Below are positions 1-64,000 of a stretch of 64,000 nucleotides of DNA, in pieces; the first letter of the stretch is position 1, and every line of letters begins with the position of its first letter. The DNA comes from an uncultured cyanobacterium (GTDB taxonomy: Bacteria; Cyanobacteriota; Cyanobacteriia; Cyanobacteriales; Cyanobacteriaceae). The translations under genes were made by a program, and so were the position numbers. A model generated the notes under the pieces. The model was not told the DNA's origin. It was given only the letters and a program-made list of their open reading frames with translations, and ran no database searches. The DNA lies in the NCBI GenBank assembly GCA_963749915.1, contig CAVVOP010000021.1:480001-544000 (forward strand), written 5' to 3'.

Positions 1-95
1 GCTAAGACGCACTTATTTCGCAATGCTTAACCCCTTACAGCAAGGAGATCATAGCTTAAAAAATGTTATCGATCTAAAAAAATAGGAGAAATATT

Positions 96-932
96 ATGAT
101 AAATAATTGCACAAAAATATTAGGGTTTTTAAGTATTAGTATTCTGTCATCATTCTTAATTGGTGGATGTGATCAATTGAGTAACATTAAACTAGAAAAT
201 CCCAGTCTAGCTACCCCATCAACTCAATTAACTTTATCAGCAGCAGCAAGTTTAAAAGATGTTATAGAAGAAATTGAGTCTCTTTATCAGCAAAAACATC
301 CTGAAACCGAAATAATTTACAATTTTGGCTCTTCTGGCTCGTTACAACAGCAAATTGAACAGGGTGCACCAGTAGATGTCTTTATTTCTGCTGCACCAAA
401 GCAAATGAATGAGCTAGAAAAAAAAGGGTTATTACTAACAGAAACTCGCCGAGATTTATTGAAAAATCAGATGGTTTTAATTACTAGTACCAGTAATAAT
501 AAAAGTAATTTGCAAGTCGATGATTTTAAGGATTTAACTAATAAAGAAATAACCACAGTTGCTTTAGGAGAACCAGAAAGCGTTCCTGCGGGAAAATATG
601 CCCAAGAAGTGTTAAATTTTTTTAAAATCGCTGATCAAGTAAAACTTAAAGCCGTTTACGGTAAAGATGTCCGTCAAGTGCTTAATTACATTGCTACAGG
701 TAATGCTGATGCAGGAATTGTCTATGGTACCGATGCCCAATTTTCCGAAAATGTGAAAATAGTGGCGACAGCACCAGAAAACGCTTATTCACCCGTAATT
801 TATCCCATTGCTGTCGTTAAAAGTAGCGATCATCCCGAAGCCGCAACAGAATTAATAGAATTTTTTACCACCCCCGAAGCCCAAGCTGTATTTAAAGAGT
901 ATGGCTTTGTCTCTGTGAACAGTAATCAGTAA
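96..932 (+). CDS. modA: Molybdate ABC transporter substrate-binding lipoprotein
   Basis: Lipobox (LIGGC), SAAASL, FGSSGSLQQQIEQGAPVDVFISA and VPAGKYA motifs; upstream of modBC. Confidence 0.95.
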   Translation: MINNCTKILGFLSISILSSFLIGGCDQLSNIKLENPSLATPSTQLTLSAAASLKDVIEEIESLYQQKHPETEIIYNFGSSGSLQQQIEQGAPVDVFISAAPKQMNELEKKGLLLTETRRDLLKNQMVLITSTSNNKSNLQVDDFKDLTNKEITTVALGEPESVPAGKYAQEVLNFFKIADQVKLKAVYGKDVRQVLNYIATGNADAGIVYGTDAQFSENVKIVATAPENAYSPVIYPIAVVKSSDHPEAATELIEFFTTPEAQAVFKEYGFVSVNSNQ

Positions 933-1067
933 GCAGGAGGGAGATAGAAGGTAGAGGCAATACTGTTCGCTTAAGGAAGTATGAATGTGGTCTGGGGCAG
1001 GAGGCGGGAGTTAGCTTGGGTCCGTACAGCAGTCAATAAATAATCAATAATCAATAACCAATAACCA

Positions 1068-1664
1068 ATGACAAAATTAACTATCAAACGAGATTGGAAA
1101 ACCTATTATAATGCAGTAGCCAATCGTCCACCCAGGAAAACTCTGTTAACAGCTTTAACTGCTTGTAAAAATCCTGGATTGGCCATGGATCTTGGTTGTG
1201 GAAATGGCAGGGATACCGTGGAAATATTAAGGCACAATTGGCAAGTATTGGCGATTGATCAAGAACCAGAGGCGATTAAGAGTTTATTAGCTCGTTTTAA
1301 TCTCGATATTCCGCAATTAACTACTCAAATCGCTCGTTTTGAAGAGTTACAATTGCCTCAAAACGTGGATTTAATTAATGCCAGCTTTTCTTTGCCCTTT
1401 TGCTCTAGGGAAGTTTTTCCTAGCTTGTGGAATCAAATCTTTAACTCTTTAGTTAGTGGTGGTAGATTTTCTGGACATTTATTTGGCGATCGCGATTCTT
1501 GGTGTAATAGTGAATTAATTAACTGTTTTACACGATCGCAAGTAGAAAACTTATTACAATTTTATGCAATCGAACTACTAGAAGAAGAAGAACATCAAGG
1601 GACAACGCCACTAGGAGAAGATAGATACTGGCACATTTTCCATATTGTGGCTCGTAAAAAATAG
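1068..1664 (+). CDS. Class I SAM-dependent methyltransferase (TehB-like)
   Basis: DLGCGNGRD SAM-binding motif I; lies between modA and modBC. Confidence 0.8.
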   Translation: MTKLTIKRDWKTYYNAVANRPPRKTLLTALTACKNPGLAMDLGCGNGRDTVEILRHNWQVLAIDQEPEAIKSLLARFNLDIPQLTTQIARFEELQLPQNVDLINASFSLPFCSREVFPSLWNQIFNSLVSGGRFSGHLFGDRDSWCNSELINCFTRSQVENLLQFYAIELLEEEEHQGTTPLGEDRYWHIFHIVARKK

Positions 1665-1786
1665 CTTAGGAGCAAAGTCAATACTGCTCTAAAGTGTGCC
1701 GAAAACTTTACTGTGAGGGGAAAGTAATAAGTAATAATTAATAAGTAAATTGACAAGATTAAAGTTTTTAATTCCCTCCACAAAAC

Positions 1787-3622
1787 ATGATTGATTTAGA
1801 TTTATCTCCCATTTGGATTTCCTTAAAAACTGCTACTACTGCCACGCTGATTACTTTTTTCCTTGGTACTATGGCAGCGTGGTGGATGTTGGGTTATCGA
1901 GGTAAATTGAAAGAAATAATTGAAGGCTTATTCACTGCTCCTTTGGTACTTCCCCCCACGGTAGTTGGTTTTTTATTATTGTTATTATTGGGAAAAAATG
2001 GGTTTATCGGTAAAATATTAGCTTCTTTTGGCGTTACCGTTATTTTCTCTTGGTATGCCACTGTTATCGCTTCTACAGTGGTGGCTTTTCCCTTAATGTA
2101 TAAAACTGCTTTAGGAGCATTCAAACAAATCGATGGGAATCTCATTGCTTGTGCTAGAACTTTGGGCGCTTCAGAAGGAAGGATTTTCTGGGAAATTATT
2201 CTCCCCTTAGCCAAACATGGTCTAATTGCTGGTACTTTACTCGCTTTTGCTCGTGCTTTGGGGGAATTTGGGGCAACTTTGATGTTAGCTGGTTCGATTC
2301 CAGGGAAAACTGAAACAATTCCCATCGCCATTTTCTTTGCTGCTGAAGGTGGGGCAATGGATCGAGCTTTGGTGCTAGTTATAATTATGCTAGTAATTTC
2401 TTTAGGAGTAATTACGGCAGTTAATTATTGGACGGAAAGTAATAAGTATCATCACTCAAAGCTCCGTCTTAGGAGAGAAAGAATTTTCGCTCTGTTTTCG
2501 AGGATGTCAGTAAAACGACAAAAACCTCTAGATTATCCCCTACCTCAAGCTGAGATTGAGTTAATTGTCGATATTCAAAAACAACTCCCCGGATTTTTAT
2601 TAAATGTTAGTTTTCACAACGATCAAACACCCTTAGGATTACTAGGAGCTTCTGGAGCGGGCAAAAGCCTGATTTTACGCTGTATTGCTGGATTATCTCA
2701 TCCAGATCGAGGACGTATTGTTTTAAACGGGAAGGTCTTGTTTGATTCAGAACAAGGCATCAACTTACCACCACGGGATCGCGCCTGTGGTTTTTTATTT
2801 CAAAATTACGCCCTGTTTCCCCATCTAACTATTGCCGAAAATATTGCCTTTGGTATGCCGTCAGGAAAATCTAAGGGAGAAATTAAACAAGAAGTAGAGC
2901 GGCAATTAATCGCGGTGGACTTATCAGGTATCGGGGCTCGCTATCCTCAGGAGCTTTCGGGAGGACAGCAACAGAGGGTTGCTTTAGCTAGAGCTAAAGC
3001 AAGCAAACCAAATATCATGCTTTTAGATGAACCTTTTTCAGCTTTAGATACTTATTTACGTGATAAGCAGGAAAAAATTCTCAGAAATAACCTAATTCGC
3101 TATCAGGGAGTCACTTTATTTATTACCCACAACCTAGAAGAAGCCTATCGAGTATGTCCTAAACTCTTGGTGGTAGATCAAGGACAAATAATCGCTCATG
3201 GTAGGAAACAAGATATTTTTGAGCATCCTCGTAATTTAAGAACCGCACAATTAACTGGGTGTAAAAACTTTTCCCGGGTTCTGGTAATGGGCAGACAGCA
3301 AATTAAAGCAATTGAATGGGGTTGTATCTTAAAAGTAATAGAACCACTGCCAGAATCCCTCAAATATGTGGGTATTCGTGCCCATCAGCTAATTTTTCCC
3401 AACATAGATGATCAGGTAAATACTTTCCCTTGTTGGTTAGCGACAATTAGTGAAACCCCACACCGCATGACTTTGTATCTCAAGTTAAACCAATCAGCTA
3501 ATCATCCTGAAGATTATCATCTACAAGCGGAAGTCTTTAAAAATAAATGGATGGAGTTAAAAGATCGTCCCTTTCCCTGGAAAATTCAACTCAATCCATT
3601 ACGACTTATATTAGTAAACTGA
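1787..3622 (+). CDS. modB: Fused molybdate ABC permease / ATPase (ModBC)
   Basis: N-terminal TM permease (PLVLPPTVVG, FARALGEFGAT) fused to ABC ATPase (GASGAGKS, LSGGQQQR, LLDEPF). Confidence 0.93.
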   Translation: MIDLDLSPIWISLKTATTATLITFFLGTMAAWWMLGYRGKLKEIIEGLFTAPLVLPPTVVGFLLLLLLGKNGFIGKILASFGVTVIFSWYATVIASTVVAFPLMYKTALGAFKQIDGNLIACARTLGASEGRIFWEIILPLAKHGLIAGTLLAFARALGEFGATLMLAGSIPGKTETIPIAIFFAAEGGAMDRALVLVIIMLVISLGVITAVNYWTESNKYHHSKLRLRRERIFALFSRMSVKRQKPLDYPLPQAEIELIVDIQKQLPGFLLNVSFHNDQTPLGLLGASGAGKSLILRCIAGLSHPDRGRIVLNGKVLFDSEQGINLPPRDRACGFLFQNYALFPHLTIAENIAFGMPSGKSKGEIKQEVERQLIAVDLSGIGARYPQELSGGQQQRVALARAKASKPNIMLLDEPFSALDTYLRDKQEKILRNNLIRYQGVTLFITHNLEEAYRVCPKLLVVDQGQIIAHGRKQDIFEHPRNLRTAQLTGCKNFSRVLVMGRQQIKAIEWGCILKVIEPLPESLKYVGIRAHQLIFPNIDDQVNTFPCWLATISETPHRMTLYLKLNQSANHPEDYHLQAEVFKNKWMELKDRPFPWKIQLNPLRLILVN

Positions 3623-3760
3623 AGTACTTCACTCCATAGACTAGGGCTGTTACAAATTATTCCGGCACAGTGCCCGAATTGAAAGGTTACCAATGAACAA
3701 TCTACCTTAGTAATCTTCACTATGCTAATTAATAAATTGTCCTTTCTATCTTGAGATATT

Positions 3761-6427
3761 ATGCCAGTTACTAACCTTCAAGAACTTGAAGAACTCATCC
3801 AACGAGTCAAAACGGCCCAAGAAAAATATGCAACCTTTAGTCAAGAACAGGTTGATTTAATATTTAAAAAAGCAGCCTTAGCTGCCAACGCAGCCCGAAT
3901 TCCTCTCGCCAAATTAGCGTCCCAAGAGACACAAATGGGTGTAATCGAAGATAAAGTGATTAAAAACCATTTTGCTTCCGAAATTATTTATAATAAGTAC
4001 AAACAGGAAAAAACCTGTGGCATTATCGAAGAAGATAGATCTTTTGGACTGCAAAAAATTGCTGAACCCGTTGGTATTCTCGCCGGGATTGTTCCTACGA
4101 CTAACCCCACTTCTACGGCTATTTTTAAAGCCTTAATCACCCTAAAAACCCGTAACGGGATTATCTTTTCTCCCCATCCAAGGGCAAAAAACTGTACCAT
4201 TGAAGCAGCAAAGGTGGTTTTGGACGCAGCAGAAGCGGCGGGGGCACCAGAGGGGCTAATTGGTTGGATTGACCAACCTTCTGTTGAATTATCACAAGCT
4301 TTGATGCAGCATCGCCATATTAATCTTATTCTGGCTACAGGGGGGCCTGGTATGGTGAGGGCTGCCTATTCATCAGGTCGTCCTTCCTTAGGAGTGGGCG
4401 CAGGTAATACTCCCGCCTTGATTGACGACACGGCTCATATTAAAATGGCTGTTTCTTCAATTATTCTCAGTAAAACCTTTGATAATGGCATGATTTGTGC
4501 GAGTGAACAATCAGTCATTGTGGAAGATTCGGTGTATGAAGAAGTCAAACAGGAATTTCAGGAACGGGGTGCTTATTTCCTTAATCAGGAGGAGAAAGAC
4601 AAAGTTGCTGATATAATGCTGAAGGATGGTCATATTAATCCCCATGTAGTGGGTCAATCGGTGCAAAAATTAGCTGCATTAGCGGAAATTACTATTCCCA
4701 AAGATACTCGTGTTCTCATTGGGGAAGTAGAAAATATTGGCCTCGATGAACCCTTTTCCTATGAAAAACTTTCCCCTATCTTAGCCATGTATCGGGCGCA
4801 AAATTTCCAGGATGGGGTAGAAAAGGCTGAAAAATTGGTCGCCTTTGCTGGAAGGGGACATACGGCGGTTCTTTATACTTCTCCCGACAACCGTGACCAC
4901 ATCAAACGCTATGAAGATCAGGTGGAAACAGCAAGAGTGCTGATTAATACACCGTCATCTCAAGGAGCGATCGGAGATTTGTACAATTTTCGCTTAGATC
5001 CTTCTTTAACCCTTGGTTGTGGCACATGGGGCGGAAATTCCATCAGTGAAAATGTTGAACCTGCCCATCTACTGAATATTAAAACCGTGGCAGAAAGACG
5101 GGAAAATATGCTGTGGTTTCGAGTTCCTCCCAAAGTCTATTTCAAATATGGTGCATTATCCGTTGCTGTTCGCGAATTAGCTGGAAAAAAACGGGCATTT
5201 ATAGTCACCGATAAACCCTTATTTGACTTGGGAATGACTGCCATCTTAGAAGATGTTTTAGAGGAAGTGGGATTAAAATATGACATTTTCTATGATGTTG
5301 AGCCGGATCCTTCCTTAGAAACGGTTCAGCGTGGTTTAGCCCTAATGAAAACCTTTAATCCTGACGTTATTATCGCCTTAGGCGGGGGTTCTCCCATGGA
5401 TGCAGCCAAAATTATGTGGTTGCTGTATGAACATCCCGAAATCGAATTTGAAGGTTTAGCCATGCGCTTTATGGACATTCGCAAGCGCGTTTATGAGTTA
5501 CCCCCATTAGGAGAAAAAGCCATCATGGTATCGATTCCTACCACCTCTGGGACAGGTTCTGAGGTCACTCCTTTTGCTGTTGTTACAGACCGACGGAATA
5601 ATATTAAATATCCTTTGGCGGATTATGCCTTAACCCCGACAATGGCCATTGTTGATCCTGAATTAACCCTGAATATGCCGAAAAAACTAACGGCTTACGG
5701 AGGAGTTGACGCTTTAACTCATGCTTTAGAGGCTTATGTCTCGGTTTTAGCCTCAGAATATACCAACGGGATGGCCTTGGAAGCGATTCGACTGCTGTTT
5801 AAATATCTACCCAGTGCTTACGAAAATGGGGCAAAAGACCCGAAAGCACGGGAAAAGGTCCACTATGCAGCGACAATGGCAGGAATGGCTTTTGCTAATG
5901 GGTTTTTAGGCATCTGTCATTCTCTGGCGCACCAATTGGGCGGAATTTTTCATATTCCTCACGGGTTAGCCAATGCTTTGATGATTCCCTACGTTATTCT
6001 CTACAATGCCACTGATTCACCCTTCAAACAAGCCACCTTTTCCCAGTACAAATATCCCAATACGACTTGGCGTTATGCTCGTATTGCCAATTATTTAGGG
6101 TTACCGGGAGAAAGTGACTTAGAAAAGGTGGAAAATCTGGTCTTAGCCATTGAGCAGTTAAAACGTCGCTTGGATATTCCCTCTGCCATTAAGGATGTTA
6201 TCCCTGAAAGTGAAGCGGAATTCTATGCTAAGGTTGATAGTTTAGCAGACCAAGCCTTTGATGATCAATGTACAGGTGCAAATCCTCGTTATCCTTTAAT
6301 TAGTGATTTGAAGGAATTACTGATTCAAGCTTATCAGGGTGATTTACCCTTTAAAATTGTCCAGAATCGCAATGGCAGTAGCAAAAAGGTAGAGGTGCTT
6401 GGAGATCCTCAACCATTACGATCTTAA
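3761..6427 (+). CDS. adhE: Bifunctional acetaldehyde-CoA/alcohol dehydrogenase
   Basis: ALDH domain (PTTNPTST, GMICASEQ) plus Fe-ADH domain (GGGSPMDAAK, GTGSEVT, GICHSLAH); 888 aa. Confidence 0.96.
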   Translation: MPVTNLQELEELIQRVKTAQEKYATFSQEQVDLIFKKAALAANAARIPLAKLASQETQMGVIEDKVIKNHFASEIIYNKYKQEKTCGIIEEDRSFGLQKIAEPVGILAGIVPTTNPTSTAIFKALITLKTRNGIIFSPHPRAKNCTIEAAKVVLDAAEAAGAPEGLIGWIDQPSVELSQALMQHRHINLILATGGPGMVRAAYSSGRPSLGVGAGNTPALIDDTAHIKMAVSSIILSKTFDNGMICASEQSVIVEDSVYEEVKQEFQERGAYFLNQEEKDKVADIMLKDGHINPHVVGQSVQKLAALAEITIPKDTRVLIGEVENIGLDEPFSYEKLSPILAMYRAQNFQDGVEKAEKLVAFAGRGHTAVLYTSPDNRDHIKRYEDQVETARVLINTPSSQGAIGDLYNFRLDPSLTLGCGTWGGNSISENVEPAHLLNIKTVAERRENMLWFRVPPKVYFKYGALSVAVRELAGKKRAFIVTDKPLFDLGMTAILEDVLEEVGLKYDIFYDVEPDPSLETVQRGLALMKTFNPDVIIALGGGSPMDAAKIMWLLYEHPEIEFEGLAMRFMDIRKRVYELPPLGEKAIMVSIPTTSGTGSEVTPFAVVTDRRNNIKYPLADYALTPTMAIVDPELTLNMPKKLTAYGGVDALTHALEAYVSVLASEYTNGMALEAIRLLFKYLPSAYENGAKDPKAREKVHYAATMAGMAFANGFLGICHSLAHQLGGIFHIPHGLANALMIPYVILYNATDSPFKQATFSQYKYPNTTWRYARIANYLGLPGESDLEKVENLVLAIEQLKRRLDIPSAIKDVIPESEAEFYAKVDSLADQAFDDQCTGANPRYPLISDLKELLIQAYQGDLPFKIVQNRNGSSKKVEVLGDPQPLRS

Positions 6428-6452
6428 ATTGTAGTTTAAACAGATCTTCTCC

Positions 6453-6483
6453 ATCCCTCTTGTTCCCACTGAATCAGAGGGAT
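6453..6483. terminator. Hairpin between convergent genes (possible terminator)
   Basis: ATCCCTCT...AGAGGGAT inverted repeat after the adhE stop. Confidence 0.45.
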
Positions 6484-6523
6484 TTTAGCTACTAGATAGA
6501 GATCGCCTGAAATAAACTAAACT

Positions 6524-7168
6524 TTAAAATCCGGCAAAACCACTTGCTGCCAAGTAAACCTCATTCCAAGAAGGTGGTCTATAATCTTGATTCAAAACCT
6601 GATCGACATATCTCACCACGGGGGGCAATTGTTCCCCTCTAATTTCTCGTTTCAGAAACATTCTTAATTTGGTTTCCCAGTCTTGAGGATAGTTTCTGAT
6701 GATGGGATGTTTGATAACCAGCGATTGATATTCCCCTTGATCTGGATCAACAATTACATCCAAACTAAGAAGGCCCAAAGAGCGAACAAAAATCCCAGTA
6801 GCGGCAATGACAAAATTGGCGTTAATTCGTCTTTGTTTCAGGACAACTACAAAATGTCCTCCTTCGGCAATATGATAAACTAATGCGTTAGGGTCTTTGA
6901 CTGGTTGAACTTCAACATTGTAGCCTTTTGTCAGTCCTTCTTCTAAGGTAAGATCTTCATATTCTTGTTCGGGATGGGGGAGATAGATCGTAAATTGATG
7001 TAAATCGAGCCAAGGATTGTGTCCCGTTTCGTTAGTCGAGTGCTTGCCAGAATTGTATTGTTGGCGCCGTATCTGTTGACCAACATAACTCTCGCCATCG
7101 CAGATATTAATCAGAGCCATGTTAAGAACGCATTGCTCGAACCGACTAAATGTTCCTAAAACTTGCAT
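6524..7168 (-). CDS. Hypothetical protein (last gene of the minus-strand NifX/NafY-like operon)
   Basis: 214-aa ORF with AAGGAGG RBS; no recognised motif. Confidence 0.7.
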   Translation of the reverse strand: MQVLGTFSRFEQCVLNMALINICDGESYVGQQIRRQQYNSGKHSTNETGHNPWLDLHQFTIYLPHPEQEYEDLTLEEGLTKGYNVEVQPVKDPNALVYHIAEGGHFVVVLKQRRINANFVIAATGIFVRSLGLLSLDVIVDPDQGEYQSLVIKHPIIRNYPQDWETKLRMFLKREIRGEQLPPVVRYVDQVLNQDYRPPSWNEVYLAASGFAGF

Positions 7169-7261
7169 AATTTCCTCCTTGATCTTTTGTTATTTGTTGT
7201 TCAGGAAAAATTAATAACTAAGAATCAATAACTAAATAACTAATAACCAATGACCATTTAT

Positions 7262-7636
7262 TTAATCTTCATCCAAAGCAGGAAACGCCTCTTCAATCTC
7301 CCATAAAACACTTTGGTTGGCAATAAACCAACTGCGAGTTTCTGGAGTTAATTGAGCCCAAACTAAGTCAAGGTCAATATGAGGAGATTCGTAACGATAT
7401 TTTTTCCCAAGAGAGCGCAAATTTTCAGTAACGCCGAGAGGAATCCCAAAATCTAACCAATTTACTTCAACTACTTTGCCAAATATCCCACCAGTAGGAT
7501 CGTAAATTAATTGGGCTACTCGAATTAAATCGGCAAAATGGGTAGGTCTTAGTCCTGTTATTTGCTGAATTTCTTGAACACGCTGTTTATTTTGTTTTAT
7601 GTTCATAATTTGTTCTTTTTTATTCTCGGAAATCAC
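7262..7636 (-). CDS. Hypothetical protein
   Basis: 124-aa ORF co-oriented with neighbours; start may be the second Met. Confidence 0.7.
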   Translation of the reverse strand: MISENKKEQIMNIKQNKQRVQEIQQITGLRPTHFADLIRVAQLIYDPTGGIFGKVVEVNWLDFGIPLGVTENLRSLGKKYRYESPHIDLDLVWAQLTPETRSWFIANQSVLWEIEEAFPALDED

Positions 7637-7659
7637 CTTACTAAACTAATCACCAAGGA

Positions 7660-8391
7660 CTAACCAACAGCTGTATAGTTTTTCAGCCGTTTATCGGCTG
7701 CAATCCCTAAAATCTTAGCTAACCAGGGAGGTGGAGAAGTTGCCAGTGCTTTTTGTAAGTCGGCTAATATTTCTCTGGCCGAACCGCCTTGTTCTATTTT
7801 CATGGGATAGATATTAGCTTGGATGACTGTAGCGGCAGCAGGCCCACCAATGGAAACAACGTAGAGAATAGCACAATCTCTAATTAAATTAACTCGGAAT
7901 CTATTTTTTTCTTCGGCTAGATCTGCTTCTACTGCCGAGCGAACATCGATCAATTTGAGTTGGTCTGCGGATAGTTGATAAATTAAATAACGATGACAAG
8001 AACCAAAATGTCCGTCTAATTGCTCTGCATTATTGGAAGCTACAGCAATTCTAATGGAGTTAGGCAGATCTCCTTCTTGATATGACTCAATCGGTAAAGA
8101 TTCTTTATAATAGTCCTGTTCACCCCATAAGATTTGTACCGCTTCTTTGAAAGCTTTTATGTCACTATTATCCGCATCTTCGCCTTCCCATTCGTTATCA
8201 ACTTCGTAAATATTACCAAAAGATTTTTTTAATTGAGTGACTGTAATTTTACTAAGGGATTCTTGGGTAATCTCATCGTCTAGATGGATTTGCAAAGCCT
8301 CGATTAAATCCTTGATAGATACATCGGGTAATACCTTAGCCGCTAAAGCAATTCTGAGGGCGACTTCGTTGGAAATAGGTTGAGTAGTCAT
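7660..8391 (-). CDS. Dinitrogenase FeMo-cofactor biosynthesis protein (NifX/NifY/NafY family)
   Basis: N-terminal VALRIALAAK region plus C-terminal IRIAVAS...DGHFGSC...DCAILYVVSIGGPAAA...PPPWL NifX-like domain. Confidence 0.85.
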   Translation of the reverse strand: MTTQPISNEVALRIALAAKVLPDVSIKDLIEALQIHLDDEITQESLSKITVTQLKKSFGNIYEVDNEWEGEDADNSDIKAFKEAVQILWGEQDYYKESLPIESYQEGDLPNSIRIAVASNNAEQLDGHFGSCHRYLIYQLSADQLKLIDVRSAVEADLAEEKNRFRVNLIRDCAILYVVSIGGPAAATVIQANIYPMKIEQGGSAREILADLQKALATSPPPWLAKILGIAADKRLKNYTAVG

Positions 8392-8960
8392 TTCTTTACT
8401 CCTAAATTTAATTGATTGATTGAAAGGAGAATGCAGAATTTAGATTTTAGATTTTAGAATTTCAGAATTAGACATTTTCTGCATTCATTAGGGCTTAGGC
8501 AATTCAGTATAACTAAAGTAACAGTCAGCTCGATGCCCCGTCACTAAGCCTACGGGGTTCCTAACTTAATTCTCCCGATTCGACCGATTAATTTTCATAC
8601 TGTTGCTCTAGCTTAAGAAATTTATAGCAGTTAATTGTTTTTAGAACAAAACTGGGGACTCAGATTAGATTAATTAAGGTTGTACTTACAGGGTTGAAAT
8701 CTAGCCATAATAAGTTAAATTAAATTTTCTTAGGATAAGGCACGAGTATTTTTGATTAGAAGTACAGGTATTTTTAGTGGGGTTATTGAAGAAATTTATT
8801 TAAGCTCAAAGTTAATCAAGACAAGAAGATGAAGTAATTATCTGGTTGAATTGTAGAGTGATCCCTTTGTACTCGAACTCAAATTACTGCAAAAAGTCCA
8901 CCCAGTGTTACAACAAGATATAGAAGTTATCAGTTGTTAATTGTTAATTGTTAAGTCTTT

Positions 8961-10988
8961 TTATACGGAAGCTAAAACTTGAGAAGTAACTTTATCAGGT
9001 ACTTGATCTAAATGATCATATTGCCAATTAAAGAATCCTACCCCTAAACTTAGGGATCGCAATTCGATAATAAAATCTTGCATTTCCCCTTGAGGTAGAT
9101 AAGCATTCACCTGATCCCAATTTTTCCAATTGGACATAGTATCATAACCCAAAATTTGTCCTCGATGAGTACTGACCAACTGTAATACTTTAGATGTAAA
9201 TTCAGACGGTACAGATATATCTACTTGCAAAATTGGCTCAAGTAAAATCGGCTCACATTGTACCATCCCCTCCGTCATCGCAATCCGTGCCGCTTGCTTA
9301 AAGGCTTGTTCTGAGCTATCGACGGCATGATACGAACCATCGGTAAGGGTGACATCAATATCTACTACGGGATAGCCCAAAGGTCCTTGTTGTAAATATT
9401 CTCTGACCCCGGTTTCCACCCCTGGAATATACTGTTTAGGTACTACGCCGCCAACAATAGTTTGATGAAATTGGAAGCCCTCCCCACGAGAAAGAGGTTT
9501 TATCTCTAGATAGACATCGCCAAACGCCCCATGACCACCACTTTGATGTTTATAACGCCCGTGAATTTTGATGGATTTACGGATGGTTTCTTTATAAGGA
9601 ATTTTCGGATTTTTGGTAATCATCAATAAGTTATACTTATTTTTAAGCCGTTCGAGGGTGACTTGTAAATGTATTTCGCCCTGTCCCCACAAAATAACTT
9701 CATGAGTATTTTCGTCTTGTTCCCATTTCAAAGAGGGATCTTCTTCTAAAATTTTGGCGATCGCACCAGAAATTTTTACTTCATCTCGGTGATTTTCAGC
9801 GGTAACAGCTTTAGGGTAAACAGGTTCAATAATTTGAGCTTTAGGGAGAGACTTAATTTCTTGACCAGCATTTGTGAGAGTATCCCCTGTTTTTATGCCT
9901 TCTAAACGCCCTAACACTACAATTTGACCGACGCTAGCCGAATTTAGGGATTTTTGTTGACTACCCATTAACTGATAAATACCGCCAACCCTTACCCCGT
10001 TGAGGGTCATGCCATCAGTTAAATTACCTTGCCACACTCGCACTAAAGACAATCTTCCCCCCTGTGCACTATAGTAGGTTTTCAATACTTGGGCAATAAC
10101 AGTGTCCGTATCGGAAGTGAGTTGTTTTAAACCTCGTCTTTCGGCAGTTATCGTTGGTTCTGGTGCTTCTTTTATTAAACTATCTAATAATGGACGCACT
10201 CCATAATCATTTTGGGCAATACCGAAAAATACAGGGACAATCAAATCAGCACTTAAATCTTGTTTTAAATCCCTGATAATTTCTTCCTTAGAAGGCTCAA
10301 TTTCTTCTACTAATTCTTCCAATAAATGATCATCAAAATCTGCCAAAATCTCCAACATCTCTTGCCGTGCTTCGGTTTCCGCCTCTTTCAACTCATGGGG
10401 AAAAGCCACTAAATCCGCCTCGCTACCCTGATGATAATGGTAGGCTTGTTCCGTAATTAAATCGATATAACCGATGATATCTTGAGCTTTTTTGATGGGG
10501 TATTGTTGAGGTACCAGAGGACGACTAGAAACATCTTTGATAGCTTTGAGCACCTCCATGAAACTATCTTGGGATCGATCCATTTTATTGATATATACTA
10601 GGTGAGGGATTTGCCACTCATCCAAAAATTGAAATAAGGGTGCAAGGGTTAAAACTTTATTTACAGAAGGCTCACAGACGATAATAGTGCAACCAGAACC
10701 CACTAAGGCATTATAGGTTTCTTGCATAAATTCTACGGAACCTGGACAATCAAGAAAAGTAAAATTAATGCCCTTATATTCGGTATAAGCAGAGGATACT
10801 TCCACACTCATGTTACGGTTTTTTGCCTCTGGGGAACTATCACTGACGGTATTACCGTCATTTACATTACCTTTGCGATTTATCGCACCTGAAACGAATA
10901 ATAAACTCTCTAACAAAGTCGTTTTTCCAGTAGAATAAGGACCAACGATCGCTATATTTCTCATAGATATACTAGTATTTTGATTCAT
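8961..10988 (-). CDS. fusA: Elongation factor G-like protein (EF-G paralogue)
   Basis: GPYSTGKTT P-loop, DCPG, NKMD, HQSGGHG, DSSEQAF motifs; divergent cyanobacterial EF-G paralogue. Confidence 0.85.
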   Translation of the reverse strand: MNQNTSISMRNIAIVGPYSTGKTTLLESLLFVSGAINRKGNVNDGNTVSDSSPEAKNRNMSVEVSSAYTEYKGINFTFLDCPGSVEFMQETYNALVGSGCTIIVCEPSVNKVLTLAPLFQFLDEWQIPHLVYINKMDRSQDSFMEVLKAIKDVSSRPLVPQQYPIKKAQDIIGYIDLITEQAYHYHQGSEADLVAFPHELKEAETEARQEMLEILADFDDHLLEELVEEIEPSKEEIIRDLKQDLSADLIVPVFFGIAQNDYGVRPLLDSLIKEAPEPTITAERRGLKQLTSDTDTVIAQVLKTYYSAQGGRLSLVRVWQGNLTDGMTLNGVRVGGIYQLMGSQQKSLNSASVGQIVVLGRLEGIKTGDTLTNAGQEIKSLPKAQIIEPVYPKAVTAENHRDEVKISGAIAKILEEDPSLKWEQDENTHEVILWGQGEIHLQVTLERLKNKYNLLMITKNPKIPYKETIRKSIKIHGRYKHQSGGHGAFGDVYLEIKPLSRGEGFQFHQTIVGGVVPKQYIPGVETGVREYLQQGPLGYPVVDIDVTLTDGSYHAVDSSEQAFKQAARIAMTEGMVQCEPILLEPILQVDISVPSEFTSKVLQLVSTHRGQILGYDTMSNWKNWDQVNAYLPQGEMQDFIIELRSLSLGVGFFNWQYDHLDQVPDKVTSQVLASV

Positions 10989-11384
10989 AATTTCTGCTCC
11001 TAATGTGAGGGTAATTTTCAGATTAACTAATTAGGTTTTAATCCTAGAATCTTCGATTAATCAGAGTTTTGATAAAATTGGCTATATTTTCACACTAACT
11101 TATTTCTGACTTTTAGAGGTAGATAATGTTATTTATCTTAAATATTAATCAAATTGTAAAGTTTTAATTTTAATTATGAATTTTTTTTACCTAATTTTAA
11201 CAAAAATAATTAATTAACTATCAACTATCAACTATTTTTGTTTGTCACGTTACATTTAGTTTGATCATAGTTAGGGATAATATTATAGGGGTTGTGGAAA
11301 GCAGCAGGTATTTCTGTATTTTGGGACTATAACCCGAACTAATTTGTAATTGATTATCGATGAATAAACACTTGAGTAAGAAAA

Positions 11385-13082
11385 ATGAAACCATTGATTA
11401 TTGTTTCTGCATTAGGCTATACGGGATACAAAATTTATAATTTATTAAAGCTACAAGATGCCAATGTTGTTGGCATCAGCGATCGCCCTATGATCACTCA
11501 AGTTGATGATAAAATTATTGTCGGCGATTTACGCTCACCTCAAGTATTAATGGAAGCGGGAATAAAACAAGCCTGTACTATTGTGTTAGCTAGTAGCGAT
11601 GATGCCTTGAATGTGGCCATTTTGACTCAAGCAAGAATTCTCAACCCAAAAATTCGCATCGTTAATCGTCTCTATAATCATACCCTCGGGACAAGGTTAG
11701 ATCATACTTTGCCGGATCACTTTACCATGAGTGTTCCTTCCTTAGCCGCCCCTATTTTTGCCTTTGCCGCTTTAGGAAATCAAGCCATTGGCCATTTGAA
11801 ATTATTTGAACAGACATGGGCGTTGCATGAAGAAGTTATTACCGGAGAACATCCCTGGTGTGGGTTAAGTTTGGCCCGATTGTGGGATAACCTTGACCAG
11901 ATGTTGATTTATTATCTACCAAAAAATGGCGAAATGGACCTTGTTTCCGCAGTGGTGAAGGATCAAACCTTAGAATTAGGAGATCATCTAATCTTAGCCA
12001 ATAAAGCCAAAATTAACCCTAAACGTCCTTTTTTCTTGTCTCAATGGTTTAAAGCCTTTTTCAATGTCGGCACTTATAAGCAATATGCACAGTCCATAAT
12101 TATGGTGACATTAACCCTGTTAACCCTAATTTTCTTAGCGACATTTACTTATTTATGTGTCAATTGGGAAATTTCTCCAGTGGATGCCCTTTATTTTAGC
12201 GTGGGTATGATTACTGGTGCTGGGGGGAAAGAAGAAGTAGCGGAGTCCGCACCCGGTATAATTAAAGTTTTCACGGCGATTATGATGATTGTCGGTGCCG
12301 GAATTGTCGGTATTTGTTACGCTTTAATCAATGATTTCGTCCTAGGCAGTCGCTTAAAACAATTTTGGGATGCTGCTAGAGTGCCAACCAAAAATCATTA
12401 TCTCGTCTGTGGTTTGGGTAATGTGGGCATGGAAATTGTCAGGGAACTGCATCAACAAGGCCATGAAATTGTTGTTATTGAACCTGATCAGAATAACCGA
12501 TTTTTGCACTCAGTGCGATCGCTGGGTATTCCCGTCATTGTGGAGGATGCCTCTTTAGCAGATACTTTACAAGCGGCAAATATCGAAGGGGCCAACTCTA
12601 TTATCGTCGTGACGAGCAATGATATGATTAATGTAGAAATCGCCTTAACAGTCAAAGCCTTAGTGCCGAAAATCCCTGTTATTTTAAGAGTACAAGATAA
12701 TCAATTTGCTGAATCTGTCAAAGAAGTATTTCAATTTGAAAATGTTTTATCACCCACCGAACTAGCTACTCATTCCTTTGCGGCGGCGGCATTGGGGGGA
12801 AGAATTTTAGGGAACGGTATGACCGATGACTTATTATGGGTATCACTAGCAACAATGATCACTCCCAATCATCCGTTTTGTGAAAAAATTGTCAAAGAAA
12901 TTGCCACAGAGGCAGATTTTGTACCTCTTTACATATCGAGGGGAATGGATAACATTCACAGTTGGAATTTACTCAACACTAAACTAATGAATAACGATGT
13001 CTTATATTTAACCATGCCTGCTACGAAATTAGAGCAACTTTGGCGAGTTTCCCCTTCTTCTCCTTTACTAATTTCTCGTTAA
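11385..13082 (+). CDS. Potassium channel family protein with TrkA-N/RCK domains
   Basis: Two Rossmann-like RCK domains (LGYTG, CGLGNVG) flanking a two-TM pore region (DALYFSVGMITGAGG). Confidence 0.85.
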   Translation: MKPLIIVSALGYTGYKIYNLLKLQDANVVGISDRPMITQVDDKIIVGDLRSPQVLMEAGIKQACTIVLASSDDALNVAILTQARILNPKIRIVNRLYNHTLGTRLDHTLPDHFTMSVPSLAAPIFAFAALGNQAIGHLKLFEQTWALHEEVITGEHPWCGLSLARLWDNLDQMLIYYLPKNGEMDLVSAVVKDQTLELGDHLILANKAKINPKRPFFLSQWFKAFFNVGTYKQYAQSIIMVTLTLLTLIFLATFTYLCVNWEISPVDALYFSVGMITGAGGKEEVAESAPGIIKVFTAIMMIVGAGIVGICYALINDFVLGSRLKQFWDAARVPTKNHYLVCGLGNVGMEIVRELHQQGHEIVVIEPDQNNRFLHSVRSLGIPVIVEDASLADTLQAANIEGANSIIVVTSNDMINVEIALTVKALVPKIPVILRVQDNQFAESVKEVFQFENVLSPTELATHSFAAAALGGRILGNGMTDDLLWVSLATMITPNHPFCEKIVKEIATEADFVPLYISRGMDNIHSWNLLNTKLMNNDVLYLTMPATKLEQLWRVSPSSPLLISR

Positions 13083-13149
13083 TGTTATAGAACTGTCAAC
13101 AGGTGCTAACATTGAGGTTGTTATTTTGTTAATTATTCACTGAAAAAAA

Positions 13150-14016
13150 GTGTTACCTCGTCATTACCTTTTCTCTATCCTTGCTTGTCTCAGTATTTTT
13201 TCTTTTACCCCTAGTATTAAAGCTCAAGCCTTATTACCCTATACTCCTGAATTAAACGCCGAATTTTTAGATTCTTATGGATCTCAATTATTGCAAGATG
13301 CTGTTCAGTTAATGCGTTTTCGAGAATTTGAACTGGCTTTATCAAGGGCAAAATTAGCGGTACAATTATCTCCTAATCATTATGAGCCTTGGTTTATTTT
13401 GGGGACGTTAAATATTCAAGCTGGAGAGATAGAAGCTGGAGTCAAGGCTTTACAAGAAGCCAAAAGATTAGCCCCTGAAGATTCAAGTGTACTCTTTTCT
13501 CTGGGTAATTCCTATTTTCAGTTAGGAGATTATGATTTGGCGGTGAAAGAGTTACAGGCAGGTTTGAAAATAAATACGGAAATGCCGCAAGCCTATTTTG
13601 ATTTAGGGAATGCTTATTTTAAATTAACGAAATATTCAGAAGCCATCGCCTCTTATCAAAAAGCGGTTAAATTAGAAAAAGAATTTTGGCCAGCCATCAA
13701 TAATATCGGTTTAGTTGAGTACGAAAAAGGTCAAGTTGATAAGGCGATTGAATCATGGCGTCAAGCCCTAACTGTTGAGAAAAATCAGGCTGAACCAACA
13801 TTGGCGATAGCCGTGGGATTATATAGACAAGGGAAAAAACCGGAAGCCATCCAATTAGGGAAAGAAGCCTTGAAAATTGATAATAGTTACGGAAATTTGG
13901 AATATTTAAAAGAAAATCTTTGGGGAGAAAAATTATTAGCTGATACCACTAAATTTTTCCTAGATCCCGCTATTGCACCGTTAGTAGGGAAAAAACCATC
14001 CCTTCCCTCAGAATAA
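13150..14016 (+). CDS. Tetratricopeptide repeat protein, exported
   Basis: Signal peptide plus tandem TPR motifs (LGNSYFQLGDY, LGNAYFKLTKY). Confidence 0.88.
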   Translation: MLPRHYLFSILACLSIFSFTPSIKAQALLPYTPELNAEFLDSYGSQLLQDAVQLMRFREFELALSRAKLAVQLSPNHYEPWFILGTLNIQAGEIEAGVKALQEAKRLAPEDSSVLFSLGNSYFQLGDYDLAVKELQAGLKINTEMPQAYFDLGNAYFKLTKYSEAIASYQKAVKLEKEFWPAINNIGLVEYEKGQVDKAIESWRQALTVEKNQAEPTLAIAVGLYRQGKKPEAIQLGKEALKIDNSYGNLEYLKENLWGEKLLADTTKFFLDPAIAPLVGKKPSLPSE

Positions 14017-14413
14017 AATCATCGTTTTACATTGCAACAGTTTGATATCTAACTCATTCTTATACCTGTTAAATTCTCATCAACACAGGCAATAAGAACT
14101 GATTTTTGCCCTTATGGTTGGTTATAACTTAATTATTGATACTCACTCTTTTTAAGGGTGGTTTTTGGCGAAGTTTTTTGTAAATGGTTCTAAAGATGAT
14201 AAACTGAGAACTTATAATAAATCTGACGATGCACAGATCACTTACAGCCGTTTTCAGATTCATCAATAATAGTGACAATTGTGAGCTTTTTGCCGAACTT
14301 GTAGATTTTATTCTATAATTTTTGTGGCAAATTAACATAACTAATTTTTAAATTATTTTATTCATCCACTTCTCGAATACTAATTATTAGCAATTAATCT
14401 TAGTTTATATAAT

Positions 14414-17400
14414 ATGTCAACTTTACATGGTAGCTTTTTAATAAAAAATGAACGAAAATATTTTTTTATTTGGAGTGAAGAATGGAAACAATTAGAGAGG
14501 GAAAAATATGATTTAGAAGCTGAATATTTATATCTTTATCCTTTTTTACTTGATCAACCTACAATTTTATATTCTTTTTTAGAAAAATATAGTTACGCTG
14601 GTTCTTTACAAGATTATAAAGATAATTTAGATAAAATTTGGCAATGGGAAATGGTGTTATTTCCCTCTCAAAAAAAACCTAAATCTAAAACAGTTATTCC
14701 CCTTTTATATGAACAATTTATGGGTATTAGTAACAAGTTGAGTACTGTTATTTTGTACCCTTGGGAAATAGGAGGTTTTAAATTAGACATTTTTCAATTG
14801 TTAGATTTTTTACCTAAATTACCTTTAGGTAAAGTTAGTTATATCGGATCAGACCTGCGTTTTTGGAGTCATATTTATCGCTGGAGTTTAGACTTAATTT
14901 GTCGGCAGAAATTTTTGCCCTGTATTGATGAAAAAAATAAAACTTTTTGGCAACCATTACTAGATAGTAACATCGATCAAAGCAGACTGGCTCATTTCAT
15001 CCAATCAATGCCTTCTCTGTGTCGTTGTTATGTAGAATCAGAAGATGATCCGATTATTCCACAACAAGAATTAATACTGGATTTTTTAGGCACAATTTTG
15101 GATGCACAAGTAAGAGAACTTTTAAACAATTATTCCCCTATTCCGAATAATGATTTAATGATTCAGCCATGGTTAGAATCCCTAAATAGTAAGGAAAGTT
15201 TTACTTCCAAATTATCCTCATTAGATGGTAAAAGATTAAAAATGGCTTTTGACAATTGGACCTTACCCATTCAAGATAATTTAATAACTTCTGATTATCA
15301 ATTACTAACAAAACAGTATCGAATTTGCTTTAAATTACAACCTCCCATTAGTCAAAATCAAACAGATAATTATGATAATTGGAAATTAAATTATTATTTA
15401 CAAGCATTGGATAATCCTGATTTTTTATTACCCACTGAACAAATTTGGACACACCCTTATCCCGAACTAGATATCGACGATCGCACCATTGAAAATCCCC
15501 AAGAAATTATCTTAAAAGGTTTAGGATTAGCCAGTCGATTTTATCAACCTATTGCTAGAAGTTTAGAGGAATCTATGCCTAATTTTTGCACTTTAAATGC
15601 CATTGAAGCCTACCAATTTATTCGTAGTATCGTTTGGCAATTACAAGACAATGGTTTAGGAGTAATTTTACCCGATGGTTTAGCTAGTGGCGTTGATGAG
15701 AAACGGTTGGGAGTAAAAATTGAAGCCAAGGTTAACCAGAAAAAAGGTGAAAGATTAAACTTAAATAGTCTGCTGAATTATAATTTAAAAGTCGCCGTTG
15801 GGGATAAAACCTTAACAAAAAAAGAGTTTCAAAATTTATTAGCCCAAAAATCTCCTATTGTGGAAATAGATGGACAATGGTTAGCCTTACAACCCGCCGA
15901 TGTTAAGGCCGCTGAAGATATTTTAAATCAAGCGGAAAATAATATTAATTTAACAGTAGAAGATGCCTTAAGATTAAGTAGTGGTAATGCAGAAACCATC
16001 GCTAAGTTGCCTGTTATTGCCTTTGAAAGTAGTGGTGCTTTAGCCGATTTAATTAACAGTATTAATGATAATCAAAAAATTGAAGTTTTACCTACTCCTA
16101 AACATTTTAAAGGTACTTTACGTGCTTATCAACAAGTTGGATTTAGTTGGTTATATTTTCTAGAAAAATGGAATTTAGGGGCATGTTTAGCGGACGATAT
16201 GGGTTTAGGAAAAACTATACAATTAATCGCTTTTTTATTAACCTTAAAAGAACAAAAATTATTAAACAAACCTAGTCTTATTGTTTGTCCTACTTCAGTA
16301 CTAAATAATTGGGAAAGAGAAATTCAAAAATTTGCACCATCATTAAAAGTAATTATCCATCACGGAGAACAAAGAAGTAAAGAAAAAGTATTTCTAAAAG
16401 AAGCTCAAAAAGTTGATGTTATTATTACCAGTTTTGCTCTAATTTATCGTGATTTTGACACTTTAAATATGATAGAATGGCGGGGAGTTATTCTTGATGA
16501 GGCTCAAAATATTAAAAATCCCCAAGCTAAACAAACCCAAGCCGTACAAGAGTTGAAAACAGAATTTAGAATCGCTTTAACTGGTACTCCCGTCGAAAAT
16601 CGTCTATCAGAATTGTGGTCAGTTTTAGAATTTTTAAATCCAGGTTATTTAGGTACACAACAGTTTTTTCAACGACGTTTTACCATACCCATCGAACAAT
16701 ATGGAGATCAACATTCTTTACAAACTTTACGATCTTTGGTACAACCTTTTATCTTACGGCGTTTAAAAACAGACAAAAATATTATTCAAGATTTACCAGA
16801 AAAACAGGAGATGAATGTTTATTGTGGCTTATCGTCTGAACAAGCTCAAATATATCAAAATTTAGTAGAAGAATCTTTGGTAAAAATTAACGAAAGTAAC
16901 GGTATTAAACGTCATGGATTAGTCTTAACTTTATTGATGAAATTAAAGCAGGTTTGCAATCATCCTGCCCATTTGCTAAAGGAAGAAACGCTAGATTTTT
17001 CTCCCAGATCCGGTAAATTGTTGCGATTAGAAGAGATGTTAGAAGAAGTTGTGGACGAGGGCGATCGTAGTCTAATATTTACACAATTTACAGAATGGGG
17101 AAATCTATTGCAACCTTATTTAAAGCAAAAACTAGGGGTTGAAGTACTATTTTTATCGGGGAGTACCAAAAGAGAAAAACGTCAAGAAATGGTCGATCGT
17201 TTTCAAAATGATCCCCAGGGACCACCCATTTTTATACTATCTTTAAAAGCAGGGGGAACAGGTTTAAATTTGACAAAAGCAAACCATGTTTTTCACTATG
17301 ATAGATGGTGGAATCCTGCGGTAGAAAACCAAGCAACAGATCGAGCTTTTCGCATAGGACAAAAACAAAATGTACAAGTGCATAAATTTGTCTGTAGTGG

Positions 17401-17548
17401 TACATTAGAAGAAAAAATTAACGATATTTTAGAAAGTAAAAAACTACTAGCGGAACAGATAATTAATACCGGAGAAGACTGGCTAACGGATTTAGATACA
17501 GATAAATTAAGAAATTTATTAGTCTTAGAAAGAAATGCTGTGTTATAA
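14414..17548 (+). CDS. SNF2-family DEAD/DEAH helicase
   Basis: LADDMGLGKT, LDEAQNIKN, LTGTPVENRL, SLKAGGTGLNL, QATDRAFRIGQ motifs. Confidence 0.95.
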   Translation: MSTLHGSFLIKNERKYFFIWSEEWKQLEREKYDLEAEYLYLYPFLLDQPTILYSFLEKYSYAGSLQDYKDNLDKIWQWEMVLFPSQKKPKSKTVIPLLYEQFMGISNKLSTVILYPWEIGGFKLDIFQLLDFLPKLPLGKVSYIGSDLRFWSHIYRWSLDLICRQKFLPCIDEKNKTFWQPLLDSNIDQSRLAHFIQSMPSLCRCYVESEDDPIIPQQELILDFLGTILDAQVRELLNNYSPIPNNDLMIQPWLESLNSKESFTSKLSSLDGKRLKMAFDNWTLPIQDNLITSDYQLLTKQYRICFKLQPPISQNQTDNYDNWKLNYYLQALDNPDFLLPTEQIWTHPYPELDIDDRTIENPQEIILKGLGLASRFYQPIARSLEESMPNFCTLNAIEAYQFIRSIVWQLQDNGLGVILPDGLASGVDEKRLGVKIEAKVNQKKGERLNLNSLLNYNLKVAVGDKTLTKKEFQNLLAQKSPIVEIDGQWLALQPADVKAAEDILNQAENNINLTVEDALRLSSGNAETIAKLPVIAFESSGALADLINSINDNQKIEVLPTPKHFKGTLRAYQQVGFSWLYFLEKWNLGACLADDMGLGKTIQLIAFLLTLKEQKLLNKPSLIVCPTSVLNNWEREIQKFAPSLKVIIHHGEQRSKEKVFLKEAQKVDVIITSFALIYRDFDTLNMIEWRGVILDEAQNIKNPQAKQTQAVQELKTEFRIALTGTPVENRLSELWSVLEFLNPGYLGTQQFFQRRFTIPIEQYGDQHSLQTLRSLVQPFILRRLKTDKNIIQDLPEKQEMNVYCGLSSEQAQIYQNLVEESLVKINESNGIKRHGLVLTLLMKLKQVCNHPAHLLKEETLDFSPRSGKLLRLEEMLEEVVDEGDRSLIFTQFTEWGNLLQPYLKQKLGVEVLFLSGSTKREKRQEMVDRFQNDPQGPPIFILSLKAGGTGLNLTKANHVFHYDRWWNPAVENQATDRAFRIGQKQNVQVHKFVCSGTLEEKINDILESKKLLAEQIINTGEDWLTDLDTDKLRNLLVLERNAVL

Positions 17549-17608
17549 AACTTTAGGGTAACTGTGCTAATAATTCATCAAAAATATGTTATGATGTCTG
17601 GTGGTTAA

Positions 17609-17682
17609 CGGGATGTAGCGCAGCTTGGTAGCGCACTTCGTTCGGGACGAAGGGGCCGCAGGTTCAAATCCTGTCATCCCGA
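17609..17682 (+). tRNA. tRNA-Pro (CGG)
   Basis: Cloverleaf: CGGGATG/CATCCCG acceptor stem, anticodon arm CTTCG-TTCGGGA-CGAAG, T-loop GGTTCAAATCC; CCA not encoded. Confidence 0.97.
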
Positions 17683-17711
17683 TTCTAATCAAACCTGTTG
17701 TACATTATCAA

Positions 17712-17836
17712 AATCGAGGTAAATTAATCTTAGATGCAAGTTGTCCGCCAAGACAAAGAAGACCAAGAAAAGAAACCAGTAGAATTTGGGGGTAAAATAA
17801 GTGCCAGTATTTATGAAAATTTTGTCTTTTTAGATA
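17712..17836 (+). pseudogene. IS5-family transposase fragments
   Basis: Short translated pieces NRGKLILDASC and KPVEFGGKISAS..FVFLD resemble non-contiguous parts of cyanobacterial IS5 transposases. Confidence 0.6.
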
Positions 17837-18246
17837 ACTGACGTTACGCAAAGAGTCATAAATCAGGTTAAAATGACAAAATGAAACAACAACTCAAAGA
17901 ACCCTATAGTGATTATCTAATTAGTTCTTTCAATCAAGTGACTGCCACAGGCTTATCATCAGCATTGAAAGGAAATGTCAGCCATGATCAGGTGACAAGG
18001 TTTTTGTCCGGAGAAGAGATGACAAACAAACAACAAAATCGAATACTGGTTTAGCTAAATCACCAACAAAGTGTATTAAAACTCAGTGTAATCATATTTT
18101 TATGTCAATATATGCAGCGTTTCAATTAGAATGCCTAAAGATCAAGCATAAGGTCAATCATTTTGCTCTTCGGAGTCGTATTTACATTAAGGCACTCCAA
18201 GAAGCTATGACAGAGTTACAGTTGCTCAAGGCTGCGTAACATCAGT
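17837..18246 (+). mobile_element. Internally deleted IS701-family element (MITE-like, about 410 bp)
   Basis: Terminal inverted repeats ACTGACGTTACGCA / TGCGTAACATCAGT (13 of 14 match); inside, the transposase N-terminus (YSDYLISSFNQVTATGLS..SHDQVTRFL) is joined to its C-terminus (LAKSPTK..TQCNHIFMSIYA..NHFALRSRIYIKA). Confidence 0.8.
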
Positions 18247-18268
18247 GAATAAGCTGAAAAATAAACAA

Positions 18269-18298
18269 GGTGCGTTACACTTCATTAACGTACCCTAC
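18269..18298. repeat. REP-like palindrome
   Basis: GGTGCGTTA-N8-TAACGTACC followed by CTAC, typical of GTAG-type REP hairpins. Confidence 0.55.
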
Positions 18299-18302
18299 AA
18301 GA

Positions 18303-18395
18303 TATGACTATTTGGTATGTTACCCAGAAAGTTTCGTCTTTTTATCCTGTAAGGATTGACTATCAGGAAAGTTTCCGCATAATACATAGTTAGCC
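18303..18395 (+). other. Integron attI-like site, copy A
   Basis: GCATAAT-ACATA-GTTAGCC (L box, 5-bp spacer, GTTRRRY-type core at 18389-18395); two GAAAGTTTC boxes 40 bp apart; first 33 bp identical to 21191-21223. Confidence 0.8.
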
Positions 18396-18411
18396 TTAAA
18401 GGAACAAACAC

Positions 18412-19236
18412 ATGTCCCAAGATATCCCGGTACGTGAACCATTCCGAGTGCCCTTTCGTTCATTCACCCCGTTTCTGCTGATCTCGTTTGGATTGGCTTG
18501 GGGTATCCTTGGAATGTACATCCTTCTTCCAGAACGAATGGGAGCGGTGTTCGGGCAACTCACCGGCAATCACCCGCTTTTCTTCCTAGCCGTATACGCG
18601 CCTGCTATCGCAGCCTTCACTCTAGTTGTCCGCTACGGCGGATTTACAGGCCTGCGGCGCTTCTTCGGGCGTGTGTTGCTCTGGCGCTGCAGTGCTGCCT
18701 GGTACGCTTTTCTGATCATTGGCATACCTTTGATCTTCATCTGCGGTTCCTGGCTCAGGGGAAACCTTTTCACTGAACCCTTTCCATTCCCGTCCTTTCA
18801 GTCTTTGGTCGCGGCGTTGGTCCTTGCCGCAATCAAAGGCCCGATGGAAGAGTTTGGCTGGAGGGGGCTCGCACTTCCTCTTCTTCAAAGAAAGTTCGCT
18901 CCGCTCTGGGCCGGACTGATTCTTGGAGCCATCTGGGCACTTTGGCATTTGCCGGCCTTCCTGTTGAGCGGAACCCAGCAGAGCGAGTGGTCATTCACCG
19001 CGTTCTTTGCTGGATGCCTGGCGATAAGCGTCATCGTAACGGCACTGTTCAATGAGTCGAAAGGCAGCATTTTGCTGTCGGCGTTTTTCCACTTCTCACT
19101 CATGAATCCTATCTTTCCTGACGCCCAGCCCTATGACACATACCTGTTGATCGTTGTTGCTGTCCTGATCGTCTGGCGGAAACGTAATAATATGTTAAAA
19201 AGACAAGGTGCTGTAGTGGAAGTAATTTCGCATTGA
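18412..19236 (+). CDS. CPBP (CAAX/Abi) family intramembrane glutamic endopeptidase, gene-cassette ORF
   Basis: EEFGWRG and WALWHLP motifs, multiple TM segments; visibly GC-richer than host; starts about 20 bp after the core site. Confidence 0.9.
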   Translation: MSQDIPVREPFRVPFRSFTPFLLISFGLAWGILGMYILLPERMGAVFGQLTGNHPLFFLAVYAPAIAAFTLVVRYGGFTGLRRFFGRVLLWRCSAAWYAFLIIGIPLIFICGSWLRGNLFTEPFPFPSFQSLVAALVLAAIKGPMEEFGWRGLALPLLQRKFAPLWAGLILGAIWALWHLPAFLLSGTQQSEWSFTAFFAGCLAISVIVTALFNESKGSILLSAFFHFSLMNPIFPDAQPYDTYLLIVVAVLIVWRKRNNMLKRQGAVVEVISH

Positions 19237-19277
19237 AAGGCAGCCGATGGCTAAATCGACGTTAGCTATTTATTCAA

Positions 19278-19682
19278 ATGAAAACTAATATGAATGCTTT
19301 GTTCGCAAAAGCTATAGCAATTTGGTTATTAATTGCAGCAGGAGAAATATTGAATGGAAATTTCCGTGTCAGATTCCTGCATAGAAGATATGGAATAAAT
19401 CGTGCCAAGAAAATTAGTTTCTTCACGGGGATCACAATAATCTATACGATATGCTGGTATACGCTACCCTGGGTCAATCCCGCAAACTTGCAAGACTGTT
19501 TCCTGATAGGTCTGATCTGGATGCTCTTAATGCTTTGCGTTGATATTTACTTTGGAAGGTACGTATTCCGTGTCAAATGGATTAAGATATTAGAGGACTT
19601 CGATCTAAGAAAGGGTAACCTGCTTGGTATAGGCATGGGATTGTTATTTTTCTGTCCGACTATCGTATATCTACTGACTTGA
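19278..19682 (+). CDS. Hypothetical membrane protein, gene-cassette ORF
   Basis: 134 aa with about 4 hydrophobic segments; preceded by GTTAGCT and followed by an attC. Confidence 0.8.
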   Translation: MKTNMNALFAKAIAIWLLIAAGEILNGNFRVRFLHRRYGINRAKKISFFTGITIIYTICWYTLPWVNPANLQDCFLIGLIWMLLMLCVDIYFGRYVFRVKWIKILEDFDLRKGNLLGIGMGLLFFCPTIVYLLT

Positions 19683-19715
19683 AACAATACCGGCTCCTAA
19701 TAAGTGAGACCAAAA

Positions 19716-19775
19716 GGCTAACAAGGCTAATACAGCCGACGCAAAAAGGCGCGCGGCTGATTAGCGGCGTTAGCT
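19716..19775 (+). other. Integron attC site (60 bp)
   Basis: R'' GGCTAAC, L'' AATACAGC, central CGACGCAAAAAGGCGCGCG, L' GCTGATT, R' GTTAGCT; L'' has the single extra base relative to L'. Confidence 0.9.
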
Positions 19776-19778
19776 TGA

Positions 19779-20384
19779 TTGATCGATTCTAACCACACAA
19801 AACTGGTGAGTGAAATGCATAGTATAGCGGAACTTTGCGATAATCTCGTAACAGCTTATGAAGCTAAAGGGCAGGCGGTCTCTCAAAACCTGAAGCCCGG
19901 TATTTCCGAGTCTGCATATGCCAGGGCCATTGGTTTTGACCTCCAAGAGATCCCGCCTGCTGTGCTCAAGCTGTATCAATGGCGCAACGGTTGCGCCGAT
20001 GAAGAGGCTGAAGCGCTGTTTTTATTTAGAGACAACTGCTTCATCAGTGCCGAGCGAGGCAAAGAAGAACTCAACCAAATCAGAAAGTTCTATAGCGCTG
20101 ACGATGAGGATCGATTTGACCTTAGTCGCGTGATTCCCATCGCTGCTTTCGAGGGTTCAGTATTCGCAGTGATAACTGGCAAACATAACTTTGGACCTGA
20201 ACTCGAGTATCCGGTCGTCAGTATCTTTGAAGGCATTGACCTGTTGTTCAGCTCTATTGAGGCCATGTTGCATACCTGCATTGCCTGGGTCGCTCACCCT
20301 GACTGGGATCCTTATGATGCACTTCCCAGGGATGTAGAACTTGAGATTTGGAAGCGGTTGAATCCGGCAGTAGACCTGGGGTGA
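19779..20384 (+). CDS. SMI1/KNR4 (SUKH) family protein, gene-cassette ORF
   Basis: LKPGISE...IPPAVLKLYQWRNG pattern typical of SUKH domains; begins immediately after the attC; true start may be the downstream ATG (MHSIAEL). Confidence 0.75.
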   Translation: MIDSNHTKLVSEMHSIAELCDNLVTAYEAKGQAVSQNLKPGISESAYARAIGFDLQEIPPAVLKLYQWRNGCADEEAEALFLFRDNCFISAERGKEELNQIRKFYSADDEDRFDLSRVIPIAAFEGSVFAVITGKHNFGPELEYPVVSIFEGIDLLFSSIEAMLHTCIAWVAHPDWDPYDALPRDVELEIWKRLNPAVDLG

Positions 20385-20429
20385 TAGCCAATCCCGCTGC
20401 CAATCGCCACATTACATTAGTTTGTTCTT

Positions 20430-20559
20430 CAGCTAAAGTAAAGCCACCTAAAACGTTCCCCTCAAAACGGCTCAGTCTTTAAAATTACAGGGGCAGCCAG
20501 ATTGGTCAGAGAAAATTGACCAATATTTATACGAGGAAACTCTCTCCAACAATGATTGA
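20430..20559 (+). pseudogene. Antitoxin remnant (partner of downstream PIN toxin)
   Basis: Startless frame KTAQSLKLQGQPDWSEKIDQYLYEETLSNND* overlaps the vapC start. Confidence 0.55.
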
Positions 20560-20849
20560 AGTTTTTTTAGATACTTCTTTTGCGATCGCCTTATCTTCTG
20601 TCACCGATCGAAATCATGAACTGGCTGTTAAACTTGCCAATCAACTTGGGACTGACGGAAACCGTTTGGTCACAACTCAGGCGATTTTGCTGGAAATAGG
20701 TAATTCGCTTTCTAAACAAAAATACAGGGCAGCGGCAATCCAACTTTTGGAATCTCTCGAAACTGACCCCTGTGTCGAAGTCGTTTTATTAACTGACAAC
20801 CGATATCCATTTTCAGCAGGCAGGTTTTCGAGCATTGTTAAGGGACTAA
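20552..20849 (+). pseudogene. vapC: VapC/PIN-domain toxin, internally deleted and frameshifted
   Basis: MIEVFLDTSFAIAL..LVTTQAILLEIGN N-terminus; the C-terminal LTTDIHFQQAGFRALLRD* is in another frame with the middle missing; contains a HIP1 site. Confidence 0.8.
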
Positions 20850-21062
20850 TCCTCTTACATGAATCCTAACTTAGCCGTTATTTTGAAAAAAAGAGGAAGG
20901 CATTTACGATATTGAGTGCTTTTTATTTGATCTTATCTCACTGCAAATGCGAGCTTGCTTACTATGTTAACTTAGTTTTAGTGAAAAGGCGATCCCGCAG
21001 GGATCTGCTTCGCAGGGCGCATCTTTGATGCAGCACTACGCGATCGCACTGAATACGTATTA

Positions 21063-21161
21063 TCAAGAAAAGAGATAGCTTTTCTCTGTCTTATAGTAAT
21101 AATGTTTCACCCAAATTACATTTCTAACTTGTTCGAGCAATTTTTGAGGAGGTTTTGACAT
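21063..21161 (-). pseudogene. intI: Integron integrase N-terminal remnant
   Basis: Hand translation MSKPPQKLLEQVRNVIWVKHYYYKTEKSYLFS* resembles the IntI N-terminus (KLLDQVR..IR.KHYS..TE..Y); divergent from attI copy B as in canonical integrons. Confidence 0.8.
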
Positions 21162-21190
21162 AGAATGATATTCAGAAAAAGTCTTGATAT

Positions 21191-21355
21191 TATGACTATT
21201 TGGTATGTTACCCAGAAAGTTTCTGGCTATTATCAAAAAATATACGGAAAATTTCGTGATATCATTCTATATGGGTTTGATATCCAGAAAGTTTCAGCTT
21301 TTTGTGCTGTAATAGTTAGCTAGAAGGAAAGTTTCTTTATAATATATAGTTATGC
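21191..21355 (+). other. Integron attI-like site, copy B (longer version)
   Basis: TTATAAT-ATATA-GTTATGC (core at 21349-21355); four GAAA(G/A)TTTC boxes at 21215, 21247, 21287 and 21327; adjacent to the intI remnant. Confidence 0.85.
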
Positions 21356-21398
21356 CCCCCAAAAAACAACGACTATCACATCCACAATCCAAATAAAG

Positions 21399-22115
21399 AT
21401 GCGAAATCGTTTTTTGCTATCCATCTTTACACTCGCAGCTCTGGTAATTTGCACTGCGCACCGATCTGTAGCGCAGAACAAGTCTGCTAATGGCGATGTC
21501 ACATCTGCAACACTATCGGACATTGCCAATCTAATCACGTCCATTGCGCAGATCCTTTGGCCTGTGCTATTCCTGATTCTTCTTTTCTTACTCCGTCACC
21601 AAATTCGCGCTTGGTTCGAATCGGGGGCGGAAATTGCTTGGGAGTTCATGGGCAATAAGCTCGTTGTGAAGCCATCACAAGTCGTTAGACCACCAGTTGG
21701 CGAGAGTGCCGAATCTGTGCAGTTATCTGCTATTGAGTCGCGTGACCCAATACCGGTTGATTACTATTTCATAAACCACACATCCTTCCTTCGTCTGGAC
21801 AAGCAAGCGGAATTCCAGACTCGGACAGGCGTTAAAGCCCCCCACTACGATATCCGCGTGATCGTAGATTCTTACTATCGCGGTGCGTTAGACCGAGTAA
21901 AGTATGTGAAATATCTGCTACATCCAGCATATCCGGAACCAATTCAAATCCGTTCACAGGCAGCGAACAAGTTTTTGCTTAAAGAACTCGCAAATGGTGA
22001 GTATGTCCTCATCGCACAGGTGTATCTGAAAGATCGTAAAGAACCCCTCATTCTTCAACGTTATATTACTTTGTACAAAGACGGTCCCAGATTGGATATT
22101 CCGCACGAGGCATAA
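21399..22115 (+). CDS. Membrane-anchored protein with C-terminal pYEATS-like domain, gene-cassette ORF
   Basis: Signal/TM segments, then LDRVKYVKYLLHPAYPEP..FLLKELANGEY..AQVYLKD..LQRYITL; the stop codon lies inside the attC R'' box. Confidence 0.75.
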   Translation: MRNRFLLSIFTLAALVICTAHRSVAQNKSANGDVTSATLSDIANLITSIAQILWPVLFLILLFLLRHQIRAWFESGAEIAWEFMGNKLVVKPSQVVRPPVGESAESVQLSAIESRDPIPVDYYFINHTSFLRLDKQAEFQTRTGVKAPHYDIRVIVDSYYRGALDRVKYVKYLLHPAYPEPIQIRSQAANKFLLKELANGEYVLIAQVYLKDRKEPLILQRYITLYKDGPRLDIPHEA

Positions 22116-22193
22116 CCAGGCGATGGAGCTGCTATTTCGAGGTTTTTCGCTTCGTTTTAGTTTTTTCGTCGCCGCTCATCTTTGTCGTTATAC
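22110..22193 (+). other. Integron attC site (84 bp)
   Basis: R'' GCATAAC (exact complement of GTTATGC at 21349), 5-bp spacer, L'' GATGGAGC, L' GCTCATC (one extra G in L''), 6-bp spacer, R' GTTATAC. Confidence 0.9.
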
Positions 22194-22263
22194 CGCCATT
22201 TTTCCATGTACAGTGAGCTACATGTAGGCGTAAAAATTGGTTCGATGAGCAACAAGGTGATAC

Positions 22264-22733
22264 ATGAGTTTACGCGTTGAAATAGATGGGAGTTGGTCAG
22301 CGGAAGATTTTGCGCGAATGTTTGCTTCAGTAAATGACATTCTCCGCTTTGCCGATTACCGCGAAGATTGCGAGGCAGATTTGCCCTTCAACAATCTATG
22401 TTTGGCGTAAGCTTGACGAAACTGATTGATGGAGCAAATCTTGCTCGTTCCTTTGAATCTCTGGAAAGTGATGAAGGCTTAATGGTGCCCCGTTGCACAT
22501 ACGCTTCGCCAGGGGTTACAGATTTCACAGGTTTAGGACAAGCATTAGGTCATCTCAAAGACGTAATTATCAAGCTAATTGATGTCAAGGCTGCATCTCG
22601 TGAAAGAAACATAAGAAATCAGATATTGGAAGAAGAGTTACAGGCAGCCGCACTAAAAAACGTGCGTGAAAAGATAGCGATATTAAAGGAGCCCTCCTTC
22701 TGCCTTCTGCCTTTCAACTCCTGCCTTCTTTAA
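22264..22733 (+). pseudogene. Frameshifted, 3'-truncated cassette ORF (hypothetical protein)
   Basis: MSLRVEIDGSWSAEDFARMF.. from 22264 ends early; the second frame (track ORF 22368-22733) runs into host-type TTCTGCC repeats at about 22695; no closing attC. Confidence 0.6.
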
Positions 22734-22742
22734 TCATCAACT

Positions 22743-23483
22743 TTATGGGCAATTTTCAGATTCTGTGGTTTTTACTTCTACTTTTTCATAACCTGCAATT
22801 TGCATTAATCGACTAATTAAAATTACTGCTTTTTCGTTGGCCTGATCTAAGATTTTTTGCTGACAAGCGGTTTCTTTTATTTTTATTAAAGTTTGACGCT
22901 GTGCTTGGGTTTGTAATTGTGGGGCCACATCAGGGCCTAAGTTGAGAAAACCTCGGTCGTAATCATACACTTGGGATTGATTGACGTCTATTTTTTCCTC
23001 AATAATTTCTGGTGCTGGTAATGTGATTTTAAGTTTATTTCCGTCAATGAGAATATCTTTAGCCCTCATGTTACTTAAATCTAATCCTGCTTTTACCTCT
23101 CCTCTGGCTACATAAAGTAAATTTGTTTTGCCGATGACGATATTACCCAATTTACGACTAGATGAAGTTGGCACAATAGCATCCATGACAAACTTTATGG
23201 TGGTTAATTCACTAATGGCTTGAACTTGTTTGACAATTAAATGAGGGTTATTGATTTGTGGGGGGGTAATTTCGTGATCAATAATCTGGATTATCCCCTG
23301 TAAAGTGTTATGTGCACTCTTCCAAACTCCCAATACACCGAAAAGAATTATCAAGGTTAAACTGCTGGTCATCAAAGCAGTGTTTTTCAACAGCCGGGAA
23401 CTGAAAATAAATGGTTTAGAACTGTTCATCAAAAGAAAAGGATACTTTTTGCAATTCTGAATATTATAACTGAGACTTTGCAT
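22743..23483 (-). CDS. DUF4230 domain protein
   Basis: TM anchor, ELTT, GEVKAGLDL, ITLPAPEI patterns. Confidence 0.8.
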   Translation of the reverse strand: MQSLSYNIQNCKKYPFLLMNSSKPFIFSSRLLKNTALMTSSLTLIILFGVLGVWKSAHNTLQGIIQIIDHEITPPQINNPHLIVKQVQAISELTTIKFVMDAIVPTSSSRKLGNIVIGKTNLLYVARGEVKAGLDLSNMRAKDILIDGNKLKITLPAPEIIEEKIDVNQSQVYDYDRGFLNLGPDVAPQLQTQAQRQTLIKIKETACQQKILDQANEKAVILISRLMQIAGYEKVEVKTTESENCP

Positions 23484-23649
23484 CAGTACAAAAATTGACC
23501 GTATTCGTCAACAAAATCAGTAACTACCTTTGAGTAGTAAAATATTTGAAGAGAATTAATTACCAAGCCCTATTAAAATAAAAACTTGCTAATTAGACAA
23601 TATAAATTGATTAAGTTCTCTGTTCTAAGGGAATATATACTGAACTTTT

Positions 23650-24504
23650 ATGATAACCGAAAAAATTTTTGGCAAAAAAAATCCTGTTATTGGTGTCGTT
23701 CATTTATTACCTTTACCGACCTCCGCTAGGTGGAGGGGCAGTTTACGGGCAGTAATGGAAAGGGCTGAACAAGAGGCTACAGCTTTAGCCGCAGGGGGTG
23801 TTGATGGTATTATTATCGAAAATTTTTTTGATGCACCTTTTACTAAAGATAATGTAGATCCTGCTGTGGTTAGTTCTATGACTTTAATAGTTGATCACAT
23901 TATGAGTTTAGTCATGTTACCCATTGGCTTAAATGTACTGCGAAATGATGCTAAAAGTGCTTTGGCGATCGCCTCCTGTGTTGGTGCAAGTTTTATTCGG
24001 GTAAATGTCTATACGGGAGTAATGGCAACAGATCAAGGTTTAATTGAAGGAAAAGCCCACGAAGTCCAACGATATCGTCGAGAATTGGGGGATGATATCG
24101 CCATTTTCGCCGATGTTTTAGTGAAACACGCCCGTCCTTTAGGTACTCCTAATTTAACCACTGCGGTACAAGATACCATTGAAAGAGGTTTAGCTGACGC
24201 AGTAATTTTATCAGGATGGTCAACGGGGTTACCTCCTAGCATAGAAGATTTAGAATTAGCACAATCCGCCGCCAAAGGTACACCAGTATTTATTGGTAGC
24301 GGTGCTACACCGGAAAATATCGCCGATTTGATGACTTTTGCTGACGGAGTGATTGTCTCAAGTTCCTTAAAACGTCATGGTAAAATTAACGAAACCATTG
24401 ATCCCAGCAGGGTTTCACGGTTTATTGAAGCGGCACAAACTCCCATAGCTTCCCCCGAGTCTGCTTCTTCTCCCGCCACAAAAACAGCTGATCAAGCCTC
24501 ATAA
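23650..24504 (+). CDS. btpA: Photosystem I biogenesis protein BtpA
   Basis: IGVVHLLPLP, IENFFDAPF, NVLRND, DVLVKHA motifs. Confidence 0.93.
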   Translation: MITEKIFGKKNPVIGVVHLLPLPTSARWRGSLRAVMERAEQEATALAAGGVDGIIIENFFDAPFTKDNVDPAVVSSMTLIVDHIMSLVMLPIGLNVLRNDAKSALAIASCVGASFIRVNVYTGVMATDQGLIEGKAHEVQRYRRELGDDIAIFADVLVKHARPLGTPNLTTAVQDTIERGLADAVILSGWSTGLPPSIEDLELAQSAAKGTPVFIGSGATPENIADLMTFADGVIVSSSLKRHGKINETIDPSRVSRFIEAAQTPIASPESASSPATKTADQAS

Positions 24505-24558
24505 TTAAACTGTTAAAATTCAGATAAACATTAATTTAATTCTCTATAGATAATCATT

Positions 24559-25566
24559 ATGCTTCGTCGTCGTCGTAACCTGCCTTGGATTCAGCGCAAA
24601 TCTCGATTTATCATTGGTACGATCGCCATTGTCGGTTTAATCTTAACCATCTATCTAACTATTATCAAACTAATGGGAGGAGATGTTGCTTGTACTGCTG
24701 ATGCCGCCGGTGGCTGTGATAGCGTGTTAAATAGTTCTTATGCTTATCCTCTCGATCCTCAAGGTAAAACAGGCCCACCTTTGAGTATATTCGGTTCATT
24801 AGCTTATCTTAGCATGGCTATGTTTGCCTTAACCCCTTTATTTATTAACCCCGAAAAAAACAAAGAATTAAGACAAAAATTAGAAAAATCTACCTGGTGG
24901 CTAATGCTGGTGGGTAGCTTTACTATGGCGGCTTTTAGTCTTTATCTAATGTATGTTTTAGCCTTCAAAATTCAAGCAGTATGCCCTTATTGTATTGGTT
25001 CAGCGTTATTTTCCTTGACTTTGCTAACATTAACTATTGTTGGTCATGATTGGGAAGATATGGGACAAATTTTATTTACAGGAATGACAGCGGTATTGAT
25101 TACTCTCGTTAGTGCGGTGGGAGTTTACTCTAATGTTAACACCGTAGTGACAGAAGATCCTGCCGTAGAGTTGGCTGCCGGGGAAAAAATACCAGTTCCT
25201 CAAGCACAAACAGCACCACAACCGCCTTTGGGGTGGGATATAACTACTACTTCAGGAGAAGCTGAAATTTCTTTAGCAAAGCACTTGGCTTCTAAAGGTG
25301 CAGTAATGTATTCTGCTTATTGGTGTCCTCATTGTTACGAACAAAAACAGCTTTTTGGCAAAGAAGCATTTAAAGAAGTTGGTAAGATAGAATGTGATCC
25401 CAAGGGTATTGCACCTGCACCTCAAAAATGTGTGGATGCTAAAATTCGAGCTTTTCCTACGTGGATTATTGATGGGAAAATTCATGAGGGTGTGCAAACT
25501 TTGGACCAATTGGCAAAATTAACTGGTTATACTGGCGAGATGAATTTTAAATACACAATGCCATAA
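24559..25566 (+). CDS. Vitamin K epoxide reductase fused to thioredoxin-like domain
   Basis: VKOR TM domain with CPYC and C-terminal WCPHC Trx domain. Confidence 0.92.
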   Translation: MLRRRRNLPWIQRKSRFIIGTIAIVGLILTIYLTIIKLMGGDVACTADAAGGCDSVLNSSYAYPLDPQGKTGPPLSIFGSLAYLSMAMFALTPLFINPEKNKELRQKLEKSTWWLMLVGSFTMAAFSLYLMYVLAFKIQAVCPYCIGSALFSLTLLTLTIVGHDWEDMGQILFTGMTAVLITLVSAVGVYSNVNTVVTEDPAVELAAGEKIPVPQAQTAPQPPLGWDITTTSGEAEISLAKHLASKGAVMYSAYWCPHCYEQKQLFGKEAFKEVGKIECDPKGIAPAPQKCVDAKIRAFPTWIIDGKIHEGVQTLDQLAKLTGYTGEMNFKYTMP

Positions 25567-25584
25567 TCAATTAACAATTAACAA

Positions 25585-26751
25585 TTAACAATTGCCAATT
25601 CTTCCCCAATGTAATTTCTTTTGTTGATTATCCCATTGCCAACGGATTAAATTAGCGGGGGAGTTTACCTGTAAAGTTGGCAAATTAATAGCTTTACGGG
25701 GTGCATCAGTGACAAGAGCGATCGCCTGTTCTACATCACAAATACCCCATTTAACCAAATTTTCTGCCCCGACCAATAAGGGTAAAGTAGTGCCAGATAA
25801 TGTGCCATCAGGTAATCTAGCAGTGCCGTTTTTTACCTCAATAGTGCGCTCATCCCAAGGGTAAAAACCTTCAGATAATCCTATGGGCGATAAAGCATCA
25901 CTCACTAAAAAAATCCCCTGCTGATAATTGCTAGCTTGTAAAATTAGCTTTAACATCGTCCGACAAACATGATTACCGTCAGCGATTAAACCACAATAAA
26001 CATAGGGATTAATAATGGCTTCACCTAATAGTCCGGGTTGCCGATGATGAAGGTTAGGCATGGCATTAAAAGCATGTGTTACCATAGAAGCACCTTGCTC
26101 AAAAGCATCCTTAGCCTGTTGTGCCGTTGCCAGAGAATGCCCTAAACTAATGACAATACCCTGAGAATGTAAAAAGGGAATAACGTCTCCCTTGGTGTCT
26201 AATTCTGGTGCAAGGGTGATAATTTTAACAATATTAATATATTCTCCCAAAACTTGTTTAACATTATCTAAAGTTAGGGGTAGTAAATATTCCGCAGGAT
26301 GAGCTCCTCTTTTATCATAATTTAAAAAAGGTCCTTCTAAATGAACGCCAATTATTTTCGCTTGTTGAGGTTTTTTGGGTAAATTTATATGCTCATTAAT
26401 TACCCTTAAAGATTGATGAATTTTTGTGATTGAAGTTGTCACGATAGTGGGTAAAAATTGATCGACTCCCACTCGCCATAAATAAACACAAATTTCCTCA
26501 AGTTTATTCAGATCTTCAAGGGTTAAGTCGGGAAAAGCTAGCCCTAAACAGCCATTAATTTGTAAATCTACCCCCCCTAAGGAAAGCCAATCACTTTGTA
26601 AATCTAAATCCCCTTGAGGACATAAATTAGTATCTTTTATAGAAGTAATTAAATTATTTTCAATGGTGATAGTCTGTAAATTTTCATAACCAATTAATCG
26701 GGCATTGGTGATAGCTTTAGTAATAATCTTTTTAACTGCCATATTTTCCAT
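25585..26751 (-). CDS. nagA: N-acetylglucosamine-6-phosphate deacetylase
   Basis: DLQING, HLEGPF, RGAH, THAFNAM, IADGNHV motifs. Confidence 0.93.
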   Translation of the reverse strand: MENMAVKKIITKAITNARLIGYENLQTITIENNLITSIKDTNLCPQGDLDLQSDWLSLGGVDLQINGCLGLAFPDLTLEDLNKLEEICVYLWRVGVDQFLPTIVTTSITKIHQSLRVINEHINLPKKPQQAKIIGVHLEGPFLNYDKRGAHPAEYLLPLTLDNVKQVLGEYINIVKIITLAPELDTKGDVIPFLHSQGIVISLGHSLATAQQAKDAFEQGASMVTHAFNAMPNLHHRQPGLLGEAIINPYVYCGLIADGNHVCRTMLKLILQASNYQQGIFLVSDALSPIGLSEGFYPWDERTIEVKNGTARLPDGTLSGTTLPLLVGAENLVKWGICDVEQAIALVTDAPRKAINLPTLQVNSPANLIRWQWDNQQKKLHWGRIGNC

Positions 26752-26925
26752 ATATCCATATAGGATCTTCTATATTATTAGACGTCATTATTAAACTTCT
26801 TAAAGGGTATTTTTCCATATTATCCATATTATCCATTGATTTAGCTTATTGGAGAAAAAAAAGACGCAAATTTGCCATATAATTGAAGATGTTGACCTAC
26901 TGAGTTATTCAAGAGAGATAAATCA

Positions 26926-27429
26926 ATGATCGAAATGAAGGTAGCGGCAATAGCTTTAGATGCTGTGACTCGCAGTCCTATAGTACTTTTAAAGGATGCT
27001 ACTGGGCGCCGTGCCTTACCAATATATGTAGGGCAAGATCAAGCCAGATCTATTATTGGAGTATTAGAGCAACAACAACCCCCTCGCCCTATTACTCATG
27101 ATTTGATAGTTAATATCTTTTCGGCTTGGAATTTAAAATTAGATAAAGTTATCATTAACTCACTACAGGACAACACTTTTTATGCTTTATTATGTATGAA
27201 ATTGGGCAAAAAAGAGAAAAATATTGATTGTCGTCCCAGTGACGCGATCGCTATTGCTGTGCGTACAGGATGTCCGATTTGGGTAATGGAAGAAGTGCTT
27301 TTAAATGCTTCGATTCCCGTCGATAGAGAAGCGGATGATGAAGAAAGAGAGGCTTTTCGGGATTTTGTCGCCAATTTAAGTCCAGAAGAACTAATTCGCC
27401 GTGCCAGAAAAAGCAGTGAGGAAAGTTAA
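26926..27429 (+). CDS. Bifunctional nuclease family protein (DUF151)
   Basis: LPIYVG, PPRPITHDL, DCRPSDAIAIA motifs. Confidence 0.9.
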   Translation: MIEMKVAAIALDAVTRSPIVLLKDATGRRALPIYVGQDQARSIIGVLEQQQPPRPITHDLIVNIFSAWNLKLDKVIINSLQDNTFYALLCMKLGKKEKNIDCRPSDAIAIAVRTGCPIWVMEEVLLNASIPVDREADDEEREAFRDFVANLSPEELIRRARKSSEES

Positions 27430-27467
27430 CAATTAACAATTAACAATTAACAATTAACAATTAACAA
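27426..27467 (+). repeat. Heptamer tandem repeat (TTAACAA)x6, STRR-type
   Basis: Six exact copies; shorter runs of the same unit occur near 8935, 25570, 50320 and 58700. Confidence 0.9.
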
Positions 27468-27529
27468 TTTTAAGGGGATGATGAACTTGATATTTATGCT
27501 CTTGAAGATGGAGAACTGATAAAATTAAG

Positions 27530-28657
27530 ATGAAATATCGCCGTTTTGGGAAAACTGAGCTAAATTTATCGGTGTTTTCCCTAGGTTTAATGGGTTGTTG
27601 TTATGCACAATCTCAGTTATTAGAAACCGTTAAAAAGGCTTTAGAATTAGGAATAAATCATCTCGAAACCGCTAGAGGTTATGGGGAAAGTGAGGCATTT
27701 TTAGGGATAGCTTTAAAAAACTTAAATATTGCTCGTGAAAAGATCTTTATTACCACTAAATTTACTCCTATTAATGATGGTAAAATCGTACAACAGTGGC
27801 TAGATGAATCTTTATTTCGTTTAGGTGTTGATTATATTGACAATATCGCAATTCACGGGATTAATACATGGCAACATTTAGAATTATTAACCCAAGAAAA
27901 TAGTTGTTTAACATTTTTACAAGAGGCAAAAAAAAAGGGTAAAATAAAGCATATTGGTTTTTCAACTCACGGTAGTTTAGAGTTAATTTCAGCAACAATT
28001 TCTACGGGTTTTTTCGAGTTTGTTAATCTCCATTATTATTATTTTTTTCAACGTCATGCACTTATTATTGAATTAGCCAAAAAAGAAGATTTAGGAATTT
28101 TTATTATTTCTCCGGCAGACAAAGGTGGACGTTTACATCAACCTTCGGCGAAATTAAGCCAAATTTGTCAACCTTTTGCCCCTTTGCTCTTAAATTATCG
28201 TTTTCTCTTGAGTGATTGCCGAATTACAACCCTAAGCGTTGGTCCGAGTAACCCTGATGAATTAATTACTCCGTTATCGGTAGCCGATAATGATCAAGAA
28301 TTAACGACTTTAGAGTTAGCAACCTTCGAGAAGATAGAAAAAAATCTCGCAAATACTTTAAAAAGCGATCGTTGTTTACAATGTTATCAATGCTTACCTT
28401 GTCCTGAAAATATTAACATCCCTGAAATTTTGAGACTCCGTAACTTAGGAGTTGGTTTGGAGATGGCGGAATACGCAAGTTATCGTTATCAGATGTTAGA
28501 AAATGCCGGACATTGGTTTTGGGGTCAAAAAGCTGATAAATGTACGGATTGTGGTGAATGTTTGCCAAAGTGCCCTGAAAATCTCAACATTCCCGAATTA
28601 TTAAGAGATAGTCATACTAGATTTAATGGTAGTGCAAGGCGACGTTTATGGGAATAA
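27530..28657 (+). CDS. Aldo/keto reductase with C-terminal 4Fe-4S dicluster
   Basis: MKYRRFGKT, ETARGYG, IGFSTHG; two CxxCxxCxxCP-type motifs. Confidence 0.9.
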   Translation: MKYRRFGKTELNLSVFSLGLMGCCYAQSQLLETVKKALELGINHLETARGYGESEAFLGIALKNLNIAREKIFITTKFTPINDGKIVQQWLDESLFRLGVDYIDNIAIHGINTWQHLELLTQENSCLTFLQEAKKKGKIKHIGFSTHGSLELISATISTGFFEFVNLHYYYFFQRHALIIELAKKEDLGIFIISPADKGGRLHQPSAKLSQICQPFAPLLLNYRFLLSDCRITTLSVGPSNPDELITPLSVADNDQELTTLELATFEKIEKNLANTLKSDRCLQCYQCLPCPENINIPEILRLRNLGVGLEMAEYASYRYQMLENAGHWFWGQKADKCTDCGECLPKCPENLNIPELLRDSHTRFNGSARRRLWE

Positions 28658-28775
28658 TAAGGGATTGAAAATATAGAGTAAAAGATTGATTGGTAATCAT
28701 AGTAAAAACTTCTTTTTCCTTGATCACCAATCGCAATTTTTGAATAATTAATACCATTTTCTTCGCCTTTATACT

Positions 28776-29921
28776 TTAGCTAATGTCATCGCCAAACAAG
28801 TCCAATTCTCCTTGGGGAACGGTAACAATAAATTTTGTGCCTTCATTTTCTTTGCTTTTAATTTCTATTTTTCCTCCCTGTAAATCTACTGCTTTTTTTA
28901 CTATTGATAATCCTAAACCATTACCCTTTATTTTACCCACATTATCGGCTCTTTCAAAAAGGGTAAATAGTTTCTCTCGGTAATTTTCTGGGATTCCGAT
29001 ACCTTGGTCTTCTATTTCTAAGATAATTTGTGTTTCTTGACAGTTTATTTTTACAGTAATTTTTCCCCCGTCAGGAGAGTATTTGATGGCATTAGAAATT
29101 AAGTTATTAAGAATATGATTGAGAATTTTTTGGTCTAAATATACTTGATGATTTTCTTTATTTGTATATAATTTTATCTCATGATTTTCTGATAAATTAT
29201 TATATTCATTTACTATTATCTTGAGATATTCTACTATATTAAATTTTTGCGGAGAAAGGGCAATTTTTCCTTCTTCTGCCCTACTTATTAGTAATAAATC
29301 CTCAAGGGAATCTGTCATTTTGAATACGGCAGATTTAATAAAATTAAAGTACCTTTCTTTTTTCTCTGACGGAATGCGATCGCCATAATCCCTAATTAAT
29401 TCAGTATAACCGAGAATATTAGTTAAGGGAGTGCGTAAATCATGAGAAGCGGTAGCTAAAGCCTGAGTTTTGATTTGATTTATTTTTTTCTCCTCCGATA
29501 AATCCACTTCTCTCTTCATATCTTCTTCATACTTTGCTAAGGCGATGGATATAGTAGTACAAACATCAACCATTTTATAAGGTTTCACTAAATAACCATA
29601 AACGGGGGTAGATTTAGTACGCTTAAGAGTATTAGCGTCAGCATAGGCACTAAGATAAATTATGGGAGTTTTATGTTCACGATAAATGGCTTGTGCGGTG
29701 GTGATACCATCCATCTTCCCTTTTAACATAATATCCATTAAAATCAGATCAGGTTGAGATTCTCCCACTTTTTGGATCGCTTTTTCTCCTGAGTTAACGA
29801 TGCCACAAATTTGATAACCTAGTTTTTCTAAATCTAAGGCCAGACTCTCGGCGGCAATTAATTCGTCTTCCACTATCAGAATTTGTGCAAGTTTCATTTT
29901 TGTTTCGTCTATATTTTTCAT
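28776..29921 (-). CDS. Hybrid response regulator / histidine kinase
   Basis: N-terminal REC (VEDE, DIML), H-box SHDLRTPL, NAIKYS, DQGIGI, GNGLGL. Confidence 0.92.
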   Translation of the reverse strand: MKNIDETKMKLAQILIVEDELIAAESLALDLEKLGYQICGIVNSGEKAIQKVGESQPDLILMDIMLKGKMDGITTAQAIYREHKTPIIYLSAYADANTLKRTKSTPVYGYLVKPYKMVDVCTTISIALAKYEEDMKREVDLSEEKKINQIKTQALATASHDLRTPLTNILGYTELIRDYGDRIPSEKKERYFNFIKSAVFKMTDSLEDLLLISRAEEGKIALSPQKFNIVEYLKIIVNEYNNLSENHEIKLYTNKENHQVYLDQKILNHILNNLISNAIKYSPDGGKITVKINCQETQIILEIEDQGIGIPENYREKLFTLFERADNVGKIKGNGLGLSIVKKAVDLQGGKIEIKSKENEGTKFIVTVPQGELDLFGDDIS

Positions 29922-29934
29922 GAATCAACAGAGG

Positions 29935-32900
29935 TTAGGGAGTGAATGTGATTAAAAAAACAGTGCCTTGATTATTGGTATCCACTGATATTTCAGCGTC
30001 TAATTGTTGACTTAATAATCTTACTAATCTTAATCCTAAAGAGTTATTTTTTTCCCAGTCTAAATCTGGCGGTAATCCGATACCATTATCTCTTATTTCC
30101 AATTTTACCCTTTCTTTCTCTTCTACTTCTACTGCCAAATTAATGGTAACTTCTCCTTCTCCCGTGGGAAAAGCGTGTTTAAAGGCATTGGTGACTAATT
30201 CATTGATTAATAATCCGGCTGGAATGGCGGTTTCAATACTTAAATGACATTCTTGTAAATGGGTAACGGGTTTGATGCCTGTGTGATAGTGGTTATAGGA
30301 AAGAAACAAATTGGATACCAATTGATTAATGTAGTCGGCAAAATTGATCTCAGAAAGGTCATTGGATCGGTATAATTGTTCATGAATTACTGCCATTGTC
30401 TGAATCCGATTTTGACTGTCTTGAAAGAGGTCTTTTACCGCTTCGTCTTCTACATAACTAGATTGTAAATTCAGCAATCCGGAGATAACATATAAATTAT
30501 TTTTTACCCGATGATGGACTTCTTTAAGTAAAATTTCTTTTTCTTGTAAAGATTTAAACAGCTTTTCTTCCGCTTGATGTCTTTCCGTTACATCCGTAGA
30601 AATACCATCAATGCTTACTGCCCTACCGTAATGATCATACACGATATGGGATCGTTCTCGAATCCAACGAGTATCCCCTGTAGATAACTGAATTTTATAT
30701 TCTAACTCCCAGTTTTTACCATAATCGTTTTGTAAAATGCCTAACTCGTAACTTTCCATAATATCCGCCCAAGTATTTTCTACTAATTGACGGTATTCTG
30801 GTACTACCATCTCTAATAAAATACCTCGATTGGCTAAAATATCCGCTGGAGAATAACCATATAATATTTGGCAAGCAGGGTTGATATAACGTGGCTGTAA
30901 ATCTGGTAATGACATTGACCAAACTACGTCTTGCAAAGAACTTAATACACTATTCAATCTGGCTTCACTCTGCTGTAAAGAGGCTTCTGCTTGTTTGCGA
31001 TCGCTAATATCATTAATTACAGCTATAAAGTAAGAAGGATCAACAGCGACCCATACCACCGACATAGTTAAGTTAACCCACAAAAATTGACCATCGGCAC
31101 AACGAATACGAATTTCCCTTTCAAAAGTGGCATGATAACCAGCTAATAAACCTGATAAATCCGTGAGAGTAGGGGAAACATCGTCGGGGTGAATTAAGGA
31201 ATGAAAATCTACACCCACTAACTGATCACGAGTATAATCCATTAATTGGATAAATTTATCGTTAACTAATACTAGCTTACCAGGTAAACTCACTTGTACA
31301 ATACCTACCGCCGCCTGATTGAAAATGCTACGAAAACGTTGTTCACTTAATTTTAATCGTAATTGTGCCAGTCTAACTTCTTCGATGTCTTGTCCACAGG
31401 CAATAATACCAATTCCCTGACCATGATTGTCCGTGAAACGGTTAACATTCCATAACAATGTCCTCTCATCACCATTGGCTGTTAAGATTTTATTCTCTAA
31501 ATTTCGTTGAACTGTTCCGACCTTTAAAGTTATATTTAATTTATCTCTCAAAATATCTCTTTGATCAGGGGCAATAAAGAGTAGGAAATAGTCCTCCCCT
31601 AATACCGAGTCTCTTTGCCAACCAAAGACTTTTTCCGCTTCCTCGTTCCATTCCAGGATACGATATTCCTGATTAAGTACCACTAAAACAGTCCCCGCCG
31701 TTTGTACAAATGTCCTTAATTGGGTGGTAGTTTGTTCTAATTCTTCCGTGCGATCCTTTACCCTTGTTTCTAACTCCTCATTGAGACTACGCAATTGAGA
31801 TTCTGCCTGTTTTGCAAGAGTTATATCTCTAGCAACGGCGTAAATAATGCCTTCTTCATAGGGGAGACTTTTCCACGCCAACCAACGATATTGTCCATCG
31901 TTTGTTAACCAACGATTCTCGAAATTGACACTAGGGAAACCACTACTCAATTTTTCTAACTCTTGTTTCGTGATTTCTACATCGTCAGGATGCACAAAGG
32001 AAAGTACATTATGGTCAACCATCTCCCTTTGCGTATAACCCAAAGTCGTCAGAAAACTGGAATTAACCCGTTTAAATGAGCCATCGTTTCCCATAATACA
32101 AAACATATCCAGAGAAAGATTAAAAAAGTAGCTCAATTGTCGTTGGGTTCGACTGCGATCAATAGCCGTAGCTAAAACATTGGCAACGGTTTGTAAAAAA
32201 TTAATTTCTTCGGGGGTAAATTTACGGGAAATTTGACTATAAATACCCATAACACCGAAACAATTTTCCTTGCCTCCAATGGTCACCGTTGCACCACTAA
32301 CAATTCCCGTATTATGTAAGAACGGAGAAGGACTGAAACGGGTTTCTACGAATAAATCCTCTGTCATCACGGGTTGCATCATGTTAAGAGTATAACCTGG
32401 CATCCAACGGGGAGATGAACCAATTTGTGCTAGTCCTATCCAATCTGATAACCAACCTATCCCTGCTTTGAGTAAAAAAGAGGCATGATTCGATTGCAAT
32501 TCCAACAAGTCACAATACTTCACTTTTAGTGTGTCGCTGACAATCTTAACGGTGGTATTCATCAAGGTGTTTATGTCATTGCTGATTAAGGCCGTATTTC
32601 CTAATTTGGCAATAGCAGTCTGATATTCGGCTACTTGTAAGGCTTTTTGAGCATATTCCGACTGTTGAATGGCAATGGCTACTTGTGAGCCTAGTTTTTG
32701 TAATAATTCTAATTCATCTTCCAACCATTGACGGGGTTGAAGACAATTTTGTGCCGCCAATAACCCCCAGAGTCGATCATGAAAAATAATAGGTACAACT
32801 AAGTTAGCCTGTATTTGTATCCCCAACAATAAATCCAGATGACAGGGAGACAGATTTGCCGTGAAAACATTATCTACCGCCTGAATCCTCCCGTTAAGAT

Positions 32901-34098
32901 AGGGTTGAATAAAATCTTTGGCGAAACAGTGATCTTGTACTACTCGCCCTAAAATAGACATTACCCCCGGAATTACTGACTCGGCAATAATAACTCCATC
33001 TCCATCGGGATATAACTGATAGACGATAACTCGATCGCAATCTAAATACTCTCGCACTTCATTAACAGTACTGGTTAAAATTTCATCTAAATGAAGAGAT
33101 TTACGAATGCGCTGACTAAGTTGAGATATTAACTTTTCTTTTTCAACTTGTTTTCTTTCAATTTTAAAAGCATTTTTGATCCTATCAATTTCTTTTTGTT
33201 GTTGTTTTAAATATTGATGTTGCCATTGGGGAGTTAAAACTTTAATTAAATTTCGGGAAGTAACTAAACTAAGTCGATTATAAATGAAAAAAGAACAAGA
33301 GTCATCGCTAAAATTTTCGTTAATTATTCCATAATTAATAGCACAAGAATTAATAATATAATCAGAAAAATAGTAATTAATTAATAGACTTAAATTTTGC
33401 TCTAATAGTTTACTGATGTCAGTAATTTTTTCTCGATCCTCCAAATAAGTAAAAGGTTTAATTTCTAGCTCACTGATGGCTTTATTTGTCCAACTATGCT
33501 TAGTAACAGCGGCAATTATCGAGGAGATATTTAAAATTTTAACACAAGAATCCGTTTCAAAAATAAATCCTTGAAGGTGATTATTTATGCTTAAACTTTT
33601 AATTATTGATAATAAAGAAATATCGTTATTAATTTTAGCTAAATTAGGCTCAATAACTTCTTCTAAAGAAATTTGTTGGTAAAAAGATTCGTTATTAAAA
33701 TAACAACAAAGACTTTTTGCAGTGATTATTCCCATCAAATGACCTCGATTATTTAAACACCCATAAACAAGATACTTATCTTGATAAATATCTTGAGCAA
33801 TGGTGAATATATCTGGTAAATTTGGCTCTTTTGCACTGGGGAAACTTTGACAAAAATTTTTTGCCCTTAAAGAATAAATATTAACATTAGAGGCAATTAT
33901 TTTCAGAATAAGACGCTGAGAAATAACCCCCAAAGGCAATAAGTCATCTACTACGATTAAATACTCATAACCCATAGCCAATTTTTTCAGGACGTCTAAA
34001 AAGGAAGTATCTGGGAAAACTAATATGAGGTGATAATCAATAATAGTTGTCTTAAATTCTTCATGGATAACCATAGTTAAACAATTAACGATGAACAA
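29935..34098 (-). CDS. Multi-sensor histidine kinase: degenerate CBS-like N-terminus, cyanobacteriochrome GAF, second GAF, multiple PAS, HisKA_2 kinase
   Basis: DRVIVY..DHCF..PCH..ANLVVPI GAF; several PAS (VHPDD, IHPDD); LKEVHHRVKNNL H-box. Confidence 0.9.
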   Translation of the reverse strand: MFIVNCLTMVIHEEFKTTIIDYHLILVFPDTSFLDVLKKLAMGYEYLIVVDDLLPLGVISQRLILKIIASNVNIYSLRAKNFCQSFPSAKEPNLPDIFTIAQDIYQDKYLVYGCLNNRGHLMGIITAKSLCCYFNNESFYQQISLEEVIEPNLAKINNDISLLSIIKSLSINNHLQGFIFETDSCVKILNISSIIAAVTKHSWTNKAISELEIKPFTYLEDREKITDISKLLEQNLSLLINYYFSDYIINSCAINYGIINENFSDDSCSFFIYNRLSLVTSRNLIKVLTPQWQHQYLKQQQKEIDRIKNAFKIERKQVEKEKLISQLSQRIRKSLHLDEILTSTVNEVREYLDCDRVIVYQLYPDGDGVIIAESVIPGVMSILGRVVQDHCFAKDFIQPYLNGRIQAVDNVFTANLSPCHLDLLLGIQIQANLVVPIIFHDRLWGLLAAQNCLQPRQWLEDELELLQKLGSQVAIAIQQSEYAQKALQVAEYQTAIAKLGNTALISNDINTLMNTTVKIVSDTLKVKYCDLLELQSNHASFLLKAGIGWLSDWIGLAQIGSSPRWMPGYTLNMMQPVMTEDLFVETRFSPSPFLHNTGIVSGATVTIGGKENCFGVMGIYSQISRKFTPEEINFLQTVANVLATAIDRSRTQRQLSYFFNLSLDMFCIMGNDGSFKRVNSSFLTTLGYTQREMVDHNVLSFVHPDDVEITKQELEKLSSGFPSVNFENRWLTNDGQYRWLAWKSLPYEEGIIYAVARDITLAKQAESQLRSLNEELETRVKDRTEELEQTTTQLRTFVQTAGTVLVVLNQEYRILEWNEEAEKVFGWQRDSVLGEDYFLLFIAPDQRDILRDKLNITLKVGTVQRNLENKILTANGDERTLLWNVNRFTDNHGQGIGIIACGQDIEEVRLAQLRLKLSEQRFRSIFNQAAVGIVQVSLPGKLVLVNDKFIQLMDYTRDQLVGVDFHSLIHPDDVSPTLTDLSGLLAGYHATFEREIRIRCADGQFLWVNLTMSVVWVAVDPSYFIAVINDISDRKQAEASLQQSEARLNSVLSSLQDVVWSMSLPDLQPRYINPACQILYGYSPADILANRGILLEMVVPEYRQLVENTWADIMESYELGILQNDYGKNWELEYKIQLSTGDTRWIRERSHIVYDHYGRAVSIDGISTDVTERHQAEEKLFKSLQEKEILLKEVHHRVKNNLYVISGLLNLQSSYVEDEAVKDLFQDSQNRIQTMAVIHEQLYRSNDLSEINFADYINQLVSNLFLSYNHYHTGIKPVTHLQECHLSIETAIPAGLLINELVTNAFKHAFPTGEGEVTINLAVEVEEKERVKLEIRDNGIGLPPDLDWEKNNSLGLRLVRLLSQQLDAEISVDTNNQGTVFLITFTP

Positions 34099-34258
34099 TT
34101 AACAATCAGCAAAATATAATCGATTTGATTGTTAACCGAGGATATATTTAAGTCTAGTGTAGCGTGAGTTTAGTTGAAGAATTATCACTTTTGAAGACAA
34201 ATAAGATAAAATAATTGCCAATATTCTCTGTATCTTTTTGTGTTCTAATGGGAAAAAA

Positions 34259-34332
<74 letters not shown>

Positions 34333-34548
34333 TTGCCTTTACCATCCTAACCATTATTTTTATTTTTGACAACCTTTTTCGTAAATTAATTATTTTGTCT
34401 ATATCAATTGTTATTCATTAGGCATTCTCCATCATGGTAAAATCAAGGATAACTATGTAAAGAATCAAGAAAATTTAAACACATAATTTGCAACTAATTC
34501 TACAATCAAGATATAGACAAAGTTGTGGATTGCTAAATACGAAAATCT

Positions 34549-36327
34549 ATGGTAGCTTCTAATATTCCTTCTTTCAAATTATCAACGGATGTAATTCCCC
34601 TCCAATGTACTGGTGCTTATGCCTTGATGGATAGTCTTTGTCGTCATGGAGTTAAGCATATTTTTGGTTATCCCGGCGGTGCAATTTTACCTATCTACGA
34701 TGAATTGTACCGTTTTGAGGAAAAAGGCGAATTGCAACATATTCTCGTTAGACATGAACAAGGTGCGGCTCATGCGGCTGATGGTTATGCTCGTGCTACG
34801 GGTAAAGTTGGGGTTTGTTTTGGGACTTCTGGTCCTGGAGCGACAAATTTAGTTACAGGCATCGCTACCGCGCATATGGACTCTATTCCGATGGTAATCA
34901 TTACCGGACAAGTGTCAAGGGCGTCTATTGGTTCAGATGCCTTTCAAGAAACAGATATTTATGGTATTACTTTACCCATTGTTAAACATTCTTATGTTGC
35001 CCGTCATGCGCTAGATATTCCTTGGATTATTGCCGAGGCGTTTTATATTGCGAGTACAGGCAGACCAGGTCCTGTTTTAGTGGATATTCCTAAAGATGTG
35101 GGTTTAGAACGATGCGAATATATGCCCGTCAATCCCGGAAAGGTAAAATTGTCCGGTTATCGCCCTACGGTCAAAGGGAATCCTCGTCAAATCAATGCCG
35201 CAGTGGAATTAATTGCCTGTGCTAAACAACCATTACTTTATGTTGGTGGTGGTGCTATTTTGTCCAATGCCCATGCTCAAATTCAGGAATTAGCGGAGCG
35301 TTTCCAATTACCCGTTACCACTACTTTAATGGGTTTAGGTGCTTTCGATGAACATAATCCTCTTTCCGTGGGGATGTTGGGAATGCATGGTACTGCCTAC
35401 GCTAACTTTGCCGTGAGTGAGTGTGATTTATTAATTGCCGTTGGTGCGAGATTTGATGATCGAGTTACCGGAAAATTAGATGAGTTTGCTTCTTTTGCAA
35501 AAGTAATCCATGTCGACATTGATCCTGCGGAGGTGGGCAAAAATCGCCGTCCTGATGTGCCAATTGTAGGGGATGTGCGTCAAGTTTTAGAGCAAATTTT
35601 ACAACGTGCCAGAGAGTTAGATTTACCGACTCAAGATACCTTAACTCAAGATTGGCTAGCACGGATTTATGGCTGGAAAAAAGACTATCCTTTAGAAGTA
35701 CCCCATCCCGTTGATTCGATTTCCCCTCAAGAAGTCATTGTCGAAGTAGGAAATCAGGCCCCTAACGCTTATTACACCACAGACGTAGGTCAACATCAAA
35801 TGTGGGCGGCACAATTCTTAAAAACAGGCCCTCACCGTTGGATTTCTAGTGCTGGTCTGGGTACGATGGGTTTCGGGTTACCCGCAGCTATGGGTGCAAA
35901 AGTGGCTGTACCCGATGAGGAGGTTATCTGTATCAGTGGTGACGCTAGTTTTCAAATGAATTTACAGGAATTAGCCACTCTGGCTCAATATAACATCAAA
36001 GCAAAAATTGTCATCATCAATAATGGTTGGCAGGGCATGGTTCGTCAATGGCAGGAAACCTTCTACGGTGAGCGTTATTCTTCCTCTAATATGGAAACTG
36101 GAATGCCTGATTTTGCTCTCTTAGCTAAGGCTTTCGGTGTTAAAGGCATGGTTGTTCACCATCGTAGTGAATTATCTAGTGCGATCGCTGAAATGTTAGT
36201 CCATGATGGTCCTGTGTTATTAGATGTTCACGTTAAAAAAGATGAAAATTGTTATCCAATGGTAGCCCCTGGGAAAAGTAACGCCCAAATGTTGGGACTA
36301 CCGAAAAAAAACTCAACAAACAACTAA
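34549..36327 (+). CDS. ilvB: Acetolactate synthase large subunit
   Basis: [29 protein letters not shown] ThDP motif. Confidence 0.96.
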
Positions 36328-36427
36328 AAATTATACGTTTTTATAAGAATTTGTGAGATTTTTCACTGATGATGATAATATAGATTACCAATTAGAAAAA
36401 TAAGTTTACCAAGGAACTATTTGTATT

Positions 36428-36565
36428 ATGGAAGCTACTATATTATTGGCTAAACTACCAGAGGCTTATGAAATTTTCAATCCTTTAGTAGACATATTGC
36501 CTATCATCCCTTTATTCTTTTTGTTATTAGCTTTTGTTTGGCAAGCGGCGGTTGGTTTCAGATAA
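36428..36565 (+). CDS. psbK: Photosystem II reaction centre protein K
   Basis: Not in ORF track; hand translation [45 protein letters not shown]. Confidence 0.97.
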
Positions 36566-36601
36566 ATCGCCTTTGCAAAATCAAAATATAAATAATAATC
36601 T

Positions 36602-36640
36602 AAACCCATGCTTTTTGCATTATCAGAGTGTGGGTTTTTC
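36602..36640 (+). terminator. Probable intrinsic terminator after psbK
   Basis: AAACCCATGCT...AGTGTGGGTTTTT stem followed by a T-run. Confidence 0.5.
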
Positions 36641-36679
36641 TTGGCTTCAATTTGATCTTACACAGGAAATATTAAATGA

Positions 36680-37201
36680 TCACAACAAGGGAATAGTGCC
36701 TAAAATTCCTTCTATTTTTTGGTAAATTTCCATTAAGCGATCGCCGTTAATATGAACTTCAGTGGTAGGATAACTTTGCGCTACTTCCATAATACTAATA
36801 TTATTATCTTTCAAAGCTGATGTGACCACCGCACCCCGTAAAGATTCTCGACTGGCTTTCTGACTTGGAGTCGTAATCACCTGTGCAAAAACATCCAATA
36901 CGACTCCCCCCAAAGGATTATTTAACATTTTTGACAACATTACCCCATTCACAGGAATTTTTCGGCAAAGAGTATCTCTTACATTTTGCGGTTTTTGGTT
37001 TGCTAACCTCAAGAAATCACTTAAAGCGGGGGAAATTTCTTCTGTTTCACAAAATACAGTTAAATCTTCAACGGGGATAGACTGGTGCAACACACTATAA
37101 TTTAAAATAATTTTGTCCGCAGCGATGGCCTTAGTAAAAGGATTAAAAATTAAAGTAATTAGAGTAGAAATAATCAGAGAATAACGAGTTAGGGAAGACA
37201 T
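36680..37201 (-). CDS. DUF1400 (alpha/beta hydrolase-associated) exported protein
   Basis: Signal peptide, AADKIILNY..SIPVEDL..F.ETEEI pattern. Confidence 0.75.
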   Translation of the reverse strand: MSSLTRYSLIISTLITLIFNPFTKAIAADKIILNYSVLHQSIPVEDLTVFCETEEISPALSDFLRLANQKPQNVRDTLCRKIPVNGVMLSKMLNNPLGGVVLDVFAQVITTPSQKASRESLRGAVVTSALKDNNISIMEVAQSYPTTEVHINGDRLMEIYQKIEGILGTIPLL

Positions 37202-37269
37202 ATAATCTAAATAAAATTAATTTTAACGCCAGTTAACCTGACGCAAAATAATTTTAAAAGTTCATGATA

Positions 37270-37364
37270 TATAGCAATCCTATTTGATTTGTAAGAATAA
37301 ATGCTGTTGAGAAAATCTCGCCATGGGGTTAGTGTCTTCTCATCAATGATTCAGGACTGCTATA
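37270..37364. mobile_element. MITE-like element (TATAGCAATCCT terminal repeats)
   Basis: TATAGCAATCCT ... AGGACTGCTATA imperfect TIRs, 95 bp, non-coding. Confidence 0.65.
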
Positions 37365-37434
37365 GAAACAGAAAAAGAGATTAGGACAGATTAACAGGTT
37401 TAACTTATAATACGGTAAGGTGATTATTCTGAGC

Positions 37435-38526
37435 TCAAAAATCGCTACTTGCTTCCACTACTGTTAATTGTGGTTTTCCCAACTTTTGTAAATAATTTAT
37501 ATGCTCAATAACCGCTTCTCGAATAGTACCATAATTAATGTAGTCAATGTTAAATTCTTGACAAGTTTCTTTAACTATGCGGTGAATATTGGGATAATGA
37601 ACATGAGACATTCGGGGAAAAATATGATGCTCAATTTGAAAATTTAATCCTCCTAAATACCAAGTTAAAAGCCAGTTATTAGTCGCAAAATTGGCCGTAG
37701 TTTTTACCTGATGTATTGCCCATTCATTTTGTAAGTATTGATCTTCAACCATAGGAAAGTCATTTTTATCCATGATATGAGCGAGATTAAAAATAATCGA
37801 AAGATTAAATCCTACCATGCCCAAAATTAGCAGATTCGCAATAATTACATGGAATAGAGGATGAAAAAAGCAAGGCAAGATTAAGGCATAAAAAATATAA
37901 AATGCCTTGAATGAAAATAAAACACTAAGTCTTTTATAGCCCAAATTTGGTAATTTATAATCGCCTATTTTACCTGTAATTAGTTTTTGAAAATCAGACA
38001 AATAAATCCAATAAAATAATAAAATCGCGTAAACCAAAACAAAGTATAAATGTTGAAAACGATGCCAAGGTTTCCATTGTTGATTAGGATTTAATCTTAA
38101 TAAAGATAAAGTGTCCATATCCGCATCAATGTTATCGATATTAGTGTAGGTATGGTGCAGAAAATTATGGGCTTGTTGCCACAAGGCACTACTACCGCCC
38201 ACAAAATCTAAAGATAATGAGCCTAGTTTATTTAGCCATGAATGCTGAGAGTAGCTGTTATGATTTGCGTCATGTTGAATATTAAAACCAATCATGACAT
38301 AAAACTGAGACAGCAGAAACCCGATTAATAAAGCCACCCAAATATTATGGATCAAAAAGACGAGTAAAAGATAACAAGTGATATAGCCTGTAAAGATAAT
38401 TCCTGATTTGAAAAATATTTGCCGATTACCCTGATAATTAAGTTTTTCTTGGGTGAAATATTCATCAACACGAAGTTTTAAGGTTTTATAAAAGCCCGTT
38501 TTCTGGGGAAATTTAGCAAGAGTCAT
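37435..38526 (-). CDS. Front-end (delta-6/DesD-like) acyl-lipid desaturase
   Basis: His boxes HDANH, HNFLHH, QIEHH; membrane segments. Confidence 0.85.
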   Translation of the reverse strand: MTLAKFPQKTGFYKTLKLRVDEYFTQEKLNYQGNRQIFFKSGIIFTGYITCYLLLVFLIHNIWVALLIGFLLSQFYVMIGFNIQHDANHNSYSQHSWLNKLGSLSLDFVGGSSALWQQAHNFLHHTYTNIDNIDADMDTLSLLRLNPNQQWKPWHRFQHLYFVLVYAILLFYWIYLSDFQKLITGKIGDYKLPNLGYKRLSVLFSFKAFYIFYALILPCFFHPLFHVIIANLLILGMVGFNLSIIFNLAHIMDKNDFPMVEDQYLQNEWAIHQVKTTANFATNNWLLTWYLGGLNFQIEHHIFPRMSHVHYPNIHRIVKETCQEFNIDYINYGTIREAVIEHINYLQKLGKPQLTVVEASSDF

Positions 38527-38713
38527 TCTATAGGTTTATATGTATGAAAATCAACATTGGGACGGTAACGATGGCTACCAGTAAAAACATAACATGATCC
38601 ATACCCTATTGATTCAAAAAAACCATGAATGGTTGACCATTAACCATTGACAAATGAGGATCAAAATTGATTTCTTATTGCGATTAGTCAATTCGGTAAA
38701 GACATCATATTAT

Positions 38714-38845
38714 TAGACCCCTTGCAAAAATAGATTTCTCGGTTAGGTAATTTTGGATTTTGGATTATCCAAGCCTTTCTGACTCCTGACTCCTGACTCC
38801 TGACTTCTCTGACGACCAGATTTTTTGACTTTTGCAAGAGGTCTA
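38714..38845. mobile_element. MITE-like element (TAGACCTCTTGCAAAA terminal repeats)
   Basis: TAGACCCCTTGCAAAA ... TTTTGCAAGAGGTCTA TIRs (15 of 16 match) enclosing CTGACTC heptamer repeats. Confidence 0.7.
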
Positions 38846-38854
38846 TTATATCCC

Positions 38855-39490
38855 CTATGTTTGATGTTCAAAAACGTTAGTATAATACATTAGATCTAAA
38901 TCAACAAACAGAGAAATAGTGTCAAAACACCTCTTGGCTAATTCCCAGCGATCCTCTCTCTGTAACATTGTAGTTAATTTCTGTCTTACGGGTATTAGAT
39001 AACGAACATCATTAGCCGCATAACTGAGTTGTGCGGGCGATAAACTGTTAACATTTCCCCAATCCGAACTTTGAGCTTTCTTATCTAACTCTACCCCCTC
39101 TAATTCTTGTACTAGACTTTTTAAACCATGGCTTTGAGTATAAGTACGGGCAATTTTACTGGCAATTTTTGTGCAAAAAACAGATTTTGTTTCGACATTA
39201 AAAGTATATTTGAATTGACCTACATCAAAACGGGCATAATGAAAAATTTTCGTAATAGCAGAAGATTCTAATAGTTGAGTCAAATTAGGTGCTGAAGTTT
39301 GTCCTTTGGCGATGCGAATGGCAGTAACAAAACCTTTGGGATCACATATTTGTACTAGGCAGAGGCGATCTCGCTGAGGCACTAAACCCATGGTTTCGGT
39401 ATCCACGGCTAAACATTCAGCTTGAAAATACTGATTAAAAATTTCCGAAGGCAAATCCCCTTCACAAACCAAAAACTTATCTAATGACAT
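38855..39490 (-). CDS. rnd: RNase D-like 3'-5' exonuclease
   Basis: AVDTETMGL, RLCLVQ, FHYARFD, SDW, YAANDV DEDD motifs. Confidence 0.88.
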   Translation of the reverse strand: MSLDKFLVCEGDLPSEIFNQYFQAECLAVDTETMGLVPQRDRLCLVQICDPKGFVTAIRIAKGQTSAPNLTQLLESSAITKIFHYARFDVGQFKYTFNVETKSVFCTKIASKIARTYTQSHGLKSLVQELEGVELDKKAQSSDWGNVNSLSPAQLSYAANDVRYLIPVRQKLTTMLQREDRWELAKRCFDTISLFVDLDLMYYTNVFEHQT

Positions 39491-39594
39491 AGATCTTTAA
39501 TAAAGGACAATGGACAGTTAATAATTGATAATTAAGGGAATAGGGACAAGGAAATCTTTATTATTACTTGTCCCTATCTCCAAACTCACGTTAA

Positions 39595-39900
39595 TTATTC
39601 CTGATCCTGATGACGAGGAGAAATTTGCTCGGCCTCAGGACAATCATCGGACACCAGTACATCAGCATAGCCACGAGGAACAGAGGCTAATTTACGACTA
39701 ATAGCACCAATGCTTTCAAGGCGTACAAATTCTTCCCACGAACTATTCTCGTAGTCTTCTTCCATTTCATATCGAATAGAAACTACATCGCCCTCGATGC
39801 CGATAATTTGTGCATCTTCAATCCAACGTTGTTGATCTCGCAGGAAGACAGAGACATCACAACCTTCTTTATACATCTGATAAATTTTGCGGTCTAACAT
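39595..39900 (-). CDS. Conserved cyanobacterial hypothetical protein
   Basis: 101-aa acidic ORF with AAGGAG RBS. Confidence 0.75.
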   Translation of the reverse strand: MLDRKIYQMYKEGCDVSVFLRDQQRWIEDAQIIGIEGDVVSIRYEMEEDYENSSWEEFVRLESIGAISRKLASVPRGYADVLVSDDCPEAEQISPRHQDQE

Positions 39901-40152
39901 ATACTTCTCCTTACACTGCTAAAGATCAAAATAATTTTTAGGATAATTGTAATGGTAAAACTTCTCAAGGTGAGTTTTTTTTTCAAAGTAGAGATAAATA
40001 AGAATGTCCATTGTAACTAATTTTTAGGACTTAAGTTAACAAAAACCCTTGAAACAGAGAAAAGCAAAAGCAATGAAGATAAACATTTGATGAGCATAAT
40101 TATTTTCAGGGTGAGACCAATTCTAAAATATTGAACTTATGAACTTGTTAAA

Positions 40153-41085
40153 CTATCGTAGCATTTTATTCCCATATATATTGTTTTGATAAGCTTGAAT
40201 AACATCAAAAGTGTATTCAGTTACGAGTTCTGTTTGTTCTAACATGGCAAAATGTCCGCATTCGTCAATTTCATAAACATTTTGTTCGCAATGTTGAAAA
40301 AGGGTATGAAAACTTGCTAAATGTTTTACGTATTGAGTTTCCATAATTTGATCTTGTTTCCCGGCGATAAAATATGCTGGTTGACGTAGACGGGATACTA
40401 TTTGCGGTAAGTAATGGACTTCATCCTCGGTTGTTGATTCTAATAGTGAACTGATGGCCGCCTGTTCATCTGCAAATAAAAAATCTTTAAGTCTTTGTTT
40501 TCCCCATTTAATTTCTAAGGGTTTTTTAACCATCATCCTTGCAAAAATAAAGTCAAAAAAAGGGACATTTAATAACCATTGAGGACGAAATTTAATGAGA
40601 TTTTCTCCTGCTTTGCGGAAACGTTCAAATTCTTCTTTCAGGTAGATTCCACCTCCGGCATTAATACAAATTACCCCCTCAACCATGTCGCAACAAACAT
40701 CCGCCCCCCACAAGGCAATACTGCCACCCAAAGAGTGACCGACAAGCCAAGCCTTATTTATTTTTAATTGTATTAGTAATTCCTTTAAGTCTTCAGCATA
40801 ACTATGTAAATTAAAGGACAGAGATAAATTTGTTAGTAGTGGTTGATTTTTGCCGCTATTTTCCCCTTTTATGAATGAAGATGGCAGTTGAGATTGACCA
40901 AATCCCTTTAAATCATAGGCTAAACAAGAATATTCACGTTTGAGTTGATTGATTAACGGTGCCCAATATTCATAACTTAGTAGCCATCCGTGAATGAAAA
41001 CCAGTACTGGTTTGGATGAGTCGGCAGATTCACTTTCGGTAAATTGATAAGAATGATCGACACCACGAATATTAATCTTATTCAT
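40153..41085 (-). CDS. Alpha/beta fold hydrolase
   Basis: FIHGW, DLKGFG, GHSLGG nucleophile elbow, CGHF. Confidence 0.9.
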   Translation of the reverse strand: MNKINIRGVDHSYQFTESESADSSKPVLVFIHGWLLSYEYWAPLINQLKREYSCLAYDLKGFGQSQLPSSFIKGENSGKNQPLLTNLSLSFNLHSYAEDLKELLIQLKINKAWLVGHSLGGSIALWGADVCCDMVEGVICINAGGGIYLKEEFERFRKAGENLIKFRPQWLLNVPFFDFIFARMMVKKPLEIKWGKQRLKDFLFADEQAAISSLLESTTEDEVHYLPQIVSRLRQPAYFIAGKQDQIMETQYVKHLASFHTLFQHCEQNVYEIDECGHFAMLEQTELVTEYTFDVIQAYQNNIYGNKMLR

Positions 41086-41334
41086 TGATTTAGCTGGGCT
41101 TGATTAATTCCTATGATCTTGGAGGAAATCAGTAAGTAAAATATGGGCTTTTCCACTTTCTCAATATAACCCACAATGGGGCGGAAAAAAAATTAAACCC
41201 CAACAACGTGAGTTCGATTTGGGATTGGAGGTTAATTGTGTCAATCTAATTCCAGATTTTGTTAAGTTCGTCAACAGTGGAATTGCCATGGCCGATCACC
41301 TATCCCACACTTTGCTAATGCACTACTCTAATTT

Positions 41335-42015
41335 TTAATTAATATTCCAACCCAAACGAGTGGGTTGTTGATAAATTTTTTTGAGAGTATTTATATCTTG
41401 GGGGGAAATAGTCGGAATTTCTCTTGTGTGGGAATGATACATTATATCTGCATTGTTTAAACTGTGTCCCCAAATACCGATGGCATGACCCAATTCATGA
41501 GTAATATTAGTTAGTAAATAGTCAAAAGTTTGATGGGGATTAACTTCAATCGTCATTTTGTGGCACAGTTGAGGCGTTTGAGTTTTCGTCAAGTAAAATT
41601 TTACCGTGGTCGTAGCCGCTTTTGCTCTTGGGAGGTTATATAATCCTGTGTCAGGGTTAATTTCTGCTTTAAACTCTGGATAACGACGATAAATCAGAAT
41701 ATCGGCATTTTCTGGGGTATCAACTTCTATTAATGGTAAATAAGGATTCCATGATGCGATCGCTATTTTAGAAGCTTTTTGCCATTCTTGAAACTGAGTT
41801 AAGCCAGCAGGAGATAAATCAGCATCAGGAGATTGTAGATAAACCTTAACAGGAAAATGTGACCAAATTAAATAACCGGCTAAATGAGGCTCAATTTCAC
41901 TAAAATAGTCTCCTTGGTTATGGGCGGTCCAATGTTGTAAGGAAACCGGTAAAGGATGAACTTGTAAAGGAGGTAAATTAGTATCTGTAGCCCTAACAGC
42001 ACGACTTAAATTCAC
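41335..42015 (-). CDS. Zinc metallopeptidase (matrixin-like)
   Basis: HELGHAIGIWGHS and Met-turn DIMY; the true start is probably further upstream (signal peptide). Confidence 0.85.
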   Translation of the reverse strand: MNLSRAVRATDTNLPPLQVHPLPVSLQHWTAHNQGDYFSEIEPHLAGYLIWSHFPVKVYLQSPDADLSPAGLTQFQEWQKASKIAIASWNPYLPLIEVDTPENADILIYRRYPEFKAEINPDTGLYNLPRAKAATTTVKFYLTKTQTPQLCHKMTIEVNPHQTFDYLLTNITHELGHAIGIWGHSLNNADIMYHSHTREIPTISPQDINTLKKIYQQPTRLGWNIN

Positions 42016-42203
42016 CAGTATTAAAGTAGCAAAAAAAACAACTAATATAGACTGTAATTGATTTTTAACTATCTGTTTAATAAGCCCCCCTAACCCAAAA
42101 TTGCGGTAAATTTTTCAAGATTATGTTGATTATTGATAATGAAAAATTTTAGCCTAATTTATTCCCCACAATGGGAGTTAGGGGCAAAACTAATTATCAA
42201 TTG

Positions 42204-42446
42204 TTAATTATTTAACCAACCAGCACTTAACACAACGGTTAAACTAATAAAGGTTAGGCTTAAAATCCATGTAATTCGATTAAGAGTTGCTTCGGCACTT
42301 TTCGTACTAGAAAAAAGTTGTGCTTGACCTCCAATGCCGCCTAATCCATCACCTTTGGGAGAATGTAATAAGACTAGAATTATTAACAGTGTGCAGGAAA
42401 CAACCCAAATAATTTGTACTAATTGATAAACGGTCATAATTGGCAA
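42204..42446 (-). CDS. secG: Preprotein translocase subunit SecG
   Basis: LVLLHSPKGDGLGGIGG..SAEATLNRITW. Confidence 0.93.
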   Translation of the reverse strand: MPIMTVYQLVQIIWVVSCTLLIILVLLHSPKGDGLGGIGGQAQLFSSTKSAEATLNRITWILSLTFISLTVVLSAGWLNN

Positions 42447-42516
42447 AATTTATTATTTTAACTACCCTATTATCTCAGATCTAGGACCCATTGAAGACAA
42501 TTACCCATAACTTCAT

Positions 42517-44115
42517 TTAAACCGATATGCTGACGGGAGTGCGATTTTGTTTCACTTCATATTCCGATGTTGTGATCAAAGATTCCCCCGTCATTTCCGG
42601 GGGTTTAGGCAATTGTAAAATATCAAGGATTGTGGGGGCAATATCTGCTAATTTGCCATTTTCTCGTAATTGCACATTATCACCATGACCAACTATTTTA
42701 CGTCCTTCTCCTTCAATTAAAATAAAGGGTACTTGATTTGTGGTATGTGCAGTCCAAGGATTACCATTTTCATCCTTCATATATTCTGCGTTACCATGAT
42801 CGGCTGTGATAATAACTGTGCCACCTACTCGGCTAATAGCCTCCAATAATTTACCCACACAAGTATCCACAGTTTCGATAGCTTGTTGAGCCTTATCTAA
42901 TTTGCCCGTATGACCTACCATATCAGGATTTGCATAGTTCATCACAATGAGAGAGTAAATTCCCTTAGCAATGGCCTTAGAAGCCACCTTGGTTAATTCT
43001 TCCGCCGACATAGCTGGTGCTTGATCATAGGTTGAAACCATGGGACTTTGTACTAATTCTCTGTCTTCACCTTCCAAAGGTTGTTCTAAACCACCATTAA
43101 AAAAGTAGGTTACATGAGGATATTTTTCCGTTTCCGAGGTGCGGAATTGTTTTAACCCGGCATTGGCGATAACTTCTCCGAGGATATTCGTAAGCTGCTG
43201 AGGTTCAAAGGCTACTTTTACGGGTAAATGGGGATCATATTGGGTGAAAGTAGCAAAACTAAGGTTATCAATTTTCTGTCGCTCAAAACCATTAAAATCA
43301 CCCATGGTGAAAGCATAACAGATTTGTCTAGCTCGATCAGGACGGAAATTATAAAAAATAACACCATCTCCCGAAGTTATTGCCCCTTCAGCGATGCGGG
43401 TGGGTTCGATAAATTCATCAGTTAGATCTTCCTTATAAGAGTCTTCAATGACTTGTACTGCACTTCTGCCATCCCCTGAACCTTCTGTGGTATATAAATC
43501 ATAAGCTTTTTTAATTCTATCCCAACGACGATCGCGATCCATCGCATAATAACGACCACATACAGTAACTATTTTACCAATACCAATTTTTTCTATATGC
43601 TCTTCAATAGCCCTAACATAATTTACCCCCTCATGGGTATTGGTATCTCTACCATCGGTAATAACATGAACACAAACTTTAGAAATACCCTGTAATTTGG
43701 CTAAGTCAAGTAAACCAAGTAAATGATCTAAATGAGAATGCACACCACCATCGGAACATAATCCCATCAGATGTAGCTTTCCCTTAGATTCGGTGACATC
43801 ATGGCAAATTTCTTCTAACACTGGATTTTTAAAAATTGATCCATCTTCTACGGCATCGGAAATTCTTACTAATTCCTGGGGAACAACTCGTCCTGCACCC
43901 AGATTCAAATGTCCCACTTCTGAGTTACCCATTTGCCCTTTAGGTAATCCAACGGCTTTTCCCGATGCGTTGATGAGGGTGTGAGGATACGCTTCCAATA
44001 AACTATCCATTACAGGAGTTTTTGCTAAGGCGATGGCATTATCTCGTGTGTCTTTCCGATAACCCCAACCATCCAGAATTACTAATACTACGGGGGAAAC
44101 TTGTGCTTGATACAT
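42517..44115 (-). CDS. gpmI: 2,3-bisphosphoglycerate-independent phosphoglycerate mutase
   Basis: ILDGWG, MGNSEVGH, YAMDRD, NPDMVGHTG, TADHGN; start placed at the MYQAQV ATG. Confidence 0.96.
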   Translation of the reverse strand: MYQAQVSPVVLVILDGWGYRKDTRDNAIALAKTPVMDSLLEAYPHTLINASGKAVGLPKGQMGNSEVGHLNLGAGRVVPQELVRISDAVEDGSIFKNPVLEEICHDVTESKGKLHLMGLCSDGGVHSHLDHLLGLLDLAKLQGISKVCVHVITDGRDTNTHEGVNYVRAIEEHIEKIGIGKIVTVCGRYYAMDRDRRWDRIKKAYDLYTTEGSGDGRSAVQVIEDSYKEDLTDEFIEPTRIAEGAITSGDGVIFYNFRPDRARQICYAFTMGDFNGFERQKIDNLSFATFTQYDPHLPVKVAFEPQQLTNILGEVIANAGLKQFRTSETEKYPHVTYFFNGGLEQPLEGEDRELVQSPMVSTYDQAPAMSAEELTKVASKAIAKGIYSLIVMNYANPDMVGHTGKLDKAQQAIETVDTCVGKLLEAISRVGGTVIITADHGNAEYMKDENGNPWTAHTTNQVPFILIEGEGRKIVGHGDNVQLRENGKLADIAPTILDILQLPKPPEMTGESLITTSEYEVKQNRTPVSISV

Positions 44116-44362
44116 AATTTTTATTGCTAATGATTGGAGCTTAATAATTAGTATTTTAATTGACACTCCCGCCGACAAATCAAATATTTTGTAGGGGGAT
44201 TTTTGCTACTGTTCCTCTTAACTAGGCAAAAGATCCGAGCATAATACATTATAGTCCTGCTAATGCCCCTGTCAGACCGAATCCACAGACATTTTATTTT
44301 TAAGGATAATTATAACAACATTTTCTTGGGGAGGTTCAGGGGGTTAATAAACTAATGATTTA

Positions 44363-45469
44363 TTACTCAAAGCCCATAATTCGAGCTACTTCTTGTAAAT
44401 CCGCTTTTATTCCCGATCTAATGCCCAGTTCGCTAGTTTTCATGGCATTATCAGGGTCTTTTAAACCGTTGCCAGTTAAAACACAAACTACTGTACTATT
44501 ATCAGGAATTTGATCTTTTAATTTCAACACCCCTGCCACTGATGCCGCACTTGCCGGTTCACAAAAAACCCCTTCATCTCTACCTAAAATACGATAGGCC
44601 TCTAAAATTTCACTGTCAGTAACGGCATTAAATTCCCCTTGAGAAGCCTCTTTTACCCCTAAAGCCTTTTCCCAATTGGCGGGATTACCAATTCTGATAG
44701 CGGTGGCTATGGTTTCTGGTTTTAAGACTTGATGTCCTTCCACAAAAGGGGCGGATCCAGCTGCTTGAAATCCCATCATCCGCGGTAAAGTATCACATCT
44801 ATTTTCGCTGTGATACTGACAAAAACCCATCCAATAAGCAGTAATGTTCCCGGCATTACCGACAGGAATCGCTAACCAATCAGGTGCATAGCCTAAAGTA
44901 TCTACCACTTCAAATGCTGCCGTTTTTTGGCCTTCTAAACGATAAGGGTTAACAGAATTGACAAGGGTGACGGGGTAATTATCGGCAATTTCCCGCACAA
45001 TGGTTAAAGCATGGTCAAAATTTGCCTCAATTGCTAATACTTCCGCCCCATAAATTAAGGCTTGAGCTAATTTTCCCAAAGCCACATAACCATCGGGGAT
45101 AATCACAAATGCTTTCATTCCTGCCCTTGTAGCGTAGGCAGCGGCAGAGGCTGATGTATTACCAGTACTAGCACAAATTACGGCCTTTGCCCCTGCTTCT
45201 TTGGCTTTAGAGATTGCCATAGTCATGCCCCGATCTTTAAATGACCCGGTGGGATTTAATCCATCATACTTAACAAATACTTTTATGTTACGACCGATCA
45301 TTTTTGAGATAATAGGGACACTTATTAAGGGAGTGTTTCCTTCTCTCAATGTAATAATGGGTGTTGCTAGAGTTACGGGTAAATAAGATTTATATTCTTC
45401 AATTAAACCTTTCCAGCCTGTTCTGAGATGATGATTTGTATGGGGGTGATGAATTTTCGTCGCTACCAC
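44363..45469 (-). CDS. thrC: Threonine synthase
   Basis: [13 protein letters not shown] lysine, [18 protein letters not shown]. Confidence 0.95.
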
Positions 45470-45634
45470 GGGCGTTAAATCTAAATAGACAATAGACTTA
45501 ATTATGACATAATATCTTCACCTTTACACTTCTATTTTTAATTGAGATCTTGCACCCAAAGCATAAATCTTTGGAGATCGATATTACTATGATTGTTGAA
45601 CTAAAAATATGCAAATATTAAAAACTCTAAATTA

Positions 45635-46450
45635 ATGTTTAAATCATTTGAATTATCCGGTATTGGGCTTCATTCAGGAGAAAAAACCACGGTTAGAATT
45701 TCCCCCGCCAAAAAGGGCAAAGGGCGTTATTTTGTGAGAGTAGATTTACCGAATAAACCGATTATCCCTGCCACTATAGAATCGCTTGCCACAACTACCC
45801 TTTCCACAGAATTGAGTAATGGAGATGCCAAAATTAGAACTGTTGAGCATTTATTAGCATCTTTAATGGCTTGTGGTATTGATGATGCTCAAATTGAGAT
45901 TGATGGATCTGAAGTTCCTTTGTTAGACGGTTCCGCACAAATATGGGTAAATCACCTAGATTACATTTCTGACAAGCCTTTTGAATCGGCAACTGAGACT
46001 GTCACGGAAGCTATTTGGGTCAGAAAAGATGATGCTTTTTGCGCTGTGTTACCTTCCTCAGAAATAAAATTTAGTTATGGTGTTGACTTTCCTTATCCTG
46101 TATTGGAAAATCAATGGTTTAGTTGGTATCCTCAACGAGAAAGTTTTGCAACTGCCATCGCACCTGCCCGTACTTTTGGCTTTGCAGATCAAATTCAACA
46201 ATTGCAAGAAGCTGGTTTAATAAAAGGGGGTAGCTTAGAAAATGCCCTAGTCTGCGATAAAAATGGTTGGGTAAATCCGCCTTTGAGATTTGAAAACGAA
46301 GCCGTTAGACATAAATTATTAGATTTAATTGGTGATTTAAGTTTATTGGGCAAAATTCCCCGTGCGCATTATTTAGCTTATAAAGCCAGTCATCAACTGC
46401 ATACACAATTAGCAAAAAAGATCAAAAAATCTTTAATAATCAGGAATTAG
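45635..46450 (+). CDS. lpxC: UDP-3-O-acyl-N-acetylglucosamine deacetylase
   Basis: [31 protein letters not shown]. Confidence 0.95.
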
Positions 46451-46746
46451 GAGTTACTAATAATTGTCGAGGCACAATTTTGTTGATAATTATTTGCCCA
46501 TAGTAAATAGTAATAACTATGTCATGATTCTGCCCATGATTGTTGATCTATAAAATTTAGATGCGTTCGCCCTGTTACTCAATGTTCGTTGGTATCTTAG
46601 ATACCCCCGATTTCACTCATAATATATTTTGAGTTGTGGAAAGTAGATCACACAACTAATATTTTTCTTTTCTTAGATAATGGATATTTGATTAATATAA
46701 TAGTTAATCATTAATCGTCAAGCTTTAATTTCAGAGGAGGAAAAAC

Positions 46747-47007
46747 ATGATCCCTAGTATCAGCAATGATGGTCAAGCAAACGTAACCAAGGGTGTTCCA
46801 GATTTATTAGATCCTAATATGCTTAAGTCGGCGAAGGAAATCTATCAAACTTACTGCCATTTTCACCTTAAATTAGCTAAAGCACCTATCGGGGTGGCAA
46901 TCGATCGCAAAACTCATCGGGGTCAATTATTATTTACTAAACGTCCCATTTTATTGCCTTGGGAGAATTTTATTCCTATTAATCAAATAGAATCCGAAAC
47001 TTATTAA
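46747..47007 (+). CDS. Conserved cyanobacterial hypothetical protein
   Basis: 86-aa ORF with strong GAGGAGG RBS. Confidence 0.7.
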   Translation: MIPSISNDGQANVTKGVPDLLDPNMLKSAKEIYQTYCHFHLKLAKAPIGVAIDRKTHRGQLLFTKRPILLPWENFIPINQIESETY

Positions 47008-47196
47008 ATCAAATTTTAAATTCTCGGAATCTACCTGCAAATTATTGTTGTAACTGAACAGGGCACAAATTCGGTATTTTTTCCTTGACACTGAAGCCTC
47101 TTTTTTCGTAACACAATTGTTTTTTATTGGGATCTGAATCCCAGGATGAAAAAACTAAATAGGTATAGATTAATAACATTAATTAAAGTAAAAATC

Positions 47197-47652
47197 ATGA
47201 GTTTAAAAGATCAAATTGGAGAAGATCTAAAATCAGCGATGAAAGCCAAAGATAAAATTCGCTTGGAAACCGTCAGAAGTATTAAAAAAGTTTTATTGGA
47301 GAAAGAAGTGGAATTACGAGGAAAAGGAGGAGTTACTTTAACCCTTGAGGATGAAATTGAAATTTTATTACAACAAGCCAAACAAAGACGAGATTCCATT
47401 GAACAGTATCTTCAAGGGGGTAGAGAAGATTTAGCAGATAAGGAAAAGGCAGAATTAGACATTATTGAAACTTATCTTCCTGCACAAATTTCCGATACTG
47501 AATTAGAAGAAATTATTACTAATATTATTACTCAGGTGGGAGCAAGTAACATCAAAGATTTAGGAAAAGTGATGGGAGTTGCCATAAAAGAATTAAAAGG
47601 CAAAGCCGACGGAAAAAAAATTCAAGAGTTAGTAAAATCGAAGTTAATTTAA
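47197..47652 (+). CDS. GatB/YqeY domain protein
   Basis: MSLKDQIGEDLKSAMKAKDK, KQRRDSIEQY, DLGKVMG, GKADG. Confidence 0.92.
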   Translation: MSLKDQIGEDLKSAMKAKDKIRLETVRSIKKVLLEKEVELRGKGGVTLTLEDEIEILLQQAKQRRDSIEQYLQGGREDLADKEKAELDIIETYLPAQISDTELEEIITNIITQVGASNIKDLGKVMGVAIKELKGKADGKKIQELVKSKLI

Positions 47653-47654
47653 CT

Positions 47655-47945
47655 TTAATCCATTGTGTAAAATTCAATATTGGGGATAAGTATGTCTTGG
47701 ACTATACCTATTCCCGAAAATCCCCATCTTGATAATAACAATTTTAGTTGAGGAGAAGAAACGGACTCTACAGTAAATTGATCCTTATATTCTGGACCAT
47801 GATGATTAATATAACCTAGAGCATCAAAGTCCTCTTTAAAAACAAATAAATAAGTTTTTTTTTCGCACTCTTGACTATCAATATTTGCGACTAAATATTT
47901 GCCATCTTGTTTGGATCTTAATACATAACAAATTTCATTGAACAT
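47655..47945 (-). CDS. Conserved cyanobacterial hypothetical protein
   Basis: 96-aa ORF filling the space between genes. Confidence 0.7.
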   Translation of the reverse strand: MFNEICYVLRSKQDGKYLVANIDSQECEKKTYLFVFKEDFDALGYINHHGPEYKDQFTVESVSSPQLKLLLSRWGFSGIGIVQDILIPNIEFYTMD

Positions 47946-48035
47946 AGATAATAATTAATAGTTAAAAATTGTTTTTTTTGTTTTTGATAGATAAATTAAA
48001 ACTTAACTCATTCCCCATAAAGTTAAACTATAATC

Positions 48036-49484
48036 ATGAAGCATTATTCATTTTTTATTTTAAGTTATTTTTTTCTGTTTTTGCCTTTACCGATAACGGC
48101 TCAACAATCCCCTAAAACCACAGAGAAAAAAGTTTGTGTAAGTAATCTCAATAATGAAATCAATTCCATTATTAATCAACCTTCTCGACAACAAGAAAAT
48201 TGGGGAATTGTAGTTCAAAGTATTAAAGGTAATGAGGTTTTATATGAGTTGAATAGTAATAAATATTTCATCCCTGCTTCTAACACTAAATTATTAATCA
48301 CTGCCGCCGCTTTGTTAAAATTAGGCTCAGATTTTGAAATTAAGACCCCTGTTTATATTCAGAGGGAATCACCCAATGTAAATAATTTAATTATTCAAGG
48401 GAAAGGCGATCCCACTTTCACAAAAAAACAGCTAGAAGTTATAGCTCAAAAATTACAAAAACAAGGGATCAAAGAAATTAATAATCTAGTTTTAATGGAT
48501 GGTTATCTATCATCGCCAACGACTAATTATACTTGGGAATTTGAAGATATTTACTTTTATTTTGCTGTGCCTGTTAATAGTTTAATTCTTGAAAATAACA
48601 CCGTTAATTTAACCTTAAACCATAGCAATATTAACGAAAAGCCATCTCTAACGTGGTCAGATGAATTAGCTGGAAAGCAATGGGTCATCGAAAATAAAGT
48701 TTATACTAGAGATCAAAACACAGAATATAATGTAACGATAAATCCTTTATTTGCCCAATCAGCTTTAGAACTGAGAGGAGATTTGCCAATAAATACAAAG
48801 GATAATATTTGGCACTTATCTATTCCTAAACCTGCTGAGTATTTTCAAGATTCATTGATAGAAATTTTGACTAGTTACGAGATTAAAATAAAAGATACTC
48901 AGATTGTTATTGTTAATAGTAAAGATAATCTGCAGGGAAAAAATCAACAACTATTTTTAGAAATAAATTCTCTTATTTTAGCAGAATTAATCAAAACGAC
49001 TAACCAAGAAAGTAACAATTTATATGCGGAAGTTTTGCTAAAATATTTGGGAGATGAATCCTTAAATGAATTTGAATCTTTAGCTAAAATCATGGATAAT
49101 TTTGGACTATCTTCTAATAATTATAAACTGAGGGATGGTTCAGGTTTATCCCGTCATAATTTAATCACCCCTGAAGCCCTAGTTACTTTATTAAAGTTAA
49201 TGGATAGTAGTGATTATAAGGATATTTTTCGTGATTCCCTAAGTATAGCAGGAGTAAATGGCACATTAAAAAATAGATACAAAGACACGAACATCGCCAA
49301 TAATTTAGCAGCAAAAACAGGTACTTTAACAGGAGTGTCGGCCCTATCTGGATATTTAAAAACCGATAGCTATGGAGATTTAGTCTTGACTATTATTGTT
49401 AACCAATCAACAGCAAATTCAGTGACTTTAGGAAGTACAATTGATGAAATTGTTTTTTTATTAGGACAACTAGAAAAATGTTAA
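48036..49484 (+). CDS. dacB: D-alanyl-D-alanine carboxypeptidase/endopeptidase (PBP4)
   Basis: PASNTK (SxxK), SNN, DGSGLSR, KTGTL motifs; signal peptide. Confidence 0.93.
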   Translation: MKHYSFFILSYFFLFLPLPITAQQSPKTTEKKVCVSNLNNEINSIINQPSRQQENWGIVVQSIKGNEVLYELNSNKYFIPASNTKLLITAAALLKLGSDFEIKTPVYIQRESPNVNNLIIQGKGDPTFTKKQLEVIAQKLQKQGIKEINNLVLMDGYLSSPTTNYTWEFEDIYFYFAVPVNSLILENNTVNLTLNHSNINEKPSLTWSDELAGKQWVIENKVYTRDQNTEYNVTINPLFAQSALELRGDLPINTKDNIWHLSIPKPAEYFQDSLIEILTSYEIKIKDTQIVIVNSKDNLQGKNQQLFLEINSLILAELIKTTNQESNNLYAEVLLKYLGDESLNEFESLAKIMDNFGLSSNNYKLRDGSGLSRHNLITPEALVTLLKLMDSSDYKDIFRDSLSIAGVNGTLKNRYKDTNIANNLAAKTGTLTGVSALSGYLKTDSYGDLVLTIIVNQSTANSVTLGSTIDEIVFLLGQLEKC

Positions 49485-49627
49485 TCATGGCTTTATTCGT
49501 GATATATAATAATAGGCAAAAGCTCAATTAATTTTTGTTATTAACCAGAAATTTAAAATATAATAATTGTCAATTGTTAACTGTCAATGATCCATTCATT
49601 ATCAATTATTAAAGGAGAATTAAAACC

Positions 49628-50221
49628 ATTTTTACACCCCCATTAGCACGATTAATCGAACAATTGCAAAAATTACCCGGCGTCGGACCAAAAAGTGCAC
49701 AAAGATTAGCCTTTCATATCCTCAAACGTGCTGATAAAGATGCCGAAGCCTTAGCCCAAGCTATTCTTGATGCAAAAAGAAAAGTTGGGTTCTGTCAACG
49801 GTGTTTTCATTTATCCGCTGATAGTATTTGTGAAATTTGCCGTAATTTAAATCGAGACCAAGATGTCATTTGCGTGGTAGAAGACTCTAAAGACTTGATA
49901 GCCTTAGAAAAAACTAGAGAATATCAAGGTTTATATCACGTGTTAGGAGGGATCATTTCTCCTATGGATGGCATTACCCCTGAACAACTTAACATTCAAA
50001 CCTTAATACAAAGAGTCGGACAAGGTAATATAAAAGAAGTGATTATGGCGATCAGTCCTAGTATCGAAGGAGAAACAACTACTTTATATGTAGGTCAACT
50101 ATTGAAGCCATTTACGAAAGTAACCCGCATTGCCTTTGGTTTACCTATGGGAGGAGATCTGGAATATGCGGACGAAGTGACTTTAGCAAGGGCATTAGAA
50201 GGGCGTAGAGATCTTGATTAG
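49628..50221 (+). CDS. recR: Recombination mediator RecR (probable ATT start)
   Basis: [14 protein letters not shown]4 zinc finger, Toprim; the frame extends upstream to ATT at 49628 behind AAGGAG. Confidence 0.93.
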
Positions 50222-50537
50222 ACCCTTTATAAAATAAAAGTTAATACTAAAAGCTCCCCAACCCCCTAGGAGGGGGAGTAACTTCGGAGAGTACTGCGGG
50301 GAGAGCTTAATAGACAATTAACAATTAACAATTAATGATTCATTCTATCCTAAATCTCCAGTGATTGTCAACCTAAACTCTTAAAATTTCAAAATAAAAT
50401 AATCTATCCCATGGAAATGGTCATAAAACTACATTTAAGGTAACATTGGAGAGTGAATAAACAGTATGATTTACTTCACACTTTGGATTAAAAATCTTTA
50501 TTATTGAATTTTTTAGTATTTAAACAGTTAACTTCTT

Positions 50538-51179
50538 ATGACTCAATTATCCGCAGAATCGAAGGTAACAGGAAAGAAGGCTCATAATCACTTTCACCAT
50601 GGGAAACACTCTGTTAAACCGTTTAAGTTATGGCAAGATATTAGTGAACAAGAAGTCAGAATCGAAATTGTGCCGATGATTGACGTTATTTTTTGCATCT
50701 TAACGTTTTTTATTTTGGCGGCAGTGGGTTTTTCTCGACAACAGGCCATTAGTTTGAACCTTCCGAAGGCAACCACCGGCACAGCACAAATGAGAGAGAT
50801 GTTAGTGGTGAGTTTGGATAATAGAGGACAACTATATCTCGAAAAACAACCCGTTAGCCAAGTACAACTTTACAGTGCCATCAAAAACTATCACAGTCTC
50901 AACCCCAGCGGCTTAATGGTACTTCATGCTTCTCAGGAAGTTCGTTACAGTCAGGTAATTGGGGTCTTAGATATGCTTAAAGAGGTTGGGGGGGAAAGAG
51001 TCGCTTTAGCAACCTTACCGGGGAAATCTCAGGCACCAACTCAAACCGTTGATCCTTATGCTGGTTTTAACCCTTATTATCCTAATTATGGTGATCCTTC
51101 TCTCAATCAAGTATCGCCTCAACCCTCTGTTCAATCATCCCCTCAAATACCCATACCCGTAGAACCTCCGGCACCTTAA
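50538..51179 (+). CDS. exbD: Biopolymer transport protein ExbD/TolR
   Basis: IEIVPMIDVIFCILTFFIL TM motif; Pro-rich tail. Confidence 0.88.
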   Translation: MTQLSAESKVTGKKAHNHFHHGKHSVKPFKLWQDISEQEVRIEIVPMIDVIFCILTFFILAAVGFSRQQAISLNLPKATTGTAQMREMLVVSLDNRGQLYLEKQPVSQVQLYSAIKNYHSLNPSGLMVLHASQEVRYSQVIGVLDMLKEVGGERVALATLPGKSQAPTQTVDPYAGFNPYYPNYGDPSLNQVSPQPSVQSSPQIPIPVEPPAP

Positions 51180-51289
51180 TTTAATAGACGTCTCTAAGAA
51201 ACTCTGGTCTTGTGGAAACATAAACTTTTACGTCTCCACAAGGCTTTTAGGTTGCACAAATTTAATTTGCTATCGCCTATTCTCTTTTT

Positions 51290-52963
51290 TCATTGTTGAT
51301 TGTTGATTGCTTTCCACCAGTTTTCTCCTTTAACTAAAGTGTGGGTTTTCCAGTTATCATCATCGGTGTCGGGATAGTCGAGACGATAATGGCCTCCCCT
51401 GCTTTCTGTGCGATAGGCGGCACTTGTGAGAATTAAATAACCCACATCCACCAAATTAAGGGTTTCGGCGGCCAGTTTTAATTGTTGTTGCGCTACAGAT
51501 AAAGTTAATTGATAGGGTTGAGATGGTGCAAGATGGATGATTAATTGGCAAATAGATAGTTTTTCCAGTTGGTTACGCCAATGTTTGACTTGTTGTATCG
51601 TCTGTTGTAGTCCTGCTTGATTACGACAAATTCCTGCCCCTTCCCACACCGCTACAGGTAAACAGGCCCGAATGTTAGCAATTAAATCCATTTCTTCCCC
51701 CCAATCACCGTTGATCCGTTGATAATTTGCCACCGTTGGTACCAATTCACGGGAAGAATCTAAGGATAAATGACGAAAACTTTCCGCAAATACCACGCAT
51801 TCTAATAGAGAGTTACTGGCTAAACGATTCGCACCATGAACCCCTGTACTAGCTGTTTCGCCAATGGCATATAAACCTTTGATAGAAGTTTGATTATCAA
51901 GATTAACCGCTATACCTCCCATCCAATAATGTGCCGCAGGAGACACAGGAATCGGTTGGGAAAATAAATCTATCCCCCATTGTTGACATTTATTGATGAT
52001 ATTCGGGAAACGATATTCAATGCGAGAATGAGGAATTGGGCGTAAATCAAGATAAACCTTACCATGAGCCGGATCTTGACTGATTTTATGCAAATGACTG
52101 TAAATAGCTCTGCTAACCACATCTCTGGGGGCTAATTCTCCTTTCGGGTGATAGTCAAAAGTAAAACGTTTCCCTTCGTCGTCAATTAAATGGGCACCTT
52201 CTCCCCTCACCGCTTCACTAATCAAAAAATGAGGTGCATTAGCTACATTTAAAGCCGTTGGGTGAAATTGGACAAACTCTAAGTCCCTTAAAATAGCACC
52301 ACAACGCCAAGCTAAGGCTACCCCGTCCCCCGTACTAACTTGAGGATTAGTGGTTTGAGCAAAAACTTGTCCTCCTCCTCCAGTGCCTAAAATAACCGCT
52401 TTTGCTGATAGCCAATGAATTTTATTTTCGTGAAGTAAACTCACCCCTTGACACTGATTTTTGCTTTCATCTAACCATAAACTGAGGGCATAAGCCTGTT
52501 CATAGACTTGAATATGGTCACTTTCTAGCACTTTCTGCCTTAAAATAGAAACGATCGCCCTACCAGTGGTGTCGGCGGCATGGAGAACCCTGGGGAAAGA
52601 ATGGGCTGCTTCTAAAGTCATAGCTAATTGATCATTGTGGCGATCGAAATCCACCCCCATTTGTAATAATGACTTGATAGAAGTAGCGGCATTTTCTACC
52701 AAAAACTTAACCGCTTCAGTATCACATAAACCCGCACCAGCTTTAAGGGTATCTTCAAAATGGAGTTGAGGAGAATCACCAGGATTAATGGCGGCGGCAA
52801 TGCCTCCCTGTGCCCAATCACTAGCGCCTTTTTTTAATTTGTCCTTCGTAATGACAGCAATACGGAAATGATTTGGCAGACATAAAGCGGTATATAAACC
52901 AGCCGCACCAGAACCAACAATTATGACATCAAAGTTAGAGGGAAAAGAGGGTTTTTCGTTCAA
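51290..52963 (-). CDS. nadB: L-aspartate oxidase
   Basis: GSGAAG, WAQGGIAA, QFHPT, SEAVRGEG, GVHGANRLASNSLLE. Confidence 0.95.
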   Translation of the reverse strand: MNEKPSFPSNFDVIIVGSGAAGLYTALCLPNHFRIAVITKDKLKKGASDWAQGGIAAAINPGDSPQLHFEDTLKAGAGLCDTEAVKFLVENAATSIKSLLQMGVDFDRHNDQLAMTLEAAHSFPRVLHAADTTGRAIVSILRQKVLESDHIQVYEQAYALSLWLDESKNQCQGVSLLHENKIHWLSAKAVILGTGGGGQVFAQTTNPQVSTGDGVALAWRCGAILRDLEFVQFHPTALNVANAPHFLISEAVRGEGAHLIDDEGKRFTFDYHPKGELAPRDVVSRAIYSHLHKISQDPAHGKVYLDLRPIPHSRIEYRFPNIINKCQQWGIDLFSQPIPVSPAAHYWMGGIAVNLDNQTSIKGLYAIGETASTGVHGANRLASNSLLECVVFAESFRHLSLDSSRELVPTVANYQRINGDWGEEMDLIANIRACLPVAVWEGAGICRNQAGLQQTIQQVKHWRNQLEKLSICQLIIHLAPSQPYQLTLSVAQQQLKLAAETLNLVDVGYLILTSAAYRTESRGGHYRLDYPDTDDDNWKTHTLVKGENWWKAINNQQ

Positions 52964-53231
52964 GATTTTGAATTTTTGGCACGAAGTGTATTTCTGCTAA
53001 TTCTAGCCAATGATTTATCAGACCGCCACAAATAAAAATCTGAGTTCGGGGTGATGTTCAAAAATACAGATTAACCTTTTATCGTAATATTGTTTAGTTT
53101 TACTTCTATTTGAATTGATTAGAACTATCTTTATTCTTTTTCAAAATGAGAACCGCTGGAACTCCACTTAAGCATTATGGAACGAATCCAAAGTAAGATA
53201 TAATAATCAATCACGTTTTATCAGTAATAAA

Positions 53232-55019
53232 TTGGTGATGTCTGACAAATTTTCCCACCGGACTAAAATTGTAGCCACTGTTGGCCCTGGTTGTGCAAAC
53301 CCCGAAACTTTACGTCAAATGATTCTCGCAGGTGCTAATACTTTTCGTCTCAACTTTTCTCATAATACTCATGAAGACCACCAACGCAGTATTCGTCTTA
53401 TTCGTCAGGCAGAAAACGAGTTAAATAAACCCATTGGTATTTTACAGGATTTACAGGGACCTAAAATTCGTTTAGGGAAATTTAAATGTGATTCTATTGA
53501 AGTTAAGGAGGGCGATCGCTATATTTTAACCAGTCGGGAGGTAGAGTGTAATCAAGAAATTGCCTATATTAGCTATGAAAATTTAGCCCAGGAAGTTTCC
53601 GTTAACGCCAGAATTTTAATCGATGACGGTAGAGTGGAAATGATAGTAAAAGAGATTGATTTGGAAAATAGGGATTTACATTGTCAAGTGGTGATAGGGG
53701 GCGTACTTTCTAGTAATAAAGGGGTAAATTTTCCCAATGTCTGTTTATCGATAAAAGCCTTAACCGATAAGGATAAAAAAGATTTGATGTTCGGCTTAGA
53801 TCAACGGGTGGATTGGGTGGCCTTAAGTTTCGTGCGGAACCCTCAAGATGTGTTAGAGATCAAAGACTTAATTAGTAGTGCCGGAAAATCTACTCCGGTA
53901 ATTGCCAAAATCGAGAAACACGAAGCCATCGAACAAATGGAAGAAATCCTATCTTTATGTGATGGGGTGATGGTAGCAAGAGGAGATTTAGGGGTAGAAT
54001 TACCTCCCGAAGATGTGCCAATTTTACAAAAACGTTTAATTCGTACTGCTAACCGTCTTGGTATCCCCATCATTACCGCCACCCAAATGTTAGATAGCAT
54101 GGCAAATAGTCCTAGTCCAACTCGTGCCGAGGTTTCCGACGTTGCCAACGCCATTCTTGACGGTACTGATGCGGTAATGCTTTCCAATGAAACCGCCGTT
54201 GGTAAATACCCGGTTCAAGCAGTGGCTACTATGGCTAGAATTGCCGCTAGAATTGAACGAGAAAGGGAGAAAATTATTGTTCCCTATAGCTACGATTTTG
54301 ATAATGAAAATATTCCGACAGCCATCGCAGGGGCAGTCAGTCAAATAGCTAAAAAACTCAATGCTTCAGCCATCATGACATTAACCAAAACTGGTGCAAC
54401 GGCACGTAACGTCTCCAAATTCCGTCCCCAAACCCCTATTTTTGCTATTACCCCTCATGTGAGTGTATCTCGTCAATTACAGTTAGTTTGGGGAGTTAAA
54501 CCTTTATTATTATTAGATTTACCCGGATTACGTCAAGTATTTCAAGCGGCTATTAATGTGGCCAGAGAAAAAGGGTTACTTCATGATGGCAACTTAGTCG
54601 TTATGACCGCAGGAACATTACAAGGAGTTGCAGGTTCAACGGATTTAATCAAAGTAGAAATTGTCAAAGGCCTACTTAGCGAAGGGGTTGGTATCGGGCA
54701 AGGAGTGATAACAGGAAGAACAAGAGTAGTTCTAGATCTTAGTCAACTGAGTCACTTTTCTCAAGGGGATATATTAGTAACCAAGGCCACCGACAATCAA
54801 TATGTTGACGCTATGCGTTTAGCCGCTGCCATCGTCACCGAAGAAACAGGGGTCCGATCCCATGCGGCCCAAATAGGGATGCGTCTGGGAATTCCCGTCA
54901 TTGTAGGGGTAAAAGAAGCCACCTGTTTAATTCGAGACGCCAGTTTTGTCACCCTCAAAATCGAGCAAGGTTTAGTGTATCTAGGTACAGATGGCACTCA
55001 GGGGGACATTGACAGTTAG
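53232..55019 (+). CDS. pyk: Pyruvate kinase with C-terminal PEP-utilising swivel domain
   Basis: RTKIVATVGP, DLQGPKIR, MVARGDLGVE, ATQML; C-terminal SHAA domain. Confidence 0.96.
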   Translation: MVMSDKFSHRTKIVATVGPGCANPETLRQMILAGANTFRLNFSHNTHEDHQRSIRLIRQAENELNKPIGILQDLQGPKIRLGKFKCDSIEVKEGDRYILTSREVECNQEIAYISYENLAQEVSVNARILIDDGRVEMIVKEIDLENRDLHCQVVIGGVLSSNKGVNFPNVCLSIKALTDKDKKDLMFGLDQRVDWVALSFVRNPQDVLEIKDLISSAGKSTPVIAKIEKHEAIEQMEEILSLCDGVMVARGDLGVELPPEDVPILQKRLIRTANRLGIPIITATQMLDSMANSPSPTRAEVSDVANAILDGTDAVMLSNETAVGKYPVQAVATMARIAARIEREREKIIVPYSYDFDNENIPTAIAGAVSQIAKKLNASAIMTLTKTGATARNVSKFRPQTPIFAITPHVSVSRQLQLVWGVKPLLLLDLPGLRQVFQAAINVAREKGLLHDGNLVVMTAGTLQGVAGSTDLIKVEIVKGLLSEGVGIGQGVITGRTRVVLDLSQLSHFSQGDILVTKATDNQYVDAMRLAAAIVTEETGVRSHAAQIGMRLGIPVIVGVKEATCLIRDASFVTLKIEQGLVYLGTDGTQGDIDS

Positions 55020-55100
55020 TGATTGAACCTTAGACAAAACTGCTACTTTTGTCCAAATCCTAGATTTATAATAGACATCTCCAACATTTGAGGTATGAGT

Positions 55101-55880
55101 TTAATTTTCAGGAAATTTACGAAATTTAACGTCTTCAGAAAAATGCGTGACAGAATCGAGAATGATTTGTCGTAAATTGGCGTAAGGTTTCGCAAAAGGT
55201 GGTAGTTTTTCTGACAATCCCAATAAATCTGCCGTCACTAAAACTTGTCCATCACAATGATTTCCTGCACCAATACCAATGGTGGGAATCGAGAGGGTTT
55301 TGGTGATGCGAGTGGCTAAATCTTCTGTCATATGTTCTAAAACAATCGCAAATGCTCCTGCTTTTTCTAAGGCGATGGCTTGACTGAAGATTTTTTCTTG
55401 ATCTTCAATGGTTTTACCCTGTTGTTTATAGCCCAAAATTTTCACGGATTGAGGCGTTAAACCCACATGGGCCATTACAGGTATGCCAATTTCCGTTAAA
55501 CGGCTTACGGTGTCAATCATTGCGGGATAACCCCCTTCCAATTTTACGGCTCCTGCGTTGGTTTCTTTGATGATTTTCCCCGCGGATTTGATGGCTCGAC
55601 GAATATTGGTTTGATAAGTCAAAAACGGTAAATCAACCACCACTAAGGCTCGATTAACCCCTCTACACACCGCTTTTGTATGGTGGATCATCTCTTTTAG
55701 GGTCACAGGTAAGGTGCTAGAATGCCCTAATGCTACCATTCCTAAGGAATCTCCGACCAAAATTAAGTCTATTTCTGCTTTGTCTAATAATTGTGCGATC
55801 GCATAATCCCAGGCGGTTAAACTAACAATGGGACGTTTTTCTTGTTTCCACTGTTGTAATTTTTGGATAGTAACTTTCAT
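55101..55880 (-). CDS. panB: 3-methyl-2-oxobutanoate hydroxymethyltransferase
   Basis: [34 protein letters not shown]. Confidence 0.96.
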
Positions 55881-56053
55881 GGGATAATTACGGCAATAAA
55901 GGGGTAAAGTAGATTATTATGCCACATGAGACGATGTCGTGAATCATTGATAATTATTTTTTGTCTTTTGCTTTTTGATACAATGGTAAGTTAAATCAAA
56001 AATTTGATCCCAGAAAATTAGTTATTTTTAACGAATCGAAAATCTAAATATCA

Positions 56054-56572
56054 ATGAAGCACACTATTTCTGTATTAGTAGAAGATGAAGCAGGGGTTTT
56101 GACGAGAATTGCCGGATTGTTTGCCCGTAGAGGTTTTAATATTGAAAGTTTAGCCGTAGGGCCTGCAGAACAAGTTAGTTTTTCAAGAATTACAATGGTT
56201 GTACCCGGAGATGAAGATACCATCGAACAGTTAACGAAACAATTGCATAAATTAATTAATGTAATTAAAGTTACTGATATTACAAAAATTCCCTGTGTAG
56301 AAAGGGAATTGATGTTAGTAAAGGTCAGTGCTAATACTAATACCAGAGGAGAAGTTTTACAAATTGCCCAAATTTTCCGGGCTAGGGCGGTCGATATGTC
56401 TGATGACAGTTTAACTTTGGAAGTAGTGGGAGACCCGGGTAAAATGGTAGCAATTATTTCCATGTTAAATAAATTTGGCATTAAAGAAATTGCACGTACA
56501 GGAAAAATAGCTTTAGTGCGAGAGTCTGGAGTTAATACCGAATATTTAAAGTCTTTGGAAGCAAAAGTATAA
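56054..56572 (+). CDS. ilvN: Acetolactate synthase small subunit
   Basis: [36 protein letters not shown] domain. Confidence 0.96.
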
Positions 56573-56670
56573 TGAACAATGAACAATTAATTTTCTTCTA
56601 GTCATCTTTTTCAAAGTGTCTTCTACCTGCCTGTCCACCTGTCAGTCTTTGTTCCTATCCTCCCCGTGTT

Positions 56671-57747
56671 TTGCTACCCTCGAACTCCAAACTTATTATG
56701 TTAACTCTTTTTTCAATGGTTGTTATAGTTTTATGTGGTTCGGCTTTTTGTTCTTTCACAGAAACAGTTTTACTCTCAATTTCGGAAATTAAGGTTAAAC
56801 AATGGGCACAATCGAAAAAAATGACGGCTTTAGCCTTACTAAAAATAAAGAAAAAAATGACTCGCCCCATCGCCACTATCGTTATTTTAAATAATATTTT
56901 TAATATTGTCGGTAGCATTATGATTGGTAGTTTAGCCACAGAGATTTTAGGGGATACCTGGTTAGGAGTTTTTTCTGGTTTATTAACATTTTTAATTATC
57001 ATTTTTGCCGAAATATTGCCAAAAACTATTGGTCAAAAATATGCGGAGAATTTTGCTTTATTTTTGGCTTTACCAGTACAATTTTTAACTTTGATATTAA
57101 CTCCTTTAGTATGGTTAATGGAAAAAATAACTGAACCTTTAACCCAGGGAAAAGTTTTACCAACGACCAATGAAATGGAGATTATATTATTAACAAGTAT
57201 TGGTAGCAATGAGGGGGTAATTGAGGCAGATGAAGCAGAGATGATTAACCGTGTTTTTCATCTTAATGATCTTTCGGCGGCAGATTTAATGACTCCCCGA
57301 ATTATTATTACTTATCTTAAAGGAGATTCAATTTTAAAAGAATGTCAAGATTTTATTATTAAGTCTGAACATAGTCGTATTTTAATTGTTCAAGATTCCA
57401 TTGATGATGTCATTGGTATTGGTTTTAAAAATGAGTTATTAACAGCAATTATTCAAGGAAGACAGGAGGAAAAAGTAGCTAATTTAGTTCGTGGTGCTAA
57501 TTTTGTCCCCGAGACTATTAGGGCGGATCATTTATTAAAACATTTCCAAGAAATTCATCAACACCTAATGGTGGTAATTGATGAATATGGTGGAGTTTCC
57601 GGTGTTGTGACTTTAGAAGATGTCTTAGAAGTTTTAACTGGAGATATTGTGGATGAAACCGATAAGATTATTAGTTTACGAGAAATTGCCAAGAAAAAAA
57701 GAGAGCGACTTTTAGTGTCTAAAGGCATAGAAGAAATTGATAACTAG
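56671..57747 (+). CDS. CNNM/DUF21-CBS domain protein (hemolysin-like transporter)
   Basis: SAFCSFTET, AEILPKT, MTPR, VIDEYGG..VTLEDVLE. Confidence 0.9.
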   Translation: MLPSNSKLIMLTLFSMVVIVLCGSAFCSFTETVLLSISEIKVKQWAQSKKMTALALLKIKKKMTRPIATIVILNNIFNIVGSIMIGSLATEILGDTWLGVFSGLLTFLIIIFAEILPKTIGQKYAENFALFLALPVQFLTLILTPLVWLMEKITEPLTQGKVLPTTNEMEIILLTSIGSNEGVIEADEAEMINRVFHLNDLSAADLMTPRIIITYLKGDSILKECQDFIIKSEHSRILIVQDSIDDVIGIGFKNELLTAIIQGRQEEKVANLVRGANFVPETIRADHLLKHFQEIHQHLMVVIDEYGGVSGVVTLEDVLEVLTGDIVDETDKIISLREIAKKKRERLLVSKGIEEIDN

Positions 57748-57957
57748 GATCTGCCGAATAAAGCTACAATCTAGATGGAGGGACTTGGGTGCAAATTTTA
57801 GCCATGCAGCTTCACCACTGGTCTTTGATTATTCCCCAAGAGGTGATAAAATTAGCCTCAGCAAAATCGAATCAAGATGTTTCTTAACTGGCTACCGGCC
57901 AAAAAAAATCATTGAGATAAGATTGTCTTCCTGTTACTTATTTTTTTTTAATAACCA

Positions 57958-58266
57958 ATGCCTGAAGCAGTAGGAGTAATTCAAACTTTAGGGTTTCCCG
58001 CTATTCTCGCCGCCGCCGATACTATGGTAAAAGCCGCCCGTGTGACTCTAGTTTATTTTGATAAAGCGGAAAAAGGTGATTTTGTCATCGCCATTCGAGG
58101 GCCTGTTTCTGAGGTTAAAAGGGCTATGACAGAAGGTATTAGAGAGGCTGGTAATGTTTTTGGCGGTGTCGTTCAAACTCATTATATTGTCCCTAATCCA
58201 CCCCCCAATGTGGTAGATATTCTACCCATTGAATATACAGAGACCTCTCTACCATATCGCTCATAA
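57958..58266 (+). CDS. ccmK3: Carboxysome shell protein CcmK3
   Basis: BMC domain MPEAVGVIQTLGFPAILAAAD; first gene of the K3-K4 pair. Confidence 0.88.
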   Translation: MPEAVGVIQTLGFPAILAAADTMVKAARVTLVYFDKAEKGDFVIAIRGPVSEVKRAMTEGIREAGNVFGGVVQTHYIVPNPPPNVVDILPIEYTETSLPYRS

Positions 58267-58367
58267 CTTTATTTCTTAATTGTTAATAATTCTGTAAGAA
58301 AAAGAACAATTGTCGATCATAATTTCACGAATAAGTTTATTTAATCATCATTAAAGGAGAATTTTTT

Positions 58368-58691
58368 ATGCCTTCCCAAGCCGCAGTAGGATCTTTAGAA
58401 ACAAAAGGGTTTCCCGGTATTTTAGCCGCCGCCGATGCCATGGTTAAAGCTGGTAGAGTCACCCTCGTGGGTTATATTCGTGTAGGAAGTGCCCGTTTTA
58501 ACGTTAATATTCGGGGAGATGTTTCTGAGGTTAAAACTGCTATGGCAGCAGGAATTGATGCAGTAGGGAAGGTTGAAGGTGCTACCCTTGAATCATGGGT
58601 TATTATCCCTCGTCCCCATGAAAATATCTGTGCTGTACTCCCTATTGATTACAGCGAAGCTGTTGAACCTTATCGCCAGGCAGTAGAGTGA
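58368..58691 (+). CDS. ccmK4: Carboxysome shell protein CcmK4
   Basis: BMC domain AVGSLETKGFPGILAAADAMVKAGRV..IIPRPHEN. Confidence 0.9.
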   Translation: MPSQAAVGSLETKGFPGILAAADAMVKAGRVTLVGYIRVGSARFNVNIRGDVSEVKTAMAAGIDAVGKVEGATLESWVIIPRPHENICAVLPIDYSEAVEPYRQAVE

Positions 58692-58952
58692 GAAAGAATT
58701 AACAATTAACAATTTAATTTAACGAAGCTAAATATGCTCTAATTCCCCAGGTAAAATTTTAATATTATTGATACTTTTTTTGATAGGTAATAATTGCCCA
58801 TAAAGGAGTATCAAAATCTAATTTATTTATTTATTTAGACGTGCAAGGGTATAGACTTTGAGGAATGGGAAGCGGAAATAGATGATATATAGTCACCCAA
58901 TGATAGTATGGGTAACTGATAACTATACTTTAGACCAAATAAAGACTCCTTC

Positions 58953-60593
58953 TTGAAACTCGGTAACCATGGACAACTCGGCGAGAAAATGGGATACAAT
59001 GCTATAAAATATTTTTGTAACTACTTTACTATGTTTAAGTTCACCCTTTATGAAACCCTATTAGTTTTTCTTTTTATTAGTTTTTCTCCCACTGCATTCG
59101 CCCAAGAGTCGAGTCAAAGAGTGCCATTAAAACCTTTATCTCCAGCTAATAACGGGACTAATGACCCTATCATCGCACCTAATTGGACCAATTACCCTGT
59201 CGCACCGGAAATTAGTCCCCTTCAAGAATTTCCTTATACCCTTGATGCTGGGGATGTCATCGCCCTTGATATTTTTAATGTGCCCGAATTTAGTAAAGAG
59301 TATCAAGTTTTGGTAGATGGTACCCTTAATTTACCTTTAATTAATCGCATTTCTGTGGCAGGATTAACTTTAGAGGAGATAGAATCATTAATCCGTGACG
59401 AGTATGTTAATCAAGGATTATTAAGAGATCCCATTATTAGTGTTAATTTGATCGCACCTCGCCCTGTAATGGTTGCCATTGTTGGAGAAATAAGAAATCC
59501 CGGCTCTTATTCTGTGCCTTTTGAAGGTGGTAATAATGATCGGGGGAGAAAATTTCCTAATCTCATTACTGCCTTAAAATTAGCTAATGGTATCAACGGT
59601 TCAGCAGATACTCGTCAAGTGAAAGTCATCCGTAACTATAAGGGTCAAGAATACGCTATTCCCGTTAATTTTTGGAATTTTCTTCAGCAAGGTGATTTGA
59701 CACAAAATATTATTCTACGGGATGGCGATCGCATTATTATTCCCAGTTCGGAAAAAGTAGATCCTGTGGAAGTATTAAGGACTGCTACAGCCAATTTTTC
59801 TGCTAATTTAAGTATTCCCATTACCGTTAGTGTCGTTGGGGAAGTGAATCGTCCTGGTCCTTATACCTTAACAGGAGATGACGTGAGGGCAAATAATTTG
59901 GATGATACGTTAAACTTTCAAAATAGGAATATTCTTGGAGATCAACAGAGTTTGGCCGGGATTCCCACCGCTACAAGGGCAATCAAAACCGCCGGCGGAT
60001 TAACGGCAAAAGCCGACATTCGCAACATTGAAGTTCGACGTACTTTACTGTCAGGACAAGAACAAATTTTAAAAGTAAACCTCTGGGAATTTTTACAAAC
60101 GGGAAGATTTAGAGACGATGCTTTACTGCAAAATGGCGATCGCATTTTTATTCCCGCCGCCGAGGCCATACAAGATGATGAAGTGCGTCAGGTAGCCATA
60201 GCTAGTTTTTCCCCGAACCGCATCAATGTAAGTGTCGTGGGAGAAATTAAAAATCCGGGATTAAAAGAACTACCGCCCAATATGAGCTTACAACAGGCCT
60301 TATTACAAGCAGGGGGATTTGATTATCGTCGAGCGACAGAATACGTGGCGAAACTGGTCCGCCTCAATCCCAATGGTACAGTTACAGAGAGACGTATCCC
60401 GGTAGATTTTTCTGCCCCTTTAGATGAAGAAAAAAATCCAGCCTTATTGAATAATGATATTGTGTTTGTTGAACGTTCAGCCTTAGCAGTGGCTTCAGAT
60501 ACGGTGTTCTCATCCGTCAATCCCCTTAACCAAATTCTGGATACACTTAACCTCTTTAAACGAACCTATGACTTATTTGACGATGACAACTGA
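58953..60593 (+). CDS. Polysaccharide export protein (Wza/SLBB domains)
   Basis: YTLDAGD, DGTLNLPLI, repeated VVGEV..PG SLBB units; likely start ATG at 59031. Confidence 0.9.
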   Translation: MKLGNHGQLGEKMGYNAIKYFCNYFTMFKFTLYETLLVFLFISFSPTAFAQESSQRVPLKPLSPANNGTNDPIIAPNWTNYPVAPEISPLQEFPYTLDAGDVIALDIFNVPEFSKEYQVLVDGTLNLPLINRISVAGLTLEEIESLIRDEYVNQGLLRDPIISVNLIAPRPVMVAIVGEIRNPGSYSVPFEGGNNDRGRKFPNLITALKLANGINGSADTRQVKVIRNYKGQEYAIPVNFWNFLQQGDLTQNIILRDGDRIIIPSSEKVDPVEVLRTATANFSANLSIPITVSVVGEVNRPGPYTLTGDDVRANNLDDTLNFQNRNILGDQQSLAGIPTATRAIKTAGGLTAKADIRNIEVRRTLLSGQEQILKVNLWEFLQTGRFRDDALLQNGDRIFIPAAEAIQDDEVRQVAIASFSPNRINVSVVGEIKNPGLKELPPNMSLQQALLQAGGFDYRRATEYVAKLVRLNPNGTVTERRIPVDFSAPLDEEKNPALLNNDIVFVERSALAVASDTVFSSVNPLNQILDTLNLFKRTYDLFDDDN

Positions 60594-60595
60594 TA

Positions 60596-62734
60596 TTGAA
60601 AAAAAGTTTTAATTTATTGAATGGGATGAAAGAGCTACTTAAATATTTTAAAATTATTCATAAAAGATGGCTTCCCGCCTCTTTGGTATTTGCAGTAGTT
60701 TTTTTCTTTTTGGGTTATGAAAGGTCAGAAAAAACTGTACCCCTTTATCGTGCGACGGGTACGATTATTTTTGATCAAAGAAATGATACCGCCACAGATC
60801 AAGTTGCGATAACGGAACAGAATAAATTAAACAATGATTTAGTCTTAATAAAGTCCGAATCTTTTGCAGAAAAAGTTAAACAAGATTTACAATTTCCCTT
60901 AGAAATAGATAATAAAAAACTGGCACAAGATTTAGTGGCAGTTAATCCTCAAAATAGTGATGTAATTTATTTATCCTTTACCGATGAAGATCCCAGAAAA
61001 GCCACGGATATTGTCAATGCATGGATTAGAAATTATGTGCAAATAGACAAAGATCAAACAGTTTCTCAAACCAGAGAATTAGCTAAATTTCTTGAAAAAC
61101 AGATTTCTGGCACTGAAAAATCCTTAGAATCTACAGCTAAAAAACTCAAAGACTTTAAACAAAATAATAACATTTTAGATATTAACACCGAAGCTACTTC
61201 TACTATTGCCAATATCACTCAAATCGAACGCCAAATTGCTGACATTGAAGCCGAATTAGTTTCCCAAAAATCTCGCCGAGATTCCTTAAAACAAATTTTT
61301 CAAGTTGACTCAGAAAGTGCTATTACTTCTAGCTTTGTTAATGAATCTCCTATTATTAATTCTCTGGTTAAACAAATTCAAGAAGTGCAAACTAAACTTG
61401 AACAAGAAAAACTGCGTTTTGGCGATCGGCATCCCCAAGTAGTTTCTTTACAACAACAGGAAATCGCCCTACAAGAACAACTGAAAAATTATGCTCAAAA
61501 TACCAATATAAAAGGTAATTTACCGGAGAATTTAAAGGGTATTTATCAACCCGGAACAACTCAAAGTAATCTCCTAACAGAATATGATGCCACAGAAAAA
61601 CAAATACAAAGTTTGGAAGCCCAATTAAAATCTTTAACAGAATTAATAGAAGTTTATCAAAAACGAGTCAAGACTCTTCCTCAGTTGGAGTTTGAGCATC
61701 AAAAGCTACAAAGAGAATTGAAGGCAAAAAGTGACGTATTAGAAAACTTAGTCAAAAATTATCAAGATGCCCAAATTACTATCAATAACACCCAAGGGAA
61801 TATTCGTTCTACGGAATTTGCCTCTATACCTCAGGAACCAACCATAAACCGCAGATTTCTTTATTTAGTACAAGGTTTTCTCGGCGGCATTTTAGCCGGT
61901 TCTCTAGTAGCTTATTCATTGGATAAATTGGATCAAAGAATTAACAATACTGATCAAATTAAAAAATATTTTAAACAACCCATCTTCGGAAAAATTCCTG
62001 ATTTTTACCGTCGTAAAAGTGATAACATCACAAGTAGTCTTCCTGTAAGAGACAATCCTGGTTCTACTATTACAGAGCATTTTCGGGCACTTTGTGCCAG
62101 TATCAAATTTATGGGCACGGAAGAAAAACCCTTAAAGGTAATTACAATTTCTAGTGCCATTCCTGGGGAAGGAACATCTACTATTGTCGCTAATATGGCC
62201 ATCGCCAGTTCCGAATTAGATGTAAAAGTATTATTAATTGAAGCCGACTTGAGGAACCCTGGACAAAGTAAAATTTGGAAAAATATAGATATATCAATGG
62301 GTTTAAGTGATTTATTACAGACAGAAAATAACTTATCATCCTCAGAATTGGCTATTTCTCCTATAATGCCAAATTTAGATATTTTACTGGCAGGGAATAC
62401 TCAATCTAATCCAGTTGTGTTGATAGGATCGCCCCAAATGGTATATCTACTTGAGGAAATGAAAAATAAGTATGATTTAATTATCATCGATGCACCACCC
62501 GTAAGTATAGCCGCCGATGCTCAAATTTTGGGACGTATGAGCGACGGAATGTTAATGGTTGTACGTCAAGGAAAAACTAATACATCAATGTTAGCTAGTA
62601 TCAGTGAATCGTTATCCCAAGCCGAAGTAAATATTCTCGGTTTATTGTTGAACTGTTTTACTGACGATAGTGATAACTACTATAGCTATAATTACTCATA
62701 CTACTACGATCAAAGTATGGGGAAGAAGGTATGA
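60596..62734 (+). CDS. Polysaccharide co-polymerase / tyrosine autokinase (Wzc/GumC)
   Basis: Two TM segments with coiled coil, P-loop-like PGEGTST, IEADLR, IIDAPP, Tyr-rich C-terminus. Confidence 0.9.
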   Translation: MKKSFNLLNGMKELLKYFKIIHKRWLPASLVFAVVFFFLGYERSEKTVPLYRATGTIIFDQRNDTATDQVAITEQNKLNNDLVLIKSESFAEKVKQDLQFPLEIDNKKLAQDLVAVNPQNSDVIYLSFTDEDPRKATDIVNAWIRNYVQIDKDQTVSQTRELAKFLEKQISGTEKSLESTAKKLKDFKQNNNILDINTEATSTIANITQIERQIADIEAELVSQKSRRDSLKQIFQVDSESAITSSFVNESPIINSLVKQIQEVQTKLEQEKLRFGDRHPQVVSLQQQEIALQEQLKNYAQNTNIKGNLPENLKGIYQPGTTQSNLLTEYDATEKQIQSLEAQLKSLTELIEVYQKRVKTLPQLEFEHQKLQRELKAKSDVLENLVKNYQDAQITINNTQGNIRSTEFASIPQEPTINRRFLYLVQGFLGGILAGSLVAYSLDKLDQRINNTDQIKKYFKQPIFGKIPDFYRRKSDNITSSLPVRDNPGSTITEHFRALCASIKFMGTEEKPLKVITISSAIPGEGTSTIVANMAIASSELDVKVLLIEADLRNPGQSKIWKNIDISMGLSDLLQTENNLSSSELAISPIMPNLDILLAGNTQSNPVVLIGSPQMVYLLEEMKNKYDLIIIDAPPVSIAADAQILGRMSDGMLMVVRQGKTNTSMLASISESLSQAEVNILGLLLNCFTDDSDNYYSYNYSYYYDQSMGKKV

Positions 62735-63025
62735 AAAGGGGAACAGAGAAGATATATTCTGTGGTTGCAAGGAAAAAGATTGATTGACGGTTACCGTAAG
62801 TAACTTTTACATCATGATAATGGCTAAATCTTTCACGGGACTTTGTTTTTTACTATAATTGTCCATTTGTTATATAATATTTGACATTGTCAGCTTTACA
62901 AAAGCAGAACTAAATTAAACTAGATTATTACTTGCTTAAAGAATAATTTTTGATTAAATCCACATTGTCGGTTATTGTCCATTGTCCATTATCAATTTTT
63001 ATCCTTATTTCCTTTCTTGACAATA

Positions 63026-63919
63026 ATGAGTGATTATATTTTTGGTAGAGTTTTAACCGCTATGGTGACGCCCTTTAAGGAGGATTTGTCTGTTAATTAT
63101 GGTGTCGCTGAAAAATTAGCCGATCATTTGGTTAATAGTGGAAGTGATGGTTTAGTTATTTGCGGTACTACGGGAGAATCTCCTTCCCTTGAAGATAACG
63201 AAAAATATGAATTACTCAAAGTTGTTAAAAATGTCGTGGGTCATCGTGCTAAAATCGTCATGGGTACAGGGTCAAATTCTACCGCTAAAGCAATCAAAGA
63301 TACTCAAAAAGCTAGTAAAATAGGTGTTGATGGTTCGCTGCAGGTTGTTCCTTATTACAATAAACCCCCCCAAGAAGGCTTATATCAACACTTTAGCTCA
63401 ATAGCCAAATCCTGTCCCGATGTGCCGATGATGTTGTATAATATTCCTGGGAGGACGGGGAAAAACTTAGAACCAGAAACCACCGCCCAATTAGCGGAAG
63501 ATTTAGATAATATAGTAGCAGTAAAAGAAGCTAGTGCAGATTTAGAACAAACTGCTAAAATAAAAATACTTGCTCCTTCCGATTTTTTAATTTATTCAGG
63601 AGAAGACTTTTTGACTTTGCCCATGATGACGGTGGGAAGTGTCGGAGTTGTCAGCGTAGCCAGTCATTTAGTCGGCAATCAAATGCAAACCATGATTCAA
63701 GCCTACGAAAAAGGCGATAATTCTTTAGCCCAAGAAATTCAACAAAAATTGTATAGTTTATTTAAGGTTATATTTTGTAATACCAACCCTATTCCCATCA
63801 AATTTGCCCTACGATCACAAGGTTGGGATGTGGGTACGGTTAGATTACCCTTATCCAGTCTTCCCGTAAATCAGCAGATGGAAGTAGAAAAGGTTTTGGA
63901 GAATTTGAGCTTATTATAG
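63026..63919 (+). CDS. dapA: 4-hydroxy-tetrahydrodipicolinate synthase
   Basis: TAMVTPF, GTTGES, PYYNKP, LYNIPGRTG, VKEAS; start placed at the MSDYIFG ATG. Confidence 0.96.
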   Translation: MSDYIFGRVLTAMVTPFKEDLSVNYGVAEKLADHLVNSGSDGLVICGTTGESPSLEDNEKYELLKVVKNVVGHRAKIVMGTGSNSTAKAIKDTQKASKIGVDGSLQVVPYYNKPPQEGLYQHFSSIAKSCPDVPMMLYNIPGRTGKNLEPETTAQLAEDLDNIVAVKEASADLEQTAKIKILAPSDFLIYSGEDFLTLPMMTVGSVGVVSVASHLVGNQMQTMIQAYEKGDNSLAQEIQQKLYSLFKVIFCNTNPIPIKFALRSQGWDVGTVRLPLSSLPVNQQMEVEKVLENLSLL

Positions 63920-64000
63920 ATAGTAACTTTAGGTTAATTAGTCCCATTTAAAAGTAATAAAAGAAGTTTTTTAGTTAGGGAAATAGATATAATAAATCGT

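Follow-up and report, generated by a model that had tools for sequence, protein, structure and literature searches.

Two attI platforms in tandem, each heading its own gene cassettes, in an uncultured cyanobacterium

The window, meaning the whole 64,000-nt stretch of DNA that was analysed from an uncultured cyanobacterium (contig CAVVOP010000021.1), contains two attI platforms in tandem, each heading its own cassettes (Table 1). BLASTN finds IS fragments to be abundant in this island, and the fragments of two DDE transposase genes, whose longer copies score above the cut-off for DDE_Tnp_1_2 and under it for DDE_5, take the place expected for the intI gene of platform 1.

The locus had been proposed to lie at tRNA-Pro, a tRNA that we reject as its integration site: no duplication of the tRNA-Pro 3' end except two 9-mers was found in 17690-26000, and none of the 80 homologous sites among the matches listed lies within 1.5 kb of a tRNA, in a search that detected its positive control. 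In none of the 17 relatives having a match was SNF2 found within 1.5 kb of the DUF4230 gene, so that an empty site cannot be defined, and the congeners are without synteny.

Table 1. Features of the two-platform locus, in window positions.
Feature	Position	Strand	Basis or remark
tRNA-Pro(CGG)	17609..17682	+	Island neighbour; integration-site role unsupported
Two DDE transposase genes, fragments	17707..18252	+	BLASTN matches to contigs C8, C16, C32, C34
Short dispersed hairpin repeat abutting leader 1	18269..18302	.	4 further copies, 88-94% identity
attI platform 1	18303..18391	+	Two palindromic units (starts 18321, 18361), simple site, G|TT 18389|18390
Cassette A, fused, two genes	18390..19769	+	Pfam PF02517; groundwater contig; L391
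CAAX/Rce1-like protease, cassette A	18412-19236	+	PF02517
Collapsed attC inside cassette A	19249-19267		Full attC at equivalent spot in L396, L413, L426
134-aa membrane protein, cassette A	19278-19682	+	
attC1, 60 bp	19716-19775	+	Folding vs shuffles; covariance model
Cassette B gene, SMI1/KNR4 (SUKH)-like	19779..20384	+	Atlas score 0.95 to PF09346 clusters; no Pfam match
Candidate degenerate attC half after cassette B gene	~20383-20405		Visual reading only
PIN-domain (VapC-like) gene, truncated	20516..20869	+	PF01850, profile positions 1-75 of 120
Octamer GCGATCGC, known as HIP1	21040..21047	.	~20 bp beyond intI remnant end
intI 5' remnant, 32 codons then two stops	21066..21161 (21161-21066)	-	tblastn with intact cyanobacterial IntI
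Full-length attI platform 2	21162..21351	+	Five palindromic units (starts 21169, 21209, 21241, 21281, 21321), simple site, G|TT 21349|21350
Cassette C, membrane-anchored pYEATS-domain protein (21399-22115)	21350..22187	+	PF20305 above cut-off
attC2, 84 bp	22110-22193	+	Covariance model; free energy alone weak
Cassette D, broken gene	22188..22691	+	No family assigned; Atlas best score 0.89, lead only
Dispersed repeat, 3' end of cassette D	22692-22735		BLASTN copies

The DNA of cassette A was not found in a search of 300 other genomes of the phylum. It recurs in a groundwater metagenome contig (18389-19766, 45 differences, about 97% identity), where the match starts exactly at the crossover G and the DNA before it is unrelated, and in L391 (91% identity over 18389-19721). 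Contigs from four runs were used only for locating cassette ends, not as habitat evidence; a joint of 21268 to 18324 in these contigs is explained by the similarity of the leaders. The pYEATS-domain protein of cassette C has 225 relatives at E<=0.001, and for cassette D the covariance model finds no closing attC in the window. Apart from weak CAAX families, the cassette proteins of the window have no match in PADLOC or NCBIfam. The GC contents of the downstream ORFs are 0.53, 0.38, 0.49, 0.47, and 0.43, where the genome averages 0.375, bearing out the mostly GC-richer ORFs described earlier.

The fold of attC1 is clearly better than that of shuffled sequences (z -4.9, 0 of 200 equally good), and attC2 does not stand out when only free energy is considered (z +0.97; as many as 170 of 200 shuffles fold equally well). 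A covariance model built in-house from 20 attC sites of other genomes matches both on the bottom strand, with 43.7 bits (E 9.5e-9) for attC1 and 36.9 bits (E 5.4e-7) for attC2. They are the top two matches in the window, the next, unrelated match scoring 18.2 bits. The two hairpins of the original prediction, which had been made to depend on such a model, are thus confirmed, as is the complementarity between R'' box and core at the platform junctions (9 bp in array 1 and 8 bp in array 2). A genome-wide attC search, in which 150 of 801 candidates were scored and attC1 was not among the matches, yielded at least nine matches.

The two leaders share, as described earlier, an identical 33-bp block (18303-18335 and 21191-21223) and end in simple sites, GCATAAT-N5-GTTAGCC in leader 1 and TTATAAT-N5-GTTATGC in leader 2. 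Their layout is the same as that found beside intact IntI genes (L061 and L064), the units of L061 starting at -180, -140, -108, -68, and -28. Both leaders can be recognised as the stretch between intI and attI in a clade of cyanobacterial integrons, which carries up to five phased palindromes. The unit at 18321 of leader 1 reads as a unit-2/unit-4 hybrid that a 72-bp deletion produced. We predict that IntI uses the phased palindromes as accessory binding boxes, and a host protein may bind to them as well. Homologous leaders adjoin intI and lose their similarity just past the GTT: among 27 leaders, the mean pairwise identity is 0.80 at -10..-1 and falls to 0.25-0.28 past +10. The attC model matches, the position of the leaders, and the breakpoint at the GTT together support attI platforms with captured cassettes, and the cassettes were most likely inserted by an integron integrase at each G|TT.

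The same observations bear on another reading, in which a host regulator has the leaders as its promoter or operator repeats and the cassettes entered chance attG-type sites in the genome. IntI is described to insert cassettes at non-attI genome sites (bioRxiv 10.1101/2022.09.11.507474), the units are palindromic, and leader 1 has a 10/12 promoter match. However, in intact integrons the leader is the very DNA that lies upstream of intI, the cassettes begin at one fixed leader base, and both cassette junctions fall within a conserved attI rather than at off-target sites, which largely refutes this reading and makes it extremely improbable.

Upstream of the second leader, and divergent from the array, lies the intI remnant, which tblastn detects at E 5e-7 to 4e-4 with the coding part alone and at 1.7e-14 with the upstream frame; platform 1 is without any remnant. 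As in a complete integron, a simple site with G|TT lies upstream of intI and the cassettes begin at the TT, while the intact intI expected beside attI is represented by the 32-codon remnant only. This remnant marks platform 2 as an integron with a truncated intI, not a bare attI. An intact intI was not found among the 14 tyrosine-recombinase matches in this 34-contig assembly, where the best TIGR02249 score is 62 bits against a cut-off of 265. The claim that the window holds no intact integrase stands, but it had overlooked the remnant; the earlier inventory had also missed the collapsed attC and, elsewhere in the genome, five to six further leader copies.

Both platforms of the proposed two-platform locus are real, but they are not unique, being two of seven to eight such platforms in this genome, and tandems occur elsewhere in cyanobacteria. 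No attC was found behind three of them, on contigs C22, C21 (at 102 kb), and C31. Three of the genome's platforms (C8, C13, and C21 at 213 kb) share a flank, which also occurs on a small contig carrying a tyrosine recombinase and a ParA-like ORF. We dropped the idea that this flank is an eroded intI since other contigs and one congener have it with no leader attached.

These further copies allow the proposed origin by local tandem duplication of one platform, followed by divergence and independent cassette capture, to be weighed. The shared 33-bp block suggested it, three of five tandems in other genomes do show duplication with a shared flank, and the flank of leader 1 is overwritten by IS fragments, so that a shared flank could have been erased. 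Yet leader 1 is as near to the C22 copy (78 of 90 comparable bases) as to leader 2 (75 of 90), and in the last 57 bases the two leaders agree at 42, within the range (41-44) that leader 1 reaches with several leader copies of other genomes. The block itself is a conserved part of the leader family, 30-32 of its 33 bases being identical in five other copies of the same genome. The duplication is thus unsupported here, and we regard it as improbable.

The attI signature was found in 50 of 401 phylum-wide genomes, with one control match, and 23 of these 50 carry two or more sites. The sets of 80 sites and of 78 loci compared below are the matches listed and not a random sample, and draft contigs hide partners and integrases. 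The search pattern ends at the GTT, leaving the bases beyond unselected, and these bases resemble a cassette core in the matches listed (A 66, G 54, G 40, and C 49 of 79-80). The attC matches near the listed sites are downstream and co-oriented in 30 of 31 cases and never upstream, and the four variable core bases match the R'' of the next attC in 20 of 28 loci, where shuffling gives 2.8 (P<1e-4). Next to the 80 listed sites, intI is intact in 6 cases, broken or partially matched in 22, and without a match in 52.

A second co-oriented site 1-5 kb away occurs in 5 of the 78 loci among the matches listed (0.4-1.2 expected), and all five of these tandems, like the window's pair, are co-oriented. 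In three of the five, 290-605 bp of upstream flank are common to both partners, with 78-96% identity; in the other two (L287 and L334) the partners are unrelated, so that tandems are not all duplications. A complete Microcystis chromosome (L344) carries three 96%-identical copies, in which intI is cut at codon 3 by an IS-like end. The first cassette is a different one in each of the three, and an intact intI was not found in this chromosome. Near-identical copies that lack intI and differ in their first cassettes suggest loading in trans, and L272 and L284 show the same pattern. In these comparisons, orphan and sometimes stacked docking sites recur in cyanobacteria, and it is likely that an integrase from elsewhere loads them.

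We therefore favour, at a probability of roughly 0.6, the reading that the two tandem platforms are of a kind that outlives intI, is copied, stacked, and loaded in trans at G|TT. A cyanobacterial platform would outlive its own integrase gene and be copied along with whatever flank it has, be it an IS end, a plasmid, or a gene fragment. The copy would tend to settle beside a further platform and point the same way, probably through recombination between shared repeats, and the IntI that loads each copy would likely come from a second integron of the cell or be brought in with DNA from outside. In the present genome, the locus would stay frozen until an intact intI arrives. The poor fold of attC2, the three platforms behind which no attC was found, the unrelated partners in L287 and L334, and the weak promoter evidence speak against this reading. 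At this particular locus, moreover, the loading of both platforms could have preceded the decay of their own intI.

The last point touches on a rather unlikely, but weightier, alternative, namely that plasmids or transforming DNA repeatedly bring in small complete integrons, which load cassettes with their own intI and then have it deleted. The platforms would be inert remnants, accumulating where insertions are frequent, with no loading in trans. Decay of intI is common, about one third of intI genes being described as pseudogenes (PMC2426708), and among the same-order genomes 25 of 301 have an IntI match above the cut-off and 44 a match at E<=1e-40. The abundance of IS fragments, the different integrase remnants at the window's and the C22 platforms, the finding that leaders 1 and 2 are not sisters, and the flank shared with the small recombinase-bearing contig all fit such arrivals. 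What this alternative leaves unexplained are the near-identical copies without intI but with differing first cassettes, and the co-orientation of all five other tandems and the window's own.

Leader 1 contains a sigma-70-like TTGACT-16-CATAAT (18356-18383); leader 2 has no qualifying site at the crossover, and 9 promoter sites were found where 9.6 are expected by chance. TATAAT stands at -11..-6 in 38 of the 80 homologues among the matches listed, a hexamer partly fixed by the search pattern. A family-wide conserved -35/-10 promoter is unsupported, the -35 element not being conserved. The last palindromic unit probably supplies the -10 element of a cassette promoter, and such a built-in element would explain why short platforms are kept.

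The kind of locus described here already has precedents, namely CALINs and the two-attI In104. CALINs and SALINs are clusters of, or single, attC sites without an integrase (PMC4889954; bioRxiv 10.1101/2022.09.11.507474). The present locus resembles them in its short arrays, its two attC sites 2.4 kb apart, within the 4-kb threshold at which at least two attC sites form a cluster (PMC4889954), and in that no intact intI was found nearby or in the genome; it differs in having two platforms and a recognisable attI kept by each array. The CALIN surveys, in the accounts cited, did not search attI outside class 1, and about 95% of CALINs were not near intI pseudogenes (PMC4889954; bioRxiv 10.1101/2022.09.11.507474). 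Outside class 1, attI is described as poorly characterised, and the standard tool does not look for it (PMC9024848).

We tentatively propose, at somewhat short of even odds, that the cyanobacterial platform is a non-autonomous, multicopy solo attI made of phased palindromes that sheds intI, is copied and stacked head to tail, and is loaded by visiting integrases with foreign cassettes of other phyla, several of them defence-like, which, if true, would give many CALINs and SALINs a concrete origin. The locus provides a searchable attI signature for a large cyanobacterial group, with which most listed sites appear without an adjacent integrase, many genomes as multi-site, and some sites as stacked. 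If loading occurs in trans, the docking sites of this phylum's integrons would form a distributed network, in place of the usual single platform for each array, and cyanobacteria would have a defined route for acquiring genes of other phyla. A portable attI working without a linked intI could also serve cyanobacterial engineering.

Like In104, the locus has two attI sites with cassettes at each. In104 keeps one intact intI1. It is a class 1 integron of the mobilisable island SGI1, described as having two attI sites at a single locus and an array of resistance cassettes for each (PMC7056807), whereas here the attI is built of palindromes, an intact intI is lacking, and the arrangement recurs chromosomally in several genera. 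The platforms are not of class 1, as the L box differs, the units are palindromic, and the remnant resembles cyanobacterial IntI. The class 1 attI1 is described as 65 bp long with L and R boxes and direct repeats (DR1, DR2), and the present sites share with it the simple site, the 5-bp spacer, the G|TT crossover, and extra repeated boxes before it (PMC12901181). In place of its two direct repeats, they have up to five inverted-repeat units, spaced by 40/32/40/40 bp over a length of about 190 bp; they also differ in the use of the last palindrome arm as the L box and in a unit number that varies via deletion between repeats. Attachment sites derived from attI inside an array are also described for Delta-attI-type cassettes, where a truncated attI replaces attC at the cassette end and recombines with IntI1 (PMC12901181), whereas in the present case it is entire platforms, including the upstream leader and the intI remnant, that stand at the head of new arrays.

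Both leaders, the attI platforms heading array 1 and array 2, carry the identical 33-bp block and end in the simple sites at the originally predicted coordinates, which we verified on the sequence. The leader architecture comprises imperfect 21-bp palindromes at -180, -140, -108, -68, and -28 relative to the crossover, and the simple site takes its L box from the right arm of the last palindrome. The layout of leader 2 is the same as that of the DNA upstream of the IntI genes in L061 and L064, two of the 25 genomes (among 301 of the same order) with an IntI match above the TIGR02249 cut-off. Leader 1 retains two palindromic units, the first being a hybrid left where 72 bp were deleted between repeats. 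Of the extra palindromic units in 79 homologous loci, all 122 are upstream, where their offsets recur, and 0 are downstream. When 27 leaders that have a simple site are compared pairwise, their mean identity is 0.59-0.80 in the 30 bases preceding the G and 0.65 in the core, falling to 0.25-0.28 beyond it; the alignment is anchored on the simple site itself, and its informative part is the fall after the site. Homology drops off just past GTT, the breakpoint that the original prediction asked to test for, and the leaders have an integron origin and a fixed crossover point. A 10/12 promoter match occurs in leader 1 only, and the overall count is not above chance.

Coordinates of features in the window and in the source genome (G000)
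Feature	Position	Strand	Remarks
33-bp block, leader 1	18303-18335		
33-bp block, leader 2	21191-21223		
Crossover G, leader 1	18389		
Crossover G, leader 2	21349		
attC hairpin, array 1	19716-19775	bottom	43.7 bits, rank 1 in window
attC hairpin, array 2	22110-22193	bottom	36.9 bits, rank 2 in window
Third attC-model match	32821-32899	minus	weak, 18.2 bits, E 0.038, within sensor-kinase gene; probably chance
intI remnant	21161-21066	minus	32 residues of IntI N-terminus, then two stops
SMI1/KNR4-like protein			cassette gene, array 1
pYEATS-domain protein			cassette gene, array 2
Broken cassette gene			array 2, family unassigned
PIN fragment			between the two arrays
Tandem 7-bp repeats (TTAACAA type)	25549-25600; 27418-27483		intergenic
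C22 platform (L018)	G000:C22:156729-157246		five units, full
C21 platform (L020)	G000:C21:212869-213869		attC at 213812
C13 platform (L021)	G000:C13:917-3935		short, small contig
C8 platform (L017)	G000:C8:875834-879600		truncated
Single attC, no leader detected	C22:232747-234726		closes GmrSD-domain gene starting soon after a GTTATGT core
Single attC, no leader detected	C21:194930; C21:611343; C23:15134		

Each array had been predicted to contain a canonical attC hairpin. The hairpin of array 1 has a folding energy z of -4.9; that of array 2 folds no better than shuffled sequences by energy, for which reason we trained a covariance model on 20 attC sites of integron arrays in other genomes, none from the window, chosen by a box-pairing heuristic. 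In this model, 89% of the cells pair and both sides change in 16 of 22 pairs, a level that 0 of 500 shuffles reach. Both hairpins are matched by our model as the top two in the window, bearing out the prediction in this respect; in folding energy, only the first stands out.

The cassettes of the window are mobile. A groundwater metagenome contig (3373 bp) matches 18389-19766 with 45 differences, the match starting exactly at the crossover G after 1972 bases of unrelated DNA, and a vent contig spans 18389-19614. The closest relatives of the CAAX protease gene of array 1 belong to Desulfobacterota and further groups outside the cyanobacteria (the top 30 are at 76-94%), one relative, L391, showing 91% over 18389-19721. 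Several relatives carry a full attC immediately behind this gene, at the place of a collapsed 19-bp remnant in the window; L391 shares the collapse, and array 1 therefore opens with a two-gene cassette that was fused before its arrival.

As predicted, the window lacks an intact integrase, and none was found elsewhere in the source genome. The intI remnant beside leader 2 had been overlooked, and the only other one in this genome lies beside the C22 copy. A profile trained on 11 leaders from other genomes detects seven leader copies in the source genome, and a short copy on C31 is found by BLAST and a weight matrix. The simple site is complete in five copies, against at most one match in a shuffled genome at comparable thresholds, and five of the eight platforms have a correctly oriented attC downstream. 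The genome combines multiple platforms with the loss of intI. A local duplication of one platform, as originally proposed for the window, is not demonstrated, since leader 1 matches leader 2 at 75/90 bases and the C22 copy at 78/90; we rate it as unlikely. The tRNA-Pro, at which the original prediction placed the locus, is only a neighbour of the island, and no synteny of the flanking genes was found in relatives.

The individual platforms of the source genome differ in their state. At the C22 platform, two internal deletions have left intI in three pieces (~46, 42, and 20 residues). A gene cut inside its ATPase domain opens the first cassette, and no attC was found behind the platform. The C21 leader ends after unit 2 and is joined to TTAGGC, the complement of R'' of its attC; the simple site is gone, yet the cassette begins at its own TT, which suggests an integrase-made deletion, or an insertion within the leader. 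The C13 platform (unit 1 and a 2/5 hybrid) heads a broken cassette of type I-like restriction-modification, in which R'' and core match perfectly. The C8 platform lies next to 2.6 kb of DNA that copies contig C23 (with its tyrosine recombinase and ParA-like region) as a patchwork, which points to platforms travelling with plasmid-like DNA. The gene in the C8 cassette weakly matches a gasdermin domain (E 0.003, below cut-off).

A search pattern of 31 letters ending at GTT yielded at least 120 matches, and 75 of the 80 listed are titled as cyanobacteria. With one mismatch, 99 sites occur in 50 of 401 genomes of the phylum (reversed control, 1), 23 of the 50 having more than one. Among the 80 loci listed, intI within 1.5 kb is intact and adjacent in 6, a broken or partial match in 22, and not found in 52. 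The attC model gives 31 matches at 29 of these listed loci, 30 being downstream and co-oriented and 1 inverted. At 20 of 28 listed loci, the four variable core bases complement R'', compared with 2.8 for shuffled pairings (first attC per locus, inverted match excluded). In L028, L038, L055, and L064, a short, seemingly ORF-less stretch ending in attC lies directly behind the platform. The attI signature is also present in records titled Chloroflexota (L184, L201, L213, L313, L315, L319, and L331), with an intact intI adjoining it in L201.

Stacking of platforms is recurrent. Among the matches listed, 5 of 78 distinct loci have a second site within the 10-kb flanks, all co-oriented and 1.0-4.8 kb apart, where the per-genome counts would predict 0.4-1.2 (roughly estimated Poisson P, 7e-5 to 9e-3). 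Partners have a common upstream flank in L272 (82% over 605 bp), L284 (78% over 561 bp), and L344 (95-96% over 293-383 bp), and no shared flank in L287 and L334. L344 (Microcystis ichthyoblabe FBCC-A1114, 7136-12340) has three platforms in 3 kb, in all of which intI codon 3 is joined to one and the same IS-like left end, and their first cassettes differ; its complete chromosome holds 8 pattern matches and intI as fragments only. Taken alone, the locus in the window is a decayed integron pair. Plain decay of separately acquired integrons is a rival reading of the platforms that we consider rather unlikely.

IntI inserts circular cassettes by recombining their attC with attI at G|TT. We favour, with a probability of roughly 0.6, a reading in which platforms would be copied after intI loss and loaded in trans, the palindromes being predicted to bind IntI, the last unit doubling as a candidate promoter, and shared repeats possibly drawing incoming platforms beside resident ones. 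The attI1 site is described to use additional upstream IntI boxes (PMC12901181). Natural transformation is described to feed cassettes to chromosomal integrons (PMC12614218) and might be one possible supply route here.

Published work already covers integrons in cyanobacteria, the high frequency of intI pseudogenes, genomes with several integrons, and CALINs (PMC4889954, PMC2426708, PMC8618304), as well as two attI sites in one locus, In104 (PMC7056807); attI outside class 1 is described as poorly characterized and is not searched by IntegronFinder (PMC9024848). Further related literature includes bioRxiv 10.1101/2022.02.06.479319, 10.1101/2022.09.11.507474, and PMC3184786. Our literature search, largely of papers outside subscription, returned no paper that describes the attI of cyanobacteria, the palindromes in it, or intI-less attI sites in several copies; the supplements of the IntegronFinder papers may list these loci as CALINs. 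The locus is not a complete integron; it falls under the CALIN definition, yet retains two attI platforms. It leads into a pattern widespread in cyanobacteria, in which attI sites are solo, multicopy, and stacked, and which makes the origin of CALINs testable.
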